A stretch of 64,000 nucleotides of DNA, from the NCBI GenBank assembly GCA_964016885.1, contig OZ024765.1, positions 7,750,001 through 7,814,000 on the forward strand. The letters are read 5' to 3'. The position numbers and the translations under genes were made by a program. This DNA is from Eledone cirrhosa (Eukaryota). Positions within the stretch are counted from its first letter, which is position 1, and the number at the start of each line of letters is the position of its first letter. Shown one piece after another: positions 1 to 64,000 of this stretch. The notes under the pieces were generated by a model, which worked only from the letters and a program-made list of their open reading frames with translations, had not been told where the DNA came from and did not search any database.

Positions 1-260
1 TGTGATCTACACACAAGCCTTCCTTAGTTCAGTTGAGTCTCCGTGGAGAAGCTATGTGAGATGTGATCTACACACAAGCCTTCCTTAGTTCAGTTGAGTC
101 TCCGTAGAGAAGCTATGTGAGATATGATCTACACACAAGCCTTCCTTAGTTCAGTTGAGTCTCCGTGGAGAAGCTATGTGAGATGTGATCTACACACAAG
201 CCTTCCTTAGTTCAGTTGAGTCTCCGTGGAAAAGCTATGTGAGATATGATCTAAACACAA
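1..260. repeat. 61-bp minisatellite, ~4.3 copies visible, continues off the left edge
   Basis: Unit tgtgatctacacacaagccttccttagttcagttgagtctccgtggagaagctatgtgaga restarts at 1, 62, 123, 184 and 245. Confidence 0.95.
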
Positions 261-624
261 TTTATGCTGCTCTATCATCAGCATCATCATCGTTTTAACG
301 TCCATTTTCCCTGGTAGCAAGGGTTAAACATCCTCTATATTTTTTCATTTCCTTTACATCACATTTTAGTAATAATACTTTTTATATTAAAATTATAATT
401 ATGATCTGCCAGCACATTTTAACGAGCTAATATAAATTTTTAATCAATTCCTTAATTAATTTAATTTAATGTTCTTTTTTTTCTTTTTTTTTTTGCTCGT
501 TTATTATGAGATAACTTGTTTTTGACTTAATTTTTTTTCTAAAATAAAATAAATTAATTATATTTAAGATAATTTTATATAATGAAACCCTTATAATTAA
601 TGTAAATGTTTATACTGTAATATA

Positions 625-899
625 TAAATATATATATATGTGTGTATATATACATATGTACATACATAAAAATAATTTATATATATGTGTACATGTGTAT
701 ATATATATATATATATATACATACATATATATACGTATATATACACACATGTATATAAATGTGTGTGTATATATATGTATATAAGATATATGTATGTATA
801 TATGTATATAATATATATATATATGTATGTATATGTATATATATGTATGTATTTGTGTATATATGTATATGTATGTATATGTGTATATGTATATATGTA

Positions 900-940
<41 letters not shown>

Positions 941-996
941 GTATGTATATATACATATATATATATATGTGTGTGTGTGTATATATATATATATAT
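625..996. repeat. (TA)n/(TATG)n/(TG)n compound microsatellite, probably intronic
   Basis: Direct reading; it produces the spurious YI-repeat ORFs. Confidence 0.95.
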
Positions 997-1079
997 GGTA
1001 GATTTGAGTGTTGCTTTGTTTACTGCGAGCATGCTTGTTTCGTTTGTCTGCTTTGACTAGGAAATGTGCATTGTTTCAG

Positions 1080-1565
1080 GGCACTATGGCGGCTGTTGCC
1101 AAGGAGACGTTGCCCTGCAGCAGTGGTGTTGGTGGTGGAGCTAACATCCACCACATGTATGTTACTGACCTTCCTAGCACTAGTGAGCAGCAACCTCAGC
1201 GCCCTCCAGTGACGGCTACAGCAAACCCAATGTACTCGGTCCACACCACTTCACAACTGAAAACACAATTGCCACCGCCTCCTACTATACCGCTGTCCAT
1301 TAAGGCCACAACCTATCGCAAGCCACTGGCCACTGCTCCTCCACGTCGCTCCTATAGCAGTCCGACACTCTTGGTCAAGCATGGCCACAAAGTCCAGAGG
1401 CTGATGGCCAAAACCTCTGCTGGACCGATACGCACTATCTTACAAAAATCTGACTCTGATGTGACTGTGGAGGGAGCACTGTCGCATGGCCATTTAACCT
1501 CATCCTCCCCTGTCATGAACAAAAACAAGGCTTCACAAATTGTAAGTGCTTACGAGGCTTTCTGA
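1080..1565 (+). CDS. Probable last coding exon of an unidentified gene; Ser/Thr/Pro-rich, likely disordered C-terminal tail ending ...QIVSAYEAF*
   Basis: About 50% GC open frame in an AT-rich background. Pyrimidine-rich acceptor ttgtttcag at 1071-1079 is in phase 0, with a TTGAC branch-like motif at 1053-1057. TGA at 1563-1565 is followed by an A-rich UTR-like region with AATAAA at 1741. An alternative AG lies at 1059-1060. Confidence 0.7.
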   Translation, partial: GTMAAVAKETLPCSSGVGGGANIHHMYVTDLPSTSEQQPQRPPVTATANPMYSVHTTSQLKTQLPPPPTIPLSIKATTYRKPLATAPPRRSYSSPTLLVKHGHKVQRLMAKTSAGPIRTILQKSDSDVTVEGALSHGHLTSSSPVMNKNKASQIVSAYEAF

Positions 1566-2222
1566 TGCAGCAAAAAAAAAAAAAAGAATGCACCACCATC
1601 TTCTAACTTTATCTGGCTTCCAAAAGAAAGAAAAAAAAAAAAGAAAAAATATTTTCAAATAACACCAACAACAACAAAATACATGAAAGGAAGTCTTTTT
1701 TTTTTTAATTTCAAAAGAAAAAAAAAACCAAAAAATTTAAAATAAATAAAAAAGAAATTAAAATTCAAAAAAAGAAAGAAAGAAGAAAAGAAAGCAAAGC
1801 AAGCCTCTTGTTTTAAATATTGTAAGAAAAAAAATTTATTGACACAAAAGAAAAAAAAAACAACTCAACCCAAACACCAAAACAACAAAGCCCTAAATTT
1901 GAACTCATTGTAAAAAGCTGAAAATCCATCTTTGGATAAATTTCATTTTTATTTTATTTTATTTTAAAAATTTTTATTTTATTGTTTTAATTTTTTTTTC
2001 TGTTCATGTTTTTTACTTTTTTTTATATATATTTTTTTCTTCAAATTTATTTAAAAAGAAATCTTCTACCAGGAATTAAACTACCACCCCTCCCCTCCAT
2101 ATCCAACCCCACTCCACAAATAACTATAACTGTTAGTGTTGACATTATTTGGATTATTTTGCTTATTATTATCATTACTATTATTATTATTTTTATTATC
2201 ATTATTATTATGGTGGTGGATA

Positions 2223-2532
2223 GGCAGTAGAATCAGTAGAGGGTCGGACAACATGCTTTGTAGCATTGAGTTATGGCCCTTTATGGCCTCAGTTGAAATC
2301 CCGCCGAGGTTAGCTTTGCCTTTCATCCTTACGGGGTCGATAAATAAAGCACCAGTAATGTACTGGGGTCGATTTAATCGACTTTCCCCTCCTCTAAAAT
2401 TGCTGGCCTTGTGCCTATATAAGAAACGTCGAGGTTAACTTTGCCTTTCATCCTTATGGGGTTGATAAAATAAAGTACCAGTAATACACTGGGTAATTGC
2501 TGGCCTTGTGCCAAAAGTAGAAACAATTATTA
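2223..2532 (+). mobile_element. tRNA-derived SINE (octopod-type) followed directly by a 5'-truncated second copy
   Basis: B-box-like gttgaaatcc, central domain gaggtt..ctttgcctttcatccttacggggtcgataaa..taccagt, 3' ttgctggccttgtgcc..agaaac. The same family recurs at ~4075, 9663, 9848 and 55529. Confidence 0.85.
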
Positions 2533-2559
2533 TGGTGGATAAACAGTATATAAAATATA

Positions 2560-2791
2560 TACATATATAAAATTTGATATATATATATGTGTGTGTATAT
2601 ATATATATATAGATATATGTATATATGTGTATATATGTATATATGTATATGTATATATATTTATATGTATATATATATGTATATATATATGTATATGTAT
2701 AAATATATATATATATATGTATATATATATGTATATATATATATATGTATATATATATATAGGTATATATATAGATATATGTATATATATG

Positions 2792-2823
<32 letters not shown>

Positions 2824-2864
2824 TATATGTATATATATATGTATATATATATGTATATGTATAA

Positions 2865-2896
<32 letters not shown>

Positions 2897-3042
2897 GTAT
2901 ATATATATGTATATATATATGTATATATATATATAGGTATATATATATAGATATATGTATATATATATATGTATATATGTATATATATATATGTATATAT
3001 GTATATATATATATGTATATATATATAGGTATATATATATAG

Positions 3043-3079
<37 letters not shown>

Positions 3080-3149
3080 GGTATATATATATAGATATAT
3101 GTATATATATATATATATGTATATATGTATATATATGTATATATATATG

Positions 3150-3196
<47 letters not shown>

Positions 3197-3209
3197 GTAT
3201 ATATATATG

Positions 3210-3293
<84 letters not shown>

Positions 3294-3465
3294 CACACAT
3301 ACACAACCACGCGGTCCAGTGTAACTACCACTTCTCGTATTGATGTCCACCTGGGAGGTATTGATACCAAGAGATACTCGATACTCAGAAGAACATCTCC
3401 TCCTTGGTATCAGTCTAATTACCTTCACCAGGTGCCAAATGACCACACTTAATATATATTTATAC

Positions 3466-3554
<89 letters not shown>

Positions 3555-3555
3555 C
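2560..3555. repeat. Long (TA)n-derived microsatellite with a ~150-bp unique island at 3300-3450
   Basis: Direct reading. Confidence 0.95.
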
Positions 3556-3624
3556 ATATCAGTTATAAAATTTTTTTAAGGTTGTTGAATCCCAACAAAT
3601 TAAATATAACCTCTGCATATATAA

Positions 3625-3670
<46 letters not shown>

Positions 3671-3739
3671 TTATATATGCAGAGGTTATATTTAATTTGT
3701 TGGGATTCAACAAGCTTAAAAAAATTTTATAACTGATAT
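3556..3739. mobile_element. Fold-back/MITE-like element with ~72-bp inverted arms around a (TA)n core
   Basis: atatcagttataaaattttt...cctctgcatatataaatgt is mirrored by acatttatatatgcagagg...aaaattttataactgatat with about one mismatch. Confidence 0.75.
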
Positions 3740-3785
3740 AAAGCACTCAACAAAGTAGTGGAGTAAATATACAATATATTAACAA

Positions 3786-4047
3786 ATGGAAACTATATTT
3801 ATAAAACCATATTTATTTTATTATATATATTTCAAGGGCAACCAAGGCAAATTATGGTGCGCTTTCATCAGATAAAATACAGGTTTGTTTTATAAATAAA
3901 TATTGACATACCCGGGAAAAAGATAACCATAACTGTTGGAGCTTCCTGGATAGTATTTTATATGATGAAAGCGCACCATAATTTGCCTTGGTTGCCCTTG
4001 AAATATATATAATAAAATAAATATTGTTTTATAAATATAGTTTCCAT
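3786..4047. mobile_element. Fold-back/MITE-like element with ~95-bp inverted arms
   Basis: atggaaactatattt...ttcaagggcaaccaaggcaaattatggtgcgctttcatca is mirrored by tgatgaaagcgcaccataatttgccttggttgcccttgaa...atatagtttccat. Confidence 0.75.
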
Positions 4048-4074
4048 GTATTGTGTACATATATTATCTTCTGT

Positions 4075-4230
4075 GTTTGAATCCCCATTGAGGTTAACTT
4101 AGCCTTTCATCCTTTTAAGGTCGATAAGATGAAATACCAGTCAAGCTCTGGGGGGTCGATGTAATCAGCTCTTCTATCCCCCCCCCCCCATTCTTTCTCC
4201 CCTCTAAAACATGCTGCCCCTCCTGCCTAA
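4075..4230 (+). mobile_element. Degenerate SINE copy (same family as 2223)
   Basis: gaggttaacttagcctttcatccttttaaggtcgataag..ataccagtcaag. Confidence 0.75.
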
Positions 4231-4454
4231 ATATATTATTATTATTATTTTTGTTAATATTGTTATTATTATTATTTATTAATTTATTTATTGAATAAAA
4301 AGTTAGTTGTGTTTACTGTTTTTTCTTGTCTTTTTTCAAAATATTTTTCTGAAAATTTGTATTTTTTTTACATTATTTTGGTATTTATTTAAAACATTTC
4401 AACTATTAACCTGTTTGGATGTATTACTTTGATTGGTTTGGGCCTATTTTCACT

Positions 4455-4700
4455 GGTTATGGCCAGTTTTGGTCAATTTTAACCAGTTTTAGCCAGTTTT
4501 GACCTGTTTTATCCAGTTTTAACCAGTTTTAGTCAATTTTAACCAGTTTTAGCCAGTTTTGACCAGTTTTGGTCACTTTTTACCACTTTTGGCCAGTTTT
4601 AGCCAGTTTTGGTCAATTTTAACCAGTTCTAGCCAGTTTTGACAAGTTTTGAACAGCTTTAACCAGTTTTGGCCAGTTTAACCAGTTTGGGCCAGTATTA
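4455..4700. repeat. 10-bp minisatellite (consensus about RCCAGTTTTR)
   Basis: About 24 degenerate copies of gccagttttg/accagtttta. Confidence 0.9.
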
Positions 4701-5582
4701 GCTCAAGCCATGTCTAACAATGGCTCCAGCTGCATTATAACAGGTTAGTTTTAAAAATAACAAAAATACTAATAATTATTATTTTGATAAGTTTTAGCTG
4801 GCTTTGAACCAGTGTTTGCCAGTTTTGACTGGTTTTAGCCAGTATTGGCTCAGACCACATCTACCTTAATAGTAATACTAATATATCATCATCATCATCA
4901 TCATCATTGTCATTATTTAACTACCATTTTCCATGCTATGTCCTTGAGCAAGACACTTTATTTCATGTTGCTCCTTCTACCTGGAGTTGCGACCGATAGA
5001 TAGTATTAGCAATTGGAAAGACCAATGGAAACATTATTTCCTCGGTCCGATTTGACGAATGTCGATCGTTCCTTCCTTCTTTTCCATGCTAGCATGAGTT
5101 AGATGAGTTGTCCAATCATGAGACAAGCCAGATCAGATGTCTTGCTGATATGAAGTTTTGGCTTTGTTTCTGCTGCTGCATGCCTTTCCTAACACCAACC
5201 ATGTTACACCAAATTGACCTCTTTGCAGTTTGAGTGCTAACATGACCACCTTACAAGATGGACAGGGTGATTTTGTTGTGGTGTCAGAACAGCCTACAGG
5301 GTCGACTTTGTGCTTTTTGTTGTGGCACACACACATGTATATATATATATATACATATTCAATCATCTTATTTTGTTTGACCTGTTTAGCTTGTTCACTT
5401 TTTTGGCTTAGGTGGTTAATGGCGTCTTAACCATCGTCTCAGTTTTGTATGACCTTTTTAACTTATGTTTATAGCTCTGGTATCTTCATATCCATTGAGC
5501 GCTTGCCAACACAATTCGGAAGTTGCGTTCCGTTCCGCTAATTCCTACCCGCTGAAATGAAATGCGATTCTCGCTAAATTCA

Positions 5583-5620
<38 letters not shown>

Positions 5621-5658
5621 GAAATATAAGAATCAAAGAACTGTTCAAAACATTATTG

Positions 5659-5705
5659 TGCTTACAGCTGTTTCCTCCAAGCCGAGGTTTGGATTCTTCG
5701 GAGCA
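5659..5705 (-). ncRNA. Degenerate minimal type I hammerhead ribozyme motif of the kind carried by Penelope-like elements
   Basis: Minus strand reads TGCT-CCGAAGA-A-TCCAA(acctcggc)TTGGA-G-GAAAC-AGCT-GTA-AGCA. Stems I and II and a palindromic stem III are present; the CUGANGA core has U>C and the stem II closing pair is mismatched. Confidence 0.5.
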
Positions 5706-6049
5706 ATTTATTAATGCATGGACAGTTATATGACCTCCTTTTCAGCCGAGAGACATACCGATACATATTCAAACATATTCAAACACTATTTAGGGTGTGT
5801 GTAAAATACTTATAACTGCATAAGGTTTTGTATTTACATAACCATAAATAGTATAACTAATACTATATATATATATATATATATATATCATCATTTTACG
5901 TCCGCTTTTCATCAGAATGGAAGCAGTAAAAACCAGTTAGACCATTACTCACCAGAGTACTCGATACTTGGGGTAGTATATATATGCACACACATACATA
6001 TATATACACACACACACGTATATATATATATATATGTGTGTGTGTATAT

Positions 6050-6510
6050 ATCATCATCATCATCATCATCATCATTATCATTTTACGCCCGCTTTTCCCT
6101 GCTTGCAAGGGTGGGACGGGTCCTCATCAGTGTAGCATCTCTCTATTTGTCATGGTCCTTCATCATCTCCTCCATGAGCTTCAGCAATCTGAGGTCTGCT
6201 TTCACCACCTCCGCCCATGTTTTTCGTGGTCTTCCTCTACTGCGTCTTCTTTCTTCTGGGACTTCTTCACCCAGGGGTCATCCTCCATGTACATCACATG
6301 TCCATACCATCTCAGTCTTCTCTCTCTCACACTACAACTTATCCCTCTTATACCCAGTTTCTCTCTCAACTCATCCATGCTTGGTCGTTCACATACATTG
6401 ACATTGCACATCCAATGAAGCATGCCTCAGTTCTCTCCAGCCGTCGCATATCCTCTGCAGTAGCTGCCCATGTCTCACTACCATGCAGCATCGCGCATCT
6501 CACACAGCAT
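6050..6510 (-). mobile_element. RTE-clade LINE, 5'-truncated 3' end
   Basis: Minus translation MLHGSETW...MLHWMCNV...LREKLGIRGI...VRERRLRWYGHVM matches the RTE ORF2 C-terminus and contains frameshifts; (GAT)n tail at 6050-6075. Confidence 0.9.
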
Positions 6511-6511
6511 C

Positions 6512-6542
<31 letters not shown>

Positions 6543-6754
6543 AATTAAAGTATAGAAATTGTTGTGAGCGTGAAGCCAACAATATTTCATAATATATGTG
6601 ACTATAACGTCAAAATGGAAAAATAGTTAACTTCAGATGTGGGAAAATAATTCAAATATATATATATGTATGTATATAGATTTACATTTATATGTGTATG
6701 TATATAGATATACATTTATATGTGTGTGTATGTGTGTAGGTATATATATGAGAT

Positions 6755-6830
6755 GACCCCTTAGCCTTTGTCAAGGCAGATTTCTAGGAGAAGGAAAACT
6801 CTGATATAACACCTGCAACCCTGATGGTAT
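6755..6830 (+). mobile_element. Possible RTE LINE 5'-region fragment
   Basis: The motif ctaggagaaggaaaactctga is recalled from RTE 5' UTRs; no ORF follows. Confidence 0.35.
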
Positions 6831-7339
6831 CCAATGATGTTGACTTGTTCTTCTTTTTGGTAAATATCATCTTGGTTAAGAGAGTGGGACTGGCTTTGTG
6901 CAGTGCCTTTGACTATAAAAGCTTCACGGCACAGGCATTGCTTTATATCTGGAGATCTCTCTGCACTTGTCAGGGTACCATGGGCCCAGCGCTATGTGAC
7001 AATAATTGTCACAAGTGTTTAAAATAAATAAATAATAGTGTTTGTACCAGAGTTTTCAAGTCGCTGGCTGGACTAAAAGGTCACACTCATTCAGCGCATC
7101 GGTAGGGGTTCTCCTACATGGATATAAAGTAGTGGCCGTACTCGAAAACGAGTTGGCAGCCACCATATATATATATGTGTGTGTATGTTTATGTTTCTAT
7201 TTGAAAGGAACTTTAATACTTATTAGTTATAGTTGTTTTTTTTTTAATACTTGATCATATCGATCTGATTGATTAGTTACGTGCAGATCAGTTCAGTTCA
7301 ATTGCTAGCCAACTGCAGATATTAATCCCTGCACATTGT

Positions 7340-8135
7340 TGTTGTTACAGCTCATACCTATGTAAAGCCGGCCTCCTACGAGGTTCCTTCTCATCTCATC
7401 AGAGGTTTCCCTGATGTTTTAATGATAGGGGCTCCCAGTTTTATCATGTTACAGTTCATACCTACGTAAAGCTGACCTACGAGGTTTCTGTGATGTTTTT
7501 ATCATAGGGGCTCCCAGTTTTATCGTGTTGTTGCTCTTTCCATGCTCTCCTGCCTGTAATATTGCATTACATAGAAGTTTCATTGGGGCTTTTAATGATA
7601 AGGGGCCCAGTCCTATCATGTTACAGCTCATACCTATGTAGGTTTAGCTGGTCTCATATGAGGTTGTATCTCACATGTTCCTTAGATATTTTAATGATAG
7701 GAGCCCCAGTCCTATCATATTACAGCTCTCACCTATGTAGGTTTAGCTGGCCTCTTACAGTATTGCACCATACAGGAGATTTATTGGGTATTTTAACAAT
7801 AGGGTCAGCAGTCCTATCTTGTGTGTGCTTGATATTACTGCCCAGATATATGTAGGTTTAGCTGGTCTCGTATAAGGTTGTATTTCATAGGAGGTTTCTT
7901 GGATATTTTAATGATATGGCCCCTGCCTTATTATATGGTTGTTGTTACAACCTACACCTATGGGGTTACTTCTCATAATATGTTTCTCGTATTTTAATGA
8001 TAGCGGGTACCAGTCATGTCATGTGGTTGTTGTTACAACTCACACCTATGCATGTTTAGTTGGTTTCCTACGAGGTTGCATCTCATTGGAGGTTTCTCAG
8101 ACGTTGAAATAATAAGGGTCGCCTGTCCTATCATG
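7340..8135. repeat. Old degenerate tandem repeat, ~80-110 bp period, about 8 copies
   Basis: Recurring gttacagctcatacctatgtag...gaggtttc...ttttaatgataggggccc.agt.ctatcatg. Confidence 0.8.
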
Positions 8136-8379
8136 AACAGACAAACCTCATTTCTTTGCGAGTATTAAACCCCAGTTACTGCCTTTGGTAGATGTTTTTT
8201 TTCTCTCTTCGGTTGAGTGCACTCGAAGTAGGTGAAATACTGTGACTTGCTGAAGGTCAACGTTCTCTCTAGTCCAAGAATTGAACCCACAACCTTGTAA
8301 TGCTGACACACTCAGCTGAAAATAAGTACCAGCAGCACCTGAAGAGTTAACCATACAATGGACCTATGTCTTGTTCTTC

Positions 8380-8860
8380 CAGCCGTTGTTGATAAGGTAC
8401 AGCGAGAAGATATTCAAGGGGGATAACCTAGAAAGCGGCGAAAGTAACAGTTTAAACGTACTGAGTTGTCGTTCCTGATACGTTCAATCGTGAATAATTC
8501 AAGGAAAGCACGTTGACGAAAGATTAATAGAGTTAACACGTGAGAAATCCACAATTTTTTTTTTCAAATATCTTTATGTATACAAAGTGTTTACATTTTT
8601 GTGTTACAAACTGGATTTAACCAGCTGAATGCTTGTGTTTAAGGCAGACCTATCGCCTTTATTTTTGGTGTTCGTGTACACATCTATAGCGTAATTTCGA
8701 AATAAGCATATTAAACCTAAATCTGAGGATGTACCGTTGAAAAGCAAGAAGGACTTCCTCCTATTTTTTGACAAAAGGCCCAGTTTAAGGTAAGTGCTCT
8801 TTTATTTTATCACAGGAATCTTCAGATGTCCCCGAAGTGTCGATTGTTCTATTGACGTCA
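8380..8860 (+). promoter_or_regulatory. Possible promoter/non-coding first exon ending at a consensus splice donor
   Basis: Non-repetitive and locally CpG-enriched; CACGTG at ~8537; AAG|GTAAGT at 8789/8790; TGACGTCA at 8853-8860. No supporting ORF. Confidence 0.35.
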
Positions 8861-9662
8861 GTACCTGACATTTGTGTAAGAAATTTATAAAAATTGCGAT
8901 TTATTTACACCTGCTTTTACGATAGAAAACTGTTTATTTTAAAGTGTTTATATTTATCTACCAACCTTTCTTTTATTTTTATGTAAGAATTTTTAAGTTT
9001 TAAAGTGGCAAAGGCTGTAGCCGGTAAGAGTATCAAACACCGTTAGTTGCGGCCCGAGTTAAGACAATTTGAACTATTTTCCACCATCAATTTATTAAAA
9101 AACAAGTTTAAAATCATTTAGTCGTCCTATTCGTAACGTATGCTACACGTAAATACATAAACATATGCAGACAACAGAAGGAAAGGGCTGGTGAAACGCT
9201 ATAGCGATGGCTGTTGCATCCATTTAGGGTTTACCGGCTACATAGCCTATTCGTTTATTATTGTATTGTTATCGGCTCGTTACTTTGTTATTATCATATA
9301 ACAAATATATAAGATGCATACATATAATCGATTAATTAATTGTTGCTAGGAACCTTACAAATATATTAAGTTATGTTTCAAACACCAACAACTTACAAAA
9401 TTATATAAAAGGAGTCTTTATACTTTGAAATCTTCGCTCCGAATTTTATGTCAGAAACTTTTTAAAGTCATGTTCCAAACACCAGCTTAATAATGAGAAA
9501 GTTATATTACTAACTCCCTCTAAGTTATTTGAAAATCATAGGCAAGTTTTTCATAAAGAATATAGACTGAAAGGTCTAATTTGTTAATATTTTTCGAAAA
9601 GCCCTGCATTGTGATTTTATGTAAGAATTTTTCTTAAGTTATGTTCCAAACACCAGCTTAAT

Positions 9663-10023
9663 AATTGTTTCTACTTTAGGCACAAGGCCAGCAATTATCT
9701 CAGTGCGTGACTGGTATTTTATTTTATCGATCCCGTAAGGATGAAAGGCAAAGTTAACCTCGGCGGGATTCGAACTCAGACCGCAAAGGGACGTAACTCT
9801 ATGCTGGAAAGCATGGCGTCCGACCCTCTACTGATACTGCCAATCCAGGCAGTATCGGTAGAGGGTCGGACGCCATGCTTTCCAGCATAGTTACGTCCCT
9901 TTATGATCTGAGTTCAAATCCCGCCGAGGTTGACTTTGCCTTTCATCCTTACGGGGTCGATAAAATAAAGTACCAGTAATGCACTGGGTAATTGCTGGCC
10001 TTGTGCCTAAAGTAGAAACAATT
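9663..10023. mobile_element. Head-to-head inverted pair of SINEs (9663-9841 minus, 9848-10023 plus) with a 6-nt spacer
   Basis: ...ctctactgatactgcc-aatcca-ggcagtatcggtagaggg...; both arms carry the B box, the central domain and the agtagaaacaatt end. Confidence 0.9.
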
Positions 10024-10161
10024 AATTATATTACTAAATGTCTCCAAAATTGGCAATATTTTCATGGAAGCTATGTTTTTCAGCTTGTGAAGTTTGAGAA
10101 AGCTGGATATCAGAATTCGCGGCTCACGTTGCCGAGGTATCTGGTGGTGCCTGCAAATGTA

Positions 10162-10718
10162 CTTGGCTATTCCAGCACCTTAGCCTCGCTATCTTCTATC
10201 TTTATCAAGATATCTACTGCTGCCTGGAAGGGTGCTTGGCTATTCCAGCACCTTAGCCTCGCTATCTTCTATCTTTATCAAGATATCTACTGCTGCCTGG
10301 AAGGGTGCTTGGCTATTCCAGCACCTTAGCCTCGCTATCTTCTATCTTTATCAAGATATCTACTGCTGCCTGGAAGGGTGCTTGGCTATTCCAGCACCTT
10401 AGCCTCGCTATCTTCTATCTTTATCAAGATATCTACTGCTGCCTGGAAGGGTGCTTGGCTATTCTAGCACCTTAGCCTCGCTATCTTCTATCTTTATCAA
10501 GATATCTACTGCTGCCTGGAAGGGTGCTTGGCTATTCCAGCACCTTAGCCTCGCTATCTTTATCAAGATATCTACTGCTGCCTGGAAGGGTGCTTGGCTA
10601 TTCCAGCACCTTAGCCTCGCTATCTTCTATCTTTATCAAGATATCTACTGCTGCCTGGAAGGGTGCTTGGCTATTCCAGCACCTTAGCCTCGCTATCTTC
10701 TATCTTTATCAAGATATC
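10162..10718. repeat. 73-bp minisatellite, ~7.7 near-identical copies
   Basis: Units start at 10162, 10235, 10308, 10381, 10454, 10527, 10593 (previous copy has a 7-bp deletion) and 10666. Confidence 0.95.
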
Positions 10719-11604
10719 GAACATTGTTAGAGAGAGAGACAGACAGATGTTATAAAGGGGTGTAATAGTGTTAGAGAAGAGATGATATAGCTAAAGAAAG
10801 GGAGGGGTATTGTTAAAGAGAGAGTGATATAGCTACAGAAAGGGAGGGGGGAATATTGTTAGAGAGGGAGAGAGTGATATTGGTAAAGAGCGGGGCGGAA
10901 TCTTTTTAGAAAGAGATGTGATATAGCTGCAGAGACGGGAATATTGTTAGAGAGAGAGAGAGTGATGAGTGATATCGCTGCAGTGACGGAGGGGATTACT
11001 GTTCGAGGTGGTAGAGCTACAGGGAGGGAGGAGGTGATATAGCTAAAGAGGGAGAGAGTCAGGACGCCGTGAACAAACTGGGAGAAGGCAAACGATTCCA
11101 TGTTTACGGAATATCTTCATTTCTTTCTGTTGTGTGGTAGTTGTAGTAATTTCACAGTTTCTACGGAAACAGAGAGGACAAAGAAATGGCCAGCTAAATA
11201 TAAATATATAAATTTCACACACACACACATATATAGTAATAATAAATGTGAAGACTAAAGTCGAAGAGGGCTCGATAAGGATTATATATATATATATATG
11301 AGGGTGTTAAAGTTTGCTTGAAGCATTGTGAAATGTGTAAAATACGTAGTTAAGAAAGCCACAACAATGCAGAGGGAAATCTCGAGGTAGGAATTCGTTA
11401 TTCGGCATTCCTGTCTTAACGACATCACAACTTTCTCCGCTTGGCCTGCCCCCCCCCCCCCCCACCCCCCCCATTTTGGAACTTTGCCACGTTGATGGGC
11501 GTGAGCCCGAAATATTGGGATTAAATCTCCACTACGGTAACCCTTCTACCTTTGTTTTGTTTTCATCTTTGTCTCTCTCAATTTTCACTTTCACCTGTTT
11601 TTCC

Positions 11605-11804
11605 NNNNNNNNNNNNNNNNNNNNNNNNNNNNNNNNNNNNNNNNNNNNNNNNNNNNNNNNNNNNNNNNNNNNNNNNNNNNNNNNNNNNNNNNNNNNNNNN
11701 NNNNNNNNNNNNNNNNNNNNNNNNNNNNNNNNNNNNNNNNNNNNNNNNNNNNNNNNNNNNNNNNNNNNNNNNNNNNNNNNNNNNNNNNNNNNNNNNNNNN
11801 NNNN
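11605..11804. other. Assembly gap (200 N)
   Basis: Run of N abutting the left end of the array, so true array length and left junction are unknown. Confidence 0.99.
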
Positions 11805-11884
11805 TATCTCCCCGAAAGATATAGTTATTCACAGCTTTACATTGGAATAGTGTACTACTATTTAAATATTAGTCCTTTAAATAT

Positions 11885-12210
11885 ATATTTCTATCATGTC
11901 CCCCCCCCCCACCTTCTTAGATTTATCTCCTCTAAATTTGCAATCCCTAAAGTTTAACATCTTTCTTCAGAAGACAGATTTCTTAATAATTCTGGTGTTT
12001 TCTGTTTTGTTCTTTTCTGGATTCCTTCAATAGCTTCTCCGTATTTTCTGAAGTCGTCTGACCATGCCCCAAAACAATATTCTAGGTCGTATCACACATA
12101 TCATTCAACTAGTGTTTTAGACTTCTCGACATTTAGCTTGGCAAAGGAATGTTTTATTATTCCTATCATCTGAATTCCTTTTTTTTCTTCAACATGTTTA
12201 GCCATCTTTA
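11885..12210 (-). mobile_element. Decayed CR1/L2-type LINE ORF2 3' fragment (once per unit)
   Basis: Minus translation ..QMIGIIKHSFAKL..DLEYCFGAWSDDFRKYGEAIEGIQKRTK..LRNLSSEERC*TLGIANLEE..RR..GDMIEIY resembles the CR1 C-terminus (LEYC..WSP..DIE.LE.VQRRATK..L.YEERL..L..LE.RR.RGDMIE). Stops and frameshifts are present; a second DMIEIFKIMK block lies at ~16250-16285. Confidence 0.85.
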
Positions 12211-13209
12211 AAATCATATTCATACATATTCACAATTCCTCGTGGAGGGGTATAAGAGAGATGTATAAATATAGCTGCATATTACTACAAAATAACTTGA
12301 ACCATATCGCGAAACATTTTGTAAAGTATCTCTGTAATTATTCTCATTTCGATTTTCTGGAGAATGTATTGACGTTTAAGATAGAGACAATTGCCCTTCT
12401 TCTAATAATCTCTTTGTCCATTCCATGTTTAGTCTCACAAAATATTGTTAATGCAAGATTTTACTCTAATGTAATAAATGTTACTTTTAAAAGACCGAAG
12501 TTCTCAATTTTCTTCTTTCTCTTGTATATTGATATCTAAAGGATGACAAATGTATAAATTATGTGATAGGGAGGAAAAAAAAAAGCCACGACCTTCTTCT
12601 CTCGTTACAGAAGGCTAACTGACAACGTCTTTCGCAGGAGTGACTAGTACTACTGCCTTTTATATACCGTGACAACTGAAAAGACGTGACAAATAAGGAT
12701 ACACTCTGCTCTCCTTATCAACATTGTCCGAGTCTGAGGGCCTTTCCTCCCTGGTTAAGGAGTGAGATAAAATATTAGGGATCAATCTCTAGCAATAATT
12801 TTTATCTAATTATTATCAAACAAAACAGATTTATATATTGTCGCCGTTGTACGTTAAAATCGCAAATATATTTATATACACACCAAGGATGGAGGGACGA
12901 CGGAATTGAAAACAATTATTGCTGAGTACATCACGGCAAGATCTAATCTAATAGATACACACACTCTCCCGTATATATTTAATAATCAGCTATGACCATG
13001 AAGAAGGTCCCTGTAGATCATCTGGTTGTAGGATCTAATGAACCCGAATGAAAGTGAAAATATATTTTATGAAAGCCCCAGAAGAATAAATGTAAACATT
13101 GACTCGATTATAGTAGAAATAAGAATGAGAAAGCCATGAACGCCATCACATCTATTTTGCTTGGAAATTGAAAGTAGGTTTATAAATATAAATTTTTTCT
13201 TATGTTCTT

Positions 13210-13291
13210 GTATCTGTTTCGTTGGCCTAATGGTAGGTGTTAGAGACTGATGTGGTGTTCAATCTCAGTCCGAATCTGTACTATATATTTT
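13210..13291 (+). ncRNA. Candidate Pol III small-RNA cassette 1 (once per unit)
   Basis: TATAAAT 13181; A box TGGCCTAATGG 13223-13233; B box GTTCAATCT 13257-13265; TTTT 13288-13291. A-B gap is 23 nt here and 34 nt in units 4, 5, 8 and 9. Confidence 0.45.
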
Positions 13292-13318
13292 AAAATTTAA
13301 ATTTTTCTCTAGCAAAGT

Positions 13319-13419
13319 AAAAAATGAAATTATTACCTATAGACTTTGACTGAGATCGAAACTCAGAGCAGGTTCTCCACCGTCTCTAATACCTACCATT
13401 AGGCCACGGAGACAGATAT
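13319..13419 (-). ncRNA. Candidate Pol III small-RNA cassette 2 (once per unit)
   Basis: TATAAAT 13447-13441; A box TGGCCTAATGG 13406-13396; T-arm-like CTGAG-TTTCGAT-CTCAG; T6 at 13324-13319. Confidence 0.5.
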
Positions 13420-13478
13420 AAAAACAGTGTGAAAATTAATATTTATAAAGTTACTTTTTTATTTTTGTTTTATACTAT

Positions 13479-13572
13479 AAAAAATCCAATACGACACACT
13501 GCCAGTGATTGGACCCCGGACCTGGACCTCCACCGGCACTAATACTTACCACTAAGCTAAAGGGACGGTTAC
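13479..13572 (-). ncRNA. Candidate Pol III small-RNA cassette 3 (once per unit)
   Basis: TATAAAT 13600-13594; A box TAGCTTAGTGG 13559-13549; B box GGTTCAATC in units 3-9 (GGTCCAATC in units 1-2) at 13515-13507; T6 at 13484-13479. Confidence 0.55.
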
Positions 13573-13615
13573 AGAAACTTACTGAAAATTAATATTTATA
13601 AACCTACTTTTTCAT

Positions 13616-13790
13616 TACTAGAAAAAACCGGAAGTGGAGAAAATTGAAAAACATCTTCTTTTTCTTCCTCTGACTTTTTTTTATCCAAAATTTGGATTTA
13701 AGTCAGAGACGAGTTATCGTTCGTGGCAAAAATCAGAGGAAGAAAAAGAAGAAGTTTTTCAATTTTCTCCACTTCCGGTTTTTTCTAGTA
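13616..13790. mobile_element. 175-bp MITE-like palindrome with 63-bp near-perfect arms (once per unit)
   Basis: tactagaaaaaaccggaagtggagaaaattgaaaaac(a/t)tcttctttttcttcctctgattttt and its reverse complement, 1-2 mismatches, ~49-nt spacer, TA at both ends. Confidence 0.8.
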
Positions 13791-13824
13791 TAGGTAAGTA
13801 AATATTAATTTTCAAAAAATTTTT

Positions 13825-13903
13825 GTAACCGTCCCTGTGGCCTAATGGTAAGCACTAGAGACGGTGGAGATCCTGATTTAGGGTTCGATTTCCGTTAGGT
13901 TTT
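13825..13903 (+). ncRNA. Candidate Pol III small-RNA cassette 4 (once per unit)
   Basis: Degraded TATA (agtaaat 13797); A box TGGCCTAATGG 13838-13848; B box GGTTCGATT 13882-13890; TTTT 13900-13903. Confidence 0.5.
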
Positions 13904-14740
13904 ATACTAATAACTGCGTATTTGTTTCTTTTATTAAGTAAGATTTGAACTCATAATGCTGTACTTTGTAGTAATGTCCCATATTATATTCAACATATTT
14001 TAATTAACATGTTTTTTTTTTATAAAAGAAAGAACAAAAAACCTTATTGAAATTAAGAAATGAATTTTATTCAGTAAAGTTGTTTTTATTTTGTTTTCAC
14101 TTCATTAACTGCTGAATACGTCTTTTGTTTTTGTTTTTGATTCTTTCTAACCATTGTTTACTGTGAATGGTGACTGCAACGAACCTGGATTATTACCAAG
14201 TTTCACTGGATGATTGTATTATTTTGTTGTCAGTGGACATCTGGACATCTATCTAAATACCTGGAATAAACACAAGGTGTGTGTTTTACGTAACATTTCA
14301 TTTTAATGTCTGATGTTCCTGCATTTCACATTTAAAATGTAACCAAAAATAAACAAGACAGGGACGCTACATCAAAATAAACCACACAGACGAGGTACGA
14401 ATAATCTAAAATTAATTTTAACAAACTATAAACGATGTTTAAAGAGAGACGAACATTAAAATAGGATTTCAAACAAACACGTAAACACAAAGACAATTAC
14501 AGCCGCCATAATCTAATATCTGAAGATCAACATTTTTCACGATAGAAATAAAACTAAATATGTAAAGTTTAGTGGCCCCTGATTTACTTGCTTTTAATTT
14601 CATTTTGATAATCTGTATTGTATTCTGTAGACATATATTTATGATTTTAATGATGAAATTTCCTCTTGTCTTTAAAAGATTATTACTTATAAAAATTATA
14701 ATAGTCACCTCCTCCTCTCGATTAATATGTAGCTTACCCA

Positions 14741-15058
14741 CAGGGGTTCCTCAACTGGGCGGTTTCAACTGTTGGGTGGGCGATGAGCAGCTGAACAGAA
14801 AATTGAGGGCCATTGGAAACTTTGGTGGCCGATATAGAATTTTGAGATTTAAGAAGGTATGCTACCCGAAAACCTATTCAAGGAATATATGCAAAGAACC
14901 TGAATAAAAATCAGGAAGCTAATTGGGAAAATTAAACCAGGAACAAACATTTACGAAACATATTTGGTATACTTTGGAATATTTACTATACAGGTGGCTG
15001 GTGGAACATTTTTTCATGTGAATGTGGGAAATGACGCCAAAATATTTGGCAACCCTTG
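14741..15058. mobile_element. Old non-autonomous hAT (Charlie-like) element (once per unit)
   Basis: Ends caggggttcctcaact...tatttggcaacccttg resemble CAGGGGTTCCCAAACT-type TIRs; flanks gcttaccca / gcttacac look like a decayed 8-bp target duplication. Confidence 0.6.
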
Positions 15059-15734
15059 GCTTACACCTTACTAAATGTTCTGGAGACAAGCCTCTTAGCT
15101 ATATATCATAGTTCTTCAATCCTTCATCTTCCACAGTTGGTGAAGTATTTCGATTTGATATGACGATCGCAGAGTTAGATTTAGGACGTGGTGGCGTTCA
15201 TGGGTTTCTTAGTGTTGTTACTAGAAAGGGTCGACTCTGTCTTTCACACTTCAGGTTTTTTCATGAATTAAATATCCATTTTCTTTCTGATCGGTCTAAC
15301 AATGATTTCAACCTACAATGACTCCGTCTGTAATAATGTTCTCTTATTTGAAATATGTCATACCTAACTCCCGTGTCTGTGTGTGTGAAAAATATTCCAA
15401 CTTAGAGCGACGTGCCCGTAAATTGTTTAGCCTGATTCCTATATATAGATAATGTGTAATATTTGAACCTTCATGGAGGGTCTTTGCCGTAATTTCCCGT
15501 AACTCCGACTAGAAGTCATTATGTAGTTTTTTCGTCCGTTAAAAATAATGATTAAAACAATTCTATATCCACAGTTATATACACCTCTTCATCACATATT
15601 ATATTATTTCCACCAATAACTACATTATATCCTTAAATATGACACCAAGACATATAATTTGTAAATAAAAGATAAAATATTAAAACCTCAATTTTTAAAT
15701 AATTTTACTCCACCTTTGTGTTCTCAGTGTTTAG

Positions 15735-15850
15735 ATTAACCCTTAATTTTTATGATTTGGAAGCATAAAACTTATAGTACCAGTCATGTACTGGGATCAA
15801 TTTAACGGATTGGTTCCTCCCCGCAAATTACTTGACTTTTGCCTAAGTAA
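15735..15850 (+). mobile_element. Highly decayed SINE 3' half (once per unit)
   Basis: agtaccagtcatgtactgggatcaatttaacggattggttcctccccgcaaattacttgacttttgcctaag aligns by eye to the SINE at 2350-2420. Confidence 0.65.
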
Positions 15851-18800
15851 GACATACTCACAGAATGTATCGATGTATATGTATGAATGTATATATATAT
15901 ATTAGTATATTTTATGTTTACAATAAAAATAGACAAACAATTTAATGATAATATGAAATGAAATTATTATTATTTATTAATAATATTTTTATTGTTTTCA
16001 CTGCATTAACTTCTGAGTGTGACTTTGGTTTTCTTACTATTTTCTACTGTAAATGGCGGCTTAATTGGATTATTACTAAGGTTTACTGGATTGTGGTGTT
16101 TCTTTATTGTTTTATATTTCAATCAGTGGACATCAGGATAGCTTTCTATATACCTGGGATAAATGTAAAGAGTACTGACTTTCATCTGCAGTTCAATGGT
16201 GATGTCTTCTTATATTTTCATTTACTTCTGCAATACTGTATATTGTAGTCTTTTCATTATTTTAAATATTTCTATCATGTCACTCGTTTGATATATCTCC
16301 CCGAAAGATATAGTTATTCACAGCTTTACATTGGAATAGTGTACTACTATTTAAATATTAGTCCTTTAAATATATATTTCTATCATGTCCCCCCCCCCCC
16401 CCCACCTTCTTAGATTTATCTCCTCTAAATTTGCAATCCCTAAAGTTTAACATCTTTCTTCAGAAGACAGATTTCTTAATAATTCTGGTGTTTTCTGTTT
16501 TGTTCTTTTCTGGATTCCTTCAATAGCTTCTCCGTATTTTCTGAAGTCGTCTGACCATGCCCCAAAACAATATTCTAGGTCGTATCACACATATCATTCA
16601 ACTAGTGTTTTAGACTTCTCGACATTTAGCTTGGCAAAGGAATGTTTTATTATTCCTATCATCTGAATTCCTTTTTTTTCTTCAACATGTTTAGCCATCT
16701 TTAAAATCATATTCATACATATTCACAATTCCTCGTGGAGGGGTATAAGAGAGATGTATAAATATAGCTGCATATTACTACAAAATAACTTGAACCATAT
16801 CGCGAAACATTTTGTAAAGTATCTCTGTAATTATTCTCATTTCGATTTTCTGGAGAATGTATTGACGTTTAAGATAGAGACAATTGCCCTTCTTCTAATA
16901 ATCTCTTTGTCCATTCCATGTTTAGTCTCACAAAATATTGTTAATGCAAGATTTTACTCTAATGTAATAAATGTTACTTTTAAAAGACCGAAGTTCTCAA
17001 TTTTCTTCTTTCTCTTGTATATTGATATCTAAAGGATGACAAATGTATAAATTATGTGATAGGGAGGAAAAAAAAAAGCCACGACCTTCTTCTCTCGTTA
17101 CAGAAGGCTAACTGACAACGTCTTTCGCAGGAGTGACTAGTACTACTGCCTTTTATATACCGTGACAACTGGAAAGACGTGACAAATAAGGATACACTCT
17201 GCTCTCCTTATCAACATTGTCCGAGTCTGAGGGCCTTTCCTCCCTGGTTAAGGAGTGAGATAAAATATTAGGGATCAATCTCTAGCAATAATTTTTATCT
17301 AATTATTATCAAACAAAACAGATTTATATATTGTCGCCGTTGTACGTTAAAATCGCAAATATATTTATATACACACCAAGGATGGAGGGACGACGGAATT
17401 GAAAACAATTATTGCTGAGTACATCACGGCAAGATCTAATCTAATAGATACACACACTCTCCCGTATATATTTAATAATCAGCTATGACCATGAAGAAGG
17501 TCCCTGTAGATCATCTGGTTGTAGGATCTAATGAACCCGAATGAAAGTGAAAATATATTTTATGAAAGCCCCAGAAGAATAAATGTAAACATTGACTCGA
17601 TTATAGTAGAAATAAGAATGAGAAAGCCATGAACGCCATCACATCTATTTTGCTTGGAAATTGAAAGTAGGTTTATAAATATAAATTTTTTCTTATGTTC
17701 TTGTATCTGTTTCGTTGGCCTAATGGTAGGTGTTAGAGACTGATGTGGTGTTCAATCTCAGTCCGAATCTGTACTATATATTTTAAAATTTAAATTTTTC
17801 TCTAGCAAAGTAAAAAATGAAATTATTACCTATAGACTTTGACTGAGATCGAAACTCAGAGCAGGTTCTCCACCGTCTCTAATACCTACCATTAGGCCAC
17901 GGAGACAGATATAAAAACAGTGTGAAAATTAATATTTATAAAGTTACTTTTTTATTTTTGTTTTATACTATAAAAAATCCAATACGACACACTGCCAGTG
18001 ATTGGACCCCGGACCTGGACCTCCACCGGCACTAATACTTACCACTAAGCTAAAGGGACGGTTACAGAAACTTACTGAAAATTAATATTTATAAACCTAC
18101 TTTTTCATTACTAGAAAAAACCGGAAGTGGAGAAAATTGAAAAACATCTTCTTTTTCTTCCTCTGATTTTTTTTTATCCAAAATTTGGATTTAAGTCAGA
18201 GACGAGTTATCGTTCGTGGCAAAAATCAGAGGAAGAAAAAGAAGAAGTTTTTCAATTTTCTCCACTTCCGGTTTTTTCTAGTATAGGTAAGTAAATATTA
18301 ATTTTCAAAAAATTTTTGTAACCGTCCCTGTGGCCTAATGGTAAGCACTAGAGACGGTGGAGATCCTGATTTAGGGTTCGATTTCCGTTAGGTTTTATAC
18401 TAATAACTGCGTATTTGTTTCTTTTATTAAGTAAGATTTGAACTAATAATGCTGTAGTTTGTAGTAATGTCCCATATTATATTCAACATATTTCAATTAA
18501 AATTTATTTTTTTTATAAAAGAAAGAACAAAAAACCTTATTGAAATTAAGAAATGAATTTTATTCAGTAAAGTTGTTTTTATTTTGTTTTCACTTCATTA
18601 ACTGCTGAATACGTCTTTTGTTTTTGTTTTTGATTCTTTCTAACCATTGTTTATTGTGAATGGTGACTGCAACGAACCTGGATTATTACCAAGTTTCACT
18701 GGATGATTGTATTATTTTGTTGTCAGTGGACATCTGGACATCTATCTAAATACCTGGAATAAACACAAGGCGTGTGTTTTACGTAACATTTCATTTTAAT

Positions 18801-21800
18801 GTCTGATGTTCCTGTATTTCACATTTAAAATGTAACCAAAAATAAACAAGACAGGGACGCTACATCAAAATAAACCACACAGACGAGGTACGAATAATCT
18901 AAAATTAATTTTAACAAACTATAAACGATGTTTAAAGAGAGACGAACATTAAAATAGGATTTCAAACAAACACGTAAACACAAAGACAATTACAGCCGCC
19001 ATAATCTAATATCTGAAGATCAACATTTTTCACGATAGAAATAAAACTAAATATGTAAAGTTTAGTGGCCCCTGATTTACTTGCTTTTAATTTCATTTTG
19101 ATAATCTGTATTGTATTCTGTAGACATATATTTATGATTTTAATGATGAAATTTCCTCTTGTCTTTAAAAGATTATTACTTATAAAAATTATAATAGTCA
19201 CCTCCTCCTCTCGATTAATATGTAGCTTACCCACAGGGGTTCCTCAACTGGGCGGTTTCAACTGTTGGGTGGGCGATGAGCAGCTGAACAGAAAATTGAG
19301 GGCCATTGGAAACTTTGGTGGCCGATATAGAATTTTGAGATTTAAGAAGGTATGCTACCCGAAAACCTATTCAAGGAATATATGCAAAGAACCTGAATAA
19401 AAATCAGGAAGCTAATTGGGAAAATTAAACCAGGAACAAACATTTACGAAACATATTTGGTATACTTTGGAATATTTACTATACAGGTGGCTGGTGGAAC
19501 ATTTTTTCATGTGAATGTGGGAAATGACGCCAAAATATTTGGCAACCCTTGGCTTACACCTTACTAAATGTTCTGGAGACAAGCCTCTTAGCTATATATC
19601 ATAGTTCTTCAATCCTTCATCTTCCACAGTTGGTGAAGTATTTCGATTTGATATGACGATCGCAGAGTTAGATTTAGGACGTGGTGGCGTTCATGGGTTT
19701 CTTAGTGTTGTTACTAGAAAGGGTCGACTCTGTCTTTCACACTTCAGGTTTTTTCATGAATTAAATATCCATTTTCTTTCTGATCGGTCTAACAATGATT
19801 TCAACCTACAATGACTCCGTCTGTAATAATGTTCTCTTATTTGAAATATGCCATACCTAACTCCCGTGTGTGTGTGTGTGAAAAATATTCCAACTTAGAG
19901 CGACGTGCCCGTAAATTGTTTAGCCTGATTCCTATATATAGATAATGTGTAATATTTGAACCTTCATGGAGGGTCTTTGCCGTAATTTCCCGTAACTCCG
20001 ACTAGAAGTCATTATGTAGTTTTTTCGTCCGTTAAAAATAATGATTAAAACAATTCTATATCCACAGTTATATACACCTCTTCATCACATATTATATTAT
20101 TTCCACCAATAACTACATTATATCCTTAAATATGACACCAAGACATATAATTTGTAAATAAAAGATAAAATATTAAAACCTCAATTTTTAAATAATTTTA
20201 CTCCACCTTTGTGTTCTCAGTGTTTAGATTAACCCATAATTTTTATGATTTGGGAGCATATAACTTATAGTACCAGTCATGTACTGGGATCAATTTAACG
20301 GATTGGTTCCTCCCCGCAAAATACTTGACTTTTGCCTAAGTAAGACATACTCACAGAATGTATCGATGTATATATATATATTAGTATATTTTATGTTTAC
20401 AATAAAAATAGACAAACAATTTAATGATAATATGAAATGAAATTATTATTATTTATTAATAATATTTTTATTGTTTTCACTGCATTAACTTCTGAGTGTG
20501 ACTTTGGTTTTCTTACTATTTTCTACTGTAAATGGCGGCTTAATTGGATTATTACTAAGGTTTACTGGATTGTGGTGTTTCTTTATTGTTTTATATTTCA
20601 ATCAGTGGACATCAGGATAGCTTTCTATATACCTGGGATAAATGTAAAGAGTACTGACTTTCATCTGCAGTTCAATGGTGATGTCTTCTTATATTTTCAT
20701 TTACTTCTGCAATACTGTAGTCTTTTCATTATTTTAAATATTTCTATCATGTCACTCGTTTGATATATCTCCCCGAAAGATATAGTTATTCAGAGCTTTA
20801 CATTGGAATAGTGTACTACTATTTAAATATTAGTCCTTTAAATATATATTTCTATCATGTCCCCCCCCCACCCCACCTTCTTAGATTTATCTCCTCTAAA
20901 TTTGCAATCCCTAAAGTTTAACATCTTTCTTCAGAAGACAGATTTCTTAATAATTCTGGTGTTTTCTGTTTTGTTCTTTTCTGGATTCCTTCAATAGCTT
21001 CTCCGTATTTTCTGAAGTCGTCTGACCATGCCCCAAAACAATATTCTAGGTCGTATCACACATATCATTCAACTAGTGTTTTAGACTTCTCGACATTTAG
21101 CTTGGCAAAGGAATGTTTTATTATTCCTATCATCTGAATTCCTTTTTTTTCTTCAACATGTTTAGCCATCTTTAAAATCATATTCATACATATTCACAAT
21201 TCCTCGTGGAGGGGTATAAGAGACATGTATAAATATAGCTGCATATTACTACAAAATAACTTGAACCATATCGCGAAACATTTTGTAAAGTATCTCTGTA
21301 ATTATTCTCATTTCGATTTTCTGGAGAATGTATTGACGTTTAAGATAGCGACAATTGCCCTTCTTCTAATAACCTCTTTGTCCATTCCATGTTTAGTCTC
21401 ACAAAATATTGTTAATGCAAGATTTTACTCTAATGTAATAAATGTTACTTTTAAAAGACCGAAGTTCTCAATTTTCTTCTTTCTCTTGTATATTGATATC
21501 TAAAGGATGACAAATGTATAAATTATGTGATAGGGAGGGAAAAAAAAAGCCACGACCTTCTTCTCTCGTTACAGAAGGCTAACTGACAACGTCTTTCGCA
21601 GGAGTGACTAGTACTACTGCCTTTTATATACCGTGACAACTGGAAAGATGTGACAAATAAGGATACACTCTGCTCTCCTTATCAACATTGTCCGAGTCTG
21701 AGGGCCTTTCCTCCCTGGTTAAGGAGTGAGATAAAATATTAGGGATCAATCTCTAGCAATAATTTTTATCTAATTATTATCAAACAAAACAGATTTATAT

Positions 21801-24800
21801 ATTGTCGCCGTTGTACGTTAAAATCGCAAATATATTTATATACACACCAAGGATGGAGGGACGACGGAATTGAAAACAATTATTGCTGAGTACATCACGG
21901 CAAGATCTAATCTAATAGATACACACACTCTCCCGTATATATTTAATAATCAGCTATGACCATGAAGAAGGTCCCTGTAGATCATCTGGTTGTAGGATCT
22001 AATGAACCCGAATGAAAGTGAAAATATATTTTATGAAAACCCCAGAAGAATAAATGTAAACATTGACTCGATTATAGTAGAAATAAGAATGAGAAAGCCA
22101 TGAACGCCATCACATCTATTTTGCTTGGAAATTGAAAGTAGGTTTATAAATATAAATTTTTTCTTATGTTCTTGTATCTGTTTCGTTGGCCTAATGGTAG
22201 GTGTTAGAGACTGATGTGGTGTTCAATCTCAGTCCGAATCTGTACTATATATTTTAAAATTTAAATTTTTCTCTAGCAAAGTAAAAAATGAAATTATTAC
22301 CTATAGACTTTGACTGAGATCGAAACTCAGAGCAGGTTCTCCACCGTCTCTAATACCTACCATTAGGCCACGGAGACAGATATAAAAACAGTGTGAAAAT
22401 TAATATTTATAAAGTTACTTTTTTATTTTTGTTTTATACTATAAAAAATCCAATACGACACACTGCCAGTGATTGAACCCCGGACCTGGACCTCCACCGG
22501 CACTAATACTTACCACTAAGCTAAAGGGACGGTTACAGAAACTTACTGAAAATTAATATTTATAAACCTACTTTTTCATTACTAGAAAAAACCGGAAGTG
22601 GAGAAAATTGAAAAACATCTTCTTTTTCTTCCTCTGATTTTTTTTTATCCAAAATTTGGATTTAAGTCAGAGACGAGTTATCGTTCGTGGCAAAAATCAG
22701 AGGAAGAAAAAGAAGAAGTTTTTCAATTTTCTCCACTTCCGGTTTTTTCTAGTATAGGTAAGTAAATATTAATTTTCAAAAAATTTTTGTAACCGTCCCT
22801 GTGGCCTAATGGTAAGCACTAGAGACGGTGGAGATCCTGATTTAGGGTTCGATTTCCGTTAGGTTTTATACTAATAACTGCGTATTTGTTTCTTTTATTA
22901 AGTAAGATTTGAACTAATAATGCTGTACTTTGTAGTAATGTCCCATATTATATTCAACATATTTTAATTAAAATTTATTTTTTTTATAAAAGAAAGAACA
23001 AAAAACCTTATTGAAATTAAGAAATGAATTTTATTCAGTAAAGTTGTTTTTATTTTGTTTTCACTTCATTAACTGCTGAATACGTCTTTTGTTTTTGTTT
23101 TTGATTCTTTCTAACCATTGTTTACTGTGAATGGTGACTGCAACGAACCTGGATTATTACCAAGTTTCACTGGATGATTGTATTATTTTGTTGTCAGTGG
23201 ACATCTGGACATCTATCTAAATACCTGGAATAAACACAAGGTGTGTGTTTTACGTAACATTTCATTTTAATGTCTGATGTTCCTGTATTTCACATTTAAA
23301 ATGTAACCAAAAATAAACAAGACAGGGACGCTACATCAAAATAAACCACACAGACGAGGTACGAATAATCTAAAATTAATTTTAACAAACTATAAACGAT
23401 GTTTAAAGAGAGACGAACATTAAAATAGGATTTCAAACAAACACGTAAACACAAAGACAATTACAGCCGCCATAATCTAATATCTGAAGATCAACATTTT
23501 TCACGATAGAAATAAAACTAAATATGTAAAGTTTAGTGGCCCCTGATTTACTTGCTTTTAATTTCATTTTGATAATCTGTATTGTATTCTGTAGACATAT
23601 ATTTATGATTTTAATGATGAAATTTCCTCTTGTCTTTAAAAGATTATTACTTATAAAAATTATAATAGTCACCTCCTCCTCTCGATTAATATGTAGCTTA
23701 CCCACAGGGGTTCCTCAACTGGGCGGTTTCAACTGTTGGGTGGGCGATGAGCAGCTGAACAGAAAATTGAGGGCCATTGGAAACTTTGGTGGCCGATATA
23801 GAATTTTGAGATTTAAGAAGGTATGCTACCCGAAAACCTATTCAAGGAATATATGCAAAGAACCTGAATAAAAATCAGGAAGCTAATTGGGAAAATTAAA
23901 CCAGGAACAAACATTTACGAAACATATTTGGTATACTTTGGAATATTTACTATACAGGTGGCTGGTGGAACATTTTTTCATGTGAATGTGGGAAATGACG
24001 CCAAAATATTTGGCAACCCTTGGCTTACACCTTACTAAATGTTCTGGAGACAAGCCTCTTAGCTATATATCATAGTTCTTCAATCCTTCATCTTCCACAG
24101 TTGGTGAAGTATTTCGATTTGATATGACGATCGCAGAGTTAGATTTAGGACGTGGTGGCGTTCATGGGTTTCTTAGTGTTGTTACTAGAAAGGGTCGACT
24201 CTGTCTTTCACACTTCAGGTTTTTTCATGAATTAAATATCCATTTTCTTTCTGATCGGTCTAACAATGATTTCAACCTACAATGACTCCGTCTGTAATAA
24301 TGTTCTCTTATTTGAAATATGCCATACCTAACTCCCGTGTGTGTGTGTGTGAAAAATATTCCAACTTAGAGCGACGTGCCCGTAAATTGTTTAGCCTGAT
24401 TCCTATATATAGATAATGTGTAATATTTGAACCTTCATGGAGGGTCTTTGCCGTAATTTCCCGTAACTCCGACTAGAAGTCATTATGTAGTTTTTTCGTC
24501 CGTTAAAAATAATGATTAAAACAATTCTATATCCACAGTTATATACACCTCTTCATCACATATTATATTATTTCCACCAATAACTACATTATATCCTTAA
24601 ATATGACACCAAGACATATAATTTGTAAATAAAAGATAAAATATTAAAACCTCAATTTTTAAATAATTTTACTCCACCTTTGTGTTCTCAGTGTTTAGAT
24701 TAACCCATAATTTTTATGATTTGGGAGCATATAACTTATAGTACCAGTCATGTACTGGGATCAATTTAACGGATTGGTTCCTCCCCGCAAAATACTTGAC

Positions 24801-27800
24801 TTTTGCCTAAGTAAGACATACTCACAGAATGTATCGATGTATATATATATATTAGTATATTTTATGTTTACAATAAAAATAGACAAACAATTTAATGATA
24901 ATATGAAATGAAATTATTATTATTTATTAATAATATTTTTATTGTTTTCACTGCATTAACTTCTGAGTGTGACTTTGGTTTTCTTACTATTTTCTACTGT
25001 AAATGGCGGCTTAATTGGATTATTACTAAGGTTTACTGGATTGTGGTGTTTCTTTATTGTTTTATATTTCAATCAGTGGACATCAGGATAGCTTTCTATA
25101 TACCTGGGATAAATGTAAAGAGTACTGACTTTCATCTGCAGTTCAATGGTGATGTCTTCTTATATTTTCATTTACTTCTGCAATACTGTATATTGTAGTC
25201 TTTTCATTATTTTAAATATTTCTATCATGTCACTCGTTTGATATATCTCCCCGAAAGATATAGTTATTCACAGCTTTACATTGGAATAGTGTACTACTAT
25301 TTAAATATTAGTCCTTTAAATATATATTTCTATCATGTCCCCCCCCCCCCACCTTCTTAGATTTATCTCCTCTAAATTTGCAATCCCTAAAGTTTAACAT
25401 CTTTCTTCAGAAGACAGATTTCTTAATAATTCTGGTGTTTTCTGTTTTGTTCTTTTCTGGATTCCTTCAATAGCTTCTCCGTATTTTCTGAAGTCGTCTG
25501 ACCATGCCCCAAAACAATATTCTAGGTCGTATCACACATATCATTCAACTAGTGTTTTAGACTTCTCGACATTTAGCTTGGCAAAGGAATGTTTTATTAT
25601 TCCTATCATCTGAATTCCTTTTTTTTCTTCAACATGTTTAGCCATCTTTAAAATCATATTCATACATATTCACAATTCCTCGTGGAGGGGTATAAGAGAG
25701 ATGTATAAATATAGCTGCATATTACTACAAAATAACTTGAACCATATCGCGAAACATTTTGTAAAGTATCTCTGTAATTATTCTCATTTCGATTTTCTGG
25801 AGAATGTATTGACGTTTAAGATAGCGACAATTGCCCTTCTTCTAATAACCTCTTTGTCCATTCCATGTTTAGTCTCACAAAATATTGTTAATGCAAGATT
25901 TTACTCTAATGTAATAAATGTTACTTTTAAAAGACCGAAGTTCTCAATTTTCTTCTTTCTCTTGTATATTGATATCTAAAGGATGACAAATGTATAAATT
26001 ATGTGACAGGGAGGAAAAAAAAAAAGCCACGACCTTCTTCTCTCGTTACAGAAGGCTAACTGACAACGTCTTTCGCAGGAGTGACTAGTACTACTGCCTT
26101 TTATATACCGTGACAACTGGAAAGACGTGACAAATAAGGATACACTCTGCTCTCCTTATCAACATTGTCCGAGTCTGAGGACCTTTCCTCCCTGGTTAAG
26201 GAGTGAGATAAAATATTAGGGATCAATCTCTAGCAATAATTTTTATCTAATTATTATCAAACAAAACAGATTTATATATTGTCGCCGTTGTACGTTAAAA
26301 TCGCAAATATATTTATATACACACCAAGGATGGAGGGACGACGGAATTGAAAACAATTATTGCTGAGTACATCACGGCAAGATCTAATCTAATAGATACA
26401 CACACTCTCCCGTATATATTTAATAATCAGCTATGACCATGAAGAAGGTCCCTGTAGATCATCTGGTTGTAGGATCTAATGAACCCGAATGAAAGTGAAA
26501 ATATATTTTATGAAAGCCCCAGAAGAATAAATGTAAACATTGACTCGATTATAGTAGAAATAAGAATGAGAAAGCCATGAACGCCATCACATCTATTTTG
26601 CTTGGAAATTGAAAGTAGGTTTATAAATATAAATTTTTTCTTATGTTCTTGTATCTGTTTCGTTGGCCTAATGGTAGGTGTTAGAGACTATGTAGACACT
26701 GATGTGGTGTTCAATCTCAGTCCGAATCTGTACTATGTATTTTAAAATTTAAATTTTTCTCTAGCAAAGTAAAAAATGAAATTATTACCTATAGACTTTG
26801 ACTGAGATCGAAACTCAGAGCAGGTTCTCCACCGTCTCTAATACCTACCATTAGGCCACGGAGACAGATATAAAAACAGTGTGAAAATTAATATTTATAA
26901 AGTTACTTTTTTATTTTTGTTTTATACTATAAAAAATCTAATACGACACACTGCCAGTGATTGAACCCCGGACCTGGACCTCCACCGGCTCTTATACTTA
27001 CCACTAAGCTAAAGGGACGGTTACAGAAACTTACTGAAAATTAATATTTATAAACCTACTTTTTCATTACTAGAAAAAACCGGAAGTGGAGAAAATTGAA
27101 AAACATCTTCTTTTTCTTCCTCTGATTTTTTTTTTATCCAAAATTTGGATTTAAGTCAGAGACGAGTTATCGTTCGTGGCAAAAATCAGAGGAAGAAAAA
27201 GAAGAAGTTTTTCAATTTTCTCCACTTCCGGTTTTTTCTAGTATAGGTAAGTAAATATTAATTTTCAAAAAATTTTTGTAACCGTCCCTGTGGCCTAATG
27301 GTAAGCACTAGAGACGGTGGAGATCCTGATTTAGGGTTCGATTTCCGTTAGGTTTTATACTAATAACTGCGTATTTGTTTCTTTTATTAAGTAAGATTTG
27401 AACTAATAATGCTGTACTTTGTAGTAATGTCCCATATTATATTCAACATATTTTAATTAACATTTTTTTTTTTTATAAAAGAAAGAACAAAAAAACCTTA
27501 TTGAAATTAAGAAATGAATTTTATTCAGTAAAGTTGTTTATATTTTGTTTTCACTTCATTAACTGCTGAATACGTCTTTTGTTTTTGTTTTTGATTCTTT
27601 CTAACCATTGTTTACTGTGAATGGTGACTGCAACGAACCTGGATTATTACCAAGTTTCACTGGATGATTGTATTATTTTGTTGTCAGTGGACATCTGGAC
27701 ATCTATCTAAATACCTGGAATAAACACAAGGTGTGTGTTTTACGTAACATTTCATTTTAATGTCTGATGTTCCTGTATTTCACATTTAAAATGTAACCAA

Positions 27801-30800
27801 AAATAAACAAGACAGGGACGCTACATCAAAATAAACCACACAGACGAGGTACGAATAATCTAAAATTAATTTTAACAAACTATAAACGATGTTTAAAGAG
27901 AGACGAACATTAAAATAGGATTTCAAACAAACACGTAAACACAAAGACAATTACAGCCGCCATAATCTAATATCTGAAGATCAACATTTTTCACGATAGA
28001 AATAAAACTAAATATGTAAAGTTTAGTGGCCCCTGATTTACTTGCTTTTAATTTCATTTTGATAATCTGTATTGTATTCTGTAGACATATATTTATGATT
28101 TTAATGATGAAATTTCCTCTTGTCTTTAAAAGATTATTACTTATAAAAATTATAATAGTCACCTCCTCCTCTCGATTAATATGTAGCTTACCCACAGGGG
28201 TTCCTCAACTGGGCGGTTTCAACTGTTGGGTGGGCGATGAGCAGCTGAACAGAAAATTGAGGGCCATTGGAAACTTTGGTGGCCGATATAGAATTTTGAG
28301 ATTTAAGAAGGTATGCTACCCGAAAACCTATTCAAGGAATATATGCAAAGAACCTGAATAAAAATCAGGAAGCTAATTGGGAAAATTAAACCAGGAACAA
28401 ACATTTACGAAACATATTTGGTATACTTTGGAATATTTACTATACAGGTGGCTGGTGGAACATTTTTTCATGTGAATGTGGGAAATGACGCCAAAATATT
28501 TGGCAACCCTTGGCTTACACCTTACTAAATGTTCTGGAGACAAGCCTCTTAGCTATATATCATAGTTCTTCAATCCTTCATCTTCCACAGTTGGTGAAGT
28601 ATTTCGATTTGATATGACGATCGCAGAGTTAGATTTAGGACGTGGTGGCGTTCATGGGTTTCTTAGTGTTGTTACTAGAAAGGGTCGACTCTGTCTTTCA
28701 CACTTCAGGTTTTTTCATGAATTAAATATCCATTTTCTTTCTGATCGGTCTAACAATGATTTCAACCTACAATGACTCCGTCTGTAATAATGTTCTCTTA
28801 TTTGAAATATGCCATACCTAACTCCCGTGTGTGTGTGTGTGAAAAATATTCCAACTTAGAGCGACGTGCCCGTAAATTGTTTAGCCTGATTCCTATATAT
28901 AGATAATGTGTAATATTTGAACCTTCATGGAGGGTCTTTGCCGTAATTTCCCGTAACTCCGACTAGAAGTCATTATGTAGTTTTTTCGTCCGTTAAAAAT
29001 AATGATTAAAACAATTCTATATCCACAGTTATATACACCTCTTCATCACATATTATATTATTTCCACCAATAACTACATTATATCCTTAAATATGACACC
29101 AAGACATATAATTTGTAAATAAAAGATAAAATATTAAAACCTCAATTTTTAAATAATTTTACTCCACCTTTGTGTTCTCAGTGTTTAGATTAACCCATAA
29201 TTTTTATGATTTGGGAGCATATAACTTATAGTACCAGTCATGTACTGGGATCAATTTAACGGATTGGTTCCTCCCCGCAAATTACTTGACTTTTGCCTAA
29301 GTAAGACATGCTCACAGAATGTATCGATGTATATATATATATATTAGTATATTTTATGTTTACAATAAAAATAGACAAACAATTTAATGATAATATGAAA
29401 TGAAATTATTATTATTTATTAATAATATTTTTATTGTTTTCACTGCATTAACTTCTGAGTGTGACTTTGGTTTTCTTACTATTTTCTACTGTAAATGGCG
29501 GCTTAATTGGATTATTACTAAGGTTTACTGGATTGTGGTGTTTCTTTATTGTTTTATATTTCAATCAGTGGACATCAGGATAGCTTTCTATATACCTGGG
29601 ATAAATGTAAAGAGTACTGACTTTCATCTGCAGTTCAATGGTGATGTCTTCTTATATTTTCATTTACTTCTGCAATACTGTATATTGTAGTCTTTTCATT
29701 ATTTTAAATATTTCTATCATGTCACTCGTTTGATATATCTCCCCGAAAGATATAGTTATTCAGAGCTTTACATTGGAATAGTGTACTACTATTTAAATAT
29801 TAGTCCTTTAAATATATATTTCTATCATGTCCCCCCACCCGCACACCTTCTTAGATTTATCTCCTCTAAATTTGCAATCCCTAAAGTTTAACATCTTTCT
29901 TCAGAAGACAGATTTCTTAATAATTCTGGTGTTTTCTGTTTTGTTCTTTTCTGGATTCCTTCAATAGCTTCTCCGTATTTTCTGAAGTCGTCTGACCATG
30001 CCCCAAAACAATATTCTAGGTCGTATCACACATATCATTCAACTAGTGTTTTAGACTTCTCGACATTTAGCTTGGCAAAGGAATGTTTTATTATTCCTAT
30101 CATCTGAATTCCTTTTTTTTCTTCAACATGTTTAGCCATCTTTAAAATCATATTCATACATATTCACAATTCCTCGTGGAGGGGTATAAGAGACATGTAT
30201 AAATATAGCTGCATATTACTACAAAATAACTTGAACCATATCGCGAAACATTTTGTAAAGTATCTCTGTAATTATTCTCATTTCGATTTTCTGGAGAATG
30301 TATTGACGTTTAAGATAGAGACAATTGCCCTTCTTCTAATAACCTCTTTGTCCATTCCATGTTTAGTCTCACAAAATATTGTTAATGCAAGATTTTACTC
30401 TAATGTAATAAATGTTACTTTTAAAAGACCGAAGTTCTCAATTTTCTTCTTTCTCTTGTATATTGATATCTAAAGGATGACAAATGTATAAATTATGTGA
30501 TAGGGAGGAAAAAAAAAAGCCACGACCTTCTTCCCTCGTTACAGAAGGCTAACTGACAACGTCTTTCGCAGGAGTGACCAGTACTACTGCCTTTTATATA
30601 CCGTGACAACTGGAAAGACGTGACAAATAAGGATACACTCTGCTCTCCTTATCAACATTGTCCGAGTCTGAGGGCCTTTCCTCCCTGGTTAAGGAGTGAG
30701 ATAAAATATTAGGGATCAATCTCTAGCAATAATTTTTATCTAATTATTATCAAACAAAACAGATTTATATATTGTCGCCGTTGTACGTTAAAATCGCAAA

Positions 30801-33800
30801 TATATTTATATACACACCAAGGATGGAGGGACGACGGAATTGAAAACAATTATTGCTGAGTACATCACGGCAAGATCTAATCTAATAGATACACACACTC
30901 TCCCGTATATATTTAATAATCAGCTATGACCATGAAGAAGGTCCCTGTAGATCATCTGGTTGTAGGATCTAATGAACCCGAATGAAAGTGAAAATATATT
31001 TTATGAAAGCCCCAGAAGAATAAATGTAAACATTGACTCGATTATAGTAGAAATAAGAATGAGAAAGCCATGAACGCCATCACATCTATTTTGCTTGGAA
31101 ATTGAAAGTAGGTTTATAAATATAAATTTTTTCTTATGATCTTGTATCTGTTTCGTTGGCCTAATGGTAGGTGTTAGAGACTATGTAGACACTGATGTGG
31201 TGTTCAATCTCAGTCCGAATCTGTACTATGTATTTTAAAATTTAAATTTTTCTCTAGCAAAGTAAAAAATGAAATTATTACCTATAGACTTTGACTGAGA
31301 TCGAAACTCAGAGCAGGTTCTCCACCGTCTCTAATACCTACCATTAGGCCACGGAGACAGATATAAAAACAGTGTGAAAATTAATATTTATAAAGTTACT
31401 TTTTTATTTTTGTTTTATACTATAAAAAATCTAATACGACACACTGCCAGTGATTGAACCCCGGACCTGGACCTCCACCGGCTCTTATACTTACCACTAA
31501 GCTAAAGGGACGGTTACAGAAACTTACTGAAAATTAATATTTATAAACCTACTTTTTCATTACTAGAAAAAACCGGAAGTGGAGAAAATTGAAAAACATC
31601 TTCTTTTTCTTCCTCTGATTTTTTTTTATCCAAAATTTGGATTTAAGTCAGAGACGAGTTATCGTTCGTGGCAAAAATCAGAGGAAGAAAAAGAAGAAGT
31701 TTTTCAATTTTCTCCACTTCCGGTTTTTTCTAGTATAGGTAAGTAAATATTAATTTTCAAAAAATTTTTGTAGCCGTCCCTGTGGCCTAATGGTAAGCAC
31801 TAGAGACGGTGGAGATCCTGATTTAGGGTTCGATTTCCCTTAGGTTTTATACTAATAACTGCGTATTTGTTTCTTTTATTAAGTAAGATTTGAACTAATA
31901 ATGCTGTAGTTTGTAGTAATGTCCCATATTATATTCAACATATTTTAATTAACATTTTTTTTTTTTATAAAAGAAAGAACAAAAAACCTTATTGAAATTA
32001 AGAAATGAATTTTATTCAGTAAAGTTGTTTTTATTTTGTTTTCACTTCATTAACTGCTGAATACGTCTTTTGTTTTTGTTTTTGATTCTTTCTAACCATT
32101 GTTTACTGTGAATGGTGACTGCAACGAACCTGGATTATTACCAAGTTTCACTGGATGATTGTATTATTTTGTTGTCAGTGGACATCTGGACATCTATCTA
32201 AATACCTGGAATAAACACAAGGTGTGTGTTTTACGTAACATTTCATTTTAATGTCTGATGTTCCTGTATTTCACATTTAAAATGTAACCAAAAATAAACA
32301 AGACAGGGACGCTACATCAAAATAAACCACACAGACGAGGTACGAATAATCTAAAATTAATTTTAACAAACTATAAACGATGTTTAAAGAGAGACGAACA
32401 TTAAAATAGGATTTCAAACAAACACGTAAACACAAAGACAATTACAGCCGCCATAATCTAATATCTGAAGATCAACATTTTTCACGATAGAAATAAAACT
32501 AAATATGTAAAGTTTAGTGGCCCCTGATTTACTTGCTTTTAATTTCATTTTGATAATCTGTATTGTATTCTGTAGACATATATTTATGATTTTAATGATG
32601 AAATTTCCTCTTGTCTTTAAAAGATTATTACTTATAAAAATTATAATAGTCACCTCCTCCTCTCGATTAATATGTAGCTTACCCACAGGGGTTCCTCAAC
32701 TGGGCGGTTTCAACTGTTGGGTGGGCGATGAGCAGCTGAACAGAAAATTGAGGGCCATTGGAAACTTTGGTGGCCGATATAGAATTTTGAGATTTAAGAA
32801 GGTATGCTACCCGAAAACCTATTCAAGGAATATATGCAAAGAACCTGAATAAAAATCAGGAAGCTAATTGGGAAAATTAAACCAGGAACAAACATTTACG
32901 AAACATATTTGGTATACTTTGGAATATTTACTATACAGGTGGCTGGTGGAACATTTTTTCATGTGAATGTGGGAAATGACGCCAAAATATTTGGCAACCC
33001 TTGGCTTACACCTTACTAAATGTTCTGGAGACAAGCCTCTTAGCTATATATCATAGTTCTTCAATCCTTCATCTTCCACAGTTGGTGAAGTATTTCGATT
33101 TGATATGACGATCGCAGAGTTAGATTTAGGACGTGGTGGCGTTCATGGGTTTCTTAGTGTTGTTACTAGAAAGGGTCGACTCTGTCTTTCACACTTCAGG
33201 TTTTTTCATGAATTAAATATCCATTTTCTTTCTGATCGGTCTAACAATGACTCCGTCTGTAATAATGTTCTCTTATTTGAAATATGCCATACCTAACTCC
33301 CGTGTGTGTGTGTGTGAAAAATATTCCAACTTAGAGCGACGTGCCCGTAAATTGTTTAGCCTGATTCCTATATATAGATAATGTGTAATATTTGAACCTT
33401 CATGGAGGGTCTTTGCCGTAATTTCCCGTAACTCCGACTAGAAGTCATTATGTAGTTTTTTCGTCCGTTAAAAATAATGATTAAAACAATTCTATATCCA
33501 CAGTTATATACACCTCTTCATCACATATTATATTATTTCCACCAATAACTACATTATATCCTTAAATATGACACCAAGACATATAATTTGTAAATAAAAG
33601 ATAAAATATTAAAACCTCAATTTTTAAATAATTTTACTCCACCTTTGTGTTCTCAGTGTTTAGATTAACCCATAATTTTTATGATTTGGGAGCATATAAC
33701 TTATAGTACCAGTCATGTACTGGGATCAATTTAACGGATTGGTTCCTCCCCGCAAATTACTTGACTTTTGCCTAAGTAAGACATGCTCACAGAATGTATC

Positions 33801-36800
33801 GATGTATATATATATATATTAGTATATTTTATGTTTACAATAAAAATAGACAAACAATTTAATGATAATATGAAATGAAATTATTATTATTTATTAATAA
33901 TATTTTTATTGTTTTCACTGCATTAACTTCTGAGTGTGACTTTGGTTTTCTTACTATTTTCTACTGTAAATGGCGGCTTAATTGGATTATTACTAAGGTT
34001 TACTGGATTGTGGTGTTTCTTTATTGTTTTATATTTCAATCAGTGGACATCAGGATAGCTTTCTATATACCTGGGATAAATGTAAAGAGTACTGACTTTC
34101 ATCTGCAGTTCAATGGTGATGTGTTCTTATATTTTCATTTACTTCTGCAATACTGTATATTGTAGTCTTTTCATTATTTTAAATATTTCTATCATGTCAC
34201 TCGTTTGATATATCTCCCCGAAAGATATAGTTATTCAGAGCTTTACATTGAAATAGTGTACTACTATTTCAATATTAGTCCTTTAAATATATATTTCTAT
34301 CATGTCCCCCCACCCCCACACCTTCTTAGATTTATCTCCTCTAAATTTGCAATCCCTAAAGTTTAACATCTTTCTTCAGAAGACAGATTTCTTAATAATT
34401 CTGGTGTTTTCTGTTTTGTTCTTTTCTGGATTCCTTCAATAGCTTCTCCGTATTTTCTGAAGTCGTCTGACCATGCCCCAAAACAATATTCTAGGTCGTA
34501 TCACACATATCATTCAACTAGTGTTTTAGACTTCTCGACATTTAGCTTGGCAAAGGAATGTTTTATTATTCCTATCATCTGAATTCCTTTTTTTTCTTCA
34601 ACATGTTTAGCCATCTTTAAAATCATATTCATACATATTCACAATTCCTCGTGGAGGGGTATAAGAGACATGTATAAATATAGCTGCATATTACTACAAA
34701 ATAACTTGAACCATATCGCGAAACATTTTGTAAAGTATCTCTGTAATTATTCTCATTTCGATTTTCTGGAGAATGTATTGACGTTTAAGATAGAGACAAT
34801 TGCCCTTCTTCTAATAACCTCTTTGTCCATTCCATGTTTAGTCTCACAAAATATTGTTAATGCAAGATTTTACTCTAATGTAATAAATGTTACTTTTAAA
34901 AGACCGAAGTTCTCAATTTTCTTCTTTCTCTTGTATATTGATATCTAAAGGATGACAAATGTATAAATTATGTGATAGGGAGGAAAAAAAAAAGCCACGA
35001 CCTTCTTCCCTCGTTACAGAAGGCTAACTGACAACGTCTTTCGCAGGAGTGACCAGTACTACTGCCTTTTATATACCGTGACAACTGGAAAGACGTGACA
35101 AATAAGGATACACTCTGCTCTCCTTATCAACATTGTCCGAGTCTGAGGGCCTTTCCTCCCTGGTTAAGGAGTGAGATAAAATATTAGGGATCAATCTCTA
35201 GCAATAATTTTTATCTAATTATTATCAAACAAAACAGATTTATATATTGTCGCCGTTGTACGTTAAAATCGCAAATATATTTATATACACACCAAGGATG
35301 GAGGGACGACGGAATTGAAAACAATTATTGCTGAGTACATCACGGCAAGATCTAATCTAATAGATACACACACTCTCCCGTATATATTTAATAATCAGCT
35401 ATGACCATGAAGAAGGTCCCTGTAGATCATCTGGTTGTAGGATCTAATGAACCCGAATGAAAGTGAAAATATATTTTATGAAAGCCCCAGAAGAATAAAT
35501 GTAAACATTGACTCGATTATAGTAGAAATAAGAATGAGAAAGCCATGAACGCCATCACATCTATTTTGCTTGGAAATTGAAAGTAGGTTTATAAATATAA
35601 ATTTTTTCTTATGTTCTTGTATCTGTTTCGTTGGCCTAATGGTAGGTGTTAGAGACTGATGTGGTGTTCAATCTCAGTCCGAATCTGTACTATATATTTT
35701 AAAATTTAAATTTTTCTCTAGCAAAGTAAAAAATGAAATTATTACCTATAGACTTTGACTGAGATCGAAACTCAGAGCAGGTTCTCCACCGTCTCTAATA
35801 CCTACCATTAGGCCACGGAGACAGATATAAAAACAGTGTGAAAATTAATATTTATAAAGTTACTTTTTTATTTTTGTTTTATACTATAAAAAATCTAATA
35901 CGACACACTGCCAGTGATTGAACCCCGGACCTGGACCTCCACCGGCTCTTATACTTACCACTAAGCTAAAGGGACGGTTACAGAAACTTACTGAAAATTA
36001 ATATTTATAAACCTACTTTTTCATTACTAGAAAAAACCGGAAGTGGAGAAAATTGAAAAACATCTTCTTTTTCTTCCTCTGATTTTTTTTTATCCAAAAT
36101 TTGGATTTAAGTCAGAGACGAGTTATCGTTCGTGGCAAAAATCAGAGGAAGAAAAAGAAGAAGTTTTTCAATTTTCTCCACTTCCGGTTTTTTCTAGTAT
36201 AGGTAAGTAAATATTAATTTTCAAAAAATTTTTGTAGCCGTCCCTGTGGCCTAATGGTAAGCACTAGAGACGGTGGAGATCCTGATTTAGGGTTCGATTT
36301 CCCTTAGGTTTTATACTAATAACTGCGTATTTGTTTCTTTTATTAAGTAAGATTTGAACTAATAATGCTGTAGTTTGTAGTAATGTCCCATATTATATTC
36401 AACATATTTTAATTAACATTTTTTTTTTTTATAAAAGAAAGAACAAAAAACCTTATTGAAATTAAGAAATGAATTTTATTCAGTAAAGTTGTTTTTATTT
36501 TGTTTTCACTTCATTAACTGCTGAATACGTCTTTTGTTTTTGTTTTTGATTCTTTCTAACCATTGTTTACTGTGAATGGTGACTGCAACGAACCTGGATT
36601 ATTACCAAGTTTCACTGGATGATTGTATTATTTTGTTGTCAGTGGACATCTGGACATCTATCTAAATACCTGGAATAAACACAAGGTGTGTGTTTTACGT
36701 AACATTTCATTTTAATGTCTGATGTTCCTGTATTTCACATTTAAAATGTAACCAAAAATAAACAAGACAGGGACGCTACATCAAAATAAACCACACAGAC

Positions 36801-39800
36801 GAGGTACGAATAATCTAAAATTAATTTTAACAAACTATAAACGATGTTTAAAGAGAGACGAACATTAAAATAGGATTTCAAACAAACACGTAAACACAAA
36901 GACAATTACAGCCGCCATAATCTAATATCTGAAGATCAACATTTTTCACGATAGAAATAAAACTAAATATGTAAAGTTTAGTGGCCCCTGATTTACTTGC
37001 TTTTAATTTCATTTTGATAATCTGTATTGTATTCTGTAGACATATATTTATGATTTTAATGATGAAATTTCCTCTTGTCTTTAAAAGATTATTACTTATA
37101 AAAATTATAATAGTCACCTCCTCCTCTCGATTAATATGTAGCTTACCCACAGGGGTTCCTCAACTGGGCGGTTTCAACTGTTGGGTGGGCGATGAGCAGC
37201 TGAACAGAAAATTGAGGGCCATTGGAAACTTTGGTGGCCGATATAGAATTTTGAGATTTAAGAAGGTATGCTACCCGAAAACCTATTCAAGGAATATATG
37301 CAAAGAACCTGAATAAAAATCAGGAAGCTAATTGGGAAAATTAAACCAGGAACAAACATTTACGAAACATATTTGGTATACTTTGGAATATTTACTATAC
37401 AGGTGGCTGGTGGAACATTTTTTCATGTGAATGTGGGAAATGACGCCAAAATATTTGGCAACCCTTGGCTTACACCTTACTAAATGTTCTGGAGACAAGC
37501 CTCTTAGCTATATATCATAGTTCTTCAATCCTTCATCTTCCACAGTTGGTGAAGTATTTCGATTTGATATGACGATCGCAGAGTTAGATTTAGGACGTGG
37601 TGGCGTTCATGGGTTTCTTAGTGTTGTTACTAGAAAGGGTCGACTCTGTCTTTCACACTTCAGGTTTTTTCATGAATTAAATATCCATTTTCTTTCTGAT
37701 CGGTCTAACAATGACTCCGTCTGTAATAATGTTCTCTTATTTGAAATATGCCATACCTAACTCCCGTGTGTGTGTGTGTGAAAAATATTCCAACTTAGAG
37801 CGACGTGCCCGTAAATTGTTTAGCCTGATTCCTATATATAGATAATGTGTAATATTTGAACCTTCATGGAGGGTCTTTGCCGTAATTTCCCGTAACTCCG
37901 ACTAGAAGTCATTATGTAGTTTTTTCGTCCGTTAAAAATAATGATTAAAACAATTCTATATCCACAGTTATATACACCTCTTCATCACATATTATATTAT
38001 TTCCACCAATAACTACATTATATCCTTAAATATGACACCAAGACATATAATTTGTAAATAAAAGATAAAATATTAAAACCTCAATTTTTAAATAATTTTA
38101 CTCCACCTTTGTGTTCTCAGTGTTTAGATTAACCCATAATTTTTATGATTTGGGAGCATATAACTTATAGTACCAGTCATGTACTGGGATCAATTTAACG
38201 GATTGGTTCCTCCCCGCAAATTACTTGACTTTTGCCTAAGTAAGACATGCTCACAGAATGTATCGATGTATATATATATATATTAGTATATTTTATGTTT
38301 ACAATAAAAATAGACAAACAATTTAATGATAATATGAAATGAAATTATTATTATTTATTAATAATATTTTTATTGTTTTCACTGCATTAACTTCTGAGTG
38401 TGACTTTGGTTTTCTTACTATTTTCTACTGTAAATGGCGGCTTAATTGGATTATTACTAAGGTTTACTGGATTGTGGTGTTTCTTTATTGTTTTATATTT
38501 CAATCAGTGGACATCAGGATAGCTTTCTATATACCTGGGATAAATGTAAAGAGTACTGACTTTCATCTGCAGTTCAATGGTGATGTGTTCTTATATTTTC
38601 ATTTACTTCTGCAATACTGTATATTGTAGTCTTTTCATTATTTTAAATATTTCTATCATGTCACTCGTTTGATATATCTCCCCGAAAGATATAGTTATTC
38701 AGAGCTTTACATTGAAATAGTGTACTACTATTTCAATATTAGTCCTTTAAATATATATTTCTATCATGTCCCCCCACCCCCACACCTTCTTAGATTTATC
38801 TCCTCTAAATTTGCAATCCCTAAAGTTTAACATCTTTCTTCAGAAGACAGATTTCTTAATAATTCTGGTGTTTTCTGTTTTGTTCTTTTCTGGATTCCTT
38901 CAATAGCTTCTCCGTATTTTCTGAAGTCGTCTGACCATGCCCCAAAACAATATTCTAGGTCGTATCACACATATCATTCAACTAGTGTTTTAGACTTCTC
39001 GACATTTAGCTTGGCAAAGGAATGTTTTATTATTCCTATCATCTGAATTCCTTTTTTTTCTTCAACATGTTTAGCCATCTTTAAAATCATATTCATACAT
39101 ATTCACAATTCCTCGTGGAGGGGTATAAGAGACATGTATAAATATAGCTGCATATTACTACAAAATAACTTGAACCATATCGCGAAACATTTTGTAAAGT
39201 ATCTCTGTAATTATTCTCATTTCGATTTTCTGGAGAATGTATTGACGTTTAAGATAGAGACAATTGCCCTTCTTCTAATAACCTCTTTGTCCATTCCATG
39301 TTTAGTCTCACAAAATATTGTTAATGCAAGATTTTACTCTAATGTAATAAATGTTACTTTTAAAAGACCGAAGTTCTCAATTTTCTTCTTTCTCTTGTAT
39401 ATTGATATCTAAAGGATGACAAATGTATAAATTATGTGATAGGGAGGAAAAAAAAAAGCCACGACCTTCTTCCCTCGTTACAGAAGGCTAACTGACAACG
39501 TCTTTCGCAGGAGTGACCAGTACTACTGCCTTTTATATACCGTGACAACTGGAAAGACGTGACAAATAAGGATACACTCTGCTCTCCTTATCAACATTGT
39601 CCGAGTCTGAGGGCCTTTCCTCCCTGGTTAAGGAGTGAGATAAAATATTAGGGATCAATCTCTAGCAATAATTTTTATCTAATTATTATCAAACAAAACA
39701 GATTTATATATTGTCGCCGTTGTACGTTAAAATCGCAAATATATTTATATACACACCAAGGATGGAGGGACGACGGAATTGAAAACAATTATTGCTGAGT

Positions 39801-42800
39801 ACATCACGGCAAGATCTAATCTAATAGATACACACACTCTCCCGTATATATTTAATAATCAGCTATGACCATGAAGAAGGTCCCTGTAGATCATCTGGTT
39901 GTAGGATCTAATGAACCCGAATGAAAGTGAAAATATATTTTATGAAAGCCCCAGAAGAATAAATGTAAACATTGACTCGATTATAGTAGAAATAAGAATG
40001 AGAAAGCCATGAACGCCATCACATCTATTTTGCTTGGAAATTGAAAGTAGGTTTATAAATATAAATTTTTTCTTATGTTCTTGTATCTGTTTCGTTGGCC
40101 TAATGGTAGGTGTTAGAGACTGATGTGGTGTTCAATCTCAGTCCGAATCTGTACTATATATTTTAAAATTTAAATTTTTCTCTAGCAAAGTAAAAAATGA
40201 AATTATTACCTATAGACTTTGACTGAGATCGAAACTCAGAGCAGGTTCTCCACCGTCTCTAATACCTACCATTAGGCCACGGAGACAGATATAAAAACAG
40301 TGTGAAAATTAATATTTATAAAGTTACTTTTTTATTTTTGTTTTATACTATAAAAAATCTAATACGACACACTGCCAGTGATTGAACCCCGGACCTGGAC
40401 CTCCACCGGCTCTTATACTTACCACTAAGCTAAAGGGACGGTTACAGAAACTTACTGAAAATTAATATTTATAAACCTACTTTTTCATTACTAGAAAAAA
40501 CCGGAAGTGGAGAAAATTGAAAAACATCTTCTTTTTCTTCCTCTGATTTTTTTTTTATCCAAAATTTGGATTTAAGTCAGAGACGAGTTATCGTTCGTGG
40601 CAAAAATCAGAGGAAGAAAAAGAAGAAGTTTTTCAATTTTCTCCACTTCCGGTTTTTTCTAGTATAGGTAAGTAAATATTAATTTTCAAAAAATTTTTGT
40701 AACCGTCCCTGTGGCCTAATGGTAAGCACTAGAGACGGTGGAGATCCTGATTTAGGGTTCGATTTCCGTTAGGTTTTATACTAATAACTGCGTATTTGTT
40801 TCTTTTATTAAGTAAGATTTGAACTAATAATGCTGTACTTTGTAGTAATGTCCCATATTATATTCAACATATTTTAATTAACATTTTTTTTTTTTATAAA
40901 AGAAAGAACAAAAAAACCTTATTGAAATTAAGAAATGAATTTTATTCAGTAAAGTTGTTTATATTTTGTTTTCACTTCATTAACTGCTGAATACGTCTTT
41001 TGTTTTTGTTTTTGATTCTTTCTAACCATTGTTTACTGTGAATGGTGACTGCAACGAACCTGGATTATTACCAAGTTTCACTGGATGATTGTATTATTTT
41101 GTTGTCAGTGGACATCTGGACATCTATCTAAATACCTGGAATAAACACAAGGTGTGTGTTTTACGTAACATTTCATTTTAATGTCTGATGTTCCTGTATT
41201 TCACATTTAAAATGTAACCAAAAATAAACAAGACAGGGACGCTACATCAAAATAAACCACACAGACGAGGTACGAATAATCTAAAATTAATTTTAACAAA
41301 CTATAAACGATGTTTAAAGAGAGACGAACATTAAAATAGGATTTCAAACAAACACGTAAACACAAAGACAATTACAGCCGCCATAATCTAATATCTGAAG
41401 ATCAACATTTTTCACGATAGAAATAAAACTAAATATGTAAAGTTTAGTGGCCCCTGATTTACTTGCTTTTAATTTCATTTTGATAATCTGTATTGTATTC
41501 TGTAGACATATATTTATGATTTTAATGATGAAATTTCCTCTTGTCTTTAAAAGATTATTACTTATAAAAATTATAATAGTCACCTCCTCCTCTCGATTAA
41601 TATGTAGCTTACCCACAGGGGTTCCTCAACTGGGCGGTTTCAACTGTTGGGTGGGCGATGAGCAGCTGAACAGAAAATTGAGGGCCATTGGAAACTTTGG
41701 TGGCCGATATAGAATTTTGAGATTTAAGAAGGTATGCTACCCGAAAACCTATTCAAGGAATATATGCAAAGAACCTGAATAAAAATCAGGAAGCTAATTG
41801 GGAAAATTAAACCAGGAACAAACATTTACGAAACATATTTGGTATACTTTGGAATATTTACTATACAGGTGGCTGGTGGAACATTTTTTCATGTGAATGT
41901 GGGAAATGACGCCAAAATATTTGGCAACCCTTGGCTTACACCTTACTAAATGTTCTGGAGACAAGCCTCTTAGCTATATATCATAGTTCTTCAATCCTTC
42001 ATCTTCCACAGTTGGTGAAGTATTTCGATTTGATATGACGATCGCAGAGTTAGATTTAGGACGTGGTGGCGTTCATGGGTTTCTTAGTGTTGTTACTAGA
42101 AAGGGTCGACTCTGTCTTTCACACTTCAGGTTTTTTCATGAATTAAATATCCATTTTCTTTCTGATCGGTCTAACAATGATTTCAACCTACAATGACTCC
42201 GTCTGTAATAATGTTCTCTTATTTGAAATATGCCATACCTAACTCCCGTGTGTGTGTGTGTGAAAAATATTCCAACTTAGAGCGACGTGCCCGTAAATTG
42301 TTTAGCCTGATTCCTATATATAGATAATGTGTAATATTTGAACCTTCATGTAGGGTCTTTGACGTAATTTCCCGTAACTCCGACTAGAAGTCATTATGTA
42401 GTTTTTTCGTCCGTTAAAAATAATGATTAAAACAATTCTATATCCACAGTTATATACACCTCTTCATCACATATTATATTATTTCCACCAATAACTACAT
42501 TATATCCTTAAATATGACACCAAGACATATAATTTGTAAATAAAAGATAAAATATTAAAACCTCAATTTTTAAATAATTTTACTCCACCTTTGTGTTCTC
42601 AGTGTTTAGATTAACCCATAATTTTTATGATTTGGGAGCATATAACTTATAGTACCAGTCATGTACTGGGATCAATTTAACGGATTGGTTCCTCCCCGCA
42701 AATTACTTGACTTTTGCCTAAGTAAGACATACTCACAGAATGTATCGATGTATATGTATGAATGTATATATATAATAATATATATATATATATTTGTATA

Positions 42801-45800
42801 TTTTATGTTTACAATAAAAATAGACAAACAATTTAATGATAATATGAAATGAAATTATTATTATTTATTAATAATATTTTTATTGTTTTCACTGCATTAA
42901 CTTCTGAGTGTGACTTTGGTTTTCTTACTATTTTCTACTGTAAATGGCGGCTTAATTGGATTATTACTAAGGTTTACTGGATTGTGGTGTTTCTTTATTG
43001 TTTTATATTTCAATCAGTGGACATCAGGATAGCTTTCTATATACCTGGGATAAATGTAAAGAGTACTGACTTTCATCTGCAGTTCAATGGTGATGTCTTC
43101 TTATATTTTCATTTACTTCTGCAATACTGTATATTGTAGTCTTTTCATTATTTTAAATATTTCTATCATGTCACTCGTTTGATATATCTCCCCGAAAGAT
43201 ATAGTTATTCAGAGCTTTACATTGGAATAGTGTACTACTATTTAAATATTAGTCCTTTAAATATATATTTCTATCATGCCCCCCCCCCCCCCCCCACCTT
43301 CTTAGATTTATCTTTTCTAAATTTGCAATCCCTAAAGTTTAACATCTGTCTTCAGAAGACAGATTTCTTAATAATTCTGGTGTTTTCTGTTTTGTTCTTT
43401 TCTGGATTCCTTCAATAGCTTCTCCGTATTTTCTGAAGTCGTCTGACCATGCCCCAAAACAATATTCTAGGTCGTATCACACATATCATTCAACTAGTGT
43501 TTTAGACTTCTCGACATTTAGCTTGGCAAAGGAATGTTTTATTATTCCTATCATCTGAATTCCTTTTTTTTCTTCAACATGTTTAGCCATCTTTAAAATC
43601 ATATTCATACATATTCACAATTCCTCGTGGAGGGGTATAAGAGACATGTATAATAATAGCTGCATATTACTACAAAATAACTTGAACCATATCGCGAAAC
43701 ATTTTGTAAAGTATCTCTGTAATTATTCTCATTTCGATTTTCTGGAGAATGTATTGACGTTTAAGATAGAGACAATTGCCCTTCTTCTAATAACCTCTTT
43801 GTCCATTCCATGTTTAGTCTCACAAAATATTGTTAATGCAAGATTTTACTCTAATGTAATAAATGTTACTTTTAAAAGACCGAAGTTCTCAATTTTCTTC
43901 TTTCTCTTGTATATTGATATCTAAAGGATGACAAATGTATAAATTATGTGACAGGGAGGAAAAAAAAAAGCCACGACCTTCTTCTCTCGTTACAGAAGGC
44001 TAACTGACAACGTCTTTCGCAGGAGTGACTAGTACTACTGCCTTTTATATACCGTGACAACTGGAAAGACGTGACAAATAAGGATACACTCTGCTCTCCT
44101 TATCAACATTGTCCGAGTCTGAGGGCCTTTCCTCCCTGGTTAAGGAGTGAGATAAAATATTAGGGATCAATCTCTAGCAATAATTTTTATCTAATTATTA
44201 TCAAACAAAACAGATTTATATATTGTCGCCGTTGTACGTTAAAATCGCAAATATATTTATATACACACCAAGGATGGAGGGACGACGGAATTGAAAACAA
44301 TTATTGCTGAGTACATCACGGCAAGATCTAATCTAATAGATACACACACTCTCCCGTATATATTTAATAATCAGCTATGACCATGAAGAAGGTCCCTGTA
44401 GATCATCTGGTTGTAGGATCTAATGAACCCGAATGAAAGTGAAAATATATTTTATGAAAGCCCCAGAAGAATAAATGTAAACATTGACTCGATTATAGTA
44501 GAAATAAGAATGAGAAAGCCATGAACGCCATCACATCTATTTTGCTTGGAAATTGAAAGTAGGTTTATAAATATAAATTTTTTCTTATGTTCTTGTATCT
44601 GTTTCGTTGGCCTAATGGTAGGTGTTAGAGACTATGTAGACACTGATGTGGTGTTCAATCTCAGTCCGAATCCGTACTATATATTTTAAAATTTAAATTT
44701 TTCTCTAGCAAAGTAAAAAATGAAATTATTACCTATAGACTTTGACTGAGATCGAAACTCAGAGCAGGTTCTCCACCGTCTCTAATACCTACCATTAGGC
44801 CACGGAGACAGATATAAAAACAGTGTGAAAATTAATATTTATAAAGTTACTTTTTTATTTTTGTTTTATACTATAAAAAATCTAATACGACACACTGCCA
44901 GTGATTGAACCCCGGACCTGGACCTCCACCGGCTCTTATACTTACCACTAAGCTAAAGGGACGGTTACAGAAACTTACTGAAAATTAATATTTATAAACC
45001 TACTTTTTCATTACTAGAAAAAACCGGAAGTGGAGAAAATTGAAAAACATCTTCTTTTTCTTCCTCTGATTTTTTTTTATCCAAAATTTGGATTTAAGTC
45101 AGAGACGAGTTATCGTTCGTGGCAAAAATCAGAGGAAGAAAAAGAAGAAGTTTTTCAATTTTCTCCACTTCCGGTTTTTTCTAGTATAGGTAAGTAAATA
45201 TTAATTTTCAAAAAATTTTTGTAACCGTCCCTGTGGCCTAATGGTAAGCACTAGAGACGGTGGAGATCCTGATTTAGGGTTCGATTTCCGTTAGGTTTTA
45301 TACTAATAACTGCGTATTTGTTTCTTTTATTAAGTAAGATTTGAACTAATAATGCTGTACTTTGTAGTAATGTCCCATATTATATTCAACATATTTTAAT
45401 TAACATGTTTTCTTTTTATAAAAGAAAGAACAAAAAATCTTATTGAAATTAAGAAATGAATTTTATTCAGTAAAGTTGTTTTTATTTTGTTTTCACTTCA
45501 TTAACTGCTGAATACGTCTTTTGTTTTTGTTTTTGATTCTTTCTAACCATTGTTTACTGTGAATGGTGACTGCAACGAACCTGGATTATTACCAAGTTTC
45601 ACTGGATGATTGTATTATTTTGTTGTCAGTGGACATCTGGACATCTATCTAAATACCTGGAATAAACACAAGGTGTGTGTTTTACGTAACATTTCATTTT
45701 AATGTCTGATGTTCCTGTATTTCACATTTAAAATGTAACCAAAAATAAACAAGACAGGGACGCTACATCAAAATAAACCACACAGACGAGGTACGAATAA

Positions 45801-48800
45801 TCTAAAATTAATTTTAACAAACTATAAACGATGTTTAAAGAGAGACGAACATTAAAATAGGATTTCAAACAAACACGTAAACACAAAGACAATTACAGCC
45901 GCCATAATCTAATATCTGAAGATCAACATTTTTCACGATAGAAATAAAACTAAATATGTAAAGTTTAGTGGCCCCTGATTTACTTGCTTTTAATTTCATT
46001 TTGATAATCTGTATTGTATTCTGTAGACATATATTTATGATTTTAATGATGAAATTTCCTCTTGTCTTTAAAAGATTATTACTTATAAAAATTATAATAG
46101 TCACCTCCTCCTCTCGATTAATATGTAGCTTACCCACAGGGGTTCCTCAACTGGGCGGTTTCAACTGTTGGGTGGGCGATGAGCAGCTGAACAGAAAATT
46201 GAGGGCCATTGGAAACTTTGGTGGCCGATATAGAATTTTGAGATTTAAGAAGGTATGCTACCCGAAAACCTATTCAAGGAATATATGCAAAGAACCTGAA
46301 TAAAAATCAGGAAGCTAATTGGGAAAATTAAACCAGGAACAAACATTTACGAAACATATTTGGTATACTTTGGAATATTTACTATACAGGTGGCTGGTGG
46401 AACATTTTTTCATGTGAATGTGGGAAATGACGCCAAAATATTTGGCAACCCTTGGCTTACACCTTACTAAATGTTCTGGAGACAAGCCTCTTAGCTATAT
46501 ATCATAGTTCTTCAATCCTTCATCTTCCACAGTTGGTGAAGTATTTCGATTTGATATGACGATCGCAGAGTTAGATTTAGGACGTGGTGGCGTTCATGGG
46601 TTTCTTAGTGTTGTTACTAGAAAGGGTCGACTCTGTCTTTCACACTTCAGGTTTATTCATGAATTAAATATCCATTTTCTTTCTGATCGGTCTAACAATG
46701 ATTTCAACCTACAATGACTCCGTCTGTAATAATGTTCTCTTATTTGAAATATGTCATACCTAACTCCCGTGTCTGTGTGTGTGAAAAATATTCCAACTTA
46801 GAGCGACGTGCCCGTAAATTGTTTAGCCTGATTCCTATATATAGATAATGTGTAATATTTGAACCTTCATGGAGGGTCTTTGCCGTAATTTCCCGTAACT
46901 CCGACTAGAAGTCATTATGTAGTTTTTTCGTCCGTTAAAAATAATGATTAAAACAATTCTATATCCACAGTTATATACACCTCTTCATCACATATTATAT
47001 TATTTCCACCAATAACTACATTATATCCTTAAATATGACACCAAGACATATAATTTGTAAATAAAAGATAAAATATTAAAACCTCAATTTTTAAATAATT
47101 TTACTGCACCTTTGTGTTCTCAGTGTTTAGATTAACCCATAATTTTTATGATTTGGGAGCATATAACTTATAGTACCAGTCATGTACTGGGATCAATTTA
47201 ACGGATTGGTTCCTCCCCGCAAAATACTTGACTTTTGCCTAAGTAAGACATACTCACAGAATGTATCGATGTATATATATATATTAGTATATTTTATGTT
47301 TACAATAAAAATAGACAAACAATTTAATGATAATATGAAATGAAATTATTATTATTTATTAATAATATTTTTATTGTTTTCACTGCATTAACTTCTGAGT
47401 GTGACTTTGGTTTTCTTACTATTTTCTACTGTAAATGGCGGCTTAATTGGATTATTACTAAGGTTTACTGGATTGTGGTGTTTCTTTATTGTTTTATATT
47501 TCAATCAGTGGACATCAGGATAGCTTTCTATATACCTGGGATAAATGTAAAGAGTACTGACTTTCATCTGCAGTTCAATGGTGATGTCTTCTTATATTTT
47601 CATTTACTTCTGCAATACTGTATATTGTAGTCTTTTCATTATTTTAAATATTTCTATCATGTCACTCGTTTGATATATCTCCCCGAAAGATATAGTTATT
47701 CAGAGCTTTACATTGGAATAGTGTACTACTATTTAAATATTAGTCCTTTAAATATATATTTCTATCATGCCCCCCCCCCCCCCCCACCTTCTTAGATTTA
47801 TCTCCTCTAAATTTGCAATCCCTAAAGTTTAACATCTGTCTTCAGAAGACAGATTTCTTAATAATTCTGGTGTTTTCTGTTTTGTTCTTTTCTGGATTCC
47901 TTCAATAGCTTCTCCGTATTTTCTGAAGTCGTCTGACCATGCCCCAAAACAATATTCTAGGTCGTATCACACATATCATTCAACTAGTGTTTTAGACTTC
48001 TCGACATTTAGCTTGGCAAAGGAATGTTTTATTATTCCTATCATCTGAATTCCTTTTTTTTCTTCAACATGTTTAGCCATCTTTAAAATCATATTCATAC
48101 ATATTCACAATTCCTCGTGGAGGGGTATAAGAGACATGTATAATAATAGCTGCATATTACTACAAAATAACTTGAACCATATCGCGAAACATTTTGTAAA
48201 GTATCTCTGTAATTATTCTCATTTCGATTTTCTGGAGAATGTATTGACGTTTAAGATAGAGACAATTGCCCTTCTTCTAATAACCTCTTTGTCCATTCCA
48301 TGTTTAGTCTCACAAAATATTGTTAATGCAAGATTTTACTCTAATGTAATAAATGTTACTTTTAAAAGACCGAAGTTCTCAATTTTCTTCTTTCTCTTGT
48401 ATATTGATATCTAAAGGATGACAAATGTATAAATTATGTGACAGGGAGGAAAAAAAAAAGCCACGACCTTCTTCTCTCGTTACAGAAGGCTAACTGACAA
48501 CGTCTTTCGCAGGAGTGACTAGTACTACTGCCTTTTATATACCGTGACAACTGGAAAGACGTGACAAATAAGGATACACTCTGCTCTCCTTATCAACATT
48601 GTCCGAGTCTGAGGGCCTTTCCTCCCTGGTTAAGGAGTGAGATAAAATATTAGGGATCAATCTCTAGCAATAATTTTTATCTAATTATTATCAAACAAAA
48701 CAGATTTATATATTGTCGCCGTTGTACGTTAAAATCGCAAATATATTTATATACACACCAAGGATGGAGGGACGACGGAATTGAAAACAATTATTGCTGA

Positions 48801-51800
48801 GTACATCACGGCAAGATCTAATCTAATAGATACACACACTCTCCCGTATATATTTAATAATCAGCTATGACCATGAAGAAGGTCCCTGTAGATCATCTGG
48901 TTGTAGGATCTAATGAACCCGAATGAAAGTGAAAATATATTTTATGAAAGCCCCAGAAGAATAAATGTAAACATTGACTCGATTATAGTAGAAATAAGAA
49001 TGAGAAAGCCATGAACGCCATCACATCTATTTTGCTTGGAAATTGAAAGTAGGTTTATAAATATAAATTTTTTCTTATGTTCTTGTATCTGTTTCGTTGG
49101 CCTAATGGTAGGTGTTAGAGACTATGTAGACACTGATGTGGTGTTCAATCTCAGTCCGAATCCGTACTATATATTTTAAAATTTAAATTTTTCTCTAGCA
49201 AAGTAAAAAATGAAATTATTACCTATAGACTTTGACTGAGATCGAAACTCAGAGCAGGTTCTCCACCGTCTCTAATACCTACCATTAGGCCACGGAGACA
49301 GATATAAAAACAGTGTGAAAATTAATATTTATAAAGTTACTTTTTTATTTTTGTTTTATACTATAAAAAATCTAATACGACACACTGCCAGTGATTGAAC
49401 CCCGGACCTGGACCTCCACCGGCTCTTATACTTACCACTAAGCTAAAGGGACGGTTACAGAAACTTACTGAAAATTAATATTTATAAACCTACTTTTTCA
49501 TTACTAGAAAAAACCGGAAGTGGAGAAAATTGAAAAACATCTTCTTTTTCTTCCTCTGATTTTTTTTTATCCAAAATTTGGATTTAAGTCAGAGACGAGT
49601 TATCGTTCGTGGCAAAAATCAGAGGAAGAAAAAGAAGAAGTTTTTCAATTTTCTCCACTTCCGGTTTTTTCTAGTATAGGTAAGTAAATATTAATTTTCA
49701 AAAAATTTTTGTAACCGTCCCTGTGGCCTAATGGTAAGCACTAGAGACGGTGGAGATCCTGATTTAGGGTTCGATTTCCGTTAGGTTTTATACTAATAAC
49801 TGCGTATTTGTTTCTTTTATTAAGTAAGATTTGAACTAATAATGCTGTACTTTGTAGTAATGTCCCATATTATATTCAACATATTTTAATTAACATGTTT
49901 TCTTTTTATAAAAGAAAGAACAAAAAATCTTATTGAAATTAAGAAATGAATTTTATTCAGTAAAGTTGTTTTTATTTTGTTTTCACTTCATTAACTGCTG
50001 AATACGTCTTTTGTTTTTGTTTTTGATTCTTTCTAACCATTGTTTACTGTGAATGGTGACTGCAACGAACCTGGATTATTACCAAGTTTCACTGGATGAT
50101 TGTATTATTTTGTTGTCAGTGGACATCTGGACATCTATCTAAATACCTGGAATAAACACAAGGTGTGTGTTTTACGTAACATTTCATTTTAATGTCTGAT
50201 GTTCCTGTATTTCACATTTAAAATGTAACCAAAAATAAACAAGACAGGGACGCTACATCAAAATAAACCACACAGACGAGGTACGAATAATCTAAAATTA
50301 ATTTTAACAAACTATAAACGATGTTTAAAGAGAGACGAACATTAAAATAGGATTTCAAACAAACACGTAAACACAAAGACAATTACAGCCGCCATAATCT
50401 AATATCTGAAGATCAACATTTTTCACGATAGAAATAAAACTAAATATGTAAAGTTTAGTGGCCCCTGATTTACTTGCTTTTAATTTCATTTTGATAATCT
50501 GTATTGTATTCTGTAGACATATATTTATGATTTTAATGATGAAATTTCCTCTTGTCTTTAAAAGATTATTACTTATAAAAATTATAATAGTCACCTCCTC
50601 CTCTCGATTAATATGTAGCTTACCCACAGGGGTTCCTCAACTGGGCGGTTTCAACTGTTGGGTGGGTGATGAGCAGCTGAACAGAAAATTGAGGGCCATT
50701 GGAAACTTTGGTGGCCGATATAGAATTTTGAGATTTAAGAAGGTATGCTACCCGAAAACCTATTCAAGGAATATATGCAAAGAACCTGAATAAAAATCAG
50801 GAAGCTAATTGGGAAAATTAAACCAGGATCAAACATTTACGAAACATATTTGGTATACTTTGGAATATTTACTATACAGGTGGCTGGTGGAACATTTTTT
50901 CATGTGAATGTGGGAAATGACGCCAAAATATTTGGCAACCCTTGGCTTACACCTTACTAAATGTTCTGGAGACAAGCCTCTTAGCTATATATCATAGTTC
51001 TTCAATCCTTCATCTTCCACAGTTGGTGAAGTATTTCGATTTGATATGACGATCGCAGAGTTAGATTTAGGACGTGGTGGCGTTCATGGGTTTCTTAGTG
51101 TTGTTACTAGAAAGGGTCGACTCTGTCTTTCACACTTCAGGTTTTTTCATGAATTAAATATCCATTTTCTTTCTGATCGGTCTAACAATGATTTCAACCT
51201 ACAATGACTCCGTCTGTAATAATGTTCTCTTATTTGAAATATGCCATACCTAACTCCCGTGTGTGTGTGTGTGAAAAATATTCCAACTTAGAGCGACGTG
51301 CCCGTAAATTGTTTAGCCTGATTCCTATATATAGATAATGTGTAATATTTGAACCTTCATGGAGGGTCTTTGCGGTAATTTCCCGTAACTCCGACTAGAA
51401 GTCATTATGTAGTTTTTTCGTCCGTTAAAAATAATGATTAAAACAATTCTATATCCACAGTTATATACACCTCTTCATCACATATTATATTATTTCCACC
51501 AATAACTACATTATATCCTTAAATATGACACCAAGACATATAATTTGTAAATAAAAGATAAAATATTAAAACCTCAATTTTTAAATAATTTTACTCCACC
51601 TTTGTGTTCTCAGTGTTAAGATTAACCCATAATTTTTATGATTTGGGAGCATATAACTTATAGTACCAGTCATGTACTGGGATCAATTTAACGGATTGGT
51701 TCCTCCCCGCAAAATACTTGACTTTTGCCTAAGTAAGACATACTCACAGAATGTATCGATGTATATATATATATTAGTATATTTTATGTTTACAATAAAA

Positions 51801-52165
51801 ATAGACAAACAATTTAATGATAATATGAAATGAAATTATTATTATTTATTAATAATATTTTTATTGTTTTCACTGCATTAACTTCTGAGTGTGACTTTGT
51901 TTTTCTTACTATTTTCTACTGTAAATGGCGGCTTAATTGGATTATTACTAAGGTTTACTGGATTGTGGTGTTTCTTTATTGTTTTATATTTCAATCAGTG
52001 GACATCAGGATAGCTTTCTATATACCTGGGATAAATGTAAAGAGTACTGACTTTCATCTGCAGTTCAATGGTGATGTCTTCTTATATTTTCATTTACTTC
52101 TGCAATACTGTATATTGTAGTCTTTTCATTATTTTAAATATTTCTATCATGTCACTCGTTTGATA

Positions 52166-53780
52166 TATCTCCCCGAAAGATATAGTTATTCAGAGCTTTA
52201 CATTGGAATAGTGTACTACTATTTAAATATTAGTCCTTTAAATATATATTTCTATCATGTTCCTTGGCTTACACCTTACTAAATGTTCTGGAGACAAGCC
52301 TCTTAGCTATATATCATAGTTCTTCAATCCTTCATCTTCCACAGTTGAAGTATTTCGATTTGATATGACGATCGCAGAGTTAGATTTAGGACGTGGTGGC
52401 GTTCATGGGTTTCTTAGTGTTGTTACTAGAAAGGGTCGACTCTGTCTTTCACACTTCAGGTTTATTCATGAATTAAATATCCATTTTCTTTCTGATCGGT
52501 CTAACAATGATTTGAACCTACAATGACTCCGTCTGTAATAATGTTCTCTTATTTGAAATATGTCGTACCTAACTCCCGTGTCTGTGTGTGTGAAAAATAT
52601 TCCAACTTAGAGCGACGTTCCCGTAAATTGTTTAGCCTGATTCCTATATATAGATAATGTGTAATACTTGAACCTTCATTGAGGGTCTTTGCAGTAATTT
52701 CCCGTAACTCCGACTAGAAGTCATTATGTAGTTTTTTCGTCCGTTAAAAATAATGATTAAAACAATTCTATATCCACAGTTATATACACCTCTTCATCAC
52801 ATATATTATTTCTACCAATAACTACATTATATCCTTAAATATGACACCAAGATAAAATATTAAAACCTCAATTTTTAAATAATTTTACCCCACCTTTATG
52901 TTCTCAGTGTTTAGATTAATCCATAATTTTATGATTTTGGAGCAGATAACTTATAGTACCAGTCATGTACTGGGATCAATTTAACGGATTGGTTCCTCCC
53001 CGCAAATTACTTGACTTTTGCCTAAGTAAGACATACTCACAGAATGTATCGATGTATATGTATGAATCTATATATATAATAATAATAATATATATATATA
53101 TATTTGTATATTTTATGTTTACAATAAAAATAGACAAACAATTTAATGATAATATGAAATGAAATTATTATTATTTATTAATAATATTTTTATTGTTTTC
53201 ACTGCATTAACTTCTGAGTGTGACTTTGTTTTTCTTACTATTTTCTACTGTAAATGGCGGCTTAATTGGATTATTACTAAGGTTTACTGGATTGTGGTGT
53301 TTCTTTATTGTTTTATATTTCAATCAGTGGACATCAGGATAGCTTTCTATATACCTGGGATAAATGTAAAGAGTACTGACTTTCATCTGCAGTTCAATGG
53401 TGATGTCTTCTTATATTTACATTTACCTCTGCAATACTGTATATTGTAGTCTTTTCTTTATTTTAAATATTTCTATCATGTCACTCGTTTGATATATCTC
53501 CCCGAAAGATGTAGTTATTCAGGGCTTTACATTGGAATAATGTACTACTATTTAAATATTAGTCCTTTAAATATATATTTCTATCATGTCCCCCCACCCT
53601 CTTAGATGTATCTCCTCTAAATTTGCAATCCCTAATTTTTAACAGATTTCTTAATAGTTCTGGTGTTTTCTGTTTTGTTCTTTTCTGGATTCCTTCAATA
53701 GCTTCTCCGTATTTTCTGAAGTCCTGTGACCATGCCCCAAAATAATATTCTAGGTGGTATCACACATATCATTCAACTAT
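52166..53780. repeat. Tenth unit with a ~3.15-kb internal deletion, plus the start of an eleventh
   Basis: The junction tctatcatgt-t-ccttggcttacacc at 52251-52275 joins the unit-1 equivalents ~11899 and ~15054; the anchor reappears at 53495. Confidence 0.9.
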
Positions 53781-55400
53781 CATTCAGTATATTGTATTAT
53801 ACCGTTGAAAATGTTAATTGTCCTTCTTCTGAAATAAATCAGTTTGTCTCCAAATGATTCGTATCGTTGTTTCCTCCATTCGACGTATCCCGTCACAAAC
53901 TCTGACGTTTCTACAGCATTTCCAAACGTTAATACAACATTAGCTCTAATGAAATAGATGGGACTTTTTAAATACTGACATTTTCATTTCGCTTCTTTCT
54001 AATAGATATAAAAGTGTATGTGATAGGAGAGAAAAACTACGATCTTCTATCGACGTTGTAGGAGGCTGTCAGTGTTTAGCAGGAGTGGTAACTACACGGC
54101 AACGGTGAACATCACGTGTTTAGTGTTAAGTCACAAGAGACTGCTATTTATATACCGCGTTAACTGAGAATACGTACCAAACCAGGATGCACTCCTCTGT
54201 CCCCTTCAACATTCTCAAAGCTTCATTCCTCCCAATGTTATTGCTACTAGAAACGGTCGACCTTGTCTTTCCTCACTCTGCGGTTTTATTAAAGTAAATC
54301 TGGATTTTGTTTATCATCGCTCTAGAGTTGATTTGAACCTACATTAACACCGTTGACAATACTGCTCGTTCACCTCTAATCTGTCATACCTGTGTGTGTC
54401 TGTATGTTAACGATTCCAGCCTAGTGCGACGTACTTATTTGTCAAACCTGATCCCTATATAGATAAATACTATATGTAAGTGTACAATATTTGAACCTAT
54501 AATGATGTGCTTTACAGTAATGTCATGTAACATCAACTCGATGGAACTATGTATATGTTTCTTTATTAAAATAATTAAAGTCAACTCTATATTCCTTACT
54601 AAAGATTGAACTCCTGACACCACCTTACAATCTCAACTATGAAGTATTAAAACTTATATTTATTATTTCTAATCTTACCTCTTTGTATTCTCGATGTAAA
54701 TCCTGGCGAGATTAATTTTCAATTTTTATTTTTGGAGCAGATAAAACAATACCAGTCAAATAATGGGATCGATTGGCTTCACTTAAATTTCTGCACTTTT
54801 GCCTGAATATATATATATATATATGGTATTCCGTCAGTTACGACGGTGAGTGTTCCAGTTGACTCGATCAACAGAACAGCCTGTTCGTGAAAGTGATTAA
54901 ACATTCTACAGAAATGTTTACCCTTACCGTAGTTTTCAGGGAGATTCAGTTTGAAACAGAGTGAGAAATGGCCGACTCTGCTACTTACACGTTTATGCCA
55001 GCTTTGATTGAACGATGGGAAATGAAGTGTCTTGCTCAAGATAACACGATTATGAACCGAATACCATAACTTTTAAACTACGCGGCTTTACAGAGAGATT
55101 AACCAGAAATATATTTTGATAATGGAAAAGGCTTTTTTTTTTTTATTCAACAAGTCTTTAAATATTTTTGCAATGAAAAAAGGAAGAAAAAAAAATAAAT
55201 TTACGAAATGAGTATTATTCAGTAGTTTTATTTTTGTATATTTTTACTGCATTAACTGCGGCGTATGTGTTTTGTTTGTTTTTTCTTAGTATTGTCTGTT
55301 AATGGCGACTGCGGTGAAATTTGAAAAAAGTCACTCGAAGGTAAAGCCAATCATTGTCACAATTTAATGTCTGAACTTCAATATTTTCATGATGTAATTA
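53781..55400. repeat. Ancient diverged partial copy A of the array unit
   Basis: Same block order: atttatataccg (~54150), actagaaacggtcgac (~54250), SINE remnant (~54740), actgcattaactgc (~55250). It lacks the four-cassette block. Confidence 0.8.
54826..55085 (-). mobile_element. Second SINE family (CORE-like domain) inserted in copy A
   Basis: gttacgacggtgagtgttccagttgactcgatcaacagaacagcctg...aatgaagtgtcttgctcaag; the reverse motif ccttgagcaagacactt also occurs at ~4943. Confidence 0.7.
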
Positions 55401-55528
55401 AAATTTCATAACTTGAATTTATTGAACTCCGATTTGATTTCTCATAAATGTTTTAATAATGCATATTCTGCTTAGATATTGTCGATGTTGTACATTACGA
55501 TTTTGTTGACATTATCCGATGTCTTTAA

Positions 55529-55630
55529 GCCGAGGTTAACTTTGCCTTTCATCCTTACGGGGTCGATAAACTAAAATACCAGTAATGCACTGGGGTAATT
55601 GCTGGTCTTGTGCCAAAAGTAGAAACAATT
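55529..55630 (+). mobile_element. 5'-truncated SINE (short variant, as at 2430 and 9848)
   Basis: gccgaggttaactttgcctttcatccttacggggtcgataaa...gtagaaacaatt. Confidence 0.85.
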
Positions 55631-57321
55631 ATAAGCAGTATAATGGCGTGTTCCTCCTCTCATATTTACATTTTCTTCTGTAATACTGTATTGTCATTTA
55701 TATTTTCAAGTCCATCTTTTTAAATATTTCTTTCGTGGACATATCTTGAAGAATTCTTCTATGTATTGATAAACGTTTCAGAAAAAATATTTTCTAGTGT
55801 CTTCAGAGTATTTTTATACGCAGTAAAATGGTGATCCCTCCTCACGGTTATGTTTCCTTCTGGAATACTGTACTTTCAAGTGCTTTCATTATTTTAAATA
55901 TATATATATCTTCAGTTTGACTTATTTCCTCCATAATTGTATTTCCTACATAATTGTATTTCCTACAGAGTAGTGTACTAGTATTTATATTTTCAAGGCT
56001 TTACATTTATCTGGAATAATGTAATATTTCATGGCTTCCCTTTGGTTTCACTCCTCTAGTGTTGGGATTTCTTAATTATTCAGGTCTTTTATATTTTTTC
56101 TTGTCTGGATTCCTTCAATATCTTCTGTTCTTTCGGAAGTCGTGAGACAAGGCCCCCAAAACAATATTTTAAGTGGTATCTCTCATTTCATTTATCTAGA
56201 GTTTAAAGTTTACCCGACTTTACACAAGTTAAGAAAACATTTAATATTTCTGGTATTTTATTTTTTGTTCTTTAGTTTCCTTCAATAATTTCTGATTCCT
56301 TTCGGTGGTGTTTCACCTATTTATCTAGTTATAACACGTTTCTCTAAATAAAGGAAGGTTTTATTATATCTATCGTCCAACTTGCTGTGTTCGTCTTTAA
56401 CATTCTTATCCACTTTAAAATTAAAGATTTACACATTTCCGTTTTTTGTTAGGTGGAGTGAATAATAGGGGCATTGTAACCTCAAAATATCGATGTGGAA
56501 ACCTGCTTGTATCTTAAACACTCAACATACCAATATGATAAATATATGTATGTTTACAAAAGCCATGTATAAGTATACCTGCACATTAACTCTTATCCAA
56601 ACATTTGTTTTTCAAAATATGGTGAGACATATTCCGATAAATACTGCTACTTGTCTTTGTAAGTGTTTCTTTTCAATGAATTTTTCATTTCAGTTTTCAG
56701 CAGACAGTACTGGCGTTGAAGATGCAATAAATTGTCCTTATTATAATCACCAGCTTGTCTCAAATTCGTCTGTTTTGTTACTTCGTCCATTCCACGTTTA
56801 GTGTTACAAACTCTGACGTTTCTACACCAATTTTCTATCGTTAATTCTTGATTGTATTTTAATGTAATAAAATATTTCTTTTCAAATATTTACTTTCTCA
56901 CGTTAATTCTTTCTCTTGTATATTGTTATCTAATGAATAAAAATATATATGATTTGCGAGAGAGGAAAAATGACACGACCTTCCTTCATCGCTGCCGGAG
57001 TCCAACTGGCAATGAACTGACTATGAGAGGCAAGTACTCGACAACTGTGAACATCGTGTTTGGTGTTAAGGAACACACTACCATTTATATACTGTGGTAA
57101 ATGGAAAGCCGAGTCAAACCTTATCAACATTCTCAGAGACCTTTTTCTCCCTTATGAAGCATTGAAATAAAAAATTGCAGGGGATTATTTTTAACAGGAG
57201 ACTGTTATGCCGTGGTTGTTGTTATATGTAGTTAGGGTTTCAATCTTTAGCTGGGATTGTAAAATTACTTTTATTAACTAAAAACAACATAAAAAAAATA
57301 TATAGCGTCCTTGTACGTTCA

Positions 57322-57560
57322 AACTGAAGAGGCATTATTGCCAACACATCACTGTAAGATCAAATCTAACACACACTCACATATATATATAGATTGAGGG
57401 ATGACAGAACTGAAGAGGCATTATTGCCAACACATCACTGTAAGATCAAATCTAACACACACTCACATATATATATAGATTGAGGGATGACAGAACTGAA
57501 GAGGCATTATTGCCAATACATCACTGTAGGATCAAATCTAACACACACACACACATGTAT
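57322..57560. repeat. 86-bp local triplication
   Basis: aactgaagaggcattattgccaa restarts at 57322, 57408 and 57494. Confidence 0.9.
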
Positions 57561-57796
57561 ATATTTAGTAATCAGGTATGACCAATGAGGGTCGTTAATG
57601 GAGATCATCTGGTTGTGGGATCAAATCAACCCTGGCTAAATGAGATATCAAATCAAGATTTATTTTATCAAAGTATAACAATCAACGTCAACCCTTTATA
57701 GTATTAATTCGACTAAGAAAGGCATGAACACCACCACGTCAATTAAGCTTGGAAATAGAAAGTAGGTTTATAAATATTAATTTTCACCTAGTTTTT

Positions 57797-57894
57797 GTAT
57801 CCTTCTCGGTGGCCTATTGGTAAGTGTGAGAGATGACGAAGATCTTGGTCTCGAGTTCAATCTTGCCCAGGCACTACAAAATATTTTTTTTTTT
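57797..57894 (+). ncRNA. Candidate Pol III cassette, ancient copy, left member
   Basis: TATAAAT 57769; A box TGGCCTATTGG 57810-57820; B box GTTCAATC from 57855; T11 at 57884-57894. Confidence 0.5.
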
Positions 57895-57912
57895 CATTTC
57901 TTAAGAAAAATG

Positions 57913-58001
57913 AAAAAATAGCGGATTCTGGTCGAGATTGAACACCTGACTAGGATCACCACCGTCTCTAACACTTACCATTAAGCCACCGAGACAACTA
58001 C
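57913..58001 (-). ncRNA. Candidate Pol III cassette, ancient copy, right member
   Basis: TATAAAT 58029-58023; A box TGGCTTAATGG 57988-57978; B box GTTCAATC 57943-57936; T6 at 57918-57913. Confidence 0.5.
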
Positions 58002-59433
58002 GCAAACAGATTGAAAATTAATATTTATAAACCTACTTTCTATTGCGAAGCTTAATTGATGTAGTGGCGTTCATGGCTTTCTCAATATTATTAATACCAC
58101 AAAAAGGGGTCGACATTAATTTTTATCCGTCTGGGACTTTCACGAAATATATTTTGATTTGGTTTCTCATTTCTCTAGGGTTTATTTGATCTTATATCCA
58201 GATGATCTGCAGTGTCGTTATTCAATGGTCATACATTTTTCTTCGGGTGAGGGTTGTGGAGACAGAGCCCTCAAACACTCCTTCCAACGGGTCCTGTGTG
58301 TGTGTGTGTGTTAGATTTGATCCTAGGTGGCGTTCAAGACTTTCACAGTATTATTGGTACTAGAAAGGGCCGACCTTGTCTTTCATCCCTCTGGGGCTTC
58401 TATAAAGTAAATCTTGATTTTGTTTATTATCGCTCTAGGGTTGATTTGAACTTCCATTGACTCCGTCTGTAGTAGTACTCAATAATTTCAAATCTTTCAT
58501 ACCTCATTCCCATGTGTGTTTGTCTGTGTGTGATAGATTCCAACCAAGTGTGATGTGTCGGTAAATTGTCAAACCTGATTCCTACATAGATAGATATGTG
58601 TACATATGTAAGATTTGAAACTACAATGATATGAGTTGAAGTAATGGCGCTATGTATATGTAGTGTTTCCTCCATTAAAAAATAATTAAAAGCAATTCTA
58701 TATCATCCCAGTGAAAGATTGAACTCCTGACAAAACCTTACGCTACATAACACCAAAACTACATCACATACTTAACCACTAAGCCACCGACATACATAGA
58801 GATTTGTATATCAAAATAAAGTATTGAAACGTCAATTTTTATTATTTATTTTTTATTTTTAAATAACATTAGACCACATTTGTGTTTTCAGAGCAGATAC
58901 TACGGACATTAATTTTGAATTTTATGTTTTGAGAGCATATAAAATAAAGTACCAGTTACATACTGGTGTCAATTTAATACAGAGTCTTGTCTCCGGTAAT
59001 TCCTGGATATGTGCTTATATGTTCGTGAATAAATATAAGTACAAATTTATAAATACATGCCTGTATGTATTTATAAATACGTACGTGCGTGCGTGAACGG
59101 TAAACAGAAATAACAACACAATCGGTACAGTATATGGATGGGATATATTAGATTAACGCTTGATATAGCAGGAAGAGAGTCTTAACGTTTCGGGCGCTTG
59201 TCTTTCCTCAGAAGGAAGAAGGAGAAATAAAATAGATTGCGGGGACGGGCGGGTTGAAATTGGAAAAAATGACTTTAGATAAAAATAACAGGTCCATTCA
59301 TGTTGACATCTCTTGCAAAACTGTTGGTGCTAGCGTTAATACAAGTAAAGCATGTATATATATATATATATATACATGTATATATATAAATCATGTACAT
59401 GTATATATGTCTATCTCTATATATATATATAAA

Positions 59434-59493
59434 TCATCATCATCATCATCATTTTACGTCCGCTTTTCCCTGCTTGCAAGGGTGGGACGGGTC
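59434..59493 (-). mobile_element. Isolated RTE 3' tail
   Basis: (CAT)n-ttttacgtccgcttttccctgcttgcaagggtgggacgggtc is nearly identical to 6050-6122. Confidence 0.8.
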
Positions 59494-59644
59494 TTATATA
59501 TATATATATAATTATGTAATAAACAATACAATGCAAATATTCCATTTACCAAAGGTTTCCCGAAGACAGGCGACCTCAACAGAGTCGTTCGAAATCGTTC
59601 ACCAAAAAGGAGAATTTAATATGGATGTATCTTTTCTACAGAAA

Positions 59645-60411
59645 TATATATATATATAATAAGTACATATATATATATATCTATATAAGTATATATATAT
59701 ATATCTATATAAGTATATATATATATATCTATATATATATATATATATATCTATATATATATATATATATATCTATATATATATATCTATATATATATAT
59801 ATATATATCTATATATATATATATATATATCTATATATATATATATATATATCTATATATATATATCTATATATATATATATATATATATATCTATAGAT
59901 ATATATATATATCTATATATATATATCTATATATATATATATCTATATATATATATCTATATATATATAATAAGTACATATATATATATAAGTATATATA
60001 TATATATATATATAAGTATATATATATATATAAGTATATATATATATATATATATAAGTATATATATATATATATATATATATAAGTATATATATATATA
60101 TATATATATAAGTATATATATATATATATATAAGTATATATATATATATATATATAAGTATATATATATATATATAATAAGTACATATATATATATATAT
60201 AATAAGTATATATATATATATATAATAAGTACATATATATATATATAATAAGTATATATATATATATAAGTATATATATATATATATATAAGTATATATA
60301 TATATATATATAAGTATATATATATATATATAAATATATATATATATAAATATAATAAGTACATATATATATATATATATAAGTACATATATATATATAT
60401 ATATATAATAA

Positions 60412-60492
<81 letters not shown>

Positions 60493-61205
60493 TATATATA
60501 TATTATATATATATATATATATAAGTATATATATATTATATATATATATATAAGTACATATATATATATATTATATATATATATATATAAGTACATATAT
60601 ATATTATATATATATTTATATAATTAGTACACATACATATATATATATAATAAGTACATATATATATATATTATACATATATATATTATATATATATATA
60701 TATATATAATAAGTACATATATATATATTATATATATAATAAGTACATATATATATATAATAATAAATATATATATATATATATATATGTACATATATAT
60801 ATATAAGTACATATATATATATATGTACATATATATATATGTACATATATATATAAGTACATATATATATATGTACATATATATATAAGTACATATATAT
60901 ATAAGTACATATATATATATATATATGTACATATATATATATATGTACATATATATATATATATATATATATGTACATGTATATATATATATGTATATAT
61001 ATATATGTACATATATATATATATATGTACATATATATATATATATGTACATATATATATATATGTACATATATATATATATATGTAAATATATATATAT
61101 ATATATATAAATATATATATGTACATATATATATATTTATGTAAATATATATACATTTATGTAAATATATATACATTTATGTAAATATATATATATTTAT
61201 GTAAA

Positions 61206-61238
<33 letters not shown>

Positions 61239-61890
61239 GTACATATATATATATATATATGTACATATATATATATATATATGTACATATGTACATATAT
61301 ATATATATGTACATATATATATATATATATATATGTACATATATATATATATGTACGTATATATATATATATTTATATATATACATATATATATATATAC
61401 ATATATATATACATATATATATATATATTTATATATATTCATATATATATATATACATATATATATATACATATATATGTACATATATATATATTTATAT
61501 ATATATATATATATACACATATATATATATACATATATATGTACATATATATATATATATATGTAAATATATATATATGTAAATATATATATATATATGT
61601 AAATATATATATATATAAATATATATATATATAAATATATATATATATCTTAAATGTAAGTATGTATGTATACGTACATACATATATGTATACAGACGTA
61701 CAGTAGCATTGTTTTCATTTTTTTTCAACTTATATATATATCAATATATATATAAATATATATATATATAAATATATATATGTAAATATATATATATATA
61801 TATGTAAATATATATATGTACATATATATATATATATATATACATACATATATATATACATATATATATATACATACATATATATATACA
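59645..61890. repeat. ~2.2-kb interrupted (TA)n microsatellite
   Basis: Direct reading; source of all YI-repeat ORFs in this region. Confidence 0.97.
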
Positions 61891-61892
61891 TA

Positions 61893-62784
61893 CTCTCATG
61901 GAATGACCAAATGAGGTTTATTTTTCAACATGCAAGATTTCACAGCCCTAGCATCACTCCTTCATAGTGAGCCTATGAACTTTTAAGCCTACCTTCGTAT
62001 ATGTAAACAATGTATTTCTTCAATATACAAATAATTACTATTGCTACAGTTAAAAAAATGTACAAAAAATACTTTAAATTCAGTTTTTAATTCATGCAAC
62101 AATTGTGTAAATAAACTGTTAAAGAAATTCGAAATAATTTTTAAACCATTTTCGCGATTAAGTAAAGACAGAGTTATCGTTCTTGAGATTTCGGCTCAGA
62201 GAAATTCGAGGAACTGATGTCGCTAAATCGCCAAATCATTTACCTGCCCCGTTGCATCATGGGAGGGTAATGGCTGCCTTTTATTTTTTAAACGATGGCA
62301 GATTCTATAGTTTCTTTCGCAGCATCTTCCTTGTTTCATATAAGTAAATAATTAAAACATTTTGGCGAGAAATAAACTAAAAAGTTTTCCGTGGTATGAA
62401 AAGAAAAAAAGGCAGCCATTACCCTCCCATGGTGCAACGGGGCAGGTAAATGATTTGGCGATTTAGCGACATCAGTTCCTCGAATTTCTCTGAGCCGAAA
62501 TCTCAAGAACGATAACTCTGTCTTTACTTAATCGCGAAAATGGTTTAAAAATTATTTCGAATTTCTTTAACAGTTTATTTACACTATTGTTGCATGAATT
62601 AAAAACTGAATTTAAAGTATTTTTTAACTGTAACAATAGTAATTATTTGTATATTAAATAAATACATTGTTTACATATACGAAGGTAGGCTTAAAAGTTC
62701 ATAGGCTCGCTAGGAAGGAGTGATGCTAGGGCTGTGAAATCTTGCATGTTGAAAAATAAACCTCATTTGGTCATTCCATGAGAG
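61893..62784. mobile_element. 892-bp palindromic non-autonomous DNA transposon, ~390-bp inverted arms, TA-flanked (Tc1/mariner-like by target site)
   Basis: ta|ctctcatggaatgaccaaatgagg ... cctcatttggtcattccatgagag|ta; the arms match with few mismatches and one short indel; spacer ~62285-62400. Confidence 0.9.
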
Positions 62785-63493
62785 TATCTTGGTCAGCCTA
62801 CCCTCGTATATTATATATATCATTGAATTTAGGGATATTTAGTCGCCATTTCTAGTATTTTTAACCGCTGAAGAGGGTTTTAATTAGTTTAGTGAGATAT
62901 TCTAGGTTAAACTGTTGAATATGGCCATATTTGAGGGTTGTTTGACCACTAAAACTATCATTATTAATAATATTTCAGTGGCTGCCATTTCTAGCATTCA
63001 GTAGACTCTTCGTTTTACTGTCTTTCATCTAAGGGAAACAACTCATTCAACTTACTATTTTGTAAAATCTTTACCTTTCACTTTACTAAGTTGCTTTCTT
63101 GATAACTTTCACAATTATACAGATTACTAATTGAGATTTTGTAGGGATACTTTAAGGTCAAAGGTAGAAAGGGTCGCAGAAGTTGATTTTTCTGAAATCA
63201 GTGTTAGTCGTTTAGTTTACATATTGAGACCCACATATATATATATATTATATACATACACACGCAACAAATACCAACTAAACGGAGCATTGGCAAATGA
63301 ATCTTCGAGGTAAGCTGTTAGTTCACGCGGGATTCTCTGCTACACCTTTTCGTAATACCGAACAACGTACTGCTGGTCACTCCTTCCTCCAAAAGACGTA
63401 CAAGTTTCCTGTCGGTATATTTACCTGAGTTTTTAACAGGCACTCACAAATAAACGTTTCTCATTGGAGGTGCTGTTACCAATGTTCTTCTTA

Positions 63494-63521
63494 CTCGTGC
63501 AACGCCGGGATACACTGCTAG
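63494..63521 (+). mobile_element. Helitron-like 3' terminus
   Basis: ctcgtgcaacgccggga (GC-rich imperfect hairpin) then tacactgCTAG|t, the usual hairpin + CTAG + T arrangement. The 5' end was not located. Confidence 0.55.
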
Positions 63522-63576
63522 TATATAATAAAAGAAGATATATGTATTTATACACAAGATATATGTATGTAAAGAT

Positions 63577-64000
63577 GTGTATGACGAGAAAGAAGCCGTT
63601 TTAGAATTGTATGACATAGATGATAACTGGAATTTCTTATGTGACAACTTACTGCAGGCTGCTGAAGTCACTTGTGGCTGGAGCAGAGCTCCGACCAGAC
63701 AGAGAGTGACCTGGTGGTGGGACAACACGGTAGATAAGGCCATTAGAGACAAAAGACTAGCATGGAACACTTGGATAAATGGTGGGAGTAGAGACCGATG
63801 CACAGCCGCTAAGAAAGAAGCTAGACGTCAGGTGTACTTAGCACGCAGGGAGGCTGAGAATAGAAGGGTTGCCAATGTTCTGTGACGGGAAGATCAAAGA
63901 CGTGCAGTGTTCCGCATTGCAAGGCAGTGTGTCAGTGTAAATCGGGATGTTGTTGGAGATAAATATGTCCGGAATGATGCTGGTGTACTCAGTGTCAATA
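63577..64000 (+). mobile_element. RTE-clade LINE ORF fragment (endonuclease-RT linker), disrupted, runs off the right edge
   Basis: ..NWNFLCDNLLQAAEVTCGWS..RVTWWWDNTVDKAIRDKRLAWNTW..AKKEARRQV..; in-frame TGA at 63883-63885, after which homology continues (VFRIARQ..RDVVG.KYVRND.G.L). Confidence 0.9.

Follow-up and report, generated by a model that had tools for sequence, protein, structure and literature searches.

The window, a stretch of 64,000 nt from the 3.0-Gb genome of Eledone cirrhosa, lies on C26 and contains a tandem array of nine non-coding units (Table 1). Self-BLAST of the window showed that the units are 98-99% identical, and an older copy of the same sequence, copy B, lies near 57.5-58.2 kb and is ~70% identical to the array unit. 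Array-unit sequence was present in the contigs of both sequencing runs compared, and near-identical pieces occurred in a second organism. A protein-coding gene in the unit was rejected as a candidate, because seven diverged paralogous stretches revealed no conserved ORF and many frameshifting indels.

Each unit carries four short cassettes in the orientation +,-,-,+ and copy B carries two. This gives a total of 38, in line with the initial annotation, which had counted at least 36 cassettes and two in the ancient copy. The cassettes have the predicted layout of Pol III type-2 genes, with a TATA near -30, an A box, a B box and a T4 at fixed spacing. All nine positions previously given for the cassette-1 TATA were correct, each 42 nt before its A box (at 13223, 17716, 22187, 26664, 31157, 35632, 40096, 44608 and 49098). 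The TATA-to-A distances of 42, 41, 41 and 41 nt claimed for one unit hold for cassettes 1-3 (42/41/41 nt), as do those of copy B (41/41 nt), but cassette 4 has no TATAAA in its TATA block. The A-to-B gap is 34 nt in all six cassette types, as had been counted for the long allele of cassette 1, and 23 nt in the short allele found in five of the nine units. Two sequence details required revision: the cassettes were said to begin with GTA, but cassette 2 begins with ATA, and the internal motif said to be common to them is exact in cassette 2 and not elsewhere. Counted from the predicted start, the window cassettes reach their first T4 at +76 to +96.

Table 1. Features of the array, its first unit and copy B in the window
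Feature	Position	Strand	Details
Tandem array, nine ~4.48-kb units	11805..52263		self-BLAST; one of several such arrays on C20 and C26
Upstream flank common to dispersed element D and other array types	13111..13170	+	motif at ~-85 to -58
Cassette-1 upstream block, TATA 13181 (~-30)	13171..13198	+	most conserved part of the family
Cassette 1, short allele	13210..13291	+	predicted start 13210; A box 13223-13233; B box 13257-13265; gap 23; T4 from 13288
Cassette 1, long allele	26651..26743	+	gap 34; units 5, 8 and 9 likewise
Cassette 2	13321..13457	-	TATA 13447; predicted start 13419; A box 13406-13396; B box 13361-13353; T-run from 13324
Cassette 3	13481..13610	-	TATA 13600; predicted start 13572; A box 13559-13549; B box 13514-13506 (mutated in units 1-2); T-run from 13484
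Inverted repeat between divergent cassettes 3 and 4	13617..13790		inner part of the 13524-13873 inverted duplication
Cassette 4	13787..13903	+	degraded TATA block; predicted start 13825; A box 13838-13848; B box 13883-13891; T4 13900-13903
Copy B, cassette B1	57759..57893	+	TATA 57769; predicted start 57797; A box 57810-57820 (variant); T-run from 57884
Copy B, cassette B2	57913..58039	-	TATA 58029; predicted start 58001; A box 57988-57978; T-run from 57918; convergent with B1

A strict TATA-A-B pattern matched 21 of the 38 window cassettes and had 0 matches in each of 100 shuffles. The 17 failures were the nine copies of cassette 4 (TATA), the five short alleles of cassette 1, two copies of cassette 3 with C for T in the B box (units 1-2) and B1, which has an A-box variant. 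In sister arrays the cassette-1 A box was deleted in six distinct sequences, from the 18.5-Mb and 3.19-Mb arrays of C26. These damaged copies, 17/38 in the window and those without an A box in the sister arrays, argue against present constraint on every copy.

The cassettes are not restricted to the window. Exact-match searches, whose counts are lower bounds on copy number, yielded 355 genome-wide matches to the upstream block with an A box at 20-26 nt (control, 0) and 421 to the internal motif, while a metagenome scan with the upstream block yielded 0. Three lineages were distinguished. Lineage M comprises non-coding units of 4.5-7.6 kb in arrays on C15, C18, C20, C22, C24 and C26. Here the cassette-1 motif had 194 matches, which correspond to ~190 array units of the window's kind, and matches to cassettes 2/4 were also found on C18 and C22. 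Lineage S forms clusters that are mostly near chromosome ends and have a tandemly duplicated B-box arm. Lineage D is a dispersed element of ~1.1-1.3 kb with one convergent cassette pair. Lineages M and D have the cassette and ~100-150 bp of 5' flank per side in common, whereas S shares the cassette only. A phylogenetic tree of 35 representatives, left from 39 after four with broken flanks were dropped, separated M from D and S with support 86/94; the tree is unrooted. A body-only profile recovered 234 distinct cassettes in the examined loci; the upstream block is retained in 212 of these and sits at exactly -30 in 174. The cassettes occur in convergent, direct and divergent arrangements. A MITE/TIR reading of the convergent pair was rejected, as its arms are only ~67-75% alike and the other two arrangements also exist.

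We determined how conservation is distributed along the cassette by comparing 21 M types, defined as 85% clusters. Mean identity was 0.92 in the TATA block and 0.84 in both the A box and the B box, versus 0.57 in the 10-nt spacer, 0.66 in the leader, 0.73 between the boxes and 0.43 beyond them. On the tree of these array types, A/T sites of the TATA block changed 0.58 times each versus 2.25 times for the body (P = 9e-5), and A and B boxes together changed 1.8 times versus 3.2 at comparison sites (P = 0.006). The A and B boxes of D cassettes did not change more slowly (P = 0.45 and 0.22). The TATA block is slow in D copies as well (right cassette, P = 0.004), and its conservation is thus partly a matter of mutational context. 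Like the cassettes, U6 genes of the same genome have a TATA near -30 and a t/GTA start; no upstream element common to U6 or vault genes beyond TATA was seen by eye.

Element D was abundant. A 21-mer from outside its cassettes had 589 exact matches and a 15-mer from its end had 455, and copies differ by ~6-8% from their majority sequence; from these values we roughly estimate that there may be one to a few thousand copies. All 30 end-anchored loci shared one common 3' end, mostly followed by (TA)n, and had variable 5' break points. Many also had a partial upstream copy, either direct or inverted. The fixed 3' end, 5' truncation, direct or inverted partial tandems and microsatellite targets suggest a non-autonomous element of the Penelope-like kind. 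No autonomous Penelope-like partner sharing the end of D was found among 30 of the 455 end-motif matches, and D contained no canonical hammerhead core and no Rfam ribozyme match. An LTR/TRIM reading was rejected, because the terminal repeats vary in length and orientation and the cassettes are internal. In 21 D copies picked without regard to their cassettes, the boxes had decayed to much the same degree as the inter-box region (0.074 versus 0.086, P = 0.42), and TATA, A box and B box were all intact in nine and seven of the 21. One D fragment is carried passively in a tRNA-Ser gene array.

Considering these features of D, the window cassettes could be relics of a mobile element: the pair would stem from an old D-related non-autonomous retroelement, of which one insertion was passively multiplied through segmental duplication, leaving leaky promoters that perform no service. 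Element D does hold the same convergent pair with the common flanks and is widely dispersed, many array cassettes are damaged, and the fragment in the tRNA-Ser array indicates that passive amplification occurs in this genome. Conversely, the array types take their own side of the unrooted tree and are more diverse than the D copies (tree length 4.1 for 21 types versus ~7-8% from the majority). Their promoter parts are selectively conserved, whereas the A and B boxes of D are not, and no part of D outside the cassettes and flanks aligns to the array unit. Given this greater diversity and the absence of the rest of D, it is no less probable that D captured the pair than that the arrays descended from D. 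The initial annotation had stated that its reading would fail if the cassette and its flank belonged to a dispersed transposon. A pair with its flank does lie inside element D, which goes halfway towards that outcome, but the window cassettes form a separate and more diverse lineage, and we consider it improbable that they are relics.

Body patterns of the window types also identified 14 solitary copies on large chromosomes: nine of cassette 2, one of the long allele of cassette 1, one of cassette 3 and three that are cassette-4-like. For the cassette-2 pattern, 15 of 16 matches on C1-C17 were examined and six of the 15 were excluded (types absent from the window, tandem or fold-back); matches on C19 and C23 lie outside the set of 14. 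Ten of the 14 copies begin at -5 to +3 of the predicted start, with unrelated DNA upstream and the TATA flank missing, and the other four begin at +8, +12, +16 and +25. A uniform null over -100 to +53 gives P ~1e-10 for ten such starts, and among 28 element-D fragments none begins in this range (Fisher P = 7e-7 versus 10/14). The ten copies are 89-100% identical to window types. In two of them the junction is hard to place because (TA)n adjoins it, and the flanks of another two are TA-like in part; clean 5' junctions were found in L256, L264, L268, L304 and L319. The last of these is the long allele of cassette 1 and is identical at 87/87 nt from the start. The 3' ends of twelve of the 14 copies fall at +82 to +102, where the copies either stop no later than the T-run or pass over into (TA)n. 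The other two extend further, to +133 and +160. These boundaries agree with the four starts predicted for the first unit (Table 1) and with the oligo-U ends that the initial annotation had expected. Transcription of the family is likely, judging from the retrocopies whose 5' end coincides with the predicted +1. As this end precedes tRNA position 1 by 6 nt, the RNA would not, as a rule, be trimmed by RNase P.

Cassette 2 has the most retrocopies, and all nine carry the allele of sister arrays and none the window's own. The cassette-4-like retrocopies likewise differ from the TATA-less cassette 4 of the window. The activity suggested by the retrocopies is therefore that of the family rather than specifically of the window array. 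One locus, L291, appears in the assembly as a concatemer of five head-to-tail 106-bp units of a cassette-4-like allele, and contigs from four sequencing runs did not bridge its junctions. At each inner junction the +1 G directly follows two T, the first of the T-run, whereas the outer ends lack both this G and the last ten letters before it. Their absence suggests that the junction arose from end-joined RNA or a template jump, and as assembled the junction implies a putative RNA with the predicted ends.

Some body-only copies adjoin repeats. Of 41 such copies, taken over all types, 16 have a repeat that begins at +76 to +125, versus 5 of 60 random windows (P = 3e-4), and in 11 of the 41 a clear full-length SINE on the same strand starts at the T-run (P = 0.024). 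No convincing target-site duplication (TSD) was found in 6 + 20 retrocopy loci. In view of this, it is possible that the SINE of these chimeras was inserted later at the T-run, rather than being joined by template switching.

Retroposition raises the alternative of a nascent simple SINE, similar to ID, whose source genes would be the intact cassettes, maintained by selfish retroposition. Tailless retrocopies and chimeras are indeed known for several cassette types. However, there are only tens of body-only copies over all types, versus several hundred DNA-duplicated cassette genes, and one solitary copy among the first 100 listed cassette-1 matches. The retrocopies lack the TATA block and thus cannot have founded the TATA-bearing array genes. 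They also have no common tail and no TSD, whereas SINEBase asks for at least 100 non-tandem interspersed copies, a body/tail and a TSD (PMC3531059). The statement of the initial annotation that the cassettes are not SINEs is consistent with their copy number, dispersal and lack of a tail and TSD, and we regard a nascent SINE as quite unlikely.

We also asked what the RNA might look like. Six of seven single folds gave a 5' hairpin that encloses the old D arm, with stabilities that are not unusual (z -0.2 to -2.0). In an alignment of 25 types, chosen from the 39 representatives, a two-hairpin fold paired 80% of cells and a cloverleaf 59%. No covariation beyond shuffles was detected for either fold in these 25 sequences (two-hairpin: 312/500 shuffles as high), and they have no consensus terminal stem. 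Within the cloverleaf, the D-stem was paired in 86% of cells, the acceptor stem in 58% and the anticodon stem in 24%. The previous description of acceptor and anticodon stems as unpaired is therefore accurate for the anticodon stem, while the acceptor stem partly pairs. Based on box spacing, the D-stem and the partial acceptor stem, the cassettes are likely of tRNA ancestry. No parent tRNA was found among 25 Thr/Ala/Ser/Ile/Val/Asp genes, to which the cassettes have weak similarity (z up to 5.8 across these six amino acids); they may also resemble tRNA-Glu/Arg.

Vault RNA genes combine a TATA with internal boxes. The cassettes resemble them in this hybrid layout and in a length of 80-100 nt, and the initial annotation had proposed a vault-like or tRNA-derived RNA. 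The genome contains 14 separate genes above the RF00006 gathering score at C3:221.18-221.25 Mb, which have their own terminal stems and T-runs. Cassette bodies aligned to these genes no better than shuffles (z -0.5 and -0.8), and RF00006 had no match at E up to 10 in the array unit and two related loci. Together with the missing consensus terminal stem, this makes a vault identity very unlikely. At gathering thresholds, Rfam matched nothing in the window or 14 loci, and E-value scans gave only generic hairpin (miRNA-model) matches. An E-value scan of the array unit had no match to any of the models that the initial annotation had suggested for comparison (tRNA, vault, Y and 7SL/SRP).

That the cassettes are functional or merely decaying tRNA genes is hardly credible despite their tRNA-like A-to-B distance, D-stem and partial acceptor stem, given that ARAGORN and the Rfam tRNA model found 0 tRNAs in the window and 25 related loci, the anticodon stem is largely unpaired, the cassette TATA block is missing from the differing 5' flanks of the 13 full tRNA-scoring loci inspected, and retrocopies begin upstream of tRNA position 1. 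The main view of the initial annotation, DNA-duplicated Pol III-type genes that are not tRNAs, is sustained.

Taken together, it is probable from these sequence comparisons that the cassettes represent a genome-wide family of several hundred short genes, which were multiplied mainly by DNA duplication, are likely derived from a tRNA and are likely transcribed by Pol III into RNAs of 75-105 nt. The roles of TFIIIC and TFIIIB at A and B boxes and at TATA are established. In the cassettes, TFIIIC would bind the A and B boxes and TFIIIB would be placed by the TATA at -30; initiation would be at a purine that lies 13 nt ahead of the A box, and termination in the first T-run. This hybrid promoter would drive Pol III transcription in the germline or early embryo. 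As modelled, the RNA would form two hairpins and no cloverleaf, with the old D arm inside the 5' hairpin and the B box inside the 3' one. Because reverse transcriptases of retroelements appear to have occasionally copied the RNA into new sites, it would have been made in cells that pass on their DNA. Judged from the boundaries of the copies, the reverse-transcribed RNA may have been inserted on its own, with a SINE fused to it, or as several copies joined end to end.

If the cassettes are such a gene family, the conservation of the promoter rather than the fold points to transcription, or TFIIIC/Pol III occupancy itself, as the most likely selected property. At close to even chances, what is selected would be this occupancy or transcription, comparable to a tDNA-like chromatin mark on arrays and subtelomeres, with the RNA loosely constrained. 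A role at the RNA level is a tenable but more doubtful option, and the absence of any current role is an unlikely one. If only the promoter is selected, the family would be a natural experiment on the contribution of Pol III/TFIIIC sites to the persistence of tandem arrays and subtelomeres. The initial annotation had put the cassettes forward as a possible reason for keeping the array; such a role is conceivable, but 17 of the 38 window cassettes are damaged, sister arrays have lost the cassette-1 A box, and amplification can be passive in this genome, as with the D fragment in the tRNA-Ser array. A bolder reading, to which we give little credence, is that of an abundant lineage-specific germline Pol III RNA from a refolded tRNA, selected, encoded by several hundred genes and joinable end to end or circularisable. 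Such an RNA would travel three ways at once, in macrosatellite and subtelomeric arrays, as Penelope-like cargo and as tailless retrocopies. If true, it would constitute a source of new SINE heads caught in the act and a new functional small-RNA class in this animal group.

We found no description of the cassette family in the open literature, although element D or the cassette may be catalogued in Repbase/Dfam; a 2026 retrozyme preprint mentions neither Pol III nor molluscs. Several known systems resemble the family in part. Vault RNA (RF00006) is similar in length range and differs from the cassettes in its RF00006 score, its terminal stem and its separate genes in this genome. BC1 is a lineage-specific rodent Pol III RNA. 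Like the cassettes, simple tRNA-derived SINEs and their source genes, such as ID/BC1, have a tRNA-type head that is no longer a cloverleaf, as well as retroposed copies. Unlike these, the cassettes are mostly tandem DNA duplicates with a common 5' flank, and their retrocopies are few, tailless and without TSD.

The chimeras resemble those of U6 and retroelements, which have a small-RNA copy at the 5' side and a retroelement at the 3' side and are read as products of template switching; U6/Alu chimeras are called rare (PMC4476161). In the cassette chimeras, by contrast, the partners are full-length SINEs and no TSD was found. Element D shares a fixed 3' end, frequent 5' truncation, partial tandems as pseudo-LTRs, inverted copies, (TA)n targets and the lack of a canonical hammerhead with non-autonomous Penelope-like elements (PMC8557442). 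It differs from them in being non-coding, in carrying a convergent pair of Pol III-type cassettes and in having no autonomous partner in 30 loci. A mobile element with a tRNA-like A/B-box sequence and common flanks is also known in Helenus/TRIMp3, where the tRNA-like part lies in two direct LTRs and is accompanied by a PBS, a PPT and a 4-5-bp TSD (PMC10886601). The cassettes of D are inverted and internal, and neither a PBS or PPT nor direct LTRs or a 4-5-bp TSD were seen.

By analogy, the closest history to that of the cassette family may be that of primate snaR. The snaR genes of great apes are also short Pol III genes with A and B boxes, which expanded mainly by segmental duplication into large tandem arrays and have few retroposed relatives (PMC3337139; PMC3045588). 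They descend from Alu/7SL, occupy ~30 loci, have an oligo-A/U end and have shown expression and NF90 binding (PMC3337139; PMC3045588). The cassettes differ in their tRNA-type spacing, conserved external TATA block, convergent or divergent clusters and several hundred copies, and are known from sequence. As they have no 7SL/SRP match, they do not share the FLAM-C/Alu descent of snaR and the analogy is one of history only. Primates (snaR) and rodents provide the best-known examples of lineage-specific Pol III RNAs that originated in tRNAs or SINEs and multiplied through DNA duplication. The cassette family would add an invertebrate case with more than 10 times the copy number of snaR, in which both RNA ends can be read from retrocopies and a single genome appears to show the intermediates: a tRNA-type gene, an array passenger, a retroelement cargo and a proto-SINE.

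On its left, the array of ~4.48-kb units in the window borders on a run of N, and it may reach further in that direction. At its right end lies a rearranged partial unit, equivalent to 15054-16460 and 94% identical to it. Two further elements were found besides the candidate Pol III genes (cassettes). The TATATAAA-type element is oriented away from cassette 1 and kept in all seven aligned paralogous stretches (7/7); it may serve as the Pol II promoter for a non-coding transcript from within the unit. The other is a degenerate A/B-box element with a longer inter-box and no TATA block. Outside the family, it matched the cassette bodies best (z 7), and weaker traces of it occur at two other sites. 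The array unit may have been built out of even older cassette copies.

Coordinates of features in the window and at loci elsewhere in the genome
Feature	Location	Strand
Run of N, array start	window ~11600-11810	
Partial unit, array end	window 52262-53780	
TATATAAA-type element	window 12650-12680	minus
Further TATATAAA-type elements	window ~54140-54170, ~57080-57100	
Degenerate A/B-box element	window 58700-58800	minus
Weaker A/B-box traces	window near 12775, 57235	
Element D, example	L176:4504-5597	
Element D, further copies	L187-L216, L224-L253	
Broken Penelope-type element	L179:1180-3700	
Hammerhead-like core	L179, near 1380-1425	minus
LINE-type ORF pieces	L182:6753-9710, L183:9200-9820	
Five-copy cassette-4-like array	L291:1460-1985 (G000:C3:300.677 Mb)	
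Repeat beside retrocopies	L291:1330-1460, L259 5' flank, L319 3' flank	
Cassette-fragment array	L267 (G000:C14:3.50 Mb)	
tRNA-Ser(TGA) array	L217-L220 (G000:C1:441.19-441.22 Mb)	
U6 array	L139-L156 (G000:C19:31.78-31.84 Mb)	
tRNA-scoring copies	L123, L125-L133	
Vault-scoring genes	L157-L171 (G000:C3:221.18-221.25 Mb; one on C4)	

Beyond the window, some cassettes lie in or next to mobile sequences. Element D is dispersed and non-coding. The structure of its insertions is Penelope-like, and its cargo consists of two Pol III cassettes in convergent orientation. Only 1.4 kb separates one D copy from a broken Penelope-type element that comprises RT and GIY-YIG pieces and a hammerhead-like core; the two probably have a (TA)n target in common. 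Pieces of a LINE-type reverse transcriptase ORF, which we take to be L1/Tx1-like, directly adjoin subtelomeric cassette clusters. At L291, five copies of a cassette-4-like RNA are joined head-to-tail, terminator to start. This arrangement may stem from a small RNA that was circular or ligated, or from repeated template jumping. One abundant repeat adjoins this and two other independent retrocopies (L259 and L319), and may be the element whose machinery produced them. Separately, L267 is a short tandem array built from cassette fragments.

Genes for tRNA and U6 also occur in tandem. A tRNA-Ser(TGA) gene is repeated every 1.68 kb, each unit including a truncated D fragment. Approximately 30 U6 genes with a period of 1.8 kb have a variant 5' stem; their TATA lies at -30, and near -75 there is an octamer-like word. 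Dispersed over five contigs, the tRNA-scoring copies share both 5' and 3' flanks, while their anticodon calls vary (Ala, Val, Thr, Asp). Given this pattern, they are probably a mobile element with a tRNA-like gene aboard; if so, tRNA counts would be inflated.

For protostome vault RNAs, a narrow literature search returned work on Fasciola as the only relevant find. In Eledone cirrhosa, 14 clustered genes on C3, at 34-43 bits, exceed the gathering score that Rfam sets for Vault, as does one further gene on C4. The clustered genes form two subtypes and possess a terminal stem, a T-run and a TATA-like -30 element. They are likely the vault RNAs of this species.
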